Positions 1 to 64,000 of a DNA stretch of 64,000 nucleotides are shown here, piece after piece. A model generated the notes under the pieces. It ran no database searches. It was not told where the DNA came from and saw only the letters and a program-made list of their open reading frames with translations. How positions within the stretch are numbered: position 1 is the stretch's first letter; each line of letters begins with the position of its first letter. Position numbers and translations under genes: made by a program. The DNA is from Candidatus Babeliales bacterium (lineage in GTDB: Bacteria > Babelota > Babeliae > Babelales > JANWKD01): positions 256,001 to 320,000 of the forward strand of contig CAVRJM010000001.1 of assembly GCA_963722075.1 (NCBI GenBank). Reading direction: 5' to 3'.

Positions 1-1048
1 TTCAAAAAAAGTATGTAAGCAATTATCAAGCCAAGGATTTTTGATGGCGGTCTTCTTTCAAGCAGCAGGAGAGCATGCAGTTGAGTGGCGCTTATATGAT
101 ATGGGAACACTTACTATGCAAAGAGGAAAAAAAATAACCGTACAAAATCAACCGGAAATACAAAAGAAAGCACATCACGTCGCCGATACGATATGGGCAT
201 TATTAACAGGACAGCCAGGAATTTTTTCAACCAATATTAGTTACTGCATGGAGCGTAAAGTGAATGGGCATGTACTGAGTGATATTTATTATAAAACGCC
301 CACCAGTATAGAACCGCATTGCTTAGTGAGAGGCGGTAAATTACTTGCTCCTCGCTGGAATAATAATAATCAAAATCCATTATTATTATATTCGGAAGTA
401 ACGCCAACCAATATTCGCTTGATGGCAACCAATTTGGATGGAAAGCGGTATATGGTTTCTAATTTTGATGGGCTTACTATGCTGCCATCAGTATCGAATA
501 ATGGGGAATATATTGCATATTGTGCCACCTATAAAGGAACGAGCCAAATATATTGCAGTATGCGTGATCCTAAAACCAATAGAAAAATCTCATATCGTAA
601 AACGCATAATGCTGGTAATAACACATCACCGACGGTATGTAATAATGGCGATATTATTTTTTGTTCTGATTTTGAGATGAAAACGCCACAAATATATTAT
701 TTGCATGGAGATACCGATGTTCTTGATCGTATTACTAACGGTGGTTATTGTGCATGCCCTCATTTTTGTCAAAAAAATAATAAAATAGTGTATTGCAAAT
801 TAGTAGAAGGGTATATGCAGCTTTTTACTTATGACATGCATAATAAGCACCATACACAGATTACGTTTAGTAAAGAAAATAAAGATGAATGCTGCTGGTC
901 GCCGTGTGGTAATTATGTTATTTGTTCAGTTGATAAACCAAAAGGAAGCCGCATTGCATTACTCAATATGACTACCCAAGAACAGCTTTTAATTACTCCT
1001 GAAGGAAGTTCTTGCTTGTATCCTTCTTGGTCAGGTGTAATAATATAA
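1..1048 (+). CDS. tolB: TolB-like periplasmic beta-propeller protein (5'-truncated by window edge)
   Basis: Reading frame is open from base 2. AHHVADTIW..LTGQPGIFST linker and PD40-type repeats (LAPRW, NTSPT, IIFCSD..TPQIY, WSPCG, PSWS). Confidence 0.85.
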   Translation, partial: SKKVCKQLSSQGFLMAVFFQAAGEHAVEWRLYDMGTLTMQRGKKITVQNQPEIQKKAHHVADTIWALLTGQPGIFSTNISYCMERKVNGHVLSDIYYKTPTSIEPHCLVRGGKLLAPRWNNNNQNPLLLYSEVTPTNIRLMATNLDGKRYMVSNFDGLTMLPSVSNNGEYIAYCATYKGTSQIYCSMRDPKTNRKISYRKTHNAGNNTSPTVCNNGDIIFCSDFEMKTPQIYYLHGDTDVLDRITNGGYCACPHFCQKNNKIVYCKLVEGYMQLFTYDMHNKHHTQITFSKENKDECCWSPCGNYVICSVDKPKGSRIALLNMTTQEQLLITPEGSSCLYPSWSGVII

Positions 1049-1077
1049 ATAATGTTAATAACAATAAGGAGAAGACA

Positions 1078-1743
1078 GTGAAGTTATTATATATATTGAT
1101 AACAAATCTTTTTTTATGTTCTGTTCTAAATGCGAATAATCAAAATGAACTTTTTGACGCCTTATCTACTTTACAACAAAAAATGAGTGCTTTAGGTAAC
1201 ACCTTAATGAAAAAACCGGTTCAGCCTCAAAAAAAATTACCAAAAAAAACAAAAGGATCGCCAGAGCCTACTCAATATCAAAAAGAAATGTCTGAGTGGA
1301 CGAAACAAAGCAAAATAATAAATGATATCGCAGAAGAATTTAATAAAAAGCCGGATGAACTGGGCGCTATCTTAGTAAAAAATATAACCGAAGGTAAAGA
1401 AATTATGGTGGGTAATAAAGTAGTTGATTTAGATGAGTATTTAAGCTATCAAAAGAAATATTTTCAAAATATATTTCCAACGTTAGAAGAAGCATTAAAA
1501 GAATTAAATGCTATAACAATAAAGCCACCTAATTTATCGGTTTTTCCAAATATTGTAGCAATTACCGGTAATTCATCTTATTTGAAGTTATTATTTTCAC
1601 AATTGGGAAGTGCTTATAAAGATGTGCTCGATGAAGAAACACTTAATCTATTACACTCATTAGAGAAATTAGTTGGTGGTTTTAGTGAAAAATGGGAAAA
1701 AATGAAGGTGAAATTCGGTAACAAATTTGCCGCGAAAGTTTAA
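1078..1743 (+). CDS. Secreted hypothetical protein with N-terminal amphipathic helix
   Basis: AAGGAG RBS before GTG at 1078; signal peptide ending VLNA; Lys/Pro-rich linker. Confidence 0.7.
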   Translation: MKLLYILITNLFLCSVLNANNQNELFDALSTLQQKMSALGNTLMKKPVQPQKKLPKKTKGSPEPTQYQKEMSEWTKQSKIINDIAEEFNKKPDELGAILVKNITEGKEIMVGNKVVDLDEYLSYQKKYFQNIFPTLEEALKELNAITIKPPNLSVFPNIVAITGNSSYLKLLFSQLGSAYKDVLDEETLNLLHSLEKLVGGFSEKWEKMKVKFGNKFAAKV

Positions 1744-1827
1744 TACTGATTTTACTGCAAACTACAAAAATATTCTTGCTTGCTATAGGGGGTTTTATTG
1801 TATAATAGTAATAAATTGGAGGTTCTC

Positions 1828-2331
1828 ATGAATAAACTATATATTTTAATAAGTTTATTATTACCCATTTCCGTGGCGAGCTTAGCAATGGAGGCTCCAG
1901 AAAAAGAAAAAGAAACAGAAAAAATAAGAACTAGTCGAACAGTAAGGCTTTCGGCAGAAGAAGCACAAAAATTATATTGGGATACCATTGCTGTCGGTGG
2001 AGTGACCGGAAAGCAATTGCCTTATGAAGAATATCGGGCAAATTTAATGGCAGTGATTCCATTAATGGGCTTTACGCAGAGTCGATTCAGTGATCCATTA
2101 GCAGATGCGGTTCATATGAGAGATACTGAATTTGTAAAATTTTTATTAGAGCATGGTGCTGACCCCGATTTTAGGGGAATGAACAGTTTAAGCGCTCATG
2201 ATTATTTAGATCCTGGTTGTGCAGGTAAAATCCGTCGTGCCAAAAATCCGTATCCAGGTTCAGTTGAAGAAATACAAGCATTGCTTAATAAATATTCGGC
2301 ACAAATAAAATGTACTAAATATCGTCAGTAG
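1828..2331 (+). CDS. Secreted single-ankyrin-repeat protein (paralogue 1 of 3)
   Basis: GGAGG RBS; signal peptide SLA|MEAP; ankyrin motif PLADAV..RDTEFVKFLLEHGADP. Confidence 0.85.
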   Translation: MNKLYILISLLLPISVASLAMEAPEKEKETEKIRTSRTVRLSAEEAQKLYWDTIAVGGVTGKQLPYEEYRANLMAVIPLMGFTQSRFSDPLADAVHMRDTEFVKFLLEHGADPDFRGMNSLSAHDYLDPGCAGKIRRAKNPYPGSVEEIQALLNKYSAQIKCTKYRQ

Positions 2332-2520
2332 AATAATATTCATTAATAGTTATTTAAAGCACTGCATTCTTACTTAAACTGAATTGCTTTTTTTTATTTT
2401 TCTTCTCTTGGTCAGTGGCGTTATCATAGAAAATAATTGAAAAACAGCTACTATTGATAAATACGAAGCTGTTATTGTATACTTATTAACAAATGGGTCT
2501 AATTAGAAAAGGGAGGTTCT

Positions 2521-2994
2521 ATGAAAAAATTACTAATTATCTTATGTTCGTTATTTTTTATTTCTCTTAGTTTGGCAATGAAATGTCCGGTAGGGGAAGG
2601 AATTAGAGAGCTATTAGAACTCTCAAAACAAGAAGCCGAAACTATTTATTGGGATACGGTATTTACTCATTTACCGTATGAAGAATATCGTGCAAATTTA
2701 ATGAAAACTATCCCACTAATTGATTTTATTCGCCCACATTATAAAAGACGTGTATTAGGTTATGGCTATCCTTTATTAATAGCAGTATGGATGAGAGATA
2801 CTGAATTAGTAAGACTTTTATTAGAACATGGCGCAGATCCTCTTTTTAGAGATTTTAGCGACTTGAATGCATATGATCTTCTTGATTATAAAAGCGCTGG
2901 TGTTGATGCACCAGAAAATCCGTACCCAGGGACGTCTGAAGAAATAATAGCATTACTTGATTCTTATTCAAAAAGAAAAAAGAGCTCAATTTAA
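2521..2994 (+). CDS. Secreted single-ankyrin-repeat protein (paralogue 2 of 3)
   Basis: GGAGG RBS; SLA|MKCP; PLLIAVWMRDTELVRLLLEHGADP; shares LPYEEYRANLM and NPYPG motifs. Confidence 0.85.
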   Translation: MKKLLIILCSLFFISLSLAMKCPVGEGIRELLELSKQEAETIYWDTVFTHLPYEEYRANLMKTIPLIDFIRPHYKRRVLGYGYPLLIAVWMRDTELVRLLLEHGADPLFRDFSDLNAYDLLDYKSAGVDAPENPYPGTSEEIIALLDSYSKRKKSSI

Positions 2995-3031
2995 AATTTT
3001 ACAATTTAACGGATTATTCTGAAATGATTTT

Positions 3032-3228
3032 ATTAATGGATCCAGCCTTCGTCCTTCAGACTACGGCGGACACCGTGCCCATGCCTTGTCCGGCATAGCT
3101 TTAGCGACGACGGAGAGCTCGCCGTGACATCATGGCTCCGATTGTCATCCCGAGTTTACGTGGGGACTGCGTCCGCCGTAGCTTGCCAAGCCGGTAGGCG
3201 TGGACAAGCGTAGGCAGGATCCATTAAT
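3032..3228. repeat. Composite palindromic element (REP/RPE/MITE-like) with 12-bp terminal inverted repeats
   Basis: ATTAATGGATCC (3032-3043) and GGATCCATTAAT (3217-3228); GC-rich; contains a GTCATCCCGAG..GGGGA unit and three TCCGCC-GTA-GC..GC-GAA-GGCGGA-type hairpins. Confidence 0.8.
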
Positions 3229-3385
3229 TAATAACTTCTTTATTAGTTCAATGTAATAGATAAGTCTTAGCTAAAATCGCGCTTTTATTTACAGGCTTTT
3301 TGGTGTGTTTGCCCTGTTGAAAAAAGGCGAACTTTTTGAAGGATAGGAATATATTTTTGTATACTAGAAGATAAAGGGGGATCAC

Positions 3386-3892
3386 ATGAAAAAATCATTT
3401 ATTTTAATTTGTTTATTATCTATTGCTTCTGTTTGTTTTGCAATGGAAGCTCCAGAAAAGGAAAAAGAAACAGAAAAAATAAGAACTAAGCCAACAGTAA
3501 GGCTTTCCAGTAAAGAGGCAGAAAGATTATATTGGGCTACTGTAGCTCCTAGTGGAAGGCCCGGACAATCATTGCCTTATGAAAAATATAGAGCAAATTT
3601 AATGGCTGCGATTCCATTTATAGAATATACGCAGAGTTCATTGAGGGATCCATTAGCAGAAGCGGTATGGATGCGAGATACCGAATTTGTGAAGTTTTTA
3701 TTAGAGCATGGTGCAGATCCTAATTTTAGGACAATGACTACTTTAAGCGCGTATGATTATTTAAATTATGGAAACGCGTGTGGGGCTGCTATTCCCGCTC
3801 CTCAAAATCCGTATCCAGGTTCGGTTGAAGAGATACAATCATTGCTTAATAAATATTCAGCACAAATAGAACGTACTAAATTTTCTCAATAG
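3386..3892 (+). CDS. Secreted single-ankyrin-repeat protein (paralogue 3 of 3)
   Basis: CFA|MEAPEKEKETEKIRT has the same mature start as paralogue 1; ankyrin motif present. Confidence 0.85.
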   Translation: MKKSFILICLLSIASVCFAMEAPEKEKETEKIRTKPTVRLSSKEAERLYWATVAPSGRPGQSLPYEKYRANLMAAIPFIEYTQSSLRDPLAEAVWMRDTEFVKFLLEHGADPNFRTMTTLSAYDYLNYGNACGAAIPAPQNPYPGSVEEIQSLLNKYSAQIERTKFSQ

Positions 3893-4098
3893 ATAATACA
3901 TTCATTCGCTATCCAAAAAAGAATAAAGAAAATAGCTGATTTTTCCCATAATCCCCCAGTATAACCCAGGGTATTATTAACAACTTGAAATTAATTTATT
4001 TTCTGATATCCTATAGATATAGGTTTAAACCTATTTATCCAATAATTTAAAGGTAAAAAGCCTTAAAAGAAGAATTTAAGGAATCTATGGAGGTATCA

Positions 4099-5454
4099 GT
4101 GAAACTGTTATATATAAGTTTATTATCATTAGCATTCTTACCATGTGCTGCAATGAACCAATCTTCTTCTCATGATGGTATTTTCTATTTAGTTGAAGCA
4201 TCGGATGGCCAATTGGTAGAACTACCTGAATCAGTAATAAGAAGATTAAAAGTACTCAATGATTGTTTTAAAGATACTGCCGAAGATTATCTACACAATG
4301 CGTATGCTGGTATTAAAGAAAAAGTTACGGGTAAAGCTGATAAAAATATTTTGTTTTTTAGTTTAAAAGATCGAAGCATTCCCCAAGATATTCCCTTAGA
4401 TAAAGATTGGGACATACCCGTAGATAGCACATTATTGCAAGATTTGAGCGATTGTTTAAGAGGCGTTAAAAAGGTTAAACAATTGGATCCAAAAAAACTT
4501 AATGAGCTTTTTGAAGCAGCTGATTGTTTGGGAGCGCCACGAGCATTCTTAAGAAAATTAACCTTATATGCGCGTAAGTGCTTACCAAAAGATGAGCAGC
4601 ATCGATTAATTTGCTGTGGCCATTATTTAAATTCGCTTAATACCTTTATTGATAATGGGTATTTTACCAAAGACAATGAACAAAATTACCTATCAATACA
4701 AAAAGATCAGAATAATAATGATATTATTACATTACAATTATCGGGTTTAGAGCTTGATAATTTACAGGGTATTGATAAAGTTGCCCGCATTGTTGGCACT
4801 GGAGTTCATAAAATTTGTTTAGAAACAAATAAATTAGTAAAAATTAATTTAAGCAAATTTTGGGAATTATTTCCTCATTTGAATGAAATTAGTTTGGCGC
4901 ATAATAAAATTACAAAAGCCTGTTTATCCATTCCCAATCAATCTTATTCAATGCCAGTTGGTGCGATAATAAATTTATCCGATAATCGACTAAAAAAAAT
5001 TAAGGGAAAATTATCTGAAGCAGCAATTTTAGATATTCAAAAGAATACGATAAGTCCCGAGCTTAAAAATTGTTTAGAATTAATTCAAGAGCCCACATTT
5101 TATCAAAATAATCATTATTTTATTAAAGCATTAAAGAGTAATTATTTTTTAAGTAATATGAAAAAAGGTACAGAAATAGGCCTGATGGGCGTAGGTATGC
5201 TTCCGCTGAGTGTTTCTTTGATCTTATATTATAAAAAAGTTCAAAAATTACCGTCAGAAACTATGAATTTAGAATATGCACAAATTTTTTTGAAACAATT
5301 AAAAGATGTCGTTACAGACCCATTGACATATAAAACAGCTCTTAATTATTTTAGTGGGATGTGTTTATGGAATGTAAGTGTTAATCTTATTTGTGATAGG
5401 GACTTTTATAAGCAGCATTATGGTTTTATTTTACCACAAATCATTACTGATTAA
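4099..5454 (+). CDS. Secreted Skp1/BTB-like plus leucine-rich-repeat protein with hydrophobic C-terminal segment
   Basis: GGAGG then GTG at 4099; CAA|MNQ; LVEASDGQLVELP and LNELFEAADCLG resemble Skp1/POZ; LRRs ICLETNKL, ISLAHNKI, INLSDNRL. Confidence 0.7.
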   Translation: MKLLYISLLSLAFLPCAAMNQSSSHDGIFYLVEASDGQLVELPESVIRRLKVLNDCFKDTAEDYLHNAYAGIKEKVTGKADKNILFFSLKDRSIPQDIPLDKDWDIPVDSTLLQDLSDCLRGVKKVKQLDPKKLNELFEAADCLGAPRAFLRKLTLYARKCLPKDEQHRLICCGHYLNSLNTFIDNGYFTKDNEQNYLSIQKDQNNNDIITLQLSGLELDNLQGIDKVARIVGTGVHKICLETNKLVKINLSKFWELFPHLNEISLAHNKITKACLSIPNQSYSMPVGAIINLSDNRLKKIKGKLSEAAILDIQKNTISPELKNCLELIQEPTFYQNNHYFIKALKSNYFLSNMKKGTEIGLMGVGMLPLSVSLILYYKKVQKLPSETMNLEYAQIFLKQLKDVVTDPLTYKTALNYFSGMCLWNVSVNLICDRDFYKQHYGFILPQIITD

Positions 5455-5757
5455 TTAAAGAGCTACAACATCACTGTATGTTAATTTGCTGCATATAAAT
5501 TCAATTTATATTTAAAATATTATAAATAAATTCCATAACCCAATCAAACGCCACGCGTTTTTTTGAACTTTTATACTTCATAAAACATCGACAGTACGCA
5601 CTTCTTTGAGTATAATTATGAATAACTTCTCATTTTTATTATTTTATAGTACAATTAGAATATATACTGCTGGTGAACTCTTTAAATTTTTAAATTGTTA
5701 AATACTGCTTGCAATTATTTAGAAAATAGATCTGTTGAAACTAAATAGGTATCAATT

Positions 5758-8406
5758 ATGAAACACAAATTAAAAAATAACCCCTTTGTACGCGGCCCTA
5801 AGAATCTTATTTTTGCGCTTATTTTTTTTGTAATTTCATTAGCATTGCTAACGAAATTAACCGATTATACCCGCCATGTTAAAAGTATTGCGTATTCTAC
5901 CTTCTTAAAGAATGTGGAACAGGGAACGGTAAAATCAGTCCATATTAGTGGGCAAGATGTGTATGGTATTTTACAAGACGGTACGCGCTTTGAAACGGTA
6001 GTTGCTGAAAGCCCAAGCAATTTAGAACTATTGCGCCAACATAATGTAGAATTTTCAGTAGCACCAACCACTGGCCAATTTAATATATGGCATCTGCTGT
6101 TGTTATTCTCTTTCTTGCTTGTACCCTTAATAGTTTGGTACTTTTTCAAACAATCACGCGGTGGTTCTGGCGGAGGAACTACGCTGTTTAGTATGGGTAA
6201 AAGTAAAGCGAAGATGTTTATGCCATCTACTATTAAAATAAATTTTAAGGCAGTTGCTGGTGCTAAAGATGCCAAAGAAGAGCTTAAAGACGTTGTTGAT
6301 TTTTTGAAAAATCCTGAAAAATACCGTCGATTAGGTGCAAAGATACCGCGCGGTGTTTTACTGGTGGGTGAACCGGGTAATGGTAAAACGCTCCTTGCTA
6401 AAGCGGTAGCAGGGGAAGCAAATTGCCCATTCTTTAGTATTACGGGTTCAGATTTTATTGAAGTTTTTGTTGGTGTGGGCGCAGCGCGTGTTCGCGATCT
6501 GTTTGCGCAAGCGCGTAAAAATGCACCGAGTATTATTTTTATTGATGAAATTGATGCCATTGGCCGTCAACGTGGCAGTGGTTTTGGCGGCGGCCATGAT
6601 GAGCGTGAGCAGACCCTTAATCAACTTCTGACTGAAATGGACGGCTTTGATACGGCAGGTTCTTCGGTGGTGGTGTTAGCTGCTACCAATATGCCAGACG
6701 TGCTTGATAAAGCATTATTGCGTCCAGGGCGTTTTGATCGCCGTGTGGATGTACCGTTTCCTGATGCTGAAAGCCGTGAACAAATTTTACGCATACATGC
6801 GCAACAAATTAAGCTTGATCCTGAAGCTGATCTTAAAAAGATTGCTGAAGTTACTGCCGGGTATAGTGGCGCTGATTTAGCAAATCTTATCAATAAAGCG
6901 GCTATTAATGCCTCTAAAAAGAACCAAGATAAGGTCATGATGGAAGATATCGAAGATGCGCATAAAACAATGCTGCAATCATATAATGGACCAGCATCAA
7001 GTGCTACACAAATGACTAAAGGCAATAGTAGTGCTAAAATGTTTATGCCATCGCAAGTTAAATGTAACTTTGAACACGTAGCGGGCATGCAAGAAGCAAA
7101 AGAAGAGTTGCGGGATGTTGTTGATTTCTTAAAAAATCCTGAAAAATTCAGACGCTTAGGGGCAAAAATTACTAAAGGGGTGCTGTTAATTGGTGAACCA
7201 GGTAATGGTAAAACCTTACTTGCTAAAGCCGTTGCTGGCGAGGCAAATTGCCCATTTTTTAACGTAAGTGCTTCTGAATTTGTAGAAATGTATGTTGGGG
7301 TGGGTGCTTCGCGGGTGCGTGATCTATTTAATCAGGCGCGTAAGCATAATCCAAGCATTATTTTTATTGATGAAATTGATGCGGTTGGCAGACATCGTGG
7401 ATCTGGCATTAATGGCGGCAATGATGAACGTAATCAGACGCTCAATCAATTGCTAACTGAAATGGATGGTTTTGATACATCGTTAAGTTCGGTGATTGTA
7501 ATAGCGGCAACAAACCGACCTGATTCCCTTGATCCAGCATTAATGCGGGCAGGGCGCTTTGATAGAAAGGTAGAAGTTCCGTACCCAGATCTTGCGAGCC
7601 GTGAAAAAATTCTTAATTTACATGCTCAAAAAATTATTATGGATCCAGTAATTGATTTACATAAGGTTGCCCGTGGCACGCCCGGGTTTTCTGGTGCAGA
7701 TTTGGCTCATTTAGTAAATGAATCGGCATTACTAGCTTCGCGAAATGGTGAAAAAACCATGGTTTCAATTCAAGATTTTGAAGAAGCGCGTGATAAAATT
7801 ATGATTGGAAAAGAGTTAAAAACAATCGTGTTATCTGAACAAGAGCGTAAAATAACGGCATTCCATGAATCAGGACATGCGTTAGTGCGCTTATTATTAC
7901 CAGAATATAGCGATCCATTACATAAGGTAACTATCGTACCGCGAGGACGTGCGTTAGGCGTTACCCATTCATTACCAGAACGAGAAAAATATACCCAAAC
8001 CAAGGAAGAGATGCTTACGGTGATTATGGTTTGCTTAGGTGGCCGTGTTGCTGAAGAAATGGTCTTTAATGTACTGGGGACCGGTGCGTATAATGATTTT
8101 GAAAAAGCTACTGAAGTTGCACGCCGCATGGTATGTTCTTATGGTATGTCTTCAGAATTAGGCCCGGTGGTTTATAAGCAACAAGAGGGCGAATATACCT
8201 ACTCTCAAAAAACAGCAGAACGCATTGATGCAGAGGTGCAAAAGCTGTTAGAGCAATCATATCAAAAGGTTAAAGAACTCTTGGGCCAACACAGGGATAA
8301 GCTTGAAAAGCTGGCCAATCATCTCTTTAATAAAGAGACGCTCTTTGCTCATGAAATCTATGAGTTGCTAGGAATTGAAGCGCGCCAAGACTTTAAACTT
8401 TCATAA
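5758..8406 (+). CDS. ftsH: ATP-dependent zinc metalloprotease FtsH with duplicated AAA+ module
   Basis: Two TM helices, two GEPGNGKT/IIFIDEID/SRH modules, HESGH zinc motif and M41 protease domain. Confidence 0.95.
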   Translation: MKHKLKNNPFVRGPKNLIFALIFFVISLALLTKLTDYTRHVKSIAYSTFLKNVEQGTVKSVHISGQDVYGILQDGTRFETVVAESPSNLELLRQHNVEFSVAPTTGQFNIWHLLLLFSFLLVPLIVWYFFKQSRGGSGGGTTLFSMGKSKAKMFMPSTIKINFKAVAGAKDAKEELKDVVDFLKNPEKYRRLGAKIPRGVLLVGEPGNGKTLLAKAVAGEANCPFFSITGSDFIEVFVGVGAARVRDLFAQARKNAPSIIFIDEIDAIGRQRGSGFGGGHDEREQTLNQLLTEMDGFDTAGSSVVVLAATNMPDVLDKALLRPGRFDRRVDVPFPDAESREQILRIHAQQIKLDPEADLKKIAEVTAGYSGADLANLINKAAINASKKNQDKVMMEDIEDAHKTMLQSYNGPASSATQMTKGNSSAKMFMPSQVKCNFEHVAGMQEAKEELRDVVDFLKNPEKFRRLGAKITKGVLLIGEPGNGKTLLAKAVAGEANCPFFNVSASEFVEMYVGVGASRVRDLFNQARKHNPSIIFIDEIDAVGRHRGSGINGGNDERNQTLNQLLTEMDGFDTSLSSVIVIAATNRPDSLDPALMRAGRFDRKVEVPYPDLASREKILNLHAQKIIMDPVIDLHKVARGTPGFSGADLAHLVNESALLASRNGEKTMVSIQDFEEARDKIMIGKELKTIVLSEQERKITAFHESGHALVRLLLPEYSDPLHKVTIVPRGRALGVTHSLPEREKYTQTKEEMLTVIMVCLGGRVAEEMVFNVLGTGAYNDFEKATEVARRMVCSYGMSSELGPVVYKQQEGEYTYSQKTAERIDAEVQKLLEQSYQKVKELLGQHRDKLEKLANHLFNKETLFAHEIYELLGIEARQDFKLS

Positions 8407-8487
8407 TGTTTCATTTTGAAAAAAGAGTTTTTTTAAGATATACTACTAGATTATTATGGTATTAGAGAAAGGATTCTAAGGATACTC

Positions 8488-8691
8488 ATGTCAAGAATTT
8501 GTTATGTTTGTAACAAGCGGCCACAAGTAGGTAACCTGGTAAGCCATGCACGAAACAGGGTTAAACGTTGGATTTACCCAAATGTTCATAAAATGTGCTT
8601 TATTTTGGCTAGCTCAGGTAATCGTAATGTTATACGTGGAGCTGTATGTGCAAAATGTGTTAAATCAGGTAAAGTTGAAAAAGTCGTTTAA
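8488..8691 (+). CDS. rpmB: 50S ribosomal protein L28 (four-cysteine form)
   Basis: MSRICYVC..GNLVSHA..KRW.YPN..VCAKC. Confidence 0.93.
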   Translation: MSRICYVCNKRPQVGNLVSHARNRVKRWIYPNVHKMCFILASSGNRNVIRGAVCAKCVKSGKVEKVV

Positions 8692-8709
8692 AAATAAGGT
8701 TATTATATA

Positions 8710-8988
8710 ATGGCAAATACTAAATCAGCCAAAAGACAAGCAAAAAAGAATATCGTTAAAGCTAAAAAAAATCTTGCTCGCCGTACTGCTATTAAAACGG
8801 CTATGAAAAAAGTATTAGCAGCAGTTGAAGAAGGTCTTGATGCAGCACAGGTAAAAGAGTTATTACGATCAGCTGAATCAAAACTTGCACGTGCTAAAAG
8901 CAAAAACACGTTGCATCCTAAAACAGCATCACGTAAAGTAAGTCGTCTTGCTAAGCGTGTATCATCTGCACAAAGAGCTCAACAATAA
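8710..8988 (+). CDS. rpsT: 30S ribosomal protein S20
   Basis: MANTKSAKR...LHPKTASRKVSRL. Confidence 0.95.
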   Translation: MANTKSAKRQAKKNIVKAKKNLARRTAIKTAMKKVLAAVEEGLDAAQVKELLRSAESKLARAKSKNTLHPKTASRKVSRLAKRVSSAQRAQQ

Positions 8989-9016
8989 AAAAAGGCATTT
9001 TCATAATGCCTTTTTT
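8987..9016. terminator. Bidirectional intrinsic terminator
   Basis: AAAAAAAGGCATT-ttcat-AATGCCTTTTTT between convergent genes. Confidence 0.8.
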
Positions 9017-9734
9017 ATTTTGTTTGATTATTTTTTAGTTCCAATAATCTCTTATAATTTGTTACTAGTTTTCTAACGTTATCTATTTGTTTTTCTAGCT
9101 CTTCAAATTTTTTCCAGATAGTATTAGTTAGTTCATTTCTCGTACTATCTTTATCTTCTAAGTCTTCTATTCGTTCAGCTTGATCATTATTGATTTTTTC
9201 ATATTTAATTAAATAATCTTCTAAAGCATTTGTCTTTTCAATAAGCATTGCAATCTGGCTTGGACGAGTTGCTTTTTGTGGTTTTTCTATATCGCTTTTA
9301 TCGATGCCTATTATTAATTCTATATTAGTAACGCGCCGTGTTAATTGCTTTAATAAATTTTGCGTTTCACTCATTTGCGAGAAGGATGCTCGTGGTGATT
9401 CTGTTAGCTTATTAGGTTGCGATGAAGCAATGTGATCTAATAAGCTTTTATAGTGCTGTCCATTATTATAATACGCATAATAGATGCCCCATCCAAAAGC
9501 GCATAAAATAGGATATTTTATTAAACTGGGAATGGTATGCCAGCAATTCTTTACTAATTCATAGGCATTTAATGTTTCAGTTTTATTAAAATAAGAATAG
9601 ATTCCAAGTCCCATAATACCACCACTTAATAATGAATAAGGATGCGATATGGTATTTTTTAATTTTTGAAAAGGCTTAGTGGAACCTATATGCAGTAATA
9701 AGCACAGTGAGAAAATGATTTGTTTATTGATCAT
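9015..9734 (-). CDS. Hypothetical membrane protein with C-terminal coiled coil
   Basis: Signal-like N-terminus, two short hydrophobic segments, long heptad-rich C-terminus; overlaps the upstream gene stop (ATGA). Confidence 0.65.
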   Translation of the reverse strand: MINKQIIFSLCLLLHIGSTKPFQKLKNTISHPYSLLSGGIMGLGIYSYFNKTETLNAYELVKNCWHTIPSLIKYPILCAFGWGIYYAYYNNGQHYKSLLDHIASSQPNKLTESPRASFSQMSETQNLLKQLTRRVTNIELIIGIDKSDIEKPQKATRPSQIAMLIEKTNALEDYLIKYEKINNDQAERIEDLEDKDSTRNELTNTIWKKFEELEKQIDNVRKLVTNYKRLLELKNNQTK

Positions 9735-10339
9735 TGTTGTGATGATTCGCTGTTCATAATAAAGGAAAGACTCATTCTATCCTGATTTTGATGCTCAGGA
9801 TAGTTTTGTTTATATAGTTGATAATATGTATAAAGTGATTGCTTGATATCAGGAGTTAATGGTGGTTGAGATGGCGTTTTTATTATAGTTAATATGGTAT
9901 TAAAAAGTGAACGAACGGCAAATGGATCCTGAGCATCTAAATGCAGGCTGATTAATTTTAGATAGGTATTAATCTGTAAATTATAAAAATGCGTTTGGTA
10001 TATTTCTCTATAGTGTGCTATTTCATGTGGAGTGGAAAATTCATACGGTATTACTTTGAAAGTAAGTAATCGGTTCAAGTGTTCAATTTCTTCTAATAAC
10101 AAATCCTTAATTCCAGTGAGTTTATTATTGGTTGGATGCAAATTATAACTATGACAGATTTGTAGATATTCCCTTTCAAAATCTCCTATTTTTTGCATAT
10201 GAGGCTTAGCCTGCTTTTTATAATACACTCTTCCGCTATTAGAACCAAATTTATCTTCTTGGTTATCCTCTTGATCAGGATTCATAGCTTGCATCGATAT
10301 CATTGCCGTAATGATTAAAAAAAAAGTAGCATATTTCAT
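9731..10339 (-). CDS. Secreted hypothetical protein
   Basis: GGGG RBS; signal peptide MQA|MNPD. Confidence 0.7.
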   Translation of the reverse strand: MKYATFFLIITAMISMQAMNPDQEDNQEDKFGSNSGRVYYKKQAKPHMQKIGDFEREYLQICHSYNLHPTNNKLTGIKDLLLEEIEHLNRLLTFKVIPYEFSTPHEIAHYREIYQTHFYNLQINTYLKLISLHLDAQDPFAVRSLFNTILTIIKTPSQPPLTPDIKQSLYTYYQLYKQNYPEHQNQDRMSLSFIMNSESSQQ

Positions 10340-10527
10340 GTGATTTCCCCCGGTAAATTAAATACTTATATAATAGTAATAATGGCATAAATTTAGATTA
10401 AAATTCAATTAATTAAATTTTCTTGTAAGATTTATAATGTTATAAACTTTTACAAGAAATTATATTTATTTTACACTAGAAGTAAATACGATTTATTCAA
10501 AAAAATCTTTAAAAAACGAATCAATTA

Positions 10528-12354
10528 ATGGATTTAAAAAAAATAAAACTCAGTGAAATAAAACCTGAACAAATTAGAAATTTCTCAATTATTGCGCATA
10601 TTGATCATGGCAAATCTACCCTTGCGGATCGGTTACTGGAAACTACTGGTACCTTATCAGAGCGAAAACGGCATGAGCAATTTTTAGATAAATTACAAGT
10701 TGAAAAAGAGCGGGGCATAACGGTTAAGGCCCAAACAGCGTCCATGTTTTATGAATATAAAGGCCAATTATACCTGCTTAACTTAATCGATACCCCCGGG
10801 CATGTTGATTTTAGTTACGAAGTTTCTCGCTCATTATATGCATGCCAAGGAGCATTGTTATTAGTTGATGCAGCCCAGGGTGTGCAAGCACAAACTATGG
10901 CCAATTTTTTCCTTGCTTTTGATCAAGATCTCACTATTGTGCCCGTTATTAATAAAATTGATATGGCAGCAGCAAATCCTGCTTTAGTAGCGCAAGAATT
11001 GAAACATCTTTTTGATATAGCTGAGAGCGAAAATATTCTAGCATCTGCTAAAAATGGCATTGGCATCGATGCTATTTTAGAGGCTATTATAACCCGTATT
11101 CCGGGACCGCGTTCAGATACTGAACAACCCCTTAAAGCGCTCTTATTTGATTCGTGGTTCAATGAATATAAGGGGGTTATTTGTTTGATTGCCATAAAAG
11201 ATGGCAGTCTTAAAATAGGAGACTCAATTACGTTAGCGCAAACAGGCCAAACATACGAAGTGCTTGAGATTGGCTTAATGTATCCTGATGAATCACCCAT
11301 GGATGCGCTGTATGCTGGTCAAGTTGGCTATTTAGTTGCCGGTATGAAGACCGTAAAAGAAGCGCGCGTAGGCGATACCATATTCCATACTAAAAAAGAA
11401 GTGGTTCCATTTCCTGGTTTTAAACCATCAAAGCCGATGGTGTTTGCAGCAATTTACCCGGTTGATAGCTCTGAATTTGACTTACTTAAAGATGCAATTG
11501 AGAAATTAACGTTAAATGACGCGAGTGTAACGGTTGAAAAAACAACGTCAGTAGCATTGGGGCTTGGATTTCGATGCGGATTCTTGGGCCTATTGCATAT
11601 GGATGTTTTTAAGCAACGTCTTGAACAAGAATATAATGTTACTGCTATTGTTACTTCCCCTTCGGTGCGTTATAGAGTGAAGTTAAAATACAGTAATGAG
11701 ATTATTGATATTGAAAACCCAACTGATTTTCCTGAGCCGCAAAAAATTGAAGAGATTTTAGAACCGATTATTAATGCCACGATTATTGTTCCTAAAAAAT
11801 ATTTAGGCAATATTATGAACTTATGCCAAGAACGGCGCGGTCAGCAAAAAGATATGACCTATTTGACTGAGGATCGATTAATTCTTAAATATGTATTGCC
11901 ACTTAATGAAGTAGCTACCAATTTTTATGATGAATTAAAATCCTTGAGTTCTGGTTATGCGAGCTTTGACTATGAAGAAGCGGGCTATCAGGTATCTGAT
12001 TTAGTTAAAATGGATATTTTACTTGGTGGCCGTCCGGTGGATGCATTATCAGTAATTGTACATACTGATAATGCTTATTACCTTGGACGCGATATGGTGC
12101 AACGATTGAAAAAAGTTATCCCACGGCAATTATTTGAAGTTATTATTCAAGCAGCTTTAGGTTCTAAAATAATCGCACGAGAATCAATTTCTGCATTACG
12201 AAAAGACGTTATTGCTAAATGTTATGGTGGCGATATTACGCGTAAGAAAAAATTGTTAGAGAAACAAAAAGAAGGTAAAAAGCGCATGAAGCAAGTCGGT
12301 AATGTTGAATTACCCCAAGAAGCCTTTTTAGCTTTTGTAAAACGAACAGAATAG
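10528..12354 (+). CDS. lepA: Elongation factor 4 (LepA)
   Basis: IRNFSIIAHIDHGKSTLADR, DTPGHVDF, GFRCGFLGLLH, KCYGGDITRK. Confidence 0.98.
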   Translation: MDLKKIKLSEIKPEQIRNFSIIAHIDHGKSTLADRLLETTGTLSERKRHEQFLDKLQVEKERGITVKAQTASMFYEYKGQLYLLNLIDTPGHVDFSYEVSRSLYACQGALLLVDAAQGVQAQTMANFFLAFDQDLTIVPVINKIDMAAANPALVAQELKHLFDIAESENILASAKNGIGIDAILEAIITRIPGPRSDTEQPLKALLFDSWFNEYKGVICLIAIKDGSLKIGDSITLAQTGQTYEVLEIGLMYPDESPMDALYAGQVGYLVAGMKTVKEARVGDTIFHTKKEVVPFPGFKPSKPMVFAAIYPVDSSEFDLLKDAIEKLTLNDASVTVEKTTSVALGLGFRCGFLGLLHMDVFKQRLEQEYNVTAIVTSPSVRYRVKLKYSNEIIDIENPTDFPEPQKIEEILEPIINATIIVPKKYLGNIMNLCQERRGQQKDMTYLTEDRLILKYVLPLNEVATNFYDELKSLSSGYASFDYEEAGYQVSDLVKMDILLGGRPVDALSVIVHTDNAYYLGRDMVQRLKKVIPRQLFEVIIQAALGSKIIARESISALRKDVIAKCYGGDITRKKKLLEKQKEGKKRMKQVGNVELPQEAFLAFVKRTE

Positions 12355-12460
12355 TTGATTTCTTATGGTATCTTTTTGATAGTAATAATGAATTCAAGGG
12401 TTGCTGCTTAGATAAAAATTCTTGGATTTATGATAACCGGACATTATAGATAAGGAACAT

Positions 12461-13552
12461 ATGAATAAATCAGAAAATAACAAAGAGCAATCACATCTTT
12501 TTTCTGGCAACATTTTCATTTTTCAGGCATTTGATATTGGGGAAGATATAAACTTAGAGAAAGTTCGTCAATCCGAAAATGTGTTAGTACGGCCATTAAC
12601 CTTATCAAAATATTTTAAAAATTATCATACGCCGCTTCCTATTGATTTACCGCATCCGCATGAAAGCTCTAAATTTATTAGCAGTAATTTACACAGCTTT
12701 GGGGTGATTTCATTAGCCTATAAAGTTCCGTTTCATGATACTCTAGAAAATTTGCGCAAAAAATTAATTACTATTGATGGAGAGTTTCAAGAACAAGGCG
12801 TTATTGATGCTAGTTCTATTTTTAAAGTAATAAAAAAATATGTAAAACATGAACGTTTTTTCCATTTACGCACCTCGTATGTGGTAATTCAAGTTGACCC
12901 GCGTCCGGATGCAATTTCAGTGGTTGGATTTAAAGATAGGTATGGCAGCTTTATTGCCTCACTAGTACGTTTTGAAACTGAAAGTTTAAGTGAATATCAA
13001 AAAGGTGAAATTCTTGATTCGGCATTAGGATATTATCGCGAAGATCTTTTTATCATCGATACCCAAGCAGCATTTGTGTATGATGATGAATATGAAGATA
13101 TTTTAGATCTCTTTGAATTTGCTAATATACAGCAACTAGAATTACAGTATTTTGATCGTATGCTTGATCAGCAACTTAATGTGGTATACCAACGCGAAGT
13201 GCGCACACTGCCGCTCAAAGCATATATTCCATTAATTGGCTCATTGCCGCGTGATTTGATTGGCTCATTGGGCATTTTAAAAGTAGAAATTTCGGTGATT
13301 ATTGAGCGTCTTGAAAGTAGTATTAAAATTGCCGGCGAAGAATTCATTTCAGAATTATACTCGGTATTAGTGGATAAATTAGATTTAAAAAATTGGAAAG
13401 AATCGATTAATACTAAATTAGAAATTATTAAGGATATGAACTCCTTTCACCAAAATAAAGTTGATTCAATTCGTGAAGATTTCTTATCGATTCTGATTAT
13501 TGTGTTAATTTTTATTGAATTAGTGGTTGGTATTTTAAGTTATTTAAAATAA
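12461..13552 (+). CDS. RMD1/DUF155-like protein with C-terminal TM helix
   Basis: AFDIGEDINL, ELQYFDRMLD, W..SI..KL and C-terminal LSILIIVLIFIE pattern typical of the RMD1/YagE-like family. Confidence 0.6.
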   Translation: MNKSENNKEQSHLFSGNIFIFQAFDIGEDINLEKVRQSENVLVRPLTLSKYFKNYHTPLPIDLPHPHESSKFISSNLHSFGVISLAYKVPFHDTLENLRKKLITIDGEFQEQGVIDASSIFKVIKKYVKHERFFHLRTSYVVIQVDPRPDAISVVGFKDRYGSFIASLVRFETESLSEYQKGEILDSALGYYREDLFIIDTQAAFVYDDEYEDILDLFEFANIQQLELQYFDRMLDQQLNVVYQREVRTLPLKAYIPLIGSLPRDLIGSLGILKVEISVIIERLESSIKIAGEEFISELYSVLVDKLDLKNWKESINTKLEIIKDMNSFHQNKVDSIREDFLSILIIVLIFIELVVGILSYLK

Positions 13553-13559
13553 GGGATTT

Positions 13560-13820
13560 ATGAAAAAGTTATTTGCGATGACATTTTTAGCGACGTTTTC
13601 TTTGAGTGCTATGAATAAAAGTGAGGAAAAACAAGTATTAAATGTTGCAGTAGTTGCTGCTCAGAGTAATATTCGACCGGCACAGCATTCATTTCTTCCC
13701 GTTCGGCCACCATTTCAAAAAGCACCTCTTGATGGTGTTAATCCGCGTGAAGATCAATCACATTTGTTTTTATCTAAAAAAACGAAGCAAGAGAATAATC
13801 AAAAAAACACTGATTCGTAA
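13560..13820 (+). CDS. Small secreted hypothetical protein
   Basis: AAGGGA RBS; LSA|MNKS. Confidence 0.65.
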   Translation: MKKLFAMTFLATFSLSAMNKSEEKQVLNVAVVAAQSNIRPAQHSFLPVRPPFQKAPLDGVNPREDQSHLFLSKKTKQENNQKNTDS

Positions 13821-13893
13821 ATTAATTAAGACGGCGATACTTTTAGGGTTTCAAGGTATTTTACTCCAAGCTGAAGAACATTGAAGTTAAGAG

Positions 13894-13925
13894 GTCGTCG
13901 TTGCGAGCCTGCGAAGCAATCCAGG
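13894..13925 (+). repeat. REP-like palindrome (CGTC/TGTC-type, family A variant)
   Basis: GTCGTTGCGAGCCTGCGAAGCAATCCAG; near-identical reverse copy at 45984-46014. Confidence 0.75.
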
Positions 13926-13952
13926 CTATTGAATCTAATCTGAATTCTTCAA

Positions 13953-14545
13953 GTAAGGTATTTTTCTCGCCAAAAATACCTTACCTAAAAAAGCGCCACC
14001 ATGCTGGTGGATCCGTCTACGCTTATCCACGCCTTCCGGCTTGGCATCCAGCCGTCGCTCTTTGAGCTATGGCGGAGTAAACAGCTACGCCGGACAAGTC
14101 TGCACTATCACTCGTGTATGCACCACACGTGATTAATGCTATGCATTAACCCTTCGGGTGCACGACGCATTACCGGACTTTAATTTATTCAACTATTCCA
14201 CTTTTGATCTAATCCATAAAGAAAAAATAGCAATTACGATAATACCGTCATTCCGTTCTATCGTTGCAAGGTGTGGCGGAATAAAGCGCGTTCCTCGTCG
14301 AAAGTAAAGCTTCGACGGATAGGGAACTACTTCAGCCGTAGCTGGTAAAGCGAAGGCTGGAAACAATGGATAAAATCAAATGGCCTTGAAGCAAAACCGT
14401 TGAAGGGTCTGAAGCACATCGTTAGATGTGCGAGGGCCCGCCTTTTTTGCGATAGAGAGATAAATAAGAGACCCTCTCTTATTTGCCCTTGTATTGAAAA
14501 TATTGGGCAAGCAATATTTTCATACCCGGCCGGTATTAGGCCAAT
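13953..14545. ncRNA. Candidate structured non-coding RNA region or palindrome cluster of unknown class
   Basis: At least 10 hairpins in a GC-enriched intergenic region; cUUCGg and GNRA-containing loops; G-U pairs favouring the + strand in 14250-14440. No known family recognised. Confidence 0.4.
14009..14095 (-). repeat. Family B hairpin repeat with a second family B unit nested inside
   Basis: Near reverse complement of 3171-3222, with an extra insert containing TCCAGCCGTCGC..GCTATGGCGGA (14047-14076). Confidence 0.75.
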
Positions 14546-14585
14546 AGAAAAATATGATTTTTTATGTGAATAGTTTAAAAAGCAA

Positions 14586-15068
14586 TTACTGAGCAATGCT
14601 AACGCGCGCGGGGCGTAATAACTGGCCTTTAAATAAATACCCATTTTGCAATACTGCTACAATATGACCAGCAGTAAGAGGCGATTGCACGGTCATTATC
14701 GATTCATGTAATTCCGGATTTAATTCGTCATTTGACGAAACTTTTATCGTTTCAATGCCAACTTTTTCTAGATATTTCTGTAACTCTTTATGAACTAATT
14801 GGAATCCTTTAAACCAAACTGCATCAGATTCATTTTTTGGGGTATGTTGTTCAATAGCACGATTAAAATCATCAACAAAATTAAGAAGCGGCAGCAATAG
14901 TTCCATTTGTGCTACACGCGACCATTGCTGGCGTTCTTTTTCTTGTCTTTTTTTAAAATTATCAAAATCCGCAACAAGATGCGTATATTTTGTTTTTATT
15001 TCCATTAATTGGGTCTGGCACTGATGCAATTCACCAGTATTTTGTTCTTCGTGATGCGCCTTATCCAT
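14586..15068 (-). CDS. grpE: Nucleotide exchange factor GrpE
   Basis: ADFDNFKKR, LL..VDDFNRA, NPELHES, LQNGY..GQLLRPARV; AAGG RBS before ATG 15068. Confidence 0.93.
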   Translation of the reverse strand: MDKAHHEEQNTGELHQCQTQLMEIKTKYTHLVADFDNFKKRQEKERQQWSRVAQMELLLPLLNFVDDFNRAIEQHTPKNESDAVWFKGFQLVHKELQKYLEKVGIETIKVSSNDELNPELHESIMTVQSPLTAGHIVAVLQNGYLFKGQLLRPARVSIAQ

Positions 15069-15195
15069 GATTTTAACCTTTATGAACTTATGGTAATAGT
15101 TTATAGTATAAAACATTATACCATAATGATTATAACTAACAAGACGCATTAATTGACCTACGAGCTTTGAGTGGTAAATTTGAAAATAGGAAATT

Positions 15196-16461
15196 ATGAA
15201 TAGCAATAAATTAAGATGGCTTTTTTTATTATTTTTATCATATACCAGTATTTATACCATTGATAATCCGCATTTTTATCGTGCTAATTTCTTCTGGGGA
15301 GAGCCTCGTTTTGAGGAACCATGGCTCAGCACGTTTGAAATAACCTTTGGCGGGGGCAGTACTAAAAAAGCACGAAATAAAAAAGGCGAAAAAACAGATT
15401 TATTAAATATTTATGGGTTACAAAATATGCAAGCGCTTGCGCAAGGGGTTCCAAACCTTGATAGCAGTAATCCATTGGAGGCCATTCTTATTGATTTGGC
15501 GGCTCTTCCAGCACGCGATAATTTTGGCAAAGTTCGTTTTAAAGGGGAATTTGATATAGAGGAATTGGTATTAAATGGGTTTCAAAATATAAAAAACGGA
15601 TTTTTTTTGCAATGTTACTTACCCATTAGAAGTTTACATATAAATAACATTCATTTTATTGATGAATCTCCTGCTGACGATATTTTTCCTAATCGAAATA
15701 CCCCACAATGGCTTAGCTTTTTGAGTAATGTTACTACTATTTTATCGCAATTTAACCGTTCTATTGATAAAGTGAGTGAGACCGGAATTGGGGATCTTTC
15801 GCTTTTAATTGGATGGGCTCGTAATTATCAAGAGACCTGTTATATAGATTATTGTGATGTTGATGCCAAAATAGGAATATTATTTCCGACCGCAAAAAAA
15901 CAAAGTATTAGAAATCCCTTTAGCATTCCTTTAGGATATAATGGCTTTTATGGATTACCATTTAAATTTGATTGTTCTATTGGTTATTGGGAATGGCTAA
16001 CGGCAGGGTTTCATATCGGTGCACTTTTTTTATTTGAGCGTGAAAAGTTGCTTCCACTTAAAACGGCTCCTGACCAAAATGGTTTCATATTTTTAGCCCA
16101 AGGAAAAGCAAAAGTTGATCCTGGTACCTATTGGGAGTTATCCGGGTACGTTAAGGCGGATCATTTTTTTAAGGGACTTTCGTTGCTCATTGGCTACTGC
16201 TATACGCAAAAAGATGCTGATTGTATTGTACCATTAGATATGGAAGTTTTTAATCCAATTATTGTTAATACTGATCAGCGATTTAAATCATGGAATATGC
16301 AGGTGATCCACTGGATTATTGAATATGATTTTTCAAAGAAGCCTACTGATCTAAAGCCGCGTGTAGGTATTTTTTCTAACGTCTTGGTGGGAGGAAAACG
16401 AGTATTTAATACCAGTATTATTGGGCCATTTTTGGGGTTTGATGTTTCTTGGTGTTTTTAA
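15196..16461 (+). CDS. Putative outer-membrane beta-barrel protein
   Basis: Signal peptide, alternating amphipathic strands, C-terminal aromatic beta-signal-like GFDVSWCF. Confidence 0.55.
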   Translation: MNSNKLRWLFLLFLSYTSIYTIDNPHFYRANFFWGEPRFEEPWLSTFEITFGGGSTKKARNKKGEKTDLLNIYGLQNMQALAQGVPNLDSSNPLEAILIDLAALPARDNFGKVRFKGEFDIEELVLNGFQNIKNGFFLQCYLPIRSLHINNIHFIDESPADDIFPNRNTPQWLSFLSNVTTILSQFNRSIDKVSETGIGDLSLLIGWARNYQETCYIDYCDVDAKIGILFPTAKKQSIRNPFSIPLGYNGFYGLPFKFDCSIGYWEWLTAGFHIGALFLFEREKLLPLKTAPDQNGFIFLAQGKAKVDPGTYWELSGYVKADHFFKGLSLLIGYCYTQKDADCIVPLDMEVFNPIIVNTDQRFKSWNMQVIHWIIEYDFSKKPTDLKPRVGIFSNVLVGGKRVFNTSIIGPFLGFDVSWCF

Positions 16462-16892
16462 CCAATGGTTTCCTGGTTAAAAAGAAATAATTCTTTTAAT
16501 TTATCCTTGCTTTGATTAAGAAGAGATAAAAGTGAGCGGCAAAAAGGATCAGCAAGATATGATTCATAGGTGATTAAATAACTTTGCGATACTTTCTCAA
16601 GGGCATTAAATAAATAGTCAATATCTTCAAGAAGGTATGATTTAGTTTCTTCAGTGTTATTTATTAAGTTAATGATTGAATTATTTAAAATTAAAAACTT
16701 ATTAAAAAGATAATCTACCCAATCATCATGAAGTTGCTTATTAAAATGTATTACTTGTAAATCATTGCACAGTTCTTTGCAAATAATATCAATTTGTTGA
16801 AAATAAGGCGTTGGATACATTGGAATTTCGTTGCAATAAGCCGATGTAATAAAGAATAAAATGCCGAGTTTTATTTTAATATTTATATTCAT
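16458..16892 (-). CDS. Secreted hypothetical protein
   Basis: AAGGGA RBS; signal-like N-terminus. Confidence 0.6.
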   Translation of the reverse strand: MNINIKIKLGILFFITSAYCNEIPMYPTPYFQQIDIICKELCNDLQVIHFNKQLHDDWVDYLFNKFLILNNSIINLINNTEETKSYLLEDIDYLFNALEKVSQSYLITYESYLADPFCRSLLSLLNQSKDKLKELFLFNQETIG

Positions 16893-17010
16893 AGAATATC
16901 CCTTAAAAAATTAATTTTCTTGAAGTATATACTATAACAATGGCATTTTTGAATTCAAATTGTCAATATAATAAATAGTAAAAAAATAAAAAGCGTTCAT
17001 TAGAAACAAA

Positions 17011-17037
17011 TAGAGGCTCCGTTTTTTGGAGCCTCTA
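17011..17037 (-). terminator. Intrinsic terminator-like hairpin
   Basis: TAGAGGCTCC-N7-GGAGCCTCTA downstream of the ssb-hypothetical pair. Confidence 0.65.
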
Positions 17038-17057
17038 TGATGAGAACAAAAGTATTT

Positions 17058-17624
17058 TTAATGTTTTTGTGAATCAAGTAGCTTCAGTTGGTTAAAGATT
17101 GTGTAGCTTAGATGAGCGCCAGATGCACAGCACCCAGCTAATCCGAGGCTCGTAGTGAGGATGCCGTCTATAACATCCATTTTACTAAATTCTTTTTGAC
17201 AAAATTTTTCTATGCCATAACAAAGAGCAATTGCTCCAGTAAAAATACCGAGGACTGACCTACAGAGTTCAGGTGTTATGAATGGGCGATGCCGTTGGTA
17301 GGAGAGTCCTTTAGATGAAAGACTAATATCAAATCCCGATTGATCGTCATCTGAACGCAGTGATACGTTATATGACCGTTGAGGATTGCTTGAAGAAGGT
17401 GCGTCATATGAATAGTGGCGGCTGCTGGATTGAGCAGAGCTATTTGCAGGCCACAAGCCAAAGGTAATAACGTTAAGAAATCTATCAAGTTCTGCATCGT
17501 CTTGCTCTGCTTGTTCGCGTAGATTACGAGCAGATTCATAAAAAGTTTGCGATCTTTTATCTTTTCTCATGCCGTAGCAATTGATGATGCCCATGCAAAA
17601 TAATAAGAACACTATTTTTTTCAT
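17058..17624 (-). CDS. Exported hypothetical protein with two C-terminal hydrophobic segments
   Basis: AAGGA RBS; CYG|MRKD; Ser-rich linker; two TM-like helices. Confidence 0.65.
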   Translation of the reverse strand: MKKIVFLLFCMGIINCYGMRKDKRSQTFYESARNLREQAEQDDAELDRFLNVITFGLWPANSSAQSSSRHYSYDAPSSSNPQRSYNVSLRSDDDQSGFDISLSSKGLSYQRHRPFITPELCRSVLGIFTGAIALCYGIEKFCQKEFSKMDVIDGILTTSLGLAGCCASGAHLSYTIFNQLKLLDSQKH

Positions 17625-17635
17625 GCTATTGTCCT

Positions 17636-18205
17636 TTAGAAAGGAAGGTCATCTTGAAAAGGTGGCTCGTCTTTAAAATCAAATTCGCCAGAAGGTAAAG
17701 CTGCTTGTTCAGATTGATTAGCGGGAAACTGTGTTGAATAAGCACCGGCTTTCTTTTTGGATTGTATGCGCCCTAATTTTTCTTGGGTAGCAATAACGGC
17801 TGGGTCAGAAGATTCAAAGGGCTGACTTTCTGAAGTTTGTTCAGATTCTGATTCAACTGAAGTAGCACCCTGATTGGAGCCTAAGAATACCACGCGATCA
17901 GCTACAATTGAATGCTTGCTGCGTGTTTGACCATCAGGTGTTTGCCACGTATCAAATTTGAGGCGACCTTCAATAAGCACTGAACGGCCTTTTTGTAAAT
18001 ATTGACGGCAACTTTCAGCTTGTGGTCCAAAAACATCAACATCAATGAAGCATACTTCTTGAACCATGGAACCAGTTTGTTTGTTTTTATAACTGCGATT
18101 TGATGCTATGCCTAAACGGGTTACCGGTTGTCCTGATGTTAATTGTTTATAATCTGGGTCACGCGTGAGGTTTCCTGCCATAATAATTCTATTGTAACTA
18201 GCCAC
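17636..18205 (-). CDS. ssb: Single-stranded DNA-binding protein
   Basis: NRIIMAGNLTRDP, KGRSVLIEGRL, C-terminal DDLPF; GTG start. Confidence 0.97.
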   Translation of the reverse strand: MASYNRIIMAGNLTRDPDYKQLTSGQPVTRLGIASNRSYKNKQTGSMVQEVCFIDVDVFGPQAESCRQYLQKGRSVLIEGRLKFDTWQTPDGQTRSKHSIVADRVVFLGSNQGATSVESESEQTSESQPFESSDPAVIATQEKLGRIQSKKKAGAYSTQFPANQSEQAALPSGEFDFKDEPPFQDDLPF

Positions 18206-18295
18206 AAGTATCCTTTCTCTGTAATAATGTTATATTCAATAGTAGGTATTATAACAAAAAAAATAATTATTAAAAATTCATTTTATAAATAAATT

Positions 18296-18694
18296 TTATG
18301 CTGTTTTTATCGATTGATTAACAATTTGCTTAAGTTCTGCAGTATATTTTTTTATTTCATTATAAAAGTTATCTAACGACTTACTTATTTTTTCCTGAAC
18401 TGCTCGATATGCTTGCAATTGTTGGTTATTAGCCATTACAAAAAAGCTATTTTTATCTTGATTCACCAGTATTATTTCATGATCAATAAGCGTTTTTTGA
18501 AGGTCGGCGGTAGCTATATGAAGGTACGCGCTTTTTTTATCATTAGTGAGCATTAAGGAGCCACATGCTTCTTTAATAGCGGTATCGGATTCCTTTTTGA
18601 GTTTTGGTGGTGCTATAAACGATTCGGGTGCTGGTTGATCTGCATGCATTACCGTGGTGAGTACCAGGCAGCTGAGTAATATTTTAGTATTCAT
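18296..18694 (-). CDS. Secreted hypothetical protein
   Basis: Signal peptide MNTKILLSCLVLTTVMHA|DQP. Confidence 0.6.
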   Translation of the reverse strand: MNTKILLSCLVLTTVMHADQPAPESFIAPPKLKKESDTAIKEACGSLMLTNDKKSAYLHIATADLQKTLIDHEIILVNQDKNSFFVMANNQQLQAYRAVQEKISKSLDNFYNEIKKYTAELKQIVNQSIKTA

Positions 18695-18701
18695 GGGTAT
18701 A

Positions 18702-18920
18702 CTAATAGCCATTGTACGTTCCTTTTAGCTTTTTTATTTCTCTTTCTAAGTCTTTATTTTTGCTTTCTACTTCTTTAATATGATTCTCTAAGTTTCTCAC
18801 TTTAGATTCTAAGCTTTGTATCTTACTTTCTAGCTGATTCAATTTATAGGTTGTTGTATAATCAACTCCCTTTAGTGAGAATATACAAAATAATACGGTG
18901 ATACTTATTTTATAAGACAT
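18702..18920 (-). CDS. Small secreted coiled-coil protein
   Basis: AAGGA RBS; signal peptide; heptads LESKIQSLESKVRNLENHIKEVESK. Confidence 0.65.
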   Translation of the reverse strand: MSYKISITVLFCIFSLKGVDYTTTYKLNQLESKIQSLESKVRNLENHIKEVESKNKDLEREIKKLKGTYNGY

Positions 18921-18940
18921 ATGGATCCTTATTGATTTTA

Positions 18941-19026
18941 TGGATCCTCACGTCGCCATGGGCTCCTCAGGATGACAAGGAGTTGTTTTGATGTCATTCT
19001 GAGGCTGTTAGGCCGTAGGAATCCAG
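18941..19026. repeat. Family A REP-like inverted pair
   Basis: TGGATCC..CTCAGGATGACA and TGTCATTCTGAGG..GTAGGAATCCAG; matches 44018-44110. Confidence 0.8.
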
Positions 19027-19141
19027 TTATAGATTAATTCCTTATTTTATATGCATTATAAACCGTTGGGTGCTTATTAACATTAATAGTATACTGCTAA
19101 AAAAGTTAATGAGAAAATTAAATAATCCCTCAGGAGTATAA

Positions 19142-19843
19142 ATGATAATAAATATGCTACTTATAGTATTACTTTCTTCTTCTTATTCATATGCACATGA
19201 AGAAAAGAAAAAAGATACGGCGGTAAAAACTGAAGTTGCAACAAAACTTTTTATAGGAGCATATATTACTGCCCTTGCCTTAGATATTGGCTCCTACCTT
19301 TCAACTACTCTGCAAAATAGTATATGGGGTGCAGGAGAAATAGATGATGCCGTTGCTCAACGTATTGATAAAATTGCGCTTACGTATAATTTCAAAAATA
19401 CTCCTGCTATTAAACAAGCATATTCTGTATGGCATTGGTTAGGAGGTTCATTATTTTCAAACCATTCAATCTTGTTTATTGATAAGGAGCTAGCCCAAAC
19501 GATCAGGAACATCGAGTATGATGATATGGGGTATCATAAAGAGACTGAAAGAAAAGTAATAAATCAACTAGTAGTTATTGAACATAATAGGGATTTGAAT
19601 ATTATTATTGCGGCATTAACGATACCTCTATTAACCTATGGCTTATTAAAGGGGTGTAACGTGCTGCTTAAAAAGATGGGGCAAGCCAATAATGCTCTTG
19701 TAAAGGCGATAAAAAATGGTATCGAGTATTGTTCAAGTAATAGCATAATTATTGGCTTATGTTCATTATCCATGCTGTATGGATTTATTAAAGCGCAAGA
19801 TTGGTATTTGGTAAATCAAGCAGGTGCCATAGTAGGTTACTAA
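19142..19843 (+). CDS. Hypothetical membrane protein
   Basis: AGGAG RBS; signal peptide plus about 3 hydrophobic segments. Confidence 0.6.
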   Translation: MIINMLLIVLLSSSYSYAHEEKKKDTAVKTEVATKLFIGAYITALALDIGSYLSTTLQNSIWGAGEIDDAVAQRIDKIALTYNFKNTPAIKQAYSVWHWLGGSLFSNHSILFIDKELAQTIRNIEYDDMGYHKETERKVINQLVVIEHNRDLNIIIAALTIPLLTYGLLKGCNVLLKKMGQANNALVKAIKNGIEYCSSNSIIIGLCSLSMLYGFIKAQDWYLVNQAGAIVGY

Positions 19844-20406
19844 CCATGTTTTCTTACAATTGAGCGAGTGCCAATCAAGATATATTGCGCTAACGAGGCA
19901 AATACTAAAAGAATGAGTATAATAAGAAAAAAGTTATATGTTTTTATTGGTACCCATTGAAAAAAGTAACAAAAGAAAAACCAGATAATAAAGCATATCT
20001 GCACAAACGTAGTACCTTTACCAAGCATGGTTGGTTGAATTTCAATTGATCCATGCAGGCAATAAATAATAAATGAGCCGCCAATTAAAATTAATTCTTT
20101 GCATAACACTAATAATACAAACCAGCGCGGAATGATAAAAAGTGGCGTTTTGATAAAGGCCAGCGTAGCAAAACAAGAAACTATAAGTAATTTATCAGCG
20201 CATGCATCAAGGCACGCTCCTAAGAAAGTGCGCATATGTAAAAGACGTGCTAAAAAGCCATCGATTACATCAGTTACCGCGGCTAGAACAAATAACCAAA
20301 ACGCTTTTTGCCAACAACTTTGTACCATTGCATACACTATAAATGGGGTAAGAAGAATACGTACTAACGTGAAAAGGGTTGGAATGGTGATATATCGCAT
20401 CATCAT
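19840..20406 (-). CDS. pgsA: CDP-alcohol phosphatidyltransferase (PgsA-like)
   Basis: TIPT.FTLVRI, TDVIDGFLAR...T.LGA.LD..ADKLL, GK..T..Q. Confidence 0.88.
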   Translation of the reverse strand: MMMRYITIPTLFTLVRILLTPFIVYAMVQSCWQKAFWLFVLAAVTDVIDGFLARLLHMRTFLGACLDACADKLLIVSCFATLAFIKTPLFIIPRWFVLLVLCKELILIGGSFIIYCLHGSIEIQPTMLGKGTTFVQICFIIWFFFCYFFQWVPIKTYNFFLIILILLVFASLAQYILIGTRSIVRKHG

Positions 20407-20409
20407 ATG

Positions 20410-21462
20410 TTATTGAATAACCCCTGCTCCTAAGCACTGTGAATTAGCATAAAAAACAGCAAATTGCCCCGATGCAATACCTTGATCATTTTCTGTTAAG
20501 CGTATTTCTGCTTTATGATCATCAATAAATTCGATTGAACAGCTGTGAATTTGTGCACCATGACGTAATTTAACAAGCAATTCACGTTGCATTGGTTTTT
20601 TGCCTGAAATCCAATTAAAATTGCCAACAATACATGATTTGCGCAGTTTTTCTGCCGAGTAATAGTTTCGCGAAATATAAACAGTGTTACTGCTTGGATC
20701 TTTGGCAGTTACATACCAAGGGCCACCACTCAATCCAATGCCCTGACGTTGCCCAATAGTATAAAACCAAAAGCCTTCATGGATACCCATTTCTTTTCCT
20801 GTTTCAATTTCAATTAAAGGTCCTTTGGAAGTACCTAAATGATACTTTAAAAATTCATCAAATTTTAATTTCCCTAAAAAGCAAATTCCTTGGCTATCTT
20901 TGCGCTCTTTATTGGGAAGGTTAAATTGCTGGGCTAATGCGCGTACTTGGGATTTTTTTAACGCACCTAGGGGAAAAAGGGCTTTTTGTAATTGTTCTTG
21001 GGTAAGATACGAAAGAAAATAGGTTTGATCTTTAATAGGATCAGGGGCAGCATGGAGTTCCTTAAGACCATTTTGTTCAAGTACTTGGGCATAATGGCCC
21101 GTAGCAATTGCGTCAAATTGATTGCCAATAGCATCATAAAAACAACCAAATTTGATCTGTTGGTTACAGAGAATATCAGGGTTGGGGGTAAAGCCTGTTT
21201 TTACCTGAGTGATAGTGTAGGCCACTACGCGTTCCCAGTATTCTTTTTGTAGAGAAATAATTTGTAGTGGAATATCCAATTGGGCGCATACGGCTTGAAC
21301 ATAGGTTAAATCTTCTTGCCAAGGGCATTCGCCCAAAAAAGAAAGTTCGTCCTCAAGCCAAATTTTTAAGTAAAACGCCGTAACTGAATGTCCTTGATCT
21401 TTTAGGAGTTTTAAAGCAACTGAGCTATCTACTCCACCAGATACTAAAACTGCTATATTCAT
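20410..21462 (-). CDS. mnmA: tRNA-specific 2-thiouridylase MnmA
   Basis: SGGVDSS, TPNPDILCN, ATGHYA, KDQTYFL, DSQGICF, YTIGQR. Confidence 0.97.
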   Translation of the reverse strand: MNIAVLVSGGVDSSVALKLLKDQGHSVTAFYLKIWLEDELSFLGECPWQEDLTYVQAVCAQLDIPLQIISLQKEYWERVVAYTITQVKTGFTPNPDILCNQQIKFGCFYDAIGNQFDAIATGHYAQVLEQNGLKELHAAPDPIKDQTYFLSYLTQEQLQKALFPLGALKKSQVRALAQQFNLPNKERKDSQGICFLGKLKFDEFLKYHLGTSKGPLIEIETGKEMGIHEGFWFYTIGQRQGIGLSGGPWYVTAKDPSSNTVYISRNYYSAEKLRKSCIVGNFNWISGKKPMQRELLVKLRHGAQIHSCSIEFIDDHKAEIRLTENDQGIASGQFAVFYANSQCLGAGVIQ

Positions 21463-21508
21463 AATGTATAAATATAGCAGTTATTTTTAAGATCGCCTAT
21501 TAGGTTTG

Positions 21509-22291
21509 TTATTTTAAGGCGTTATTAAGATTTTCAAGTCTATTTTTTAAGTTTTTTAGGCTAAATTCTACAGAACGTTCTCCAAGGGAGGTGGCCCATA
21601 CTTCTTCTTCCTCCTCTTCTTCTTCAGGTGTTGTAATGGTACCCCACATAGTAGGCAATTCTTCTTCACTTTCAGATTCTTCCGCGGAAATCCATCCCTC
21701 TTCTTCCGATTCTGCTCCTTCTTGCGCGGGTTGTAAGCCAATAGTTTGTTCAATCATATGGCGCGTTTGATTATCAGTAAAGTAAGGAACAAAATGATGT
21801 CTAAGTTTCATATCGCCAGTTCTGCTTTTATAAATTGCACTATGTCGTCCACTGATTTTCATTATATCTATAAAATGCTTCGCATTAACCCATCTAAAGT
21901 CTTTTTTTTCTTTATCCCGTTGATCAGGCCCTTTTAAAATTTGTTGGGGGGTTTTATAGGGAACTTCTGCTAAAAATAATGAATAATATTTTTTTGGGCC
22001 AGGATTAGTGATCCCATCTTTTGGTTGTAAATCCTTTTCGGTTAGTTTGTAAGTACCTCGAGATTCTTCCCGCAGCTCACGCAAGGCAGTTTGCTGAGCA
22101 GTTTCATTTCTCTTACCGCCACCACCAAAATCAGCCCAGTCATCTTCTAGTGTTCCAAAAGCTTCTTGTCCTAGTAGAAAATATACGTTCCCTTTGTGTT
22201 TAGAATATGGAAGTACGCCCGCATTTTTTGCTTCTAGTGAAAAACTAATGATGCATGATAAAAAAATAATGATTAATGCTTTTTTATTCAT
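21509..22291 (-). CDS. Secreted Nudix hydrolase with acidic tail
   Basis: Signal peptide; AGVLPY..VYFLLGQE..WADFGG; intact Nudix box ETAQQTALRELREES; Glu-rich tail. Confidence 0.85.
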   Translation of the reverse strand: MNKKALIIIFLSCIISFSLEAKNAGVLPYSKHKGNVYFLLGQEAFGTLEDDWADFGGGGKRNETAQQTALRELREESRGTYKLTEKDLQPKDGITNPGPKKYYSLFLAEVPYKTPQQILKGPDQRDKEKKDFRWVNAKHFIDIMKISGRHSAIYKSRTGDMKLRHHFVPYFTDNQTRHMIEQTIGLQPAQEGAESEEEGWISAEESESEEELPTMWGTITTPEEEEEEEEVWATSLGERSVEFSLKNLKNRLENLNNALK

Positions 22292-22442
22292 AGTAACCCT
22301 TTTTTAGTTAGTTTCTTTCATTTTATATAAGATAGTTTTTTCAAAGCAATGATTTGAACACGGTATATTCATTCTAGACTTTTGATTTATTTCGATTTAT
22401 AACTAAAACAGCCAAAAAATATGAAGCATCTGAAAGGAGTAA

Positions 22443-23807
22443 ATGGCTAAAATAGTTATTCTTGGTGCAGGGCTAACTGGGCTTTCAGTAGCCTATCATT
22501 TAGAAAAAAAAGGATATTTTGATTACAAAATAATCGAAAAAGATTCTACGGTAGGGGGGTTATGCCGTTCGGTTCATCAGGATGGCTTTACGTTTGATTA
22601 TACGGGCCATTTATTACATGCCAGTGATCCTTATTTCCAGTCATTTATTGCTCAATTAGTGGGTATGAATACCCTTAATACTATTGTACGGCGTTCTTTT
22701 ATTTATTCTCATGAAGTATTTACCCATTATCCATTTCAAATAAATTTATATGGATTGCCGGTACCAGTGATTGCTGAATGTATCGAGGGTTTTGTAACCA
22801 GAAAAAGAAATAAAAAAATTGACTCGTTTTATGATTGGGCGCTTGCTACTTTTGGACACGGTATTGCCCGCCATTTTTTCTTTCCTTTTCAAAAAAAAAT
22901 ACTTTCTTACAACTTAAAAAAAATTACGGCATCATGGACGGGGCGTTTTGTACCATCCACGTCACTAACTCAAATGATTCAAGGGGCCATTAGCGACCCG
23001 GCACTTGATCAACAGATTGGCTATAATGCTCATTTTTATTATCCCAAAAAAGGAGGAATCTTTTTCTGGGTAGAAAAAATTGCGCAGGCTTTAAAAAATC
23101 ATATTTACACGGGATATGAAGTTAAATCAATTGATATGGAGGCAAAACGGGTTATTTTTGCTAATGGCGATTATGAGCAGTATGATACGCTGATTTCTAC
23201 TATTCCCTTAGATATATTGTTGTTGCGCTTAGAAGACCGTTCAACAACAACCTTTAAGAAAGCCCAAGATCATTTGGTTTGTAATTCAGTGATTAACTTT
23301 AATATAGGAATAAATAGACCAGATCTTTCTGAAAAGCATTGGATCTATTTTCCTGAAAATGAATTTCCTTTTTATCGTATTGGTTTTCCACATAACTTTA
23401 CTTCATATGCGGTGCCAACGGGCTGTAGTTCTTTGTATGGCGAACTTTCTTATGTTAAAAAATCAAAAAAGCGAATTAATGAACAATTGCAAACATCGTT
23501 AGCGATGACAAAAAAATTGTTGGGTATTGCTGATCATGAAATCGTTACTGAAAAAATTATTCCTATTAGCCATGCCTATGTAATTTATGATTTTTGGCGA
23601 GAAAAAAAGTTACCTTCCTTATTAAAAGAACTTCAGCATAATGATATTTACTCAATTGGACGTTATGGGGCATGGAAATATTCAAGCATGCAGGAAGCAG
23701 TATTAGATGGCAAGAAAATTGCTGAAGAATTAGTGGTAATGCCAGCCAAAAAAACATTTTTTGTTACGCCTAAGGAATATGTTGGACAAAAAGAGATAGT
23801 AAATTGA
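22443..23807 (+). CDS. FAD-dependent oxidoreductase (HemY-like or UDP-galactopyranose-mutase-like family)
   Basis: GAGLTGL, GGLCRS..DGFTFDYTGH, FYYPKKGG, GRYGAWKYSSM. Confidence 0.8.
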   Translation: MAKIVILGAGLTGLSVAYHLEKKGYFDYKIIEKDSTVGGLCRSVHQDGFTFDYTGHLLHASDPYFQSFIAQLVGMNTLNTIVRRSFIYSHEVFTHYPFQINLYGLPVPVIAECIEGFVTRKRNKKIDSFYDWALATFGHGIARHFFFPFQKKILSYNLKKITASWTGRFVPSTSLTQMIQGAISDPALDQQIGYNAHFYYPKKGGIFFWVEKIAQALKNHIYTGYEVKSIDMEAKRVIFANGDYEQYDTLISTIPLDILLLRLEDRSTTTFKKAQDHLVCNSVINFNIGINRPDLSEKHWIYFPENEFPFYRIGFPHNFTSYAVPTGCSSLYGELSYVKKSKKRINEQLQTSLAMTKKLLGIADHEIVTEKIIPISHAYVIYDFWREKKLPSLLKELQHNDIYSIGRYGAWKYSSMQEAVLDGKKIAEELVVMPAKKTFFVTPKEYVGQKEIVN

Positions 23808-24709
23808 AGTTTGATTTTTACAAAAATAAAAAAATATTAGTCACTGGTGGAGCAGGCTTTATTGGTTCACATTTAGTGCATCAATTAGTGAGTTTGGGTG
23901 CGCATGTACATGTGCTTGATAATCTAAGTACCGGGACACTTGAAAATATAAAACGCGTGCTGCCATCTATTACTTTTCTTGAAGATTCTATTACCAATAT
24001 AGCTGCCTGTTTAGCAGCCACTGATCAAGTAGATCTTATATTTCATTGCGCGGCACAAACTTCGGTACCCCAATCGATGGAAAATCCGCTCTTTTGTTTT
24101 CAAACAAATATTGAGGGTACGTATAATCTACTAGAAGCAGCGCGAAAAAATAAGGTGCGGCGCGTGGTGTTTTCTTCTTCTTCAGCAGTATATGGTGAGC
24201 GGCAGGAAAAATGTCATGAAGAAATGGTATGTCAACCCAGCTCACCGTACGGTTATTCTAAATATATTGGTGAATCATTATGCAAAACTTACACTACTGC
24301 ATTTAATCTAGAAACGGTGAGTTTGCGTTATTTTAATGTATATGGTGAGCGGCAATTAATTACGGGGCCTTATGCAGCAGCACGTGCAGTGTTTAAAGAA
24401 TGCATGCATCTTAATAAGCCAATTACGTTATATGGTGATGGATCACAGCTGCGTGATTTTGTAAGCGTACAAAAAGTAGTAGAAGCAAATTTGATCATGG
24501 GGATGCTATGCAGTAGTCAGATAAATGGGCAGGTTTTTAATGTAGCTTCAGGTTCTAGCATTAGTTTATTGGAATTAATCGAAGCATTAAAAAAAGAATA
24601 TCCTTCATATAATCAAGGGATATTATTTAAACCGGCACGCGCGGGAGATATTCGCTCTATTGCGGCTGATTGTACTAAATTAAATGGTATAAGAAGTACT
24701 ATTTCTTAA
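23804..24709 (+). CDS. NAD-dependent epimerase/dehydratase (GalE/WbpP-like)
   Basis: TGGAGFIGSH, SSSAVYG, YGYSK, LRYFNVYG, GDGSQLRDF. Confidence 0.9.
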   Translation: MKFDFYKNKKILVTGGAGFIGSHLVHQLVSLGAHVHVLDNLSTGTLENIKRVLPSITFLEDSITNIAACLAATDQVDLIFHCAAQTSVPQSMENPLFCFQTNIEGTYNLLEAARKNKVRRVVFSSSSAVYGERQEKCHEEMVCQPSSPYGYSKYIGESLCKTYTTAFNLETVSLRYFNVYGERQLITGPYAAARAVFKECMHLNKPITLYGDGSQLRDFVSVQKVVEANLIMGMLCSSQINGQVFNVASGSSISLLELIEALKKEYPSYNQGILFKPARAGDIRSIAADCTKLNGIRSTIS

Positions 24710-25101
24710 CGTGATCTGCCGCTAATACCAATATTCCATGTATTACCCGCACCATTAACCCATAAATCATAATGATCTAGATCACCATTAAAGGTGAGGG
24801 CAGGATCGATATTGGCATTATCTACGTTATTATCACCCTTATAAAAAGATGCACTGGTATAAGTACATTCTTTTTCTTTATCGGATAAATTATAAGTTAC
24901 TTTGTGATTGGGGCCAATGTAATTATAATGCAGCGTTGTATTACAGATATCCGGTAGAGAAGGCATGCTTTTGGAATGTATATGAACGCTAATTCCTTCT
25001 TTTTTATTTACGTTATGGATAGTAATACTACCTTCGCCGGCGAAACTATTGCTGAGGTTTGATAAAAATACTAGTAATAAATAGGTAATTTTTTTATTCA
25101 T
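24706..25101 (-). CDS. Small secreted beta-rich protein (paralogue of 25227-25628)
   Basis: GAGG RBS; SFA| signal; shared motifs CTY.sA.FY, LW.N, W.IGI. Confidence 0.7.
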   Translation of the reverse strand: MNKKITYLLLVFLSNLSNSFAGEGSITIHNVNKKEGISVHIHSKSMPSLPDICNTTLHYNYIGPNHKVTYNLSDKEKECTYTSASFYKGDNNVDNANIDPALTFNGDLDHYDLWVNGAGNTWNIGISGRSR

Positions 25102-25226
25102 AAGCCCTCCATTACTATAAAAATAACATAATTTATTTCAGTTTGGCAATAATTATTGCTGTTTTACCTTTAATATTGCTATAATAATTTATGGAGATTT
25201 TATTTGATGAAAATGAGGAGAATTTC

Positions 25227-25628
25227 ATGATTTATGGTAAGAAAATGCTATTTTTAATTTTTATTTTAACATTGAACATGCAAATATATCCAATGATTCC
25301 GGATACTAACGTGACTATAGTGAATAAAAGCAAAGATCCGGTAACGGTGTACTTACATAGTGTGCCCAGGACATGTTATCCTGCTAAAAGAACTATTCGG
25401 TTTGATTTACCCGGGGCAACCATGTACTCTTTAGGTACAGTAACTAAGCCAGTAGGAACTACCTGCACCTATTCTAATGCTGATTTTTATCATAATGAAA
25501 ATCATTGGGGTAGTTCTGACATTCAACCGCGAGCCTATGTTCCGAGTGCTGATGGTGCTGCCAAATTGTGGATAAATAACTCAGAGGGTGGCAAATGGGG
25601 GATAGGAATAACTAAATTGAATCCATAA
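25227..25628 (+). CDS. Small secreted beta-rich protein (paralogue of 24706-25101)
   Basis: GAGGAG RBS before ATG 25227; shared motifs with the divergent neighbour. Confidence 0.7.
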   Translation: MIYGKKMLFLIFILTLNMQIYPMIPDTNVTIVNKSKDPVTVYLHSVPRTCYPAKRTIRFDLPGATMYSLGTVTKPVGTTCTYSNADFYHNENHWGSSDIQPRAYVPSADGAAKLWINNSEGGKWGIGITKLNP

Positions 25629-25722
25629 TTAGTAAATATATTCGCTTCGCCTCTCTTAATTGCTAAAAAAACTGATTTTGGCACACTATATACTATATTA
25701 AAACGTTAATATAGGAGCATAT

Positions 25723-26319
25723 ATGGCCAAAATTACCATGGAACTCATTCAACAGCTGCGTGATAGAACCGGCGTTGGCATGATGGATTGTAAAAAAGCA
25801 TTAACTGAAACTGATGGTGACCTAGAAAAAGCGGTCGAGTTATTGCGTAAAAAAGGTGCAGCTATAGCGGCAAAAAGATCCGCTAATGTAACGGTAGAAG
25901 GATTGGTACATGCGTATATACATCCCGGTAGCCAAGTAGGGGTTTTGCTTGAGATTAATTGCGAAACTGATTTTGTTGCACGTACAGATGCTTTGAAACA
26001 ATTTGCTGCTGATATTTGTTTGCATATTGCTGCAATGAAGCCTTTATATATTTCTCCTGAATCGGTTGATACTACGTTGCTTGAAAAAGAACGCGCTATT
26101 TTTAAAGAACAATTAGCTGCATCAGGTAAACCGGAAAAAATTATAGATCAAATTGTTGAAGGTAAAATTGCTAAATTTTACACCGAAGTCTGTTTATTAC
26201 AACAACCATTTGTAAAAAACGATAAAATTACCGTAGATGATGTTTTGAAGGATATTATTGCAAAATTAGGTGAAAATATAAAAATTAAGAAATTTGCCCG
26301 TTTTGAAATTGGCAACTAA
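25723..26319 (+). CDS. tsf: Elongation factor Ts (short form)
   Basis: LRDRTGVGMMDCKKAL, EINCETDFVA. Confidence 0.97.
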   Translation: MAKITMELIQQLRDRTGVGMMDCKKALTETDGDLEKAVELLRKKGAAIAAKRSANVTVEGLVHAYIHPGSQVGVLLEINCETDFVARTDALKQFAADICLHIAAMKPLYISPESVDTTLLEKERAIFKEQLAASGKPEKIIDQIVEGKIAKFYTEVCLLQQPFVKNDKITVDDVLKDIIAKLGENIKIKKFARFEIGN

Positions 26320-26338
26320 TGGTTGATAGGTCCTTTTA

Positions 26339-27046
26339 ATGAATATAAGAAAAACTATCTTATTAAAATTGACCGGTGAAATTTTACCTGTAAATGCTCA
26401 GCATCAGATTGATGGCGTCTATCTGCGCTCTATAGCACAGCAAATTCAACAACTTAATCAAACGCATTATTTTGGCATTGTTATTGGTGGTGGGAACTTT
26501 TTTCGGGGTAATAAACAAGGCGCTCATTTGGGCTTATCACCCAGCGTTGGTCACCAAATAGGGATGCTTGCAACCATGATGAATGGGTTAATTGTAAAAG
26601 ACATCTTAGAACAAGAAGGTGTTCGATCAACACTTTTTTCGGCAATACCTTCATCTGAAATAGCAGTGCCCATATCACAGCAGGCTATAAAAAATGCTAT
26701 GGGGAATGGTGAATGTGCAATTTTTGCCGGCGGTACCGGAAACCCTTTTTTTACTACTGATACAAATGCTATCTTACGAGCGTTACAAATGCGAGCAGAT
26801 TGTGTGTGGAAAGGAACTAATGTGGATGGTATCTTTTCTGCTGATCCTCGTAAAGATCCTCAAGCGCATTTCTTAAAGCGTGTAACCTATCAAGAAGCCC
26901 TTAATAATAATTTAAAGATTCTTGATGCAACTGCTTTTGTTCTTGCTAAAGAACAAGGATTAAAAATTCGTGTTTTTAATATATTCAAGAAGGATGCGCT
27001 TATTAATGCAGCACACCAACAGGATATGGGAAGTATTGTAGAATGA
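26339..27046 (+). CDS. pyrH: Uridylate kinase
   Basis: ILLKLTGE, VIGGGNFFRG, GTGNPFFTTD, DGIFSADP. Confidence 0.95.
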   Translation: MNIRKTILLKLTGEILPVNAQHQIDGVYLRSIAQQIQQLNQTHYFGIVIGGGNFFRGNKQGAHLGLSPSVGHQIGMLATMMNGLIVKDILEQEGVRSTLFSAIPSSEIAVPISQQAIKNAMGNGECAIFAGGTGNPFFTTDTNAILRALQMRADCVWKGTNVDGIFSADPRKDPQAHFLKRVTYQEALNNNLKILDATAFVLAKEQGLKIRVFNIFKKDALINAAHQQDMGSIVE

Positions 27047-27083
27047 TGGTTATTATGAAATATAAATTAAAGGATTATTAACG

Positions 27084-27668
27084 ATGATTAATTTAAAATT
27101 AACTGATAATAATTTAAAAGAATTTGAACAATCAGTTACCGCCGAAATGGATAAATCACTTAAACATTTTGAGCGAGAATTGATTACTATTCGTACGGGG
27201 CGTGCACATCCTGCTATGGTAGAAGCACTGAAAGTTGCTTGTTATGGCACCGTAAAAAATTTAAAAGAGATAGCACTAATAACAGCGCCAGAACCAAAGA
27301 TGATTGTTATTGAGCCTTGGGATAAAAGTTTAATTCCTGATATTGAAAAAGCGATTGGCAATTCTGATTTAGGAATTACGCCGTTTAATGATGGTAATTT
27401 AATTAGATTACGCTTGCCTGAAATCTCAACTTCACGTCGTGATGAGTTAGTTAAAGTGCTTCATAAAAAGCTCGAAGATGCTCGTATTGCAGTTCGTAAT
27501 GTACGAAAAGATTACCATAATCTCGTAAGAGATACTGAAAAAACTAAAAAGATTTCAGAAGATCATACCCGTAGACTTAATGATACGTTGCAAAAAATAA
27601 CGGATAAGTTTATTGGTATTGTTGAACAGATGGCACAGAAAAAAGAAAACGAGATTAAAACGGTGTAA
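27084..27668 (+). CDS. frr: Ribosome recycling factor
   Basis: IRTGRA, IEPWD, IEKAI..SDLG..P.NDG, RIAVRNVR. Confidence 0.97.
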   Translation: MINLKLTDNNLKEFEQSVTAEMDKSLKHFERELITIRTGRAHPAMVEALKVACYGTVKNLKEIALITAPEPKMIVIEPWDKSLIPDIEKAIGNSDLGITPFNDGNLIRLRLPEISTSRRDELVKVLHKKLEDARIAVRNVRKDYHNLVRDTEKTKKISEDHTRRLNDTLQKITDKFIGIVEQMAQKKENEIKTV

Positions 27669-27719
27669 AACATCTTCCCTTTCTTAATTGTTGTGCTAAA
27701 CTTGCAATAGAATTTGACA

Positions 27720-27795
27720 GGGCCGCTAGCTCAATTGGTAGAGCGACAGACTCTTAATCTGCAGGTTATTGGTTCGATTCCAATGCGGCCCACCA
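27720..27795 (+). tRNA. tRNA-Lys (CTT)
   Basis: GGGCCGC/GCGGCCC acceptor stem, anticodon loop CT-CTT-AA, GTTCGA T-loop, encoded CCA. Confidence 0.95.
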
Positions 27796-27977
27796 GGCAT
27801 TTCTGAAGGAAATGACTGGCAGGCCAGCTTTTTAAATGAAGTTGACATTATTAGTACAATGAAAAGCGCAAGACTATTTGGCATAGCTTGCTGCAACAAA
27901 GAAGTTGATATTTTCAAAATAAAAAATTGAATTATCTTATGAAGCAGAGTAAAATTATACAATTACCAAATTGATAA

Positions 27978-28064
27978 GCAAGAGTGGCGGAATTGGTAGA
28001 CGCGCTGGACTTAGGATCCAGTTCCCGAAAGGGAGTGGGGGTTCGAGTCCCTTCTCTTGCACCA
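27978..28064 (+). tRNA. tRNA-Leu (TAG)
   Basis: GCAAGAG/CTCTTGC acceptor stem, CTGGA-CTTAGGA-TCCAG anticodon arm, long variable arm, encoded CCA. Confidence 0.95.
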
Positions 28065-28193
28065 GTCATTTCCCTCGGAAATGCCTGGCAGGCCAGTTAA
28101 AAGATAATGGCGATGATTGGAAATTGATACACTGAAGCGATACATTCTGCCAGAGCTTGAAAAGCTATGGAGGAATAAAAAAGGAGAGAGTCG

Positions 28194-29498
28194 GTGAGTC
28201 GAAGCAATACGGGTGCAATTCAACTGCATCTCGATCACATCCAACCAAATTATGCAAAAGTAGTAGTAATTGTTCCCAAACACTATGTTTCAACCTTATA
28301 CAAGCGCGCATCGTTAGCGCAAAAAAATGAAATCTTTACGTATGGATTTCCAAAAGGTGCTACGCCGTTATCGTATATTGAACAAAATTACAAAGCGACC
28401 TTACTTGATCATGTAAAAGAATTTCTTTTCAAATATTTTGTTATGAGTTCCCTATACCAAGAGCTATTAACGCAAAAAGTTCGTATTGCAGGAGAACCAC
28501 GATTACATGATATCATTTTAACTGCTGAAGAAGATGCCCAGTATCATTTTGAACTATCGTTGACGGTGCCCATGGATTTAAGCCGATGGAAAATGTTATT
28601 ATTTAAAGCACCAAAGCGCAAAAATTATAAAGATATTGATCGGCAAGTAGAATCATTTATCAAAGAAGAGCAAAATAATTTAAAAAAATATCAAACCGAT
28701 GCGGTAGAAATTGGCGATTGGGTTTGTTTCTTCATCAGTTTAACTGATGAGGAAAACCAAGCTATTTTAGGCGATTATCAGGAGATGTTATGGTTAAAAA
28801 TTGGTAGTGAAGAGGCAGATATTCCATTTCAAGAACTATTTATTGGTAGAAAAAAGGGTGAATCTTTTTATAGCGCTGAAAAATGTTTGCAGGATTATTT
28901 CACCAGTTCACTAAATAGTAATTATCAGTTTCTGATTGAGATTAAAGATATTGTTCATCATGGTTTTTTCTCGATCGATCATTTGAAACATCATTTTAAA
29001 TTGCGCTCTAATAAAGAGGTTCATCAAAAGTTAATTGAAATCTTTTCGTATCGAAATGATCTTTCATTGCGACGAGCAATGGCAGAAGAATCATTAAAAT
29101 TATTAATTTCAAAGCACCCCTTTGATGTACCTAATTATTTAGTGTTACGGCAACAAAAAATAGTTTTAGAAGCAGTAAGCACTAATCCTGATTATCATGT
29201 ATATAAAACGCAACCGAATTTTAAAGAAAATATACGTCAATTAGCAATCAAGCAAGCAAAAGAAATGTTGCTTATTGACCAATTGATTCATGAAGAAAAT
29301 ATTGCTCTTTCGCAAACAGATTTTTTGGGATATCTTAACTTAGTTAAACGCCCGCGCACTAAAGAATTTGTGTACTTTAATTTACCAAATAGTAAGGTTG
29401 ATGGGCAGGAATTTCCGCTTTCATCAGTAATTTTAGGGCAATGCTGTTTACGTGAAAAAACGTTGAATCATATAATTTACGTATTAACAAAAAAATGA
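28194..29498 (+). CDS. tig: Trigger factor (divergent)
   Basis: Follows tRNA-Leu; GFPKGATP variant of the ribosome-binding loop; VEIGDWV...F.ELFIG.KKGE FKBP-like middle; FDVP..LV C-domain; typical length. Confidence 0.75.
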   Translation: MSRSNTGAIQLHLDHIQPNYAKVVVIVPKHYVSTLYKRASLAQKNEIFTYGFPKGATPLSYIEQNYKATLLDHVKEFLFKYFVMSSLYQELLTQKVRIAGEPRLHDIILTAEEDAQYHFELSLTVPMDLSRWKMLLFKAPKRKNYKDIDRQVESFIKEEQNNLKKYQTDAVEIGDWVCFFISLTDEENQAILGDYQEMLWLKIGSEEADIPFQELFIGRKKGESFYSAEKCLQDYFTSSLNSNYQFLIEIKDIVHHGFFSIDHLKHHFKLRSNKEVHQKLIEIFSYRNDLSLRRAMAEESLKLLISKHPFDVPNYLVLRQQKIVLEAVSTNPDYHVYKTQPNFKENIRQLAIKQAKEMLLIDQLIHEENIALSQTDFLGYLNLVKRPRTKEFVYFNLPNSKVDGQEFPLSSVILGQCCLREKTLNHIIYVLTKK

Positions 29499-30430
29499 AT
29501 AAAAATACTATCGCACCATTAATAATAATAGGGTCAGGACCAGCGGGGTTAACAGCGGCTATTTATGCAGCGCGTGCTAATTTAAATCCCATTATTGTTG
29601 AAGGAAAAGATCCAGGTGGCCAATTGATGGGAACTACTTATGTGGAAAATTGGCCTGGGAATCGATCAATTTTAGGCCCGCAACTGATGATGAATATGAG
29701 AGATCATGCCAAAGATTTAGGAACCCAGATTATTTCTGGTATGGTTACTAAAGTAGATTTTTCCCAAAAGCCGTTTACGCTAACGCTTTCCGATGATACC
29801 GTTATGAAAAGCCATTGCGTTATTATTGCCACCGGTGCTACCGCTAAACGATTAGGATGCCCGGGTGAAGATACCTATTGGGGCAAAGGAGTTACTACCT
29901 GTGCTGTTTGCGATGGCGCTTTTTACAAAGATCAGCCCGTAATAATTGTCGGTGGTGGCGATACGGCAATGGAAGATGCTTCTTTTATGACCAATTTTAC
30001 CGATAAAATTACGCTTGTTCATATTCTAGGTACATTAACCGCCTCGGCAGCTATGCAAGAGCGGATAATCAATAATCCTAAAATAAAGATTATATATAAT
30101 AGCACCGTTGTTGAAATGCTGGGGAATAATAAGCATGTGACGGGAGCAATTATTGAAAATCAGCAAACAAAAAAACGTGAGCAGTTTGAAACGAGTGCTG
30201 TTTTTGTTGCCGTTGGCTTAAACCCAAATACACAGCTCTATAAAGGGCAGCTTGAATTAGAAAAGAATGGTTATTTAAAGCTTAGTAATCATACGCATAC
30301 GTCAATACCGGGTGTTTTTGGCGCTGGCGATGTTGCTGATTATCGGTATCGACAAGCAATTACTTCTGCCGGAGCAGGGTGTATGGCTGCATTAGATGCA
30401 GAAAAATATATTAAAGAACAGGTACGCTGA
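29495..30430 (+). CDS. trxB: Thioredoxin-disulfide reductase
   Basis: IIGSGPAG, GGQL, CAVCDG, VGGGDTA, YRQAITSAG.GC.AA. Confidence 0.97.
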   Translation: MNKNTIAPLIIIGSGPAGLTAAIYAARANLNPIIVEGKDPGGQLMGTTYVENWPGNRSILGPQLMMNMRDHAKDLGTQIISGMVTKVDFSQKPFTLTLSDDTVMKSHCVIIATGATAKRLGCPGEDTYWGKGVTTCAVCDGAFYKDQPVIIVGGGDTAMEDASFMTNFTDKITLVHILGTLTASAAMQERIINNPKIKIIYNSTVVEMLGNNKHVTGAIIENQQTKKREQFETSAVFVAVGLNPNTQLYKGQLELEKNGYLKLSNHTHTSIPGVFGAGDVADYRYRQAITSAGAGCMAALDAEKYIKEQVR

Positions 30431-30481
30431 TTATTTTTTATATAAGTAGTTCAAATAATTGCTCAAGCTAGCCAATATCTC

Positions 30482-31069
30482 TTAATTGTTGCTCTTTTTT
30501 TCTTCTAAATGTTGAAGGATTTCTTCTAGGGGTATATTCTTATTATTGAGTGACGTATCATTTTCTTTAGTATTTTCTTCAGTTTCATATAAATAGTAGG
30601 GAAAACCAATTATTTGGTGGTTTCTTTTGCAATAGGGCTTCACCAATTCTATGTTTTCTTGCGTAAAGAGTTCGGCGACTCGCTCTTTTATACGCAACTC
30701 TTGATATGCTATCATCACTTCATACAAAAGCTGGTCAGTAGGTATAGATTGTTTACAATTTTTATATTCTTCTTTTATATATTCGGTGATAGATTTTCCT
30801 CTACCATTTGGAGAATGAGTGGGTAAAGCCCAGTCGGTAATAAGAGTAAAAGCATTTTGGGTTACGGGTAAGCGCAGATAGAGAACTGAAGTAGGATCAT
30901 ATTCTTCAGGAGGAGGTTCTTTAATGTACAGTGCGCTCTTTAATTTATTGAAAGGTAGCGGGTGGGTGTATTCAGCGACAACTTCATCCTCAATATAAAC
31001 ACGATACATACCCTGATTAACTGTTGGGAAAAAGATTATAAAAAATAAAAATAATAAGTATTTATTCAT
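30482..31069 (-). CDS. Secreted hypothetical protein, possible degenerate Skp1/BTB fold
   Basis: NQG|MYRV; LRLPV...F.LITDW and DQLLYEVMIA..L.I resemble Skp1/BTB helices. Confidence 0.55.
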   Translation of the reverse strand: MNKYLLFLFFIIFFPTVNQGMYRVYIEDEVVAEYTHPLPFNKLKSALYIKEPPPEEYDPTSVLYLRLPVTQNAFTLITDWALPTHSPNGRGKSITEYIKEEYKNCKQSIPTDQLLYEVMIAYQELRIKERVAELFTQENIELVKPYCKRNHQIIGFPYYLYETEENTKENDTSLNNKNIPLEEILQHLEEKKSNN

Positions 31070-31170
31070 GTAATTGCTTTTTTAATTATCAAATAATATA
31101 TAATTAATTTTATATAAAATTAACAAATTGTCAAATCAAATATTGCTTGATCGTAATTATTAAAAGTAAG

Positions 31171-31713
31171 TTAAAGTTTGCAATTGAGCCATTTATCAAC
31201 CATGCGTAGTACAGAAGGTCCTTGGGTGGGGAACAGTTCCTTATTATTGCTAAACCATCTTAATTCTTTTGATTCATGATTTTTAATAAATTCTTCTTGA
31301 GGGGTGCGCAGTAAAAATCTAATATCATAATGATAATGTGCAGGCTCATCTTTACGGGCGGGAATCAAATGAATATCGATATCAAATATCTCCATTGAAA
31401 CAGGGATAATGGTAGTTATCCCTGTTTCTTCTTGTACTTCTTTAATGGCAACTTCAAGTGGATTGTTGTTACCATCACAATGACCACCCGGTTGTAGCCA
31501 GCGATTTAATTTTGCATGATGCATTAGAAGCACTTTACTATGATCTTTATTTAATAATAAAGCAGAAGCAGTTAGATGACCAATTGCCAATGAGCGCTCA
31601 AAGCATGACGGATTATTCTCAATAAATTGAATAATACGGTGTTTATATTGTTGCTCTTCTATTGTAGGAGGAATATAGATATTAAGTAGTGATAGTAAAT
31701 GGTTGCGATGCAT
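31171..31713 (-). CDS. Nudix hydrolase (cytoplasmic)
   Basis: GHLTASA, HHAKL.RWLQPGGH, AIKEVQEETG, DIDIH.IP, HYHYD.RF. Confidence 0.9.
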   Translation of the reverse strand: MHRNHLLSLLNIYIPPTIEEQQYKHRIIQFIENNPSCFERSLAIGHLTASALLLNKDHSKVLLMHHAKLNRWLQPGGHCDGNNNPLEVAIKEVQEETGITTIIPVSMEIFDIDIHLIPARKDEPAHYHYDIRFLLRTPQEEFIKNHESKELRWFSNNKELFPTQGPSVLRMVDKWLNCKL

Positions 31714-31729
31714 CGTTAAATCCGTTTTC

Positions 31730-32878
31730 TTATTTTTTTAGTAAACTTTTTATATATGATACAAATTCATATATATCTTCAGCGGTAGTATCAAAAGAGG
31801 TCATCCATCGTACTTGCGATGTCGCCTCATCCCATATATAAAAATTATATTTTTCTTGTAATTGTGCAATAAGTTGTTTATCAAGGCGGGCAAAGACGGC
31901 GTTTGCTTGTACCGGATGCGTTATGGTGATTTCAGGAATATGAGCTAACTCTTTGGCGAGTAATTGTGCCATTGCATTGGCATGCGTTGCATTAGAATAC
32001 CAGAGATCATTTGATAAGAGCGCACTAAATTGTGCCGCAATAAAACGCATTTTTGAAACTAATTGCATTCCCTGTTTGCGGATGTATTTAAAATCATGGC
32101 CCATTTCTTTATTAAAAAAAATAACCGCTTCGCCAAGCATCATACCGTTCTTTGTACCACCAAAAGAAAGGATATCAATGCCAACGTCTCGTGTCAGTGC
32201 CGCTAAAGAAACATTAAGTGCTGCTGCAGCATTGCAAAGACGTGCACCATCCATATGCACCAGCATATTATTTGTATGCGCAAACGTAGTGATTTCTTGT
32301 ATTTCTTGCGGTGTATAGAGCGTTCCTAATTCGGTTGCTTGGGTGATTGAAATGATCGCGGGTTGTACTTTGTGCTGATCGCCGCGATCGATTAATAGTT
32401 TTTGAATATCTGCAACCGTAACTTTACCGTCTGCAGACGGTATAGTGAGTAATTTGCTTCCTAGAAATTGTTCTGGCGCGCCGCATTCGTCAACATTAAT
32501 ATGGGCAGTTTGAGCACAAATAATTGCTTGATACGATTTGAGTACGCTTGCAAGCCCGAGTACATTTGCTGCTGTGCCAGTAAGCACAAAATAGACTTGG
32601 ATATTGTTGCCAAAATGTTTTTTGAATAGTTCTACTGCTTGCTGCGTGTAAGGATCTGAGCCATACGCACCTACGTGATTGGTGTTAGCATCGATGATAG
32701 CTTGTAAACAAGCGGGGTGAATGCCCGCATAATTATCGCTGGCAAAGCTTTTTTTTGCTGGGCTGGCCATGTTAGCCATGTTATTTCCTTTCGAAATAGT
32801 ATGTTTAGTGTACATATCAATGCTTATTACCATAAGCGTAAAAAGTAATAATAAAAGTTGATTTCGAATAATACTCAT
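31730..32878 (-). CDS. ltaE: Low-specificity L-threonine aldolase (alternative internal start at 32779)
   Basis: FASDN, AYG.D, TGTAAN, HINVDECGAPE, TELGT.Y, HMDGAR, SFGGTKNG, SKMRF. Confidence 0.92.
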   Translation of the reverse strand: MSIIRNQLLLLLFTLMVISIDMYTKHTISKGNNMANMASPAKKSFASDNYAGIHPACLQAIIDANTNHVGAYGSDPYTQQAVELFKKHFGNNIQVYFVLTGTAANVLGLASVLKSYQAIICAQTAHINVDECGAPEQFLGSKLLTIPSADGKVTVADIQKLLIDRGDQHKVQPAIISITQATELGTLYTPQEIQEITTFAHTNNMLVHMDGARLCNAAAALNVSLAALTRDVGIDILSFGGTKNGMMLGEAVIFFNKEMGHDFKYIRKQGMQLVSKMRFIAAQFSALLSNDLWYSNATHANAMAQLLAKELAHIPEITITHPVQANAVFARLDKQLIAQLQEKYNFYIWDEATSQVRWMTSFDTTAEDIYEFVSYIKSLLKK

Positions 32879-33363
32879 AGTTTTCCTTCAAGTAAAACCT
32901 GCATAGAATTTGATACAAAATTTGCTTTGAGAGTTGATTCTGGTTTAGATCAAATTCGTAAAAAAAAATTAAGTTTTTTTTAAAAAAATTGATTGGGGAT
33001 TAAAAGATTATTTATTTAGGATAATTATGAGAAGAAGAACGCTTTGAGCGTTTAAGAAAAGGAATAGCCGTTTTTTCAGAAATTTTTGAAAAGAAAATAA
33101 TAGAATTATGTGTGTTGTTGAAGTTGACGTTATTTTGAGAAAAATAAGGCATATAAACTCCGTTTTAGTAATTATAGCTTTATAAGTATTGTACTGCAAT
33201 ATTTCAGATTTGTCAAATTGTATTAAGGATAAAGAAGGGTTTACGGATAAAATAATCTACGAATTTTAAGAGTTTATTTATTGCAATGATATCATTTTGC
33301 AAAGCCTCCAGCAAACCTGAAATCTATCGATTTCAGGGTAGAATTTAGTCATTAATATAAAAT

Positions 33364-33391
33364 TTGACAATTTGTAAATTTTTAATATAAT
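33364..33391 (+). promoter_or_regulatory. Sigma70-type promoter for the WD40 genes
   Basis: TTGACA-16 bp-TATAAT about 40 bp before the ATG at 33431. Confidence 0.7.
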
Positions 33392-33430
33392 AATATATAC
33401 CTGGAAAAAACCTAAAAGTGGAGACTTTTT

Positions 33431-35392
33431 ATGAAATTTATTAAAAAAAGCATAGTGCTACTTATTTTTTCTATTCTGAGTGGCTATAGTTCTATTTATC
33501 CAATGGAAGAAGAGGAAGAAAAAACAAGCGTAGAAATTGCTTATCAATTAGAGCAGGCATTTGTACAGGATCAGAACCAATTTGAAGCTTTAATAGCTTC
33601 TTTATCTCCTGATAATTTTATTGAACATTTAGCTGCTATTGCCGAAATCATACCATTACTTGAAAATTCGGATCTAATTACCCATATATGCTCCACTATT
33701 GTTACTGCAATAACTCAGCAAGAACAAAACAGTGAATTATATAATCAAGCGGTAAAAAATATGGTGCCGGTGGTAGATTTTCTTATTAGAAAAAAAGAGC
33801 TGCCGGGATTATCACAAATTATCGTTTTATATAATATTGATGAGCAATGGGCTGAAGTGTGTAATCGAATTAAAATGTGTATTAATGAATTATTGGCAGA
33901 AAATGCTTCACGTGGCTATGCACTCAAAAGAAAATCAGATACTTCTTTTTATAAAAAACCTGAGACTAAGAAGCAGAAAGCCGAAGCGGATGCGCCACCG
34001 GCTGTAATTCCATCGTTAGTAGCGTTATGTGCCTCTCACGTGGTAAACAATATACGATCAAATAGATATGAAGATAATACTTTTGTTAACAGTTTTGATT
34101 TTGCACAGGAAGCGAAATTATCTGAGATAGAAGATTCATGTCTCGCGCTTCTTTATAAAAAATCGCAAAAGAAAAATAAAAAGGGATTCGGAAAGGTTAT
34201 AAAATGGCTAAATGAGCTTAACTTGTCAGGAACTCAACGAAAAGCATTCAAAAATTATATTGTTAATAATTCAAGATCTATTCAAAGCTTACTTGTAAAG
34301 GCCCAATTACAAACAACATGCAATGAATTAAAATTGCCTTTTGATGTGACCACCATATTTGGTATGGTTCCTTCTTGCTCTGGTAACCTTATAGCGGCAC
34401 AGATTCCCGTAAAAGGAGGCCTGACTTTTTTTAATTGGAAAACAAATACCTCTGTTTTAGCTAAAAAAGAAACCCCTCACATTTTTAAAATGAAATTTAC
34501 TTCTGATGGAAAAAAATTGATTTCTTTTACTTCGTTAACGGGAGAAGCTACTATTTGTGAATGGGATTGCCAAACGGGTGAATGTATTAAAGAAAGAACC
34601 ATAAGCCTACTAGATGGTAATGGTAGATATTTTAATCTGATCGTATTGAATGCTGATAAGAAGCAAGTAATAGTAGGTTTTCCTAATGGTAACATTAAAT
34701 TATACGATATTGAAAATGATACATATGAATCTTTACCGATAACTATAAATGGGTCCATATTACTCCCAAAATTCTCCTCTAATTTATTAGAATTTTCTTC
34801 TAATGGAAAAAAATTAGTTATAAGTACTTATCTTGGCACAAAAATATATGATGTTGAAACATGGGATGAGATCGCACGATTCATCATGCCAATTAATGAA
34901 TGCATACTGAGTGAACACTTCATTGTATTTAAGACTTCTAACAATGCAAATAAAGTGTATAACTTTGAAAGAAAAGAATGTAATGATTTATTTGCAGCAG
35001 TGGATCGTTATTCTAGTAGATTGCTTGCTATTTCTCCCGATGAAACAATAATTGCAACTAATAATCGGCATTCGATATGCTTGTGGGATTGTCAAACAGG
35101 TCAGCTTTTAAAAACAATACAAGGACCAAATGAGAGTATTTATGAAGGTGCTTTTTGCGATGACGGGCAATCATTTATGTGTATATCAGGAACAAATAGC
35201 GTTTATCGTTATAATTTTATTATAAATAAAAAGCTAATGGCTGACTTAGATTTAGAAGCAGTATTATGGATTGAATATATGATACCAGCTGATTTATACG
35301 TTCGTCTTACGGAAATTTATTACAATAATACAAATTTATATGCACAATTGCCGGATGAGCTTAAAAGGCAGTTGAATGTATTGATACGGTAA
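33431..35392 (+). CDS. Secreted WD40-repeat protein with putative bipartite NLS and Elongin BC-box
   Basis: IYP|MEEE; KRKSD..KKPETKKQK; PSLVALCASHV; WD repeats ICEWDCQTGECIK, IKLYD, ICLWDCQTGQLLK. Confidence 0.8.
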   Translation: MKFIKKSIVLLIFSILSGYSSIYPMEEEEEKTSVEIAYQLEQAFVQDQNQFEALIASLSPDNFIEHLAAIAEIIPLLENSDLITHICSTIVTAITQQEQNSELYNQAVKNMVPVVDFLIRKKELPGLSQIIVLYNIDEQWAEVCNRIKMCINELLAENASRGYALKRKSDTSFYKKPETKKQKAEADAPPAVIPSLVALCASHVVNNIRSNRYEDNTFVNSFDFAQEAKLSEIEDSCLALLYKKSQKKNKKGFGKVIKWLNELNLSGTQRKAFKNYIVNNSRSIQSLLVKAQLQTTCNELKLPFDVTTIFGMVPSCSGNLIAAQIPVKGGLTFFNWKTNTSVLAKKETPHIFKMKFTSDGKKLISFTSLTGEATICEWDCQTGECIKERTISLLDGNGRYFNLIVLNADKKQVIVGFPNGNIKLYDIENDTYESLPITINGSILLPKFSSNLLEFSSNGKKLVISTYLGTKIYDVETWDEIARFIMPINECILSEHFIVFKTSNNANKVYNFERKECNDLFAAVDRYSSRLLAISPDETIIATNNRHSICLWDCQTGQLLKTIQGPNESIYEGAFCDDGQSFMCISGTNSVYRYNFIINKKLMADLDLEAVLWIEYMIPADLYVRLTEIYYNNTNLYAQLPDELKRQLNVLIR

Positions 35393-35843
35393 AATTATAA
35401 TAGTTAAATACTTTGAATCTTTACAAATGTTATGGCATTACCTGATACCTGTGGATTACAAACTAAATGGAGATTTTATGAAATTTATTAAAAAAAGCAT
35501 AGTGCTACTTATTTTTTCTATTCTGAGTGGCTATAGTTCTATTTATTCAATGGAAGAAGAGGAAGCAAAAACGAGCGTAGAAATTGCTCAGCAACTTGAA
35601 CAAGCATTTATTCAACAAGATCAAGCGCAATTTGAAGCGATATTGGCTTCAATTACAGCTGTGGATAGTAGCTTTATTGAGCAGCTTGATCGCATTATAG
35701 AAATTATACAATCAGTTGAAAATGGTGATTTAATTACAAATTTGTGTTCAACAATTATTACCGCAATAACGCAACAAGAACAAAATAATGAAATATATCA
35801 GGATGTCTTAAAACGCATGGTGTCCGTTGTTGATTTTCTTATC

Positions 35844-36992
35844 ACAGGACTTACGCAAGAGCATAAGAGTTCTCTTCAAAAGCATAAAATAAACTAGATG
35901 GTGTAGGGGGTTTTGCGACCCGAAAGGATCTGACAGCTTGTTCAGTATTGTCGAAATTATCTTTTACCCGCCTTATGTCGGCTAAAGCATAAGCCCATAA
36001 CACGAAAAGTAAATGCGCACGCTGCATGTTAAAAGAACGCATTTGGCATTCGCTGAATCCAAGAAGTTGTTTGGCAGTTCTATTGAAGCATTCAATTTGC
36101 CAACGAATCTTATATGTAGAAATTAGCTTCTCTTTGCCGAGCTGATGGCTACTGATAAGATACATAATTTTTTCCTTATCAATTTTTAACACATAGAAAT
36201 AACAGGAAAGACCAAAAATAGTGCCGTATCCACAAGCAAATCTGTTATTTTTTTTCAAACGTAAAATTTTTTGCAATTGTCCTGTTTTATTGTTAATAGT
36301 AACAACGCGATTTCTGGGAATTTTCATCAGAAATTTTATTGACCTGTTAAAAAGCTTTGGCAGAAGGTATTCAGTCGCATAATGGGCATCTGCAATTAAC
36401 CAATTAAACCGAATTGATCCTAGAACACGCTCTATAATAATGTAAGCAATTTCACTTTTTGTCTTGTAATTGGTTTCTCCAAATACTTTGCTTATCATAA
36501 TCTCCGCATCAATCGGTATTCTTACTCTGGTATCAGTGATCATGCCAATTACAGACCGTAATCCCAAAGCTGATCTTTTCTCACTACTATCATAAACAAT
36601 TTCTAATCCTTCAATATCGTTAGCATATTGCTTATTTACGGGAGTATCATCGATTATCAAATATCTTTCGCAATTGCTAAGACTTTCTAGAGCAACATTT
36701 TGTAATGAGCTTGTTATTTCTGCTGCATTCTGGGCTGCTTTTTCAACTTCCCTATTGAGCACATCATGCATTATTCCCAGTGTTTCAGAAATATTTGTGC
36801 AAACTTTTCGTGCCGTTGTTTTTAATAAACCCATTACATATTTTGGTGTGCTTGATTCTTCATTTGTATTTGTTATTCTCATTTCGGGTGTCCTTCTTTT
36901 TTGCTTTTGTTGTTTAATTCACAAAATTGAAGCACCCTTTTTTATTTATTTCAAGTCCCAATCAGAACTTTCGACCAATGCGTAAGTCCTGT
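35844..36992 (-). mobile_element. Insertion sequence, IS701-like DDE element, 1149 bp
   Basis: Perfect 14-bp inverted repeats ACAGGACTTACGCA/TGCGTAAGTCCTGT; TATC direct repeat (35840-43 and 36993-96). Can also be read as a 13-bp IR with a TTATCA duplication. Confidence 0.92.
35851..36882 (-). CDS. DDE transposase
   Basis: LIIDDT, IADAHY, YKIRWQIECFNRTAKQLLG..ECQMRS (YREK-type motif); stop codon lies inside the IR. Confidence 0.9.
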   Translation of the reverse strand: MRITNTNEESSTPKYVMGLLKTTARKVCTNISETLGIMHDVLNREVEKAAQNAAEITSSLQNVALESLSNCERYLIIDDTPVNKQYANDIEGLEIVYDSSEKRSALGLRSVIGMITDTRVRIPIDAEIMISKVFGETNYKTKSEIAYIIIERVLGSIRFNWLIADAHYATEYLLPKLFNRSIKFLMKIPRNRVVTINNKTGQLQKILRLKKNNRFACGYGTIFGLSCYFYVLKIDKEKIMYLISSHQLGKEKLISTYKIRWQIECFNRTAKQLLGFSECQMRSFNMQRAHLLFVLWAYALADIRRVKDNFDNTEQAVRSFRVAKPPTPSSLFYAFEENSYALA

Positions 36993-38616
36993 TATCAATA
37001 AAAAGCATCTTCAGGCGTTATCTCAAATTATAATTCTGTATAATACTGATGAACGATGGGTCGAATTATGTGATCGTATCAAAATTCATATTAATGAATT
37101 AGTAGCAGAAAATGCTACGCGTGGGTATGCCCTAAAAAGAAAATCTGATACTTCTTTCTATAAAAAAGCAGAGCCCAAAAAACAAAAAGTGGATGGTGAA
37201 GAAATACCATCGTTAATACAATTGTGTACGTCATGTATTACAAAAAATGTACAATCAGGTTCTTATGATTCGGAGAGTGTTGTTAGGATTTTTGATTTTG
37301 CCCTGGAACCGAGATTACCAACGATAGAAAATTCATGTTTAGGTGTATTATATCAAGAAGCACAAGAACAAAATAAAAAAAGTTTTTTAGCAACAGCTCA
37401 GTGGTTAGAAAATCTTAATTTATCATCAACACAAATGGAAGCATTAAGAAATCATATTGTAAATAATTCAAAAGCACTTCGTGCATTATTGCTAAAACTA
37501 GAAGCTGCTACAAAATTAATTACCCAATTTGAATTATTGGGCCCTAGCTATGAATCTGCTTTATCTTCTGATGGAAATGTTCTTGCATTACAAGAGCGGG
37601 GAAATAATATTATTAAATTATTTAACTGCAAAACAGGTAAATTACTTCAGGAAGTGCAAGGGCTTTCAGGTCCTGTTTTTGTAATGGCTCTTTCATGTGA
37701 TGGAAAAAAATTAATTACTAACTCACTGGTAGCTGGTTCTGCTACGTTTCGTTTATGGGATTGCGATACTGCTACTTGCATTAAAGAATATACTTTTACG
37801 AATAATGATTTACTTTCTGCATTGGCAGTAAATGCTAATAAAAAGATTATGGCGTTAGGTTTTGAAAATGGAACGATACAGCTTTATAACATGGAAACTA
37901 ATGGTATTAAAAATTTAATAAGCAAGGGGACAATTAATTTGCTACAATTTTCCGATGATGGTAAAAGGTTAATATCCAGCGCAACTAATGAAACACGATT
38001 GTGGGATCTTGAAACTGATAAAAGCATTATGCTTTATACAAAAAGAATTGATGGTTGCTTATTAAGTGAAAATTTTGTTGCATATAATAGAGGAAATTCA
38101 GCTAAGCTATTTAATCTTCAAACGAATCAATATTACAATTTACAAAGTCGTGATATTTTAAATTATTTTAAATGTATCAAATTACTTGCATTTTCTCCTG
38201 GTGAAACAATACTTGCAACAACTGGTAATAATTCCGGGGCTATTTGTTTATGGGACTCTCAAACTGGTCAACATATCAAAACAATTCAATGTCCTACTAA
38301 TAGATCTATTAGTTCACTCGTTTTTAATAGCGACGGAGAATCATTCATTTGTCTTCCAAAATGTTTCCTTCTACAAGTTGGTGGAGCTTTCGTTGACTTT
38401 AAAGATGTCATATATATTTATAATTTTATTGATAAACAAATATTAGCTGATTTGGATATAGAAACACTATTATGGCTTGGGTATCTTTTAAGCGCTGATC
38501 CAATAACGGTTCAAATGGAAATTTTCCTTTATAATCGAGATTTGTATGAAAAATTACCTGACGAGATTAAAAGATATTTAGATAGTATTAAGTAATATAA
38601 AATTTGAGTCAGAGAA

Positions 38617-39441
38617 TTATATACTTTGAGTCATAGTAATTGCTGGTAAAGCGGCGTCTATTACTTTATTAAAAAGTGCATTTTCAAATTTAATAGTATT
38701 TAAATAATGTACGCATTCAGTAAATTGACCTTCTTTTGCCTTTTCTATGCCAGAATTGAGTAATTGATCCCATTCGCTTTTTTTTAGGCATACGTTCGTA
38801 GTAAATATAATAATTATTGGATCAATGGTATGATCTTTTATGCAATCCTGCATTAATGTGTATAGAAGCATGATACTCTGATTATTAAAAAGAAATTCAT
38901 CTTGAGCTAAATAGCGAGCTATTTTTAAGCTTCTATTGCAAGCAGCTATATAAAATGCCATCGCTTTAAATTCATTAGAGGATAATGATTGAGAGAGATT
39001 AGTTGGCGGAAAATATTCTTTAGTAAAATTAAGGTTGCCGGAAATAATTGCAGTTTCAATTGAGTATTTACTGCCGTTTCGTATCACATGCTGCTTTCTT
39101 GCTTCTTGCAATGCGTGCTCGCGTTGCTCTTTTTTTTCTTCATTAGGTAATAATAATTTAAGACATTTTGGTGGGCCACCATGCTTAGTGACCCATTCCA
39201 ATACATTATTTTGAGTAGCTTTTAATTGTTTATTTTCAGCTTCTAAAGAATTGATACGATCCTTTAGTACTTTGATAACGCCTAATAAGTTATTAATGGC
39301 TGGCACAGCAGCAGTGGAGTCGTCTTTATTAATAAAGAACCAATCACGCTCACTATCTGATTCATCTTCATGTTCCATGCCTGCAGAATAAGACATATGA
39401 AATACAATAAAAAAAAGTACTATTTTTTTTACGCTATTCAT
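38617..39441 (-). CDS. Secreted protein with coiled coil and degenerate ankyrin-like repeats
   Basis: SAG|MEHE; LKDRINSLEAENKQLK; AIISGNL, AFYIAACNRSLKIARYL, AKEGQFTECVHYL. Confidence 0.6.
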   Translation of the reverse strand: MNSVKKIVLFFIVFHMSYSAGMEHEDESDSERDWFFINKDDSTAAVPAINNLLGVIKVLKDRINSLEAENKQLKATQNNVLEWVTKHGGPPKCLKLLLPNEEKKEQREHALQEARKQHVIRNGSKYSIETAIISGNLNFTKEYFPPTNLSQSLSSNEFKAMAFYIAACNRSLKIARYLAQDEFLFNNQSIMLLYTLMQDCIKDHTIDPIIIIFTTNVCLKKSEWDQLLNSGIEKAKEGQFTECVHYLNTIKFENALFNKVIDAALPAITMTQSI

Positions 39442-39518
39442 ATTACTACCTATTATTTTACCAACTTTTTTTATCGTACCATATTAAAATTAGTAATAAC
39501 AATAGGCAGAATTTTGGT

Positions 39519-40031
39519 CTATTTGGTATCGATTAATTCAACATCAAAAACAAGCGTTGAATTTGCTGGAATAAGATTTCCTCCCACCGCGCGATTGCCA
39601 TAAGCAAGGTCTGCAGGAATAATTAAAAGACGTTTCTCACCAACTTTCATATCCATTACACCTTCATCCCATCCTTTGATTACTTGCCCTACCCCGATAG
39701 TAAATTTGAATGGTTGATTGCGATCGCGGCTGCTATCAAACTTTTTATCTTTTATAGCATTGCCATTCGCATCAGCAAGCCAGCCGGTGTAATGTACCGT
39801 AACGGTGTTCCCTTTAACAGGTTTTTTTGCATTAGTATCGGTTGTTTCTTTTATTACTTCATATTGGAGGCCGCTTGGTAAAGTAATACGTTCTGATTGG
39901 TTCATTGATTTAGTTTCCTGTAATTCTGTTTTTGGTTCTGATGAGGTTTTTTCTTGAGGTTTTTGGTTAGTACATCCTGATTGTATTGGTAGTAATAGCG
40001 CAATGATTACATATGAAATAGTTTTGTTCAT
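39519..40031 (-). CDS. FKBP-type peptidyl-prolyl isomerase, lipoprotein
   Basis: Lipobox-like IQSGC; LPSGLQY, VTVHYTG, FDSS, GQVIKGWDEG, IPANSTLVFDVEL. Confidence 0.93.
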   Translation of the reverse strand: MNKTISYVIIALLLPIQSGCTNQKPQEKTSSEPKTELQETKSMNQSERITLPSGLQYEVIKETTDTNAKKPVKGNTVTVHYTGWLADANGNAIKDKKFDSSRDRNQPFKFTIGVGQVIKGWDEGVMDMKVGEKRLLIIPADLAYGNRAVGGNLIPANSTLVFDVELIDTK

Positions 40032-40112
40032 GATACTTCCTTTGGTAATGTTTTGATTTTCATATACAGAGTAATCAAAACTATAAAGAAATCTAGGCCC
40101 TCATTGCGGGAA

Positions 40113-41174
40113 TCAAATTCTATATAATAAGCGTTCTTGATTTTGCAATTCCTGTACCTTCAAATAAATTTCTTGCTGCTTTAATATATTTTGGCAATTC
40201 ATTGCATGCATTTGTTGTTCCTGTAATCGAGTAATTTCGCGTTGATTTTCCAATTGTTGTTCGAGCAATTTATCACGTTTTCGTTCAAGTAATTCATTAT
40301 GGTAACGAGGGTGATCAATAATTGTTGTATGAATAAATGATAAATCTTCTATCAACGCCGCTGCATTACTAGTAATAAGCGGGTATGTGTATTGAGATGT
40401 TTTTTTTAATAATTTTTGTAGTGAATTTATATGGGAACCAAGAGACTCAATATACGCTATGAACGTATAGGTATTTTTGGCATCACGCATAATAATTTGT
40501 ACGCATGCTTTAGTAAATTTTTTCTTTAGGGCCTTACCGGTGAAGATACTTTTGGAATGGTAGTTAGTGAAAACAAGAGCTAGTTCTTGTTGATATTTTT
40601 TTGAACAGTCTTGAACTTCTTGAGTAAGTAGAAAATATGTTTCATGTTTTGAGAGTGTTTTGTAAATTACCGTAAGTTCGTCGATGAGCAAATCTGCTTC
40701 TTTTTCTATCCCTTTTAATTTTTCAAGAAGGAACCGAGTATGATGATCATAGGTAAAATTAAGGATGCTTTCATATACATATTTTTTTTGTTTCATTAAA
40801 TCAATCAAATCATATTTTAAATCTAATAAAAAACTAGTAAAAGATTTATTATGATCTAAAGAAAGACTCCTTAAAAAATGTTCATAGCTTTGATGAATAA
40901 CTTTGTGATGCCAATGGATAATAAGGTTATTATAATGCTTATGAATGCGTCGATATGTTTGATGCGCTTCTTCATAAATTTGTTCATCTGATTTAGTAAA
41001 AAGCCATTGACCAAATTTATAGATGCCATATCCACATGAAGCTGCAATGGTGGTGAAAACACCTACTTTTGCAATTGTTTCAAGTGGTTTAGAACAATCT
41101 GACTTTGATTTAGGTTTAGTTGCATTAAAAGAGATACAAATAGTAGCTAATAATAATGATTTTCTTATCAACAT
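40113..41174 (-). CDS. Exported helical hypothetical protein (paralogue of 41195-42283)
   Basis: Signal plus second hydrophobic segment; CGY.IYK.G.W.F.K.DE..Y.EA shared with the neighbour. Confidence 0.7.
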   Translation of the reverse strand: MLIRKSLLLATICISFNATKPKSKSDCSKPLETIAKVGVFTTIAASCGYGIYKFGQWLFTKSDEQIYEEAHQTYRRIHKHYNNLIIHWHHKVIHQSYEHFLRSLSLDHNKSFTSFLLDLKYDLIDLMKQKKYVYESILNFTYDHHTRFLLEKLKGIEKEADLLIDELTVIYKTLSKHETYFLLTQEVQDCSKKYQQELALVFTNYHSKSIFTGKALKKKFTKACVQIIMRDAKNTYTFIAYIESLGSHINSLQKLLKKTSQYTYPLITSNAAALIEDLSFIHTTIIDHPRYHNELLERKRDKLLEQQLENQREITRLQEQQMHAMNCQNILKQQEIYLKVQELQNQERLLYRI

Positions 41175-41194
41175 ATGAGGTCCTTTCTGGGGGA

Positions 41195-42283
41195 TTAATA
41201 TTGATATTGATCCATTCTGCGTAACATTAATTCGTGATCTATTTCATTTTTGTTGGTTTCACGTGATGATATTTCTGACTTAATAGCGGGTTTATACGTG
41301 GTTGTCGAGTAACTTGTTATGGTTGTGGGTTGGCTTACGTATACATAATTATTGGTTTTCGAGGTTTTGTAATCATTATAGGAATACGTATTTGACGGTT
41401 TGGTATTGCTATGAGAGCAATAAGAATTATTTTTCTTTTCGTTTGTGTAGTTTTTATTCATTTTTACAATAGCGCGAATTTTTTTAAGATTTTTTATTAA
41501 ATCCGAAACTTTTTGTTCTAAAATGGGATAACCATAAAGGCCTTCCAGAGTTTTTTGTAAATTTTTTATATCTATTCCTAGATGACTTACAAAAATACCA
41601 AAAGGGCGACGATACGAATTTCCATCTTGTATTAAAGGGGTAAACAGTTTATTTAATTTTTTTGTTCTTGCGGAGGAGTCATCTAAATAACAATTTTGAT
41701 AAATATGAATGAATTTTTCGTATTCTTTTAAAGACTTTTTATATAATTGTTTCGCAATAAAATAGGCTTTATTATCTGAAAGCATTTTATAAATAGGATT
41801 AAGCGACTTGATTAAACAGTCGATACGTTTTTGTAACTTGTTCATGGAATTTAAAAGAGGAGTAGTGGCTCTCCATTTTCGACATTCTAATTGATTATTA
41901 TAGTCTTTTAATGTCTCAATTGATGACTGCATCTGATACAAATAACACTCAAATGATAGTTTTTTATCGATGGGAAGTCGTGTTAATAAATGTTCGATGG
42001 TTGGGCAATATATTTCCTGACAATAGGTGGTTATTAATTGGCGATACTTATGTTCTGTTTTACCGTAATAATCACATGCTTCATCATAGAGCTCTTCATC
42101 TGTTTTACTAAAAATCCATTCTCCTACTTTATAAATGCTATATCCGCATGTTGTTACAATAGCGCCAAAGACGGCGGCATGTGCTAAATCAGTTGTGGTG
42201 GATGTATCATACGATTTACATGAGTGTGTTGTGTTGAGACCAAAAAAAATGATAAAAGATAAAAGAAAAGTATTGAGTTTCAT
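41195..42283 (-). CDS. Exported helical hypothetical protein (paralogue of 40113-41174)
   Basis: AAGGAG RBS; same motifs as the neighbour; Ser/Thr/Tyr-rich tail. Confidence 0.7.
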   Translation of the reverse strand: MKLNTFLLSFIIFFGLNTTHSCKSYDTSTTTDLAHAAVFGAIVTTCGYSIYKVGEWIFSKTDEELYDEACDYYGKTEHKYRQLITTYCQEIYCPTIEHLLTRLPIDKKLSFECYLYQMQSSIETLKDYNNQLECRKWRATTPLLNSMNKLQKRIDCLIKSLNPIYKMLSDNKAYFIAKQLYKKSLKEYEKFIHIYQNCYLDDSSARTKKLNKLFTPLIQDGNSYRRPFGIFVSHLGIDIKNLQKTLEGLYGYPILEQKVSDLIKNLKKIRAIVKMNKNYTNEKKNNSYCSHSNTKPSNTYSYNDYKTSKTNNYVYVSQPTTITSYSTTTYKPAIKSEISSRETNKNEIDHELMLRRMDQYQY

Positions 42284-42448
42284 GAAACTCCTTCGTGGGT
42301 TAAAATTTCAAATTGAATTTTAATACAATTTTATATAAGTGTAAGTTAATATTAATTTTATAAGAAAATTGGAAAAAAACAAATTTGGCTCATATACTGT
42401 GAGCGATATAATTTTTATAATTAAAAAAACAGTGTAAAGGAACGATGT

Positions 42449-42787
42449 ATGAAAAAATTAATAGTAACAATTGTTCTTATGCCGGCATTATTGAGTGCGA
42501 TGCAAAAACTGCAAACGCCGCCTGCGAGCCCTAAAAAGAATGTACCTTTAGTAACGATTGGCGAATATCATAATCTTGTTCGAGCTTTTAAAAATGCGCA
42601 GACAATAGATGATATTAATGATGGGATCAATAGACTGAATGCATTAAAAATGGACGCTACAAATCAGGGACGGCAAAAGATCGCATATGATTGTGGAAGA
42701 ATGATTGGAAGATTGCAAAGTAGATCAAACAATGATTTGTTTGTTGATCAATTAAAAATGATATCTCTTCAGGAAAAGAAAAAATAG
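42449..42787 (+). CDS. Small secreted hypothetical protein
   Basis: AAGGA RBS; LSA|MQKL. Confidence 0.7.
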   Translation: MKKLIVTIVLMPALLSAMQKLQTPPASPKKNVPLVTIGEYHNLVRAFKNAQTIDDINDGINRLNALKMDATNQGRQKIAYDCGRMIGRLQSRSNNDLFVDQLKMISLQEKKK

Positions 42788-42808
42788 AAGTAATCATAGA
42801 AAAGAATT

Positions 42809-42837
42809 AAAAAAGCCAGAATTATTCTGGCTTTTTT
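42809..42837. terminator. Bidirectional intrinsic terminator
   Basis: AAAAAAGCCAGAAT-t-ATTCTGGCTTTTTT between convergent genes. Confidence 0.8.
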
Positions 42838-42838
42838 A

Positions 42839-43969
42839 TTACCCTAAAAATTTCTTAAAAAATCCCGCGATCGATCCATTGGTGGAATCACTAATTTGAG
42901 TGCCAATAAGTTCAGAATATTTCTTTAATGTATCTTTGGATTCAGCAGAAAGAGATGTTGGTATATGGCAAAGAATAGTGATAATTAAATCGCCTTTACC
43001 CTTGCTTCTAAGGCGAGCAAATCCTTTACCAGATATAGTAATTTTATGATTTACTGGCGTCCCCTTAGGAATCTTAATGGTTTCTTTGGTGCCATCGATG
43101 CTTTCAATTTCAACTTGGGAACCAAAAACTAACTCAGGATAGGTTACCATCACATTGCATTCTAAATTATCATTAAAGCGTTTAAATTTTTTATCTTCCT
43201 GTACATTGATCCGTACAAATAAGTCACCCGCCGGACCGCCAAATATCCCTGCGTCCCCTTTACCTGCCACACGCAAATCCGCTCCATCAAAAATACCGGC
43301 AGGAATGGTAACCTCAAAAGTATCTAGTTTTTGAATACGCGTTTGGCCCTTGCAATTTGTGCAGGGAGTAGGAATAGTAAATCCTTGGCCGCCACAGGTT
43401 GGACATGTTTGGCTAAAGCTAAAAAAGCCTTGGCGATAAAATTGTTGTCCAGTTCCTTGGCACGTGGTACAGGTTTCTACTGAAGTGCCTGGTTTTGCGC
43501 CTTTACCTGAGCAGACGTCACATACCACAAATCGATAATAACTAACTTCTTTTTTAGTTCCAATAAACGATTCTTTAAAACTGATAGTAATCTCTTTGTG
43601 AAGATCATGCCCGCGACGAGGCGTTGGGCCTGCCTTTTTACTACTTTTTTTTCTGCCGGCGCCGCCCCCAAATAAGGTTTCGAAGATATCGCCAAAATTC
43701 TCAAAGATATCCTCCATATTCATATCTTGGCCAAAGCCGCCCGTGCCGCCCATATCTGCAGTGCCGTATTGATCATACCGTTTACGCTTTTCGGGATCAG
43801 ATAACACGCTGTATGCTTCAGCAGCAGCCTTAAATTTTTCTTCAGCTTCTTTATTATCAGGATTTCTATCTGGATGGTATTTAAGCGCTAATTTTCGATA
43901 AGCGCTTTTTATTTCTTCAGGCGTTGCGCTTTTGGAAACGCCTAGTATTTCATAATAGTCTTGTTTCAT
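42839..43969 (-). CDS. dnaJ: Molecular chaperone DnaJ
   Basis: [17 protein letters not shown] region, four CxxCxGxG repeats, C-terminal domain. Confidence 0.98.
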
Positions 43970-44017
43970 AGTGAGTACAATATTTAATATATTTAAAGGT
44001 GAATTCTATCTAAGATT

Positions 44018-44110
44018 TGTCATTCTGAGGCCTTTAGGCCGTAGGAATCCAGTTATAAAATAAGGCTTTTATTTATTCACTGGATCCTTACGCTGACGCT
44101 CAGGATGACA
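44018..44110. repeat. Family A REP-like inverted pair
   Basis: TGTCATTCTGAGG..GTAGGAATCCAG-AT spacer-CTGGATCC..CTCAGGATGACA. Confidence 0.8.
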
Positions 44111-44196
44111 TTTTGAATAAATGAAAAAGAGTCAAAGGGAATCGGATTCCTATTATTAATTCTAGCAAGAAATACCAAATATGACAAACTGACCAA

Positions 44197-45849
44197 TTAC
44201 ATTTTTTCTGGTTTACTAAGGCCCAGTAAATCAAGGCATAAGCCAAAAGAGTTTTTGAGCAATAATGTATAGGCAAGCCGAGCACGGCTTAATGTTGGCG
44301 CTTCAAGGTTAATAATACGGTTTTTATTATAATAGCGATGAAATGCATGCGCCAAATCCATAACATAATAAGCGAGTAAATGAGTTTGATAGTTATTGCT
44401 GATCGAAATGAGTAATTCTTTAAGCTCGATAATTTTTTTAATTAAGGTAATTTCATCAGTATCAATTAGCGTTAAATCTTCTGCGGTAATGGTGTGTAGT
44501 TCAGGATTAAGGCTTGCTTTTTGTAAAATACTATTAATGCGAACATAGGCATATTGGATATAATAAACGGGATTTTCTTCTGTTTTCTTGAGCGCAAGCT
44601 CAATATCAAAATCTAAATGGGCATCCGCTTTGCGATGCAAATAAAAGAATCGTGCGACATCTTTTCCTACTGTTTCAATAACTTCTGCTAAATCTACTAT
44701 AGTGCCAGCACGTTTGGACATTCGTAATTGTTGGCCACCTTCTTTAATTGAAACCAGTTGATATAAAATAATTGCTAAATTATCGCCTGAATGCCCTAAA
44801 GCATTCATGATTGCTTGCATGCGGTTGCCGTAGCTATGGTGATCCTGCCCGAGTACCATGATAATTTTAGTAAACCCGCGCTGTAATTTATTTTGTAGAT
44901 ATGCAATATCAGCAGCAATATAGGTATATTGGCCATTAGCGCGCTGTAAGACGCGATCTTTATCATCGCCAAACTGCGTGGAAGTAAACCAGATTGCATT
45001 TTCTTGTTTATAGGTGAACTGTTTTTTTTCAAGCGTTTGAACCGCTTGTTCTACCAATTTATCGTCATGCAATGTTTTTTCTGAGAACCATACATCAAAA
45101 TTAATACCGTAATTGGATAATGTTTGTTTTATAGCAGTTAATAAGCGGTTTTGAGCGAATTGCGCAAAAATGATATCCGGTTGCGTAAGACTGTTGGGTC
45201 CAAATTCTTTTATAAAATCGTGCGCGAGCCCTTTTAAATAATCGCCATGATACGCATCTTCGGGTAATTCTATTACATGGCCCAATGCTTGCTGAACGCG
45301 AATTTTTAGTGAAAGACCTAATTTTTCTATTTGAGACCCGGCATCATTAATATAAAATTCTTTTACCGCATTATGCCCCAAGAAGGTTACAACATTGCCT
45401 AATACATCGCCTATTATGCCGCCACGTCCGTGCCCCAAATGCAAGGGTCCGGTGGGATTAGCGCTGACAAATTCTATGGAAATATGTTCTTTTTTATCCT
45501 GATTATCCAATTTAAAATAATTGGTTTTCTTTTCAAAGAGTTCTTGTGCAGTGGTGGTAAAAAATGATGGAAATAAAAACAGATTTAAAAATCCTGGCCC
45601 AGCGCGTTCTATGCGCTCTACTGCAGGGCTATTAAACTGTCCAATAATTTGTTGAGCAATGGCTACGGGATTGCTTTTAGCTGCTTTTGCTATTACTAAA
45701 GCCGCATTAGAACTTATATCACCAAAGGCCTGCTTTTCCGGGTCACTATTGAGGGTAAAGGTTATGGTATTTAACTGCGGGGCAGTAAGGTTAAATGTGG
45801 TACTTAAAAAATGGTAGAAGGAGTTTTTTAATTGTTCAAAGGTATTCAT
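44197..45849 (-). CDS. argS: Arginine--tRNA ligase
   Basis: EFVSANPTGPLHLGHGRG, FGDDKDRV, MSKRAG, NPVYYIQYA. Confidence 0.97.
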   Translation of the reverse strand: MNTFEQLKNSFYHFLSTTFNLTAPQLNTITFTLNSDPEKQAFGDISSNAALVIAKAAKSNPVAIAQQIIGQFNSPAVERIERAGPGFLNLFLFPSFFTTTAQELFEKKTNYFKLDNQDKKEHISIEFVSANPTGPLHLGHGRGGIIGDVLGNVVTFLGHNAVKEFYINDAGSQIEKLGLSLKIRVQQALGHVIELPEDAYHGDYLKGLAHDFIKEFGPNSLTQPDIIFAQFAQNRLLTAIKQTLSNYGINFDVWFSEKTLHDDKLVEQAVQTLEKKQFTYKQENAIWFTSTQFGDDKDRVLQRANGQYTYIAADIAYLQNKLQRGFTKIIMVLGQDHHSYGNRMQAIMNALGHSGDNLAIILYQLVSIKEGGQQLRMSKRAGTIVDLAEVIETVGKDVARFFYLHRKADAHLDFDIELALKKTEENPVYYIQYAYVRINSILQKASLNPELHTITAEDLTLIDTDEITLIKKIIELKELLISISNNYQTHLLAYYVMDLAHAFHRYYNKNRIINLEAPTLSRARLAYTLLLKNSFGLCLDLLGLSKPEKM

Positions 45850-45930
45850 ATTTTTATTACTTTATGAAATTTTACATTTTTCTCAGACATAAACGATAAT
45901 CTTGAGAAGATGTACTATTCTGAAAAAATA

Positions 45931-46014
45931 TGTCATCCCGAGCTTGCGTGGGGATCCAGGCTAATATTAAATCATTATTTAATCTGGATTGCTTCGGCAG
46001 GCTCGCAACGACGG
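45931..46014. repeat. Family A REP-like inverted pair
   Basis: TGTCATCCCGAGCTTGCGTGGGGATCCAG-AT spacer-CTGGATTGCTTCGGCAGGCTCGCAACGAC. Confidence 0.8.
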
Positions 46015-46135
46015 CTATCTAAATTCTATATTTTATAAGCTAAAGTTTAGCATATCATATTCAGCGAAATTTAATAAAATTTATATTTTAATGATATCGG
46101 ATTATACATGGTTCAATATTTATTTATTATTACTA

Positions 46136-46960
46136 TTACATAATACCAAGCAAGTGTAAATCCGCTATGGTTTGTGGTACTGATTTAAATTGAATACCAA
46201 TAAGTCCTTTTTTTGCGGCATTAATAATATTTTTGTATTTATCATCAATAAAAACTAAATGGTTTGCATGGTATCCTTTTTTATTAAGATCTTCTTTAAA
46301 TCGTTTGAAATATTTTTTCTTTGGCTTTTTTATCAGTGATTGGGGGGGAACTGCCGTTTCATCAACCCCATAATCGCTGGTGTACACAAAAATATATGTT
46401 GAAAAATCAGGTATTATATGCTGTTTTACAAACCGGTTAAAAGAAACACTGGATTGATTAGTAGCTATGGCGATCGAATACCCTTGTTGGTGTAATTTTT
46501 TTAATAAAGCAATGGTATCTTGTTTTGGTGTGGCATCATAGATCATTACTTTTAGCTGCTCAGCAATGCTCACCCCTGACTTTGTTTGTTGTTGTAAATC
46601 AGGATAATGATTCACTAACCAATCAATAAAGCGCTCACCATTGTATATTTTGAGTTGTTTTTTTAAAAGTGAACGGTCATAAAGCACGCGGGCTGCAATT
46701 TTGAAGAGTGCTAATTTATGAGTTGCATCACAAAATATTGATAATAAATGGTTGCTCATTTTGTATATGCTATTTAAATGAGTTAATGATGCAATAGGGC
46801 GGTCAAGTAAAACGCCGTCAACATCAAAAACAATAATGGTGTTGTGTGGATTAAATGAATGGTTGCTATCTATTTTTTTATCGGTAGGCCACTGTATGGC
46901 AGCTTGCAGTGCATACATAATTATAAAGCAAAAATAGAATATAAAATATTGTTGTCTCAT
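46136..46960 (-). CDS. Secreted HAD-superfamily hydrolase
   Basis: Signal peptide; FDVDGVL motif I, ATN, KKP, FIDD..N. Confidence 0.85.
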   Translation of the reverse strand: MRQQYFIFYFCFIIMYALQAAIQWPTDKKIDSNHSFNPHNTIIVFDVDGVLLDRPIASLTHLNSIYKMSNHLLSIFCDATHKLALFKIAARVLYDRSLLKKQLKIYNGERFIDWLVNHYPDLQQQTKSGVSIAEQLKVMIYDATPKQDTIALLKKLHQQGYSIAIATNQSSVSFNRFVKQHIIPDFSTYIFVYTSDYGVDETAVPPQSLIKKPKKKYFKRFKEDLNKKGYHANHLVFIDDKYKNIINAAKKGLIGIQFKSVPQTIADLHLLGIM

Positions 46961-46969
46961 ATATTCCTT

Positions 46970-47950
46970 TTAAAATGATAATCGTAATTGCCCTGGTGGC
47001 TGAGATCGATAATAGTTGCCTACGTGTTTTATACCAAATTCTGCCGTAAAAATATCTTTTTTAAAATGTGCAGGTAATGGCGGGTATGGGCTTGCTGCTC
47101 GAATTCCTTGTATGATTGCTTCATCAATCTGATTATTGCCACAGCTTTGTATGATTGAAGCTTGTTGTACAACGCCATCTTTATTAATGGTTACAGAAAC
47201 CCCGGTAATAACCAGCGGCGGCACTTGTGAGTTCATTAAGGTTTGATTACGTCGCCATTCATTTTGCATATACCAAATAATTTTATGCATATAGCTTAAA
47301 TAGCGCATCTCTTCAAAATCTGGACGAATATTTTCATTGCCTTTGCGCTCCATGAGATCATTGCCCCCCTCATTAAGCGAATTTAAAAATCCGCGGGCTA
47401 AATCATTAAACTGTAGCTCTTTTTGTATTGGCCCTTTTGTTTTTTTAGGAGAATCGCTTTGTTGGGTTGGCGGTTGTTCTTGTTTTGCTTGTTTAGAGAA
47501 TGAAGCTTCTACTTGTTTGATGGTAATAGGGTCTGTTATTGGTTTTTGAATGGATTGTTCAGCTTGTACGCTGGTATTCATAATCGGTGTTTCTTGTGGG
47601 GGTGGAGCTTGTTGCATTGGTTCTTCTGATGGTGCATCTTGCGGATCTGGTGGAATGGCTGCTTCAAAATAATCTTCTTCTTTAAAATCCTCTGGGATGC
47701 CCAATTGAGAAGCTCCCGGCTTTAAGGCGGCAACTTCGTGGGGATCAGGTGGCGGCGGGGGAGGGGGTTTTGGCATTTCTTCAAAAACCACGGGGGCACT
47801 GGCCGAATCAGTGAGAGTATGCCAAGGGCGATAATCAGTAGTGATTAAAAAAAGGATAACCAGGAAAAGCAGATTAACGCATAGAGCTATAAGTAAAAAT
47901 AGCCATAAATAGCGGTTTTTTTGGTCAATTTCTGACTTATAACTGCTCAT
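46970..47950 (-). CDS. TonB/TolA-family energy transducer
   Basis: N-terminal TM, Pro-rich linker, C-terminal INKDG.V...I.QSCG...D.A...IR.ASPYPPLP. Confidence 0.8.
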   Translation of the reverse strand: MSSYKSEIDQKNRYLWLFLLIALCVNLLFLVILFLITTDYRPWHTLTDSASAPVVFEEMPKPPPPPPPDPHEVAALKPGASQLGIPEDFKEEDYFEAAIPPDPQDAPSEEPMQQAPPPQETPIMNTSVQAEQSIQKPITDPITIKQVEASFSKQAKQEQPPTQQSDSPKKTKGPIQKELQFNDLARGFLNSLNEGGNDLMERKGNENIRPDFEEMRYLSYMHKIIWYMQNEWRRNQTLMNSQVPPLVITGVSVTINKDGVVQQASIIQSCGNNQIDEAIIQGIRAASPYPPLPAHFKKDIFTAEFGIKHVGNYYRSQPPGQLRLSF

Positions 47951-48046
47951 ATATAATCCTTCTTTTTAACGCTCTTTATAGGATACCTAATAATATAAAT
48001 AAGAGTAAATAAGCTGAAATAATCTCTTTTGAACCTGTAGATTTAA

Positions 48047-48074
48047 TTGACAAATACGAAATTTTATTTATACT
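48047..48074 (+). promoter_or_regulatory. Sigma70-type promoter for the J-domain array
   Basis: TTGACA-16 bp-TATACT. Confidence 0.6.
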
Positions 48075-48119
48075 AATAAGTAACTATAAATGATCTCAGA
48101 TATTTTAGGGAATAATTAT

Positions 48120-50105
48120 ATGAAAATTAAACTATTATTAGGTATCGCCTTGATGACATTGTCATTGAAGGGGATGCAAGAATCGGATAGAAGTCTTTAT
48201 TTCTATTTTGGATCAAATCCATCAGTTAAAACTGACGATATAAAAACTATCTATGAAAGTATGGCTGCTGTTTATAATCCAGCTAATTATGAGCAAAGTC
48301 CCATAAAGGCGTCAATGCATAAAGAACAAGCAGCAGAATACTTCAGTAAAATGAGCGAAGCATATGAAATCTTATCAGATGTAACAGCTCGCGCCATGTA
48401 TGATGTTTTTGGATTGGAGCGTGCGAAAGCATTTTTAATCAGAAGAGAAGGTTTATTAGCTGGTATTAAAGAAGGAACTGAAGCGTTAAAAGGTCTTATT
48501 ACTCATTGTCATATCCCACAATACTATGAACAATTAAGGACATATCATGAAAAATTATGCACGTTTTGGATTACTGAAATGGCGGGTAGCGATATTGCAA
48601 CTGAGCTCAAACGGGCTGTAGTTAATGCAACATATATGGTTATTCAATTTTTTCATACCAATTATGCACAAAATAAAAATGGTGCTGAAATAATTAAATA
48701 TATCGATCTAGCATTAAATTATGCGAATGATCTTCCTTTAAATGATGCACAGGATCTTACTATTGCTGAAGAGCTTATTCAATTAAGAAATCAGTATCTC
48801 GCTATAGAGCGTGGATCTGGAAGCAATGTAAGTGCTGCGTCTTCTTCATTACCATCAGTAATGGTTGTAAAAAGACCTTTAATAGATAAAAAAAATAAAA
48901 ACAATGCAGTAAAGCGTCTCAAAGGGGCTGATAAATCGCCTCAAAGAAATCCACCAGCTTCTAAAGAAAATGAAGAATTTGAAAGACAAGTTGAGCAGGT
49001 AGGGGAATATCTAAAGGGAAAATCTTTTTTTACTACTACTGGCACTGATGGTCTTACGGTAGAAGAATTTTATACCGAAATTAGTAAGAGATTAGTATTT
49101 ATAAATGATTTACCAAAGAGTATTTCATTAGATAATAAAAAAAAATGTGAGGATTTATTTTTAGACCTTATTAAACGAGCGTTAGATCTGTTGCGATATC
49201 AGTATCGTGAATTTAGATCAGATGCCCATAATCAAGAGGATGCTTATAAATTAGGCATAACATTATGTGAATTTGGTGCAAGGATGGTAAATCATGCAGA
49301 CTTACAATGTTATACTGATTTTTTTAAGGTACGAGAAAAAAACAAAAACGAGCGGGAAGCGGCGATAGAGAAATTTGATAAAGACCTAAAAGCTAATCAA
49401 AAATCTAGCCGAGAATTAACTAGATATATGGGATTAGAGTATTTAAATGATTTATATATTGATGCTATTTCTCCACAGTACCAGAATAAAGCATTAAAAC
49501 ATTTTTATAAGGTCATTAATCGACTATTAAAAGAAAAAAAACCGAAATGGGTAGCCAAAAGGATTTTCCAAAGAGCTCTCATGTTCAAATGGACCGATTG
49601 TTCAAAACATATAGCTGAAAGCGGTATTTTTAGAAAATTTAATAAAATTATTGCTCTTGCTGATAAATTATTTGTTTCAGATTCTGATTTGTTGCGAGAT
49701 TTTTGCAAAGGAATGAAAGAAGAATTAGATGCAGATATACCAGAATCTATTCGGAATGTTAAACAACGTATTATTAATTCTTCCAAAAAAATAAAAAAAT
49801 GGATGACAGATCCTCGGGGTCGCGTCTGCATAAAAACTGCGCAAGGCATACACTCCATTAGTGCTTCTTTAAGTATTAATAGAGATGAAAATAATGAAGA
49901 ACAAGTTTCAATTTTTATAGAATTAATTATTACCTGCATTAATAAGTTAAATAATCTATACCAACAAAATGATGCAATAGAATTGATTGATCATCTATTA
50001 ACAAATTCCATCTTTGCATCTGGCATAGTTATTAGACAATCGATTATAGACACATTTATTGATTTGAAAAAACAAATTATGGAGGAAAAGAAAAATGAAA
50101 ATTAA
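48120..50105 (+). CDS. Secreted protein with degenerate J-domain (NPA for HPD) and putative NLS (paralogue 1 of 4)
   Basis: LKG|MQES; IK..Y....VYNPANY...AEYFSKMSEAYEILSD..R.MYD; KRPLIDKK..VKRLK. Confidence 0.75.
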   Translation: MKIKLLLGIALMTLSLKGMQESDRSLYFYFGSNPSVKTDDIKTIYESMAAVYNPANYEQSPIKASMHKEQAAEYFSKMSEAYEILSDVTARAMYDVFGLERAKAFLIRREGLLAGIKEGTEALKGLITHCHIPQYYEQLRTYHEKLCTFWITEMAGSDIATELKRAVVNATYMVIQFFHTNYAQNKNGAEIIKYIDLALNYANDLPLNDAQDLTIAEELIQLRNQYLAIERGSGSNVSAASSSLPSVMVVKRPLIDKKNKNNAVKRLKGADKSPQRNPPASKENEEFERQVEQVGEYLKGKSFFTTTGTDGLTVEEFYTEISKRLVFINDLPKSISLDNKKKCEDLFLDLIKRALDLLRYQYREFRSDAHNQEDAYKLGITLCEFGARMVNHADLQCYTDFFKVREKNKNEREAAIEKFDKDLKANQKSSRELTRYMGLEYLNDLYIDAISPQYQNKALKHFYKVINRLLKEKKPKWVAKRIFQRALMFKWTDCSKHIAESGIFRKFNKIIALADKLFVSDSDLLRDFCKGMKEELDADIPESIRNVKQRIINSSKKIKKWMTDPRGRVCIKTAQGIHSISASLSINRDENNEEQVSIFIELIITCINKLNNLYQQNDAIELIDHLLTNSIFASGIVIRQSIIDTFIDLKKQIMEEKKNEN

Positions 50106-52110
50106 ACTATTATTATCAATTCCGTTTATAGTTCTTTCTTTAAAGGGGATGCAACCATCGGATATAAGTCTTTATTTCTACTTTGGATCAAATCCAACAA
50201 TAAGCACTGACGATATAAAAACTATCTATGAAACTATGGCTCCTGTTTATAATCCGGCTAATTATGAGCAAAGTCCGGTAAAAGCTTTAATGCATAAAGA
50301 ACAAGCAGCAGAATACTTCAGTAAAATGAGCGAAGCATACGAAATTTTAAGAGATCAAACCCTGCGTCCAATGTACGATATTTTTGGGTTAAGTCGGGTG
50401 AGGGATTTTTTAAATAGAAAAAAAGATTTATTAGATGGTATAAAAAAAGGAACTGAAGCGTTAAATGGGTTTATTACTTATTGTCATATGCCACAATATC
50501 GTGAACAAATAAAACCGTATCATGAAAAATTATGCGTATATTGGATCCAACAATTAAATGATTGGTTAAATACTGATGTTGTACCCGAGCTACAGCGGGC
50601 CGTTGTCACTACAACATATAACGTTATTCAATTTCTTCACAGCAATAATCAGGTGCAAAATAGTGCTGAAATAATTAAATATATTGATCTAGCATTAAAT
50701 TATGTGAGAGAACTTCTTCCTTTAAATGATGCGCAAGATTCTATTATAGCCCAAGAGCTTACCCAATTAAGAAATCAGTATCAATCTACCCAAAGTTCGG
50801 GATCTGGTTCTGGGTGCCAAGAAAATATAGAAGCGGGAACAATTGGAACAAAAAGACCTTTTGTGTCAATAGATGACAAACATAGAGTAAATAATGCAGT
50901 AAAGCGACTAAGGGAGTCTTCTAACGAATTACGCAACGAAAGGGAAGCAGCTTATAGAAGAGCAAAGGAAATTGAAAAAGAAGTTGAGCAGATCCGAAAA
51001 TATGTGGAAGAAAAATCTTATTTTACTACAGATGGAACCAATGGGCTTACCGTAGAAGAATTTTACACTGAAATTACTAAGCGGTTAACCTTTATGAGAG
51101 ACTTTCCAGAAGGTATGAGTCAGTATATTAGATCAAAATGCGATAAGTTATTTTCAGGGCTTATTATTCAAGTCGTTGATTTGTTGAGAGATCAGTTTCA
51201 TTTATTTAAATCTGATGCACAAAATCAAGATAATGCTTATACATTGGGTGCGGCATTATACCATTTTGGTAAAGATCAGGTAACATATGATTCTTATGAA
51301 TTTCACGATTTAAGACGTGCTCTTTATTCATTTAATTATAACTACTCGCAACAAGCACGAAGATCGCTGGGAGAGCAAATAGAGAAACTTGATAAGGCTT
51401 TAAAAGATAAAGAAAAATCTGCCCTAGAATTAGCTAAGATACTTATAAATAGGTGTAAGTATGTTCATACCCTTGCTCCTCACTATCAAAATAAAGCATT
51501 AAAACAATTTTATAAGATTGCTAAACGAATGCTCGATGAAAATGAATCAGAGTATTCTGTATTGGTAGCAAAACAACTGATGTATATGGCAGCAGCTAAA
51601 TTGAAATGGGTTGATTGTTCACAAAATATAACGTTGAGTGGTATTTATAGGAAATTTAAAAAAATTAATTCTCTTTTTGAAAAATCATTTATTCCTGACA
51701 TGCGAGAAATGCGTGAATTTTGTAATGCAATGAAAGAGAAATTAAATACAGATGATGCAGAATCTATAACTACGGTTAAACAAACTATTATTAGCTCTTC
51801 GGTTAAATTTAAAAAACTAACAAATATTTTTAGTAGTAATCTAAAAATTCAACGAGGTTTACATACCCTTCGCGGTTATATGGGGCCATCTGAAAGGGCT
51901 CAATCGCAAACACCTTTTACTACTTTTATCGCATTGCTTTCTAATTGTGTTCAAAAGTTAATTAAGTCTGATCAACAAAATGACGCTTTGGAATTGATTG
52001 AGAACATATTAAAATACCCAGTATTACAATACTCAATTAGCCAACCGACTAAAGAACAATTCCTTGATTTAAAAAAACAAATTATGGGGGAAAAGAAAAA
52101 TGAAAATTAA
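50095..52110 (+). CDS. Secreted protein with degenerate J-domain and putative NLS (paralogue 2 of 4)
   Basis: Overlaps the previous gene by 11 nt; similar throughout; QNKALKQFYK. Confidence 0.75.
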   Translation: MKIKLLLSIPFIVLSLKGMQPSDISLYFYFGSNPTISTDDIKTIYETMAPVYNPANYEQSPVKALMHKEQAAEYFSKMSEAYEILRDQTLRPMYDIFGLSRVRDFLNRKKDLLDGIKKGTEALNGFITYCHMPQYREQIKPYHEKLCVYWIQQLNDWLNTDVVPELQRAVVTTTYNVIQFLHSNNQVQNSAEIIKYIDLALNYVRELLPLNDAQDSIIAQELTQLRNQYQSTQSSGSGSGCQENIEAGTIGTKRPFVSIDDKHRVNNAVKRLRESSNELRNEREAAYRRAKEIEKEVEQIRKYVEEKSYFTTDGTNGLTVEEFYTEITKRLTFMRDFPEGMSQYIRSKCDKLFSGLIIQVVDLLRDQFHLFKSDAQNQDNAYTLGAALYHFGKDQVTYDSYEFHDLRRALYSFNYNYSQQARRSLGEQIEKLDKALKDKEKSALELAKILINRCKYVHTLAPHYQNKALKQFYKIAKRMLDENESEYSVLVAKQLMYMAAAKLKWVDCSQNITLSGIYRKFKKINSLFEKSFIPDMREMREFCNAMKEKLNTDDAESITTVKQTIISSSVKFKKLTNIFSSNLKIQRGLHTLRGYMGPSERAQSQTPFTTFIALLSNCVQKLIKSDQQNDALELIENILKYPVLQYSISQPTKEQFLDLKKQIMGEKKNEN

Positions 52111-54160
52111 ACTATTATTAGTAATTCCACTTATAATTCTTTCTTTAAAGGGGATGCAAGAATCTGATATAAGTCTATATTCCTATTTAAATGTTCAAAA
52201 TAATGCAACTAGAGAAGAAATAAAAAAAGCATATAAAGATTGTTCTCTTATTTATCATCCAGATAAATATGAACAAAGCTCTATACGCAATCGTATGTCA
52301 AAGCAAGAAGCTGAAGAGCATTTCAAAAAAATTAAAGAAGTATATGAAATTTTAAGTAATAATAAAACACGAAAGATGTATGATGATTTTGGTTTAAAAT
52401 ACGTCCGAAGTTATATTGCTCAGGAAGAAAAGAACCGGCGTGCTGCTGAAGAACCCATGGCCCAGCAACAATCTACCCAAACAGCGTTCACCGCAAAAAG
52501 GTCATCACAAACTCCTAAACAAGACGAAGCCAAGTCAAAATCGGAAGAAGATATAAAGAATGTTCTTGAAGATCTTGAGGCGGGAACTAAGATCATTAAT
52601 AACTTAATTACTGAATTTTATACCTATAGTTTCAGGTTATCAGAATTAGAAGGATATTATAACGAAAAAATTCAAGAATGTATTTCATTATTAAAAATGC
52701 CCAAATACTCAATTATTAGAGACGATATTAAGAAAACAATAATAGATGTATCACAATTATTCATTGGTGTATTACTATTAAAAATGAAAGAAGATCAAAA
52801 TTTGGCTCGTAATGTACTACTCCATGCAGAAGAAATTATGCAGTCTTTATACTTAGGAGTAAATGATTACAGGTTTTTTGCAGATGCTGTAACGCGCGCC
52901 CGAGAAAAATTGGCACCCAGATCGCAACCATATACTCAACAACATACTGCTTTTCAAACAAAACGACCGTCACCACAGGGTCCTAAACAAGCTGATCCTA
53001 AGCGCGTAAAAACAACTGAACCTACTGTTGATTCGAAGTTTAAACAAAGAATCGAATTTATAATTGAAGAACATAAACGTTTTAGCGATTATTTAGCGCA
53101 AGCAAGTTTTTTGAAAGAAAACGTTTTAACCTATCAAGAATTTTCCAATATGGTACAGAAAAAAATTGATTTTATTAAACCATATATAACAGGAATTCCA
53201 GAAAATTTAATTTTAGGATATAAGTTGCGTAATAGCATGTTGAGACATATTTTCCAGGCCATTTTATTATTAAAAGAAAGATACACTGAATTTAAAGAAG
53301 TTGATTGGATCATGGCCTGTGGATGGGGTAAAAATTTATGTAGTTCAGCGTTTTTTATTTATTCAATTTCAGATGATGAAGACAAAGCGGTTGTTAAGGA
53401 GCTTTCTTTGTTAAATTCTTATTTTGATAAAGAGATATTGCATTCAAAAATTAGGAATATAGATTATCACCTTCGTTCAAAAAGCTCGAATATAATTGAA
53501 GATGCGCGATTTGTACTTCACGATTATGAAAACAAAATAATTTCAGCAGATCCTATAATGCAAGATAAAGCCGCAAAGCATTTTTATAAATTTGCCAAGA
53601 AGTTATTAAAGCAATCAGAACGAGCTCTAGCAGTTGAGTTGTTAAATAGGGCACTATACTTGAGATGGTCAAATATAGATGGTATTTACCAAACAATTGA
53701 GAAAATAAAAAATCTACTTACAAAGCTAAATTATTATTCGATTATTGTAACGAATTTTTGTCAAAGTAATAGAAAAAAATTGGAAGAAAATTCGCCAGAT
53801 GCAGCGCTTGCTGTTCAACAAAATATTATTAATAATAATGATCGATTGAAAAATTCGCTTTCATGCTGTGTTATTCATCGATTTCAGAATTTCATATATA
53901 GTACTTTTACAACCACAAACCCTGATTTACTGAACCTTTATTATGATTGTATTCAGTTGTTAATTAATTCTCATTTTTTAAATGAAGCTTTAGAGCTCAT
54001 TAATATCGTAATTTGTCAATACGATCTGGATAAAGAAACACAGGATCGCTTTAAAGAACAATTTGATTTAATTAATCAAATGCAAGAATTAGATAAACAA
54101 CTTGAAAGTCAGCCACCAATGGATTTCAATGATATTAAAGATTTTTTAAGTAAAGAATAA
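52100..54160 (+). CDS. Secreted J-domain protein with intact HPD and putative NLS (paralogue 3 of 4)
   Basis: LYSYLNV..NATREEIKKAYK...YHPDK...F..IKEVYEILS..R.MYD; KRPSP..PKRVK; QDKAAKHFYK. Confidence 0.85.
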   Translation: MKIKLLLVIPLIILSLKGMQESDISLYSYLNVQNNATREEIKKAYKDCSLIYHPDKYEQSSIRNRMSKQEAEEHFKKIKEVYEILSNNKTRKMYDDFGLKYVRSYIAQEEKNRRAAEEPMAQQQSTQTAFTAKRSSQTPKQDEAKSKSEEDIKNVLEDLEAGTKIINNLITEFYTYSFRLSELEGYYNEKIQECISLLKMPKYSIIRDDIKKTIIDVSQLFIGVLLLKMKEDQNLARNVLLHAEEIMQSLYLGVNDYRFFADAVTRAREKLAPRSQPYTQQHTAFQTKRPSPQGPKQADPKRVKTTEPTVDSKFKQRIEFIIEEHKRFSDYLAQASFLKENVLTYQEFSNMVQKKIDFIKPYITGIPENLILGYKLRNSMLRHIFQAILLLKERYTEFKEVDWIMACGWGKNLCSSAFFIYSISDDEDKAVVKELSLLNSYFDKEILHSKIRNIDYHLRSKSSNIIEDARFVLHDYENKIISADPIMQDKAAKHFYKFAKKLLKQSERALAVELLNRALYLRWSNIDGIYQTIEKIKNLLTKLNYYSIIVTNFCQSNRKKLEENSPDAALAVQQNIINNNDRLKNSLSCCVIHRFQNFIYSTFTTTNPDLLNLYYDCIQLLINSHFLNEALELINIVICQYDLDKETQDRFKEQFDLINQMQELDKQLESQPPMDFNDIKDFLSKE

Positions 54161-54189
54161 AAAGATTTTCTGATAATGGAGAAACATAG

Positions 54190-55845
54190 ATGCGAAGGTT
54201 ATTTATTCTCGTATTACTGCACATTACCTGTTATGCCATGGAAGATCCTTTTCATAATTATACATTAGAAGAGCAATCCAAAAAAGAATTAATTATTACC
54301 ATGGAAATGTATGCTAATAATTTAAAGCATTATATTTCCCTTTATTATGATAATCAGCTCAGTTGTACACAACTTGAAGATTATTATAAGTCGCTACACG
54401 AATGGTTATATAAACAAGGTGAGTTATGCAGAGGTACGCAAATTGCGCCTATTTGTGCAGAGGAAATAATCAAAAATGGTTTTAGCATCATTAAGCTATT
54501 TGCATCACATAAAGAAGCGGAAATGCTTGAAAAAGCGGTTTACTATATTGATTCTCTAGTAAAATATATACGCCAAGGAGATTTGCGATTACATGAATTG
54601 GATCAATTAAAAAACAAGCTCAGTCAAAAATTAAAGGCATCAGTTCAAAAAGGATTGTTAAAAAGAAAAGCTACGCAAAGTCCTTGCTTATCTGTTAAAA
54701 AAAATAAAGTTGATGATGTAAATTTTTTGAAGGAAAAAAATGCTGCATTAAAGAATTACTTAAAAAGAACCTCTTATAATTTGAATGAATTTTGTAGTAC
54801 GGTTACCATATCATTAGATACTATTATCGATTTATTTGATGATCTTCCTGAGCAAAAAGAAAAAGAAGAAAAGGGTTTAAGAGCACAAATACTCGCTAGT
54901 ATTTGTAGAGCAATTTCTTTATTTGAATATCAATTAGAAAAATTTACTCATTATAATAGTAAAACTGCATTTCAATGCATTATTTATATATGTCAACGTG
55001 GATTACCATTTAACTCGATATGGACGCAACTGCAAGAAACGCAAGAAATTTATAAATATAAATTACAATGTATTGAAATAAAAGAACAACAAAGAAAAAA
55101 AGTAGAAGATCTAATAGATGCAATGGGCCAACAATTTCCAATCAGCAAAACGAGCCCGGATCTTAAGAATATTGCAGATGTTTTAATGGCGGAGTGCGGA
55201 AATAATGATGATCTTTCCTTGGATTATCAACAAAAAGCTCTAAAGCATTTTTATAAAGTAACAAAAAAGTTATTCCAACAAAATGATATTGAACGATTTA
55301 CAACGCTGATTAATTGTGTTCTTTCTCAGGCATGGATGGAGGATCTTCATATCATTGATCGTTTTACAAAGATTTGTGATTTAAAAAATAAAAATGACGA
55401 AGCATATCAATGGGTACTAAAATTCAATGCAATTATAAAAGAACATTTTAAGAATGCGCAGGATATTGAATCTTTAAAAAATGCTTTAAACACATTACTT
55501 AATTATCAATCAGATGCTTTTCAGGTAATCAGTCGAATTTCTACCATGATTATCGTTCCTGAAGTGCTTAATGGAAGTGTTACCATAGGCATTAAAGAGG
55601 ATGATCAGCAAAAAAATGATGCAAAATCAATGATTCTTAATCTCTATTATGATGGGGTACAAAAATTAATGGAAGCAGGCTTGTTTGAAGAGGCCGGAAT
55701 TCTTATTAATAGTATAGCAGCTCAGGGTGATGAACTAAAAATAAATGAATTAAGAAACCAACTTGGTGATTGTATTATGGCATCATATGAAGCTACGCTT
55801 TATTTAAATTTACCTGATGATGATGCCGATACTATTATTTTGTAA
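54190..55845 (+). CDS. Secreted paralogue 4 of 4, lacking the J-domain
   Basis: GGAG RBS; CYA|MEDP; KRKATQSPCLSVKKNK; QQKALKHFYK; LNLYYD..Q.L. Confidence 0.7.
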   Translation: MRRLFILVLLHITCYAMEDPFHNYTLEEQSKKELIITMEMYANNLKHYISLYYDNQLSCTQLEDYYKSLHEWLYKQGELCRGTQIAPICAEEIIKNGFSIIKLFASHKEAEMLEKAVYYIDSLVKYIRQGDLRLHELDQLKNKLSQKLKASVQKGLLKRKATQSPCLSVKKNKVDDVNFLKEKNAALKNYLKRTSYNLNEFCSTVTISLDTIIDLFDDLPEQKEKEEKGLRAQILASICRAISLFEYQLEKFTHYNSKTAFQCIIYICQRGLPFNSIWTQLQETQEIYKYKLQCIEIKEQQRKKVEDLIDAMGQQFPISKTSPDLKNIADVLMAECGNNDDLSLDYQQKALKHFYKVTKKLFQQNDIERFTTLINCVLSQAWMEDLHIIDRFTKICDLKNKNDEAYQWVLKFNAIIKEHFKNAQDIESLKNALNTLLNYQSDAFQVISRISTMIIVPEVLNGSVTIGIKEDDQQKNDAKSMILNLYYDGVQKLMEAGLFEEAGILINSIAAQGDELKINELRNQLGDCIMASYEATLYLNLPDDDADTIIL

Positions 55846-56464
55846 ATAGCACATTTCCCCATGCAGAACCATCAAACGCTTCAAGCGCGACATGAAACCC
55901 TTGGGTATTAAGCCATTCTTTAACTTCACCATATAATGGTGCATTTTTGTATCGTTGTACCAAATTAATTTCAATGTATAGTGCTGTGGTCTTTCTAATG
56001 AGATCAATGCCGCCCTGTAATGCACTAAGCTCGCCGCCTTGCATATCCAGCCATAAAAAATCTATTTTATCAATTTTGTAACGTTGTGCCCATTGATCGA
56101 GCGTAATAGTAGTTACTTCAATGGGGGTGAAAACTATTTCAGGAGAAAGAAGATCTGTAGGTTCCAGTAAGGAGCTTGTTGCGGTCGATCTGCCGCTGCT
56201 CATGAAAAAATTACGTATACCTGATGTATTGGAAAGGGCTAATTGATAACAATAAATATTGGAATAAGATGCTGATTTTGTCGCTAATTGTGTAAAAAGG
56301 GCTGGGACTGGTTCAAAGGCATGAATAGTGCTTGTGGGCCATATCTGCACCATTTTTATGGAATCACGGCCTATATGAGCACCTGCTTCAACAATGATGG
56401 GATTGGCAGGCATATAGCGGGCGAGTATATTTTTGGGAATATTTTTAGTATTCATATTATTCAT
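55835..56464 (-). CDS. FkbM-family SAM-dependent methyltransferase
   Basis: EAGAHIG, HAFEP, ITLD, IDFLWLDMQGGE, YIE. Confidence 0.9.
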   Translation of the reverse strand: MNNMNTKNIPKNILARYMPANPIIVEAGAHIGRDSIKMVQIWPTSTIHAFEPVPALFTQLATKSASYSNIYCYQLALSNTSGIRNFFMSSGRSTATSSLLEPTDLLSPEIVFTPIEVTTITLDQWAQRYKIDKIDFLWLDMQGGELSALQGGIDLIRKTTALYIEINLVQRYKNAPLYGEVKEWLNTQGFHVALEAFDGSAWGNVLFTK

Positions 56465-56524
56465 TGACTTTACTAATGGCCGTTACTATCGTAGATACTA
56501 AAAGTAAAAAAGTAGAAGGATACA

Positions 56525-57397
56525 ATGAAAAAGACCCTCACAATAGCTATTTTTATAATTTATTTACAGTTTATCGCATATGGTAATGCCTGGCAATTGC
56601 GGCTTATTCCCCTTACCAAAGATACTATGACAGGGGAGTGGAGTGCTTTATTATGTCATGATCTTCGTTATGGCTGTATGGAATTAAGTAAGCCAATGGT
56701 ATTGGAGGCTGTAAACAGTTCCGAAATTAGTACTTTTTTTTCTGTTGCTACCAATGGATCATATGCCTATAGCGCGCAAGATTTAGAAAAAAAATGCTGC
56801 TCTTTTCGTTTATCTAATGGAGATCTTATTTGCTATATTCCAGTACCGTATATTTCAGCAGGATTAATTAATAAAAAGGCACATGAATCATCTGATCTAA
56901 CTGTTACTAAAAATAATTTTGTCTGGTTGCCTATACATGAGATATTACAGCGGCGCACTATAGTAAAATCGGCTCATGGTCGATCGATAGCATATATGTT
57001 GGAATTGGATATAAAAAAATATTTTAAAGAACATTGGTATACTACCGTATTACCAAAAATGGCTACCGCTCCTATGGCGCCTTTAAAAGATCAACCTATG
57101 AATCTAGCTGCTAAAAATGTTCAAAGACGTTATGAAGTGAGTAAAAAAATGAGTAGCACCAACAGTGTGCCGCACAAAAAACCGGTAGCTTCACCGGTTA
57201 AGGAACCAAAGCAACCACAGCAAAAATCTCAAGTAGCTATCAAAAAAAATATTCCAACTCAAAAAAAGAATCAGTTAGTTATGATCAAAGGGAAAGTCCC
57301 TAATGAAAAACGCGAATTAGTTATGATTAAAGGAGAAATTCCTCCAAATGAAAAAAAGAATCAAATAATTATGATTAAGGGGAACGTTTCTACATAA
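56525..57397 (+). CDS. Secreted degenerate Nudix-fold protein with C-terminal peptide repeats
   Basis: GNA|WQLRLIP..GEW.ALL.HD; IPVPYI; FVWLP; tail repeats (L/I)(V/I)MIKG. Confidence 0.55.
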   Translation: MKKTLTIAIFIIYLQFIAYGNAWQLRLIPLTKDTMTGEWSALLCHDLRYGCMELSKPMVLEAVNSSEISTFFSVATNGSYAYSAQDLEKKCCSFRLSNGDLICYIPVPYISAGLINKKAHESSDLTVTKNNFVWLPIHEILQRRTIVKSAHGRSIAYMLELDIKKYFKEHWYTTVLPKMATAPMAPLKDQPMNLAAKNVQRRYEVSKKMSSTNSVPHKKPVASPVKEPKQPQQKSQVAIKKNIPTQKKNQLVMIKGKVPNEKRELVMIKGEIPPNEKKNQIIMIKGNVST

Positions 57398-57430
57398 GTC
57401 GGCATTACCATATAAAAAAAAGGAAGTATT

Positions 57431-58687
57431 GTGAAAAAAATGACATATCAGTTATTGCTGTTTGTTATGGTGTGGTTTCCTCTTACTTATAGTTGGCAAG
57501 GACATGTAATACCTATTGCTTTTGATAATGGTCTATGGAAAATTTTATTAGTGCATGATAGAAATGTGCTTCTTTGGAGTGATTTCAGAAAGGATGGTAC
57601 TGGCTCTCGTAAAAAAGGAAATGTAATTGCGGCTCAAGCATTAGCAGTGCAAACCAATAATATGTATCATGTTAACCCGGCAGATTTAAAATATTTTCCG
57701 ATAATAGAAGAAAAGCGTGGACGGGTTTATTTTGTTAAAGTTCCATTTATCAGAGGTAAAGAACTTTATGAAAATGCCCGCACAGCGGCTAAAGATGATT
57801 TTGCATGGGTGGCTATAGCAGATATTGTTGCTGGTAAGTTACTACAAACACCGCGCGGTAAGCCAATACAAGTAGGTAAAACAACTAAAGAAATTTTACA
57901 ATTTATCAAAAATTATTATGAAGCTATATTAGCAGCATTAACGGAGCCAATTGAAGCAATGCCTTCTGCTAAAAATTGCTGGCTTAATATTCCCGGTGCT
58001 ATTTATTTTTATGAAAGTGGTAAACCGTATTTTGAGTTTACTAATTTTGCGCGCTATCCAGTAGTACTTGATGGTGAGCAGTGGCCTACCACTGAACATT
58101 ATTATCAAGCTCAAAAATTTATTCATCATCCGGATTTGCAAAACAAAATAAGAAACTTAAAAACGCCACGAGAAGCATTAGATTTTGCACGTAGGCATAA
58201 AAATGAAATTGACCCCGATTGGCATGATCGCAGTATTTCTGTAATGCTAACCGCAGTACGTGCTAAATTTAATCAACATGCTACGTTACAGAAACTATTA
58301 GTAGATACGGGGAACGTTACTATAGTAGAAAATGCCGGCCAACATGATAATTTTTATGGTGCCGGTGCTGATGGCAAAGGAAGAAATGTATTGGGTCAGA
58401 TATTGATGCGCGTGCGTGCTGAATTACAAGGTGTTGTTGATCCAGGAGATGATTTTATATGTTACCCAAATGCAGCAGATTATTTTGCTGGTAGTAATGG
58501 TGAGGTATGTACTGCGGGTATTGTAACGAGGCCGCAAACAGAGCAGCGGATGCAGCCTCAAGAAAGTGAACTTGAAAAAAAATTAACAACTCTTAAATCG
58601 GCACTCAATAATCTGCTAGCTTTATTAACAGGATCTAGTTCATCAAGTCGTGGGCATTATTCATTATGGCGAGTTACTAGAAGTTAA
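57431..58687 (+). CDS. Secreted pseudo-Nudix plus NADAR (YbiA-like) fusion protein
   Basis: GTG start; WSDF Nudix-like N-domain; NADAR motifs FTNF, WPTTEHYYQAQKF, AKFNQH, LVDTG, IVE...D.FYG.G.DG.GRN.LG.ILMRVR. Confidence 0.85.
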   Translation: MKKMTYQLLLFVMVWFPLTYSWQGHVIPIAFDNGLWKILLVHDRNVLLWSDFRKDGTGSRKKGNVIAAQALAVQTNNMYHVNPADLKYFPIIEEKRGRVYFVKVPFIRGKELYENARTAAKDDFAWVAIADIVAGKLLQTPRGKPIQVGKTTKEILQFIKNYYEAILAALTEPIEAMPSAKNCWLNIPGAIYFYESGKPYFEFTNFARYPVVLDGEQWPTTEHYYQAQKFIHHPDLQNKIRNLKTPREALDFARRHKNEIDPDWHDRSISVMLTAVRAKFNQHATLQKLLVDTGNVTIVENAGQHDNFYGAGADGKGRNVLGQILMRVRAELQGVVDPGDDFICYPNAADYFAGSNGEVCTAGIVTRPQTEQRMQPQESELEKKLTTLKSALNNLLALLTGSSSSSRGHYSLWRVTRS

Positions 58688-58698
58688 AAGGATATCGT

Positions 58699-59556
58699 AT
58701 GAATAGTAAATTATTAATAATATGTTCATTGCTCATTAATTGTTCAATGCACGCGGCAATGATACGCGTTTTACCGGTGACGCTGTTTCAAGGGGAATGG
58801 TATGGACTATTTGCTCATGAATCAAAAGAGCCTGATTTAAATAAAGGATGGACCGACTTTAAGGGATTAAAAGATGATACTCGCAACAATGAAGAACAGG
58901 CCATTGATATTGTTAATAAGCAAACGAATTATACTTTGGCCATAACGCAAGAATATTTTCAGAAATGGGTTGTTGGCGTGGAGCTAGAAAAAAGTTTGTT
59001 ATATGTGATTAAATTCCAGCTGCCAAAAGATTATACATTAGACAAAATACAAGAAACATTAATTCTACTTACACCTAAACAATTCCAATATGATCTATAT
59101 GCATTTATCCCTATTAACAAAATTATTAACAATAAAAAAATATCCCTCTCACTACGAAGAAAAGAAGATATTATTGCTGGAAGAGAAATTGCCTTAATGA
59201 TTAATAATGCACAAATTAATGACGATATCAAAAATATTTTGCAACTTAATTGGTCCAAAATACGTCCAGAGATTATAAAATTAGATTGGAAAAATAAAGG
59301 AATTAGTAGTGAACTCCCCATTGAGGCTAAAAAACCAACCAGCACAAAACCAATGGTGAAAAGCCCAATAGAACGAGAATTGATGAGACTTAAATCAAGC
59401 TTAAATGATTTATATAATGCATTACCCACGCTATCCTATCCTGAGTATGAACCAGAAATATATAAGAAAAAAGAAATGAAAGAACTGGAAGAGCCTGAAG
59501 AAGAAGAAAGCAGAGGTTGGCTCAGTTTGTTCCAGTGGGCTGGGCAATTTCAATAA
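58699..59556 (+). CDS. Secreted degenerate Nudix-fold protein
   Basis: IRVLPV...GEWYGLFAHE..GWTDF..VNKQT; acidic tail. Confidence 0.6.
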   Translation: MNSKLLIICSLLINCSMHAAMIRVLPVTLFQGEWYGLFAHESKEPDLNKGWTDFKGLKDDTRNNEEQAIDIVNKQTNYTLAITQEYFQKWVVGVELEKSLLYVIKFQLPKDYTLDKIQETLILLTPKQFQYDLYAFIPINKIINNKKISLSLRRKEDIIAGREIALMINNAQINDDIKNILQLNWSKIRPEIIKLDWKNKGISSELPIEAKKPTSTKPMVKSPIERELMRLKSSLNDLYNALPTLSYPEYEPEIYKKKEMKELEEPEEEESRGWLSLFQWAGQFQ

Positions 59557-59568
59557 AAAAGGATACTA

Positions 59569-60318
59569 ATGAAGAAGCAAATACTGGTATTTTTAACATT
59601 AATTTTTTTTAGCCATCATATGAATGCATGGCAGGTACGCTTATTGCCGGTTACGTATTATGAAGGCGTATGGTATGGATTATTTGGCCATGAAAAGGGA
59701 AGTGCTGATTGGCAAACAGGGTGGACGGATTTTTACGCGCACGGTTTGTTGTGGCAGGATGCGGTAAAGCTTATTATTGGCGAATATAATAAACAAACGC
59801 TTGATTTAACCAATATGACCAAAGAGTATTTAGAGAAATGGGGAGTACCCATCAAATTGAAGTCAGATGTAATGTATTTTGTATATTTTCAATTGGCAAC
59901 ATTACCTGAAAATTTTCAAAATAATCTAACGCAAGCGCTTTATGAAGGTGGAAATATAATTAACGCAGCTGCCCTTATACCAATTGATAATATTATTAAT
60001 AATGAACCTATCAAGATTGAAGATCTTGTATTGAAGGGGGTAGGCCGAGAAATAAGTATGATTACTCTTGATAATATTCAAGTTAATGATGATATAAAAG
60101 AAATTTTACAAAATAATTGGCAACAAGCGCATAAAGAACTTCGTAAAAAACTTTATGAAATAGCTGTCGGAGAACCCGGTTTGGCTATTCCTGAAGAACC
60201 TAGACGCGCTCATGTAGTAAGAAGAAAATTAGGTACTGAACAGAAAACATTGCCATTTACGGCGCTATTAGATTCTTTGCGTACGAAATTACAATCTTTG
60301 CGGCAAGCATTACGTTAA
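59569..60318 (+). CDS. Secreted degenerate Nudix-fold protein
   Basis: WQVRLLPV..GVWYGLFGHE..GWTDF..YNKQT; close paralogue of 58699-59556. Confidence 0.6.
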   Translation: MKKQILVFLTLIFFSHHMNAWQVRLLPVTYYEGVWYGLFGHEKGSADWQTGWTDFYAHGLLWQDAVKLIIGEYNKQTLDLTNMTKEYLEKWGVPIKLKSDVMYFVYFQLATLPENFQNNLTQALYEGGNIINAAALIPIDNIINNEPIKIEDLVLKGVGREISMITLDNIQVNDDIKEILQNNWQQAHKELRKKLYEIAVGEPGLAIPEEPRRAHVVRRKLGTEQKTLPFTALLDSLRTKLQSLRQALR

Positions 60319-60328
60319 ATATAGAAAA

Positions 60329-60490
60329 TGTCATCATGAGGAACTTGCGTCCGACTTCGCCAAGGCTACGACGGATTTCTTAATAGCAAGTGCGTGTCCG
60401 GCGGAGTTTTAACGGAGACGGAACGTAATGATCCAGTGAATAAAATTAAAACATTATAACTGGATTCTTACGCTAACGCTCAGAATGAGA
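60329..60490. repeat. Family A REP-like pair with two family B hairpins inserted
   Basis: TGTCATCATGAGG..[60350-60375; 60397-60422]..ACGTAATGATCCAG-AT spacer-CTGGATTCTTACGCTAACGCTCAGAATGA. Confidence 0.8.
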
Positions 60491-60502
60491 GGCGTTAGCG
60501 CA

Positions 60503-62746
60503 TTATGTTGATTTTTTAGTGCTATAACCACATTCTTTATTAGGACATTGCAAGGTAATTGAACCGTCCTTTTCATATTTTTTAAGTAAATAAGGACTTT
60601 TGCATTGTGGGCACTCTATTTCTTCAATATCATCAAAAATAACAAATTTACATTTAGGGTAATTTTTACAGCCCCAAAATGGTTTGCCTTTCCATTGCTT
60701 TTTGATTATTTCGCCACCATCAAGTGGGCAAGGAAATGATGCTTTAACTTGTTGTATGTACTTACAATCGGGATATCCTGAACAAGCTACAAAAGGACCA
60801 TATTTTCCAACCACCGTGCGCAATGGTTTTCCGCATTGGGGACATTTTTCTTCTAATAATTTAGGTGCTTCCATTGCTACCAATTCTATTGAGCCATCTT
60901 CTTTGCGTTTAAAATTACTCGTGAAAGTACATTCAGGATAATTAAGACACCCAATAAAATGGCCTGCTTTACCAACACGAATAGCCAGGTCCCCCGTTTT
61001 ACATTTAGGACACTTCATGCCAATAGGTTCAGCTGGACGTCTAGCTTCACCACGGAAGGTATCAAGATCTTTTTCAAAAGCATCATAAAATTCTTTTAAT
61101 AAAGTATCACGCTCCAGCGTACCATGGGCAATTTTATCTAAATCACCTTCCATAATCGCGGTAAATTTATAATCCATTATTTTAGGTAAATTTTCGGTGA
61201 GCATTTTAACCACGGTCATACCAAGTTCGGTGGGACTAAACCTTTTTTTACTATCAAGCGTAGTATATTCGCGTGTTCTAATAGTGTTTAAAATAGTCGC
61301 ATAGGTACTTGGGCGCCCAATACCTTCTTTTTCAAGCTCTTTAACTAAGGAAGCTTCTGTAAAGCGTGGCGGTGGTTGGGTAAAATGCTGCTTTGGGGTA
61401 ATTTTTTTCAAATCAAGCGGCGCTTTTGCTTTAATATCTTTTGGTATCACCACTTTTTGTTCTTCTTCATCTTCATCAAGCCCATATACCTTTAAAAAAC
61501 CATCAAATAAAAGGGTAGAACCAGTAATTTTAAAGGTAAATTTATCACCAATTATAGTGACCGTTCGTTGTGCGTATAATGCAGGTTTCATTTGACAAGC
61601 AACAAACCGTTGCCAAATTAGTTCATATAATTTTGCCGCATCAGAAGAAAGATATTTTTTTGCGTATTCGGGTGTAATTGCAATATTAATTGGACGAATT
61701 GCTTCGTGTGCATCTTGTGCTTTACCACCCTTAACATATACGTGCGCTTTAGGGGGTAAATAATTCTTGCCAAATTGTTTATCAATAAAGGTGCGCGCTT
61801 CTTTAAGAGCGACCTCTGAAATGCGCAATGAGTCGGTTCGCATATAGGTGATGAGCGCTACAGGAGTAGTTTCATCCTCAAGCGGAATACCTTCATATAA
61901 ATTTTGGGCAACTTGCATGGTCCTCTTTACCGCAAAACCCAAGCGGTTATAGGCAGCTTGTTGCAAGGTACTGGTCATAAAAGGAGCATTAGGATTTTTA
62001 AGCCGCTGTTTGTCTTCAACACTATCAACGATAAAAGACGTTTTTTTGAGTTGATCTTGAATTTTTTTTGCTTCTGTTTCAGAGGGTATCTCGGCCTTTT
62101 TCTTATTGATATGGGTTAGCGCGGCTGAAAACGTTTCTTTTTCATAACCAAATAACCCGGTAATTGACCAATATTCTTCGGGTTTAAAAGCGCGAATGGC
62201 TTCTTCGCGATCGCAAATTATTTTAAGAGCAACCGATTGAACGCGTCCTGCTGAGAGCCCTTTGGTTATTTTTCTCCATAAAATTGGCGATACTTCGTAG
62301 CCTACCCAGCGATCAAGAACGCGTCGTGCCTGTTGCGCGGCTACCTTTTGCATGTCAATATCATAAGGATGTTCAATAGCCTCGATAATGGCAGGCTTGG
62401 TTATTTCGTTAAAAGTGATTCTATGGATTTTATTCTTATTCTTTATAACCTTTTTAATTTCCTGTGCAATATGCCAGGCAATAATTTCACCTTCTCTATC
62501 AGGATCGGGGGCTAAAAAAACCTCATCAGCACTTTGAGCAGCTTTACAGATATCGTTAATGACTTTTTGCTTATTCTCTAAAACCACATAATCTATGGTA
62601 ATGCCATCGTTCATATCAATACCCAGCTCTTTTGAGGGTAGATCCTTGATATGCCCTATAGTAGACATTACCTTGAAGTCTTTATCCAGAAATTTAGAGA
62701 TGGTCTTAATTTTTGCTGGTGATTCTACAATTAATAATTTTTTCAT
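60503..62746 (-). CDS. topA: DNA topoisomerase I
   Basis: LIVESPAK, DPDREGE, SAGRVQS, ITYMRTDS, QDAHEAIRP, GIGRPSTY, C-terminal zinc ribbons. Confidence 0.98.
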   Translation of the reverse strand: MKKLLIVESPAKIKTISKFLDKDFKVMSTIGHIKDLPSKELGIDMNDGITIDYVVLENKQKVINDICKAAQSADEVFLAPDPDREGEIIAWHIAQEIKKVIKNKNKIHRITFNEITKPAIIEAIEHPYDIDMQKVAAQQARRVLDRWVGYEVSPILWRKITKGLSAGRVQSVALKIICDREEAIRAFKPEEYWSITGLFGYEKETFSAALTHINKKKAEIPSETEAKKIQDQLKKTSFIVDSVEDKQRLKNPNAPFMTSTLQQAAYNRLGFAVKRTMQVAQNLYEGIPLEDETTPVALITYMRTDSLRISEVALKEARTFIDKQFGKNYLPPKAHVYVKGGKAQDAHEAIRPINIAITPEYAKKYLSSDAAKLYELIWQRFVACQMKPALYAQRTVTIIGDKFTFKITGSTLLFDGFLKVYGLDEDEEEQKVVIPKDIKAKAPLDLKKITPKQHFTQPPPRFTEASLVKELEKEGIGRPSTYATILNTIRTREYTTLDSKKRFSPTELGMTVVKMLTENLPKIMDYKFTAIMEGDLDKIAHGTLERDTLLKEFYDAFEKDLDTFRGEARRPAEPIGMKCPKCKTGDLAIRVGKAGHFIGCLNYPECTFTSNFKRKEDGSIELVAMEAPKLLEEKCPQCGKPLRTVVGKYGPFVACSGYPDCKYIQQVKASFPCPLDGGEIIKKQWKGKPFWGCKNYPKCKFVIFDDIEEIECPQCKSPYLLKKYEKDGSITLQCPNKECGYSTKKST

Positions 62747-62907
62747 AGGCCTCTTTTTTTAAGAGCTCAAAATAATTTATATATAATAATAGATTTAGCG
62801 TATTAAACAATATTGTAATTTTTTTTCAATCAATATAGGCTCTTTTTACTTAATAATAAATTAATTATTTTCAAAATGTCAAATATTTGTAAAAAACAAA
62901 GAGGGAA

Positions 62908-63720
62908 ATGCTAATGTTAACTGCAAATGGAAATTCAGGTAATAATGTTTCTAATATTACTAGTAATATTAGGGAATTGCTGGGTATATGGAAAGAGACC
63001 TTTTTTTACCTATTTAATAAGAAGCTTTGGTTGGTAAGCTTAAAAACGGCTTTGGGGACCTACCAGGTGCTTTTTTACCAATTCTGGTGGCTTATAGCGT
63101 TATGCTTGGGTATTCAGCTTCTGGTTTGGAACTACCTGTTTTTAAATCTGACCAGTTATTTATGGCTCTTATCCTGGACTTTTATGGCTCTTATTATTTT
63201 TCTTTTAATACGCGCTTCATTATGTAAAAAGGACTACAATTATTTTCGTAGTTTTATTAAAGCTAATTATATTTTTTTTATTATTATAACCACAGGATTT
63301 TTAACCTGTTGGGAATTTTTGTGGTTAAGCTATATGGAAGGTAGTTATTGGGCAATACTATTGTTATATTTTTTGGTGGTGCCATTATTTTGCATCTACA
63401 CTTTTTTTTATCTTGATACAATTTCCATTAGATTAAAGATAAAAAGAATGGGGAGTGCATTACTATTTCTTTTTTATACATTTCCCTATGTAATGATCAT
63501 TGTATTAGCGACAATTATTCTTTATCTTATTTCAATATTTATGCTGGTACTATGTATGTATGCTTCAAAATACTTTGAAATAATATGGTGGTTTTATCCG
63601 CTGATGTCCAGCCTATTTACACTTGCTGATGCTTTTTTTGCACCAATTTTTTTATCTTTCATTAATACCATTTATACTAAGCAAGTGCATGATCATTATG
63701 ACTTATATGCATTACAGTAA
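62908..63720 (+). CDS. Polytopic membrane hypothetical protein
   Basis: About 6 hydrophobic segments; GAGGG RBS. Confidence 0.7.
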   Translation: MLMLTANGNSGNNVSNITSNIRELLGIWKETFFYLFNKKLWLVSLKTALGTYQVLFYQFWWLIALCLGIQLLVWNYLFLNLTSYLWLLSWTFMALIIFLLIRASLCKKDYNYFRSFIKANYIFFIIITTGFLTCWEFLWLSYMEGSYWAILLLYFLVVPLFCIYTFFYLDTISIRLKIKRMGSALLFLFYTFPYVMIIVLATIILYLISIFMLVLCMYASKYFEIIWWFYPLMSSLFTLADAFFAPIFLSFINTIYTKQVHDHYDLYALQ

Positions 63721-63729
63721 GGTAGGTAT

Positions 63730-64000
63730 ATGACTATAATAAGAACATTATTTTTCTATTTCTGTTTTATTATTGCGGTGGTAGTGGCATTGATCCCCTG
63801 CTTTTTCTTATCATTATTGCCTGCTTCAAAGCGGTATGATAATAAAGTATATTTTTTCTTCATGCATCTTTTTTATCGCCTCTGTTTATTTGGTACCTGG
63901 TTACCAATAACGGTAATCGGCAAAGAAAATATGCCTGTTGATGGTTCCATTATAATTGCTAATCATCAATCAGCTTTAGATGTTGTGTTAATCGGTGCTC
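63730..64000 (+). CDS. plsC: 1-acyl-sn-glycerol-3-phosphate acyltransferase (3'-truncated by window edge; absent from the ORF track)
   Basis: ATG 63730 frame reads MTIIRTLFF...V.GKENMP..GSIIIANHQSALDVV, containing the NHxSxxD motif. Confidence 0.85.
   Translation, partial: MTIIRTLFFYFCFIIAVVVALIPCFFLSLLPASKRYDNKVYFFFMHLFYRLCLFGTWLPITVIGKENMPVDGSIIIANHQSALDVVLIGA

What the first reader, a model, noticed from the sequence alone, without database searches (positions are those of the whole stretch)
56525..60318. Operon of four secreted pseudo-Nudix proteins, one fused to a NADAR domain
Seen: all four align with the active Nudix at 21509-22291 (h-h-P..G.W..L..HE/HD, W.DF in three, later h-P-[YF] and F.W motifs in the first two), but the catalytic RELREES helix is replaced by ALAVQT, IVNKQT or EYNKQT. 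ORF 57431-58687 adds a complete NADAR domain. Established: NADAR/YbiA proteins are N-glycosidases; some reverse guanine ADP-ribosylation (DarT1 antitoxins) and others clear riboflavin intermediates; Nudix folds bind ADP-ribose and capped nucleotides. Inference: an exported reader-plus-eraser toolkit against host or competitor ADP-ribosylation/NAD signalling. No cognate ADP-ribosyltransferase is in the window.
Basis: partly seen in the sequence, partly recalled or inferred. Interest (0 to 1): 0.75.

Follow-up and report, generated by a model that had tools for sequence, protein, structure and literature searches.

The report
Secreted dead-Nudix family with NADAR enzyme
Four neighbouring genes of a probable protist-parasitic bacterium encode proteins with export signals built on a Nudix fold that has lost its catalytic residues, one fused to an intact NADAR enzyme, so they may act on ADP-ribose-type molecules of the host, though that role is untested.

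Summary
ORFs 56525-57397, 57431-58687, 58699-59556 and 59569-60318 lie on one strand with gaps of 33, 11 and 12 bp. All four start with signal-peptide-like sequences and share one N-terminal domain. AlphaFold2 models of O2 and O3 are confident, and their top Foldseek matches are Nudix folds. O1 and O4 are tied to them by profile comparison only. The Nudix-box glutamates are gone: in the O2 family two of the three Glu positions are acidic in 0 of 31 sequences, replaced by a conserved Q-T motif. O2 also carries a complete YbiA-subfamily NADAR domain, with its conserved residues invariant in 31 of 31 relatives. The family is small and lineage-restricted. The few named relatives are Babeliaceae/TM6, and Pfam's NUDIX model misses it. 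A tree shows the four genes are old paralogs, each with counterparts elsewhere. The "reader plus eraser against ADP-ribosylation" reading is plausible but unproven: no ligand, substrate or ADP-ribosyltransferase was found. Indirect support:
- YbiA-type NADARs de-ADP-ribosylate bases in vitro.
- The phylum lacks cofactor synthesis.
- One relative has a histone-like basic tail.
- A Babeliales NADAR gene sits beside a possible PARG-like protein.

Verdict: a new variant of known kinds, of moderate interest.

The parts
56525..57397 (+). O1: signal-peptide-like N-terminus, degenerate pseudo-Nudix domain (about residues 22-175, A-T instead of Q-T, no W.DF), then a basic Lys/Pro/Gln-rich tail (pI 10.4) ending in three 'MIKG' repeats
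   Evidence: ORF. N-domain HMM E=5.7e-21. hhalign 99.0%. Sits in a 100/100-supported clade with standalone P0088/90/92/93/94. Tail charge. Not folded itself.
57431..58687 (+). O2: signal peptide + pseudo-Nudix + linker helix + NADAR + C-terminal leucine-heptad helix (whole gene)
   Evidence: ORF. RBS before the GTG start. AF2 pLDDT 86.3. Foldseek finds YbiA/NADAR and Nudix folds. 30 database relatives share the two-domain build.
57494..57946 (+). O2 pseudo-Nudix domain (residues 22-172)
   Evidence: pLDDT about 90+. Foldseek: NUDT16 4.5e-6, MutT1, NrtR, TIRR, Dcp2. Nudix-box Glu positions replaced.
58004..58429 (+). O2 NADAR domain (residues 192-333), YbiA subfamily; E222, K229, E300 and D306 conserved
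   Evidence: Pfam PF08719 1.4e-32. TIGR02464 116.8 bits against a 73.7 cut-off. PDB profile search: YbiA 8.5e-50. All four residues invariant in 31 of 31.
58571..58627 (+). O2 C-terminal leucine-heptad helix (residues 381-399, LEKKLTTLKSALNNLLALL)
   Evidence: Regex hit. Model helix 380-403 with pLDDT 86-89. The same motif lies near the C-terminus of 15 further family proteins and of both L005 proteins.
58699..59556 (+). O3: signal peptide + pseudo-Nudix (about residues 20-200, K-Q-T-N motif) + heptad helix + acidic/aromatic tail
   Evidence: AF2 pLDDT 82.4. Foldseek PDB: NUDT7, Dcp2, Ap4A hydrolase, NrtR, X29. BFVD: giant-virus Nudix, best 4.6e-9. Sister to P0086, support 100/93.
59569..60318 (+). 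O4: signal peptide + pseudo-Nudix (K-Q-T motif) + C-terminal heptad helix
   Evidence: 36% identical to O3 over 202 aa, E=3.7e-33. N-domain HMM 5.5e-8. One close database relative, P0080. Not folded itself.
21509..22291 (-). Paralog with an intact Nudix box (GGGKRNETAQQTALRELREESR), signal-peptide-like N-terminus, acidic tail and the same kind of C-terminal helix; the likely active member of the family
   Evidence: Pfam NUDIX 1.6e-7, 31.8 bits against a 21.1 cut-off. The only one of 76 window ORFs that matches my Nudix-box regex. N-domain HMM 2.3e-11.

Best explanation
SHOWN. This is a cluster of four old paralogs from a small, lineage-restricted protein family. The few named relatives are Babeliaceae/TM6, that is Dependentiae. 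Each protein has a Sec-type signal-peptide-like N-terminus followed directly by a Nudix-fold domain. That domain has lost the metal-binding glutamates of the Nudix box and carries a conserved Q-T-(N/H) motif in their place. O2 fuses this dead Nudix domain to a YbiA-subfamily NADAR domain whose conserved catalytic residues are all intact.

INFERRED. The proteins are exported through Sec and then the type II system, the only secretion system reported in Babela, and they act in the protist host. The NADAR domain is the enzyme. It cleaves an N-glycosidic ribosyl bond, most likely ADP-ribose attached to a nucleic-acid base or a soluble ADP-ribose derivative. The dead Nudix domain cannot cut the pyrophosphate. 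It keeps the nucleoside-diphosphate-X binding cleft and serves as the substrate-recognition module that 'naked' YbiA domains lack. The three standalone paralogs bind the same class of ligand without processing it, as sequestering or targeting proteins with different tails: basic in O1, leucine-heptad in O3 and O4. The intact-box paralog at 21509-22291 would cut the pyrophosphate of the same kind of molecule.
For: Fold and loss of catalysis. The AF2 and Foldseek results give Nudix folds for O2 and O3. Profile links tie in O1 and O4. In the O2 family the position of the Glu in 'RE' is Ala in 24 of 31 and acidic in 0 of 31. The last Glu of 'EE' is Gln in 28 of 31 and acidic in 0 of 31. In the O3/O4 family that last position is Gln in 13 of 15 and Glu in 1. 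None of the 94 fetched proteins has a Nudix box by my regex.

NADAR intact. E222, K229, E300 and D306 are invariant in 31 of 31. In the alignment the first three stand opposite the 8bau residues that match the paper's E43, K50 and E125 (passages). E125 is the glutamate that defines the YbiA subfamily.

YbiA-type NADARs hydrolyse guanosine-ADPr and cytidine-ADPr in vitro. What sets NADAR specificity is stated to be unknown, with accessory factors suggested (PMC11125620 sections 2 and 3; PMC12945103 abstract).

Functional constraint. 31 fused and 15 standalone members at 17-50% identity to O2 or O3 share invariant residues. Each window paralog has its own nearest relative elsewhere. Locus L001 has two such fusions in tandem.

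Export and host context. All five family proteins in the window pass my signal-peptide heuristic. Passages report no complete cofactor pathways in TM6, type II as the only secretion system of Babela, and signal-peptide proteins taken to reach the amoeba cytoplasm.

Hints towards nucleic acid or ADP-ribose. Relative P0040 is signal peptide + NADAR + a histone-like Lys/Arg/Pro tail, and O1 has a tail of pI 10.4. In Babeliales locus L005 the NADAR gene is followed by a protein with a signal-peptide-like N-terminus and the same C-terminal heptad. The ESM-Atlas model of that protein resembles PARG_cat_microb/TIGR02452 clusters at TM 0.52-0.54 (a lead only).
Against: No ligand or substrate was tested or can be read from the sequence. 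No ADP-ribosyltransferase is present in the 64-kb window, and the other ~1.35 Mb of the genome was not seen.

The structural neighbours do not single out ADP-ribose binders. The best ones are NUDT16, NUDT7, Dcp2, X29 and giant-virus Nudix proteins, which include decapping and CoA enzymes.

By sequence the NADAR is nearest to E. coli YbiA and passes the TIGR02464 'riboflavin intermediates N-glycosidase' cut-off.

A signal peptide alone takes a protein only to the periplasm, and my heuristic also passes 23 of 52 long window ORFs.

The PARG-like lead in L005 has no sequence support: Pfam, NCBIfam and PDB give nothing even at E<=10 or E<=1. The N-terminal regions of the two L005 proteins are not significantly like the pseudo-Nudix domain (6% and 39%). 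Related NADARs with signal-peptide-like N-termini also exist without the pseudo-Nudix domain (P0028, P0033, P0038, P0040), so that domain is not obligatory for the enzyme.
Confidence: 0.4

Rival explanations
1. The dead Nudix domains are RNA-end (cap) or protein-binding adaptors and not ADP-ribose binders. They would be non-catalytic descendants of a secreted decapping-type Nudix, comparable to CFIm25 or TIRR (comparison recalled). They would bind host mRNA 5' ends or a host protein, and in O2 they would bring the NADAR to RNA.
For: Top structural neighbours include Dcp2, NUDT16, X29 and TIRR. The best matches overall are giant-virus Nudix proteins: Solivirus 4.6e-9, Pithovirus 5.8e-8, and one hit named M7GpppN-mRNA hydrolase. 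The O2 N-domain is basic, pI 9.6.
Against: Foldseek ranks among Nudix subfamilies are close together at 8-18% identity, so they do not discriminate between subfamilies. NrtR, which binds ADP-ribose, is also among the hits. No RNA-binding motif was identified.
Confidence: 0.2
2. This is periplasmic salvage and not host manipulation. The proteins would stay in the periplasm of a bacterium that cannot make nucleotides or cofactors. There they would bind (dead Nudix), split (NADAR N-glycosidase) and trim (the active Nudix at 21509) host-derived nucleotides for uptake.
For: A Sec signal alone implies only periplasmic delivery. TM6 genomes are reported to lack nucleotide and cofactor synthesis (PMC4776705 passage). 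The family contains one active Nudix plus a glycosidase.
Against: No transporter gene adjoins the cluster: the neighbours are an FkbM methyltransferase, topoisomerase I and proteins with signal-peptide-like N-termini and J-domains. The leucine-heptad, acidic and histone-like basic tails are hard to explain for periplasmic binding proteins.
Confidence: 0.15
3. O2 is an ordinary housekeeping YbiA that clears reactive riboflavin-pathway intermediates, and the N-domain is incidental.
For: TIGR02464 scores above its cut-off (116.8 against 73.7 bits). E. coli YbiA is the closest solved relative, 8.5e-50.
Against: The protein has a signal-peptide-like N-terminus. No riboflavin gene is in the window. 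TM6 genomes are reported to have no complete cofactor pathway. The fusion with a dead Nudix domain is conserved in 31 proteins. YbiA itself also removes ADP-ribose from DNA bases in vitro.
Confidence: 0.03
4. The three standalone genes are decaying duplicates with no function.
For: O1 has lost even the family's own W.DF and Q-T motifs and found no relative in the word-indexed search. Its amino-acid make-up differs from the rest of the alignment.
Against: All the reading frames are intact. The AF2 model of O3 is confident. Each paralog groups with relatives from other organisms with strong support: O1 with P0092 at 99/92, O3 with P0086 at 100/93. Family residues are conserved across 15 standalone members.
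Confidence: 0.03

Closest known systems
E. coli YbiA and the YbiA subfamily of NADAR (PDB 2b3w; PF08719; TIGR02464)
   Same: The O2 NADAR domain matches the full length of the Pfam model. It keeps the conserved Glu, Lys and subfamily-defining Glu. YbiA is its best PDB match by sequence profile (8.5e-50) and by fold (1.1e-11).
   Different: YbiA proteins are described as 'naked' single domains (PMC11125620 discussion). O2 has a signal-peptide-like N-terminus, a whole dead Nudix domain upstream and a leucine-heptad helix downstream.
DarT1-NADAR and YarT-YbiA toxin-antitoxin pairs
   Same: They share the same enzyme superfamily. In those pairs the NADAR removes ADP-ribose from guanine bases.
   Different: No ADP-ribosyltransferase gene is next to O2 or anywhere in the window, and PADLOC gave no DarT hit. 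O2 carries an export signal, so it is not an intracellular antitoxin.
Non-catalytic Nudix-fold proteins: the NrtR effector domain (binds ADP-ribose) and TIRR/NUDT16L1 (their roles recalled from memory)
   Same: Nudix fold with a degraded Nudix box, used for binding and not hydrolysis. NrtR 3gz8 and TIRR 6co1 are among the Foldseek hits.
   Different: Sequence identity is only 11-15%. There is no DNA-binding domain as in NrtR. These are exported bacterial proteins with their own conserved Q-T-(N/H) motif, and ligand binding is untested.
Secreted Nudix effectors of plant pathogens (review PMC4981494; search listing and start of abstract only)
   Same: The concept of a pathogen exporting a Nudix protein into a eukaryotic host. 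It fits the intact-box paralog at 21509-22291.
   Different: Those effectors are described as containing the Nudix motif. O1-O4 lack it, and one is fused to NADAR.
Nudix hydrolases of giant viruses of protists (Solivirus, Pithovirus, Marseillevirus; BFVD models)
   Same: They are the best structural matches of the O3 model, 4.6e-9 to 1e-6 with TM up to 0.69 by target. They occur in the same kind of host.
   Different: Sequence identity is 9-18%. Whether the viral proteins keep the Nudix box was not checked. No common descent is shown.

Membership tests
Nudix superfamily (fold) | Alpha/beta/alpha Nudix fold | tested here: met
   O2 and O3 AF2 models with N-domain pLDDT of about 90+. Foldseek PDB gives 153 and 30 matches at E<=1e-3. 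Apart from two NADAR structures that match O2's C-terminal domain, the listed ones are Nudix proteins or Nudix-domain regulators. O1 and O4 are covered only by profile homology.
Nudix hydrolases (PF00293, active enzymes) | Nudix box GX5EX7REUXEEXGU with its metal-binding glutamates (consensus recalled) | tested here: not met
   The 'RE' Glu position is acidic in 0 of 31 and the last 'EE' Glu position in 0 of 31 in the O2 family. In the O3/O4 family the last position is Glu in 1 of 15. My regex finds the box in 0 of 94 fetched proteins and, within the window, only in 21509-22291.
Nudix hydrolases (PF00293, active enzymes) | Score above Pfam's gathering cut-off | tested here: not met
   O1-O4 give no NUDIX hit at E<=1. 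1 of 31 O2-family members reaches E=0.002 and 0 of 15 O3/O4-family members hit at all.
NADAR (PF08719) | Full-length match above the gathering cut-off | tested here: met
   113.7 bits against a 35.1 cut-off, model positions 1-163 of 163. 31 of 31 family members match.
NADAR, YbiA subfamily | Conserved Glu and Lys of the active site plus the subfamily-defining Glu in the last strand (E43, K50, E125 of P. nicotianae NADAR; passages) | tested here: met
   E222, K229 and E300 are invariant in 31 of 31 and are aligned to those residues of 8bau. This assumes a two-residue numbering offset in the deposited chain, which is my inference from the equal spacing.
NADAR | N-glycosidase / ADP-ribosyl-base hydrolase activity | not testable with these tools
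   Needs an enzyme assay.
DarT-NADAR or YarT-YbiA toxin-antitoxin system | Adjacent ADP-ribosyltransferase toxin gene | tested here: not met
   The neighbours are an FkbM methyltransferase, pseudo-Nudix paralogs and topoisomerase I. There is no ART domain in the 56 window ORFs submitted to Pfam. PADLOC gave only a weak NADAR-type hit, PDC-M42C at 3e-7.
Riboflavin-intermediate N-glycosidase (TIGR02464 equivalog domain) | Model score above cut-off | tested here: met
   116.8 bits against 73.7. The model describes the domain, not its physiological role.
Riboflavin-intermediate N-glycosidase (TIGR02464 equivalog domain) | Cytoplasmic enzyme in an organism that makes riboflavin | tested here: inconclusive
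   Signal-peptide-like N-terminus. No rib genes in the 64-kb window. The phylum is reported to lack complete cofactor pathways. The rest of this genome was not seen.
Sec-exported proteins | Cleavable N-terminal signal peptide | tested here: inconclusive
   My own heuristic (basic n-region and at least 8 of 10 hydrophobic residues) is passed by O1-O4 and by 21509. Hydrophobic N-termini precede the domain in the relatives. No SignalP-type predictor was available.

The most novel reading that the evidence does not exclude
The standalone dead-Nudix proteins would be secreted 'sponges' or decoys. They would capture ADP-ribose-derived immune signals, or ADP-ribosylated or NAD-capped nucleic acids, of the protist host without cutting them. 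The NADAR fusion would destroy the same molecules, and the intact Nudix paralog would cut their pyrophosphate. Together they would form a three-part bacterial counter-defence against eukaryotic NAD/ADP-ribose-based immunity, built by repeatedly reusing one fold.
Probability: 0.12. Interest if true: 0.8.

Novelty: new variant of a known kind. Interest (0 to 1): 0.55.

Why it matters
The ADP-ribosylation field states that it does not know what NADAR enzymes do outside DarT operons, or what gives 'naked' YbiA domains their substrate specificity (PMC11125620 discussion). Here a YbiA-type NADAR is permanently joined to a dead Nudix domain, a fold that normally grips nucleoside-diphosphate-X compounds. 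It also carries an export signal, in a probable obligate parasite of protists. That yields a concrete experiment: does the dead Nudix domain set the substrate, and is host nucleic-acid or signalling ADP-ribose the target?

The family also adds a lineage-restricted group of Nudix pseudoenzymes that Pfam's NUDIX model does not detect (0 of 4 window proteins, 1 of 46 relatives weakly).

My full-text searches found no paper combining Dependentiae, TM6 or Babela with NADAR or YbiA among the 15 listed of 208. Of the 29 papers that hold both NADAR and Nudix, 15 were listed and none of their titles describes such a fusion. Of those I read only the NADAR passages of PMC9503650 (12 of 21 shown) and the Nudix passages of PMC11543638.

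Tried and rejected
- **Complex prediction.** The job paired mature O2 with mature O3, using alignments A2 and A4. It returned 'no answer' (score 0.02, mark 0.32) and the controls were not run. This is neither for nor against binding. Eight earlier hand-ins met a full queue.
- **Cluster look-up.** The listing of cluster members, wanted for organism names of ten relatives, was not available. The taxonomy of the family therefore rests on two source names (P0013 Babeliaceae, P0041 TM6) and on locus L005.
- **Genome scan.** The search for related loci with A2 was swamped by ordinary YbiA genes. Only L001 and L005 were relevant, so the true number of genomes with this build is unknown.
- **Closed collections.** The 14,358-bp contig that holds both P0002 (best O2 relative) and P0080 (best O4 relative) could not be inspected for the same gene order.
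- **O1 searches.** The word-indexed search found only O1 itself, and the ESM Atlas gave no usable hit. O1's relatives surfaced only through the O3/O4 profile search and the tree.
- **L005 N-terminal regions.** They are not significantly like the pseudo-Nudix domain. The 583-aa L005 protein has no Pfam, NCBIfam or PDB sequence hit and no homolog in the window.
- **Promoter and terminator scans.** Counts were no higher than in shuffled sequence: 27 promoter-like sites against 21.2±4.5, and 3 terminator-like sites against 3.2±1.9.
- **Tandem Repeats Finder.** It found only two tiny 9-bp arrays.
- **Model coordinates.** They were not available to scripts, so I could not map conserved residues onto a pocket or inspect the contact between the O2 domains. 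The pTM of 0.56 suggests their arrangement is uncertain.

Full report
**What is there.** Window positions 56525-60318 hold four ORFs on the + strand: O1 (56525-57397, 290 aa), O2 (57431-58687, 418 aa, GTG start), O3 (58699-59556, 285 aa) and O4 (59569-60318, 249 aa). The gaps between them are 33, 11 and 12 bp. O1 and O2 have AGGA-type ribosome-binding sites 5-6 nt upstream of their starts. Upstream, 60 bp away and divergent, lies an FkbM-type methyltransferase. Downstream, 184 bp away and convergent, lies topoisomerase I. No terminator-like site was found on the + strand inside the cluster. Promoter- and terminator-like matches were no more frequent than in shuffled sequence, so 'operon' is inferred from spacing only. 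The cluster's GC content (0.352) matches the window's (0.344).

**One shared N-domain, related to a genuine Nudix.** Pfam and NCBIfam recognise nothing in O1, O3 and O4, and only NADAR in O2. Pairwise BLASTP links O3 and O4 strongly (36% identity over 202 aa, E=3.7e-33) and links the rest only weakly.

I collected O2's relatives: 78 proteins at E<=1e-3. Thirty-one of them (counting O2) cover at least 73% of O2 and were aligned as A2. The other 47, which cover 56% or less, were left out. An HMM of the A2 N-domain, run against all 76 window ORFs of 80 aa or more, found exactly five: O2 (1.5e-44), O1 (5.7e-21), the Nudix protein at 21509-22291 (2.3e-11), O3 (1.5e-10) and O4 (5.5e-8). The next best ORF scored 0.11.

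hhalign gave 99.0% probability for O1, 98.7% for the O3/O4 alignment and 94.7% for the Nudix protein. O1 against the Nudix as single sequences was not significant, at 0.3%.

The protein at 21509-22291 is a true Pfam NUDIX match (31.8 bits against a 21.1 cut-off). It carries a near-canonical box, GGGKRNETAQQTALRELREESR, and is the only one of 76 window ORFs to match my box regex.

**The fold is Nudix.**
- The AlphaFold2 model of O2 (alignment A2) has mean pLDDT 86.3, with about 90 or more over residues 21-170 and 190-350. Its pTM is 0.56, so the arrangement of the two domains is uncertain.
- Foldseek against the PDB returned YbiA (2b3w, 1.1e-11) and P. nicotianae NADAR (8bau, 4.5e-7) for the C-terminal half.
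- For the N-terminal half it returned a long series of Nudix proteins: NUDT16 4.5e-6, MutT1, NUDT7, NrtR with ADP-ribose 1.5e-5, Dcp2, TIRR 2.2e-5. In all there were 153 matches at E<=1e-3.
- A profile search of the PDB with A2 also gave sub-threshold hits of the N-domain to the mitoribosomal protein mL46, at E=0.14 and 0.52. That protein has a Nudix-like fold, a fact I recall from memory.
- A profile of O3, O4 and P0080, run against 1.84 billion representatives, found only 15 proteins at E<=1e-3.
- With those 15 aligned as A4, the O3 model has pLDDT 82.4, above 90 over residues 21-200.
- Its listed top PDB hits are Nudix proteins or Nudix-domain regulators: NUDT7 1.4e-5, Dcp2, Ap4A hydrolase, NrtR, X29, AraR. 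There were 30 matches at E<=1e-3.
- Against viral models its best hits are giant-virus Nudix proteins: Solivirus 4.6e-9 and Pithovirus 5.8e-8, with 67 matches at E<=1e-3.

**Catalysis is lost and something else is conserved.** The hhalign alignment places O2's AAQALAVQTNNMY opposite the Nudix protein's TALRELREESRGTY. I tallied the family at the box positions:
- In A2 the Glu of 'RE' is Ala in 24 of 31 sequences and never acidic.
- In A2 the last Glu of 'EE' is Gln in 28 of 31 and never acidic, and the next residue is Thr in 28 of 31.
- In A2 the middle Glu position is Glu in only 8 of 31.
- In A4 the last Glu position is Gln in 13 of 15 and Glu in 1, and the next residue is Thr in 14 of 15.

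Pfam's NUDIX model reaches 1 of 31 A2 members (E=0.002) and 0 of 15 A4 members. Canonical pyrophosphohydrolase chemistry is therefore excluded. The conserved Q-T-(N/H) on the old catalytic helix, together with the W.DF vestige of the loop before it, points to a retained binding site. That last step is my inference.

**The NADAR domain is intact and of the YbiA type.**
- O2 residues 192-333 match Pfam NADAR end to end, E=1.4e-32.
- TIGR02464 scores above its cut-off (116.8 bits against 73.7). The anti-phage NADAR model NF053876 scores far below its own (87 against 240).
- The A2 profile hits E. coli YbiA at 8.5e-50 and 8bau at 4.6e-20.
- E222, K229, E300 and D306 are invariant in 31 of 31.
- In the alignment, E222, K229 and E300 face chain residues 45, 52 and 127 of 8bau. 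With a two-residue offset (my inference, from identical spacing) these are the E43, K50 and E125 of Schuller et al. E125 is the glutamate that defines the YbiA subfamily (PMC11543638, passages).

All four E. coli NADAR subtypes, YbiA included, hydrolyse guanosine-ADPr in vitro. YbiA does not protect against DarT1 in cells, and a myxobacterial YbiA is the antitoxin of an ART toxin (PMC11125620, sections 2 and 3). YbiA-type NADARs also reverse cytidine-ADPr (PMC12945103, abstract only). Grouping with YbiA therefore does not settle the physiological substrate.

**Export.** O1-O4 and the 21509 protein begin with a basic n-region and a hydrophobic stretch, and the Nudix fold starts directly afterwards. 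The relatives show the same pattern. My crude heuristic passes all five, but it also passes 23 of 52 long window ORFs. That proportion is in line with the 44% of coding sequences with signal peptides reported for Chromulinavorax (PMC6561590, passages). Babela is reported to have a type II system as its only secretion system, and its signal-peptide proteins are taken to reach the amoeba cytoplasm (PMC4378268, passages). No signal-peptide predictor was available to me, so export is probable but not shown, and delivery into the host is inference.

**Organism.** Only two relatives carry source names: Candidatus Babeliaceae (P0013) and candidate division TM6 (P0041). Locus L005 is labelled Candidatus Babeliales and L001 'uncultured Pseudomonadota'. 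The window's own contig is 1,418,565 bp long. The Dependentiae assignment is thus an inference. It fits the AT-rich sequence, the many signal-peptide-like ORFs, and the tandem families of proteins with signal-peptide-like N-termini nearby.

**Family history.** I built a maximum-likelihood tree of 50 N-domains: 33 NADAR-fused, 16 standalone and the Nudix at 21509. It is rooted at the midpoint only.
- O2 pairs with P0002 (support 99/99).
- O1 sits inside a 100/100 clade of standalone proteins (P0088, P0090, P0092-P0094), nearest to P0092 (99/92). That clade is sister to some NADAR-fused domains (88/88).
- O3 pairs with P0086 (100/93).
- O4 lies elsewhere in the same 99/88 clade.
- The active Nudix joins that clade on a long branch (92/87), so its placement is unsure.

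The four genes are therefore old paralogs that are kept side by side, not a recent burst of duplication.

**Modularity and neighbours elsewhere.** L001 carries two tandem pseudo-Nudix + NADAR genes. Their N-domain HMM E-values are 5.5e-13 and 9.2e-5, hhalign gives 97.1% and 86.5%, and Pfam NADAR gives 6.6e-22 and 3.8e-31. Shorter relatives with signal-peptide-like N-termini show other combinations:
- NADAR without the dead Nudix but with the same tail (P0028);
- NADAR with another unknown N-domain (P0033, P0038);
- NADAR with a histone-like Lys/Arg/Pro-rich tail (P0040).

A C-terminal leucine-heptad helix (L-x3-L-x2-L-x3-L-x2-L-x3-L) recurs near the C-terminus of O2 and of 15 further family proteins, and in both L005 proteins. 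Variants occur in O3, O4 and the 21509 protein (seen in the translations). Among the 76 window ORFs the strict pattern lies near a C-terminus only in O2. Its role, whether oligomerisation or targeting, is unknown.

In L005 the NADAR gene is followed by a 583-aa protein with a signal-peptide-like N-terminus and the same tail. The ESM-Atlas model of that protein resembles unnamed clusters (TM 0.65-0.71) and PARG_cat_microb/TIGR02452 clusters (TM 0.52-0.54), with MavL-like clusters at 0.81-0.83 by features. There is no sequence-level support for this, so it is a lead only. If it held, it would place two different ADP-ribose-removing folds side by side.

**Reading.** The identity is firm (about 0.9): a family of Nudix pseudoenzymes with export signals, one member fused to an intact YbiA-type NADAR. 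The mechanism is inference (about 0.4). In it the NADAR is the enzyme and acts on an N-glycosidic ADP-ribosyl linkage in the host. The dead Nudix supplies the substrate recognition that naked YbiA domains lack. The standalone paralogs bind without processing.

Four rivals remain: cap, RNA or protein adaptors (0.2); periplasmic nucleotide salvage (0.15); riboflavin housekeeping (0.03); and decaying duplicates (0.03). No ADP-ribosyltransferase is in the window. The remainder of the genome was not available.

**Novelty.** Nudix pseudoenzymes, NADAR hydrolases and secreted Nudix effectors are each known. Co-occurrence of NADAR, Macro, SLOG and Nudix in large DNA viruses has been described (PMC9503650, abstract and 12 of 21 NADAR passages shown). 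Among the 15 papers listed by each of my searches, no title describes a pseudo-Nudix-NADAR fusion with an export signal or this tandem family. I rate it a new variant of a known kind.

Noticed in passing
window 60325-60505 (+), between O4 and topA: The 184-bp convergent gap is GC-rich for this genome and folds into three hairpins (MFE -54 kcal/mol, z=-3.03; 2 of 200 shuffles fold as well). It has no Rfam match at E<=1 and no tRNA. It may be a bidirectional terminator or an undescribed small RNA.
   Followed up: partly
L005:10676-12427 (+), Candidatus Babeliales contig JBFWNW010000003.1: A 583-aa protein with a signal-peptide-like N-terminus lies directly after a NADAR gene and shares the C-terminal leucine-heptad tail. 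Its ESM-Atlas model resembles PARG_cat_microb/TIGR02452 clusters (TM 0.52-0.54) and unnamed giant-virus and Myxococcota clusters (TM 0.65-0.71). It has no Pfam, NCBIfam or PDB sequence hit and no homolog in the window.
   Followed up: partly
window 48090-54160 (+): Three tandem paralogs (671, 671 and 686 aa) each have a signal-peptide-like start (MKIKLLL...LSLKGMQ) followed by a J-domain (Pfam DnaJ 2.8e-8, 5e-8, 2.5e-18). After them, at 54190-55845, comes an unknown 551-aa protein with a hydrophobic N-terminus that did not pass my signal-peptide heuristic. Exported J-domain proteins suggest manipulation of host chaperones.
   Followed up: no
window 57050-57397 (O1 residues 176-290): The O1 tail is strongly basic (pI 10.4, Lys/Pro/Gln-rich) and ends in three imperfect 'h-h-M-I-K-G-x-h-P-x-N-E-K' repeats. 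Relative P0040 carries a histone-like Lys/Arg/Pro tail on a NADAR. Either tail could bind nucleic acid or direct the protein to the host nucleus.
   Followed up: partly
C-termini of O2 (58571-58627), O3, O4, the 21509-22291 protein, 15 database relatives and both L005 proteins: A conserved three-heptad leucine helix, often followed by an acidic stretch and a short aromatic segment, marks this family. In the window the strict pattern lies near a C-terminus only in O2. Its function (coiled-coil pairing or a sorting signal) is unknown.
   Followed up: partly
window 31171-31713 (-): A second Pfam NUDIX protein (E=1e-11, 180 aa) with no signal-peptide-like start. It is not detected by the pseudo-Nudix HMM (E=0.35) and is presumably an ordinary cytoplasmic Nudix.
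   Followed up: no
window 33431-35392 (+), 37189-38595 (+) and 35851-36882 (-): Two WD40 beta-propeller proteins, the first with a signal-peptide-like start, flank a DDE transposase. This adds to the eukaryote-like, possibly host-directed gene content of the window.
   Followed up: no
L001:8551-11089 (+), contig CAYTRW010000003.1: Two pseudo-Nudix + NADAR fusion genes sit in tandem, 22 bp apart, next to GroEL, in a MAG labelled 'uncultured Pseudomonadota' with GC 0.37. The label may not reflect the true lineage.
   Followed up: partly
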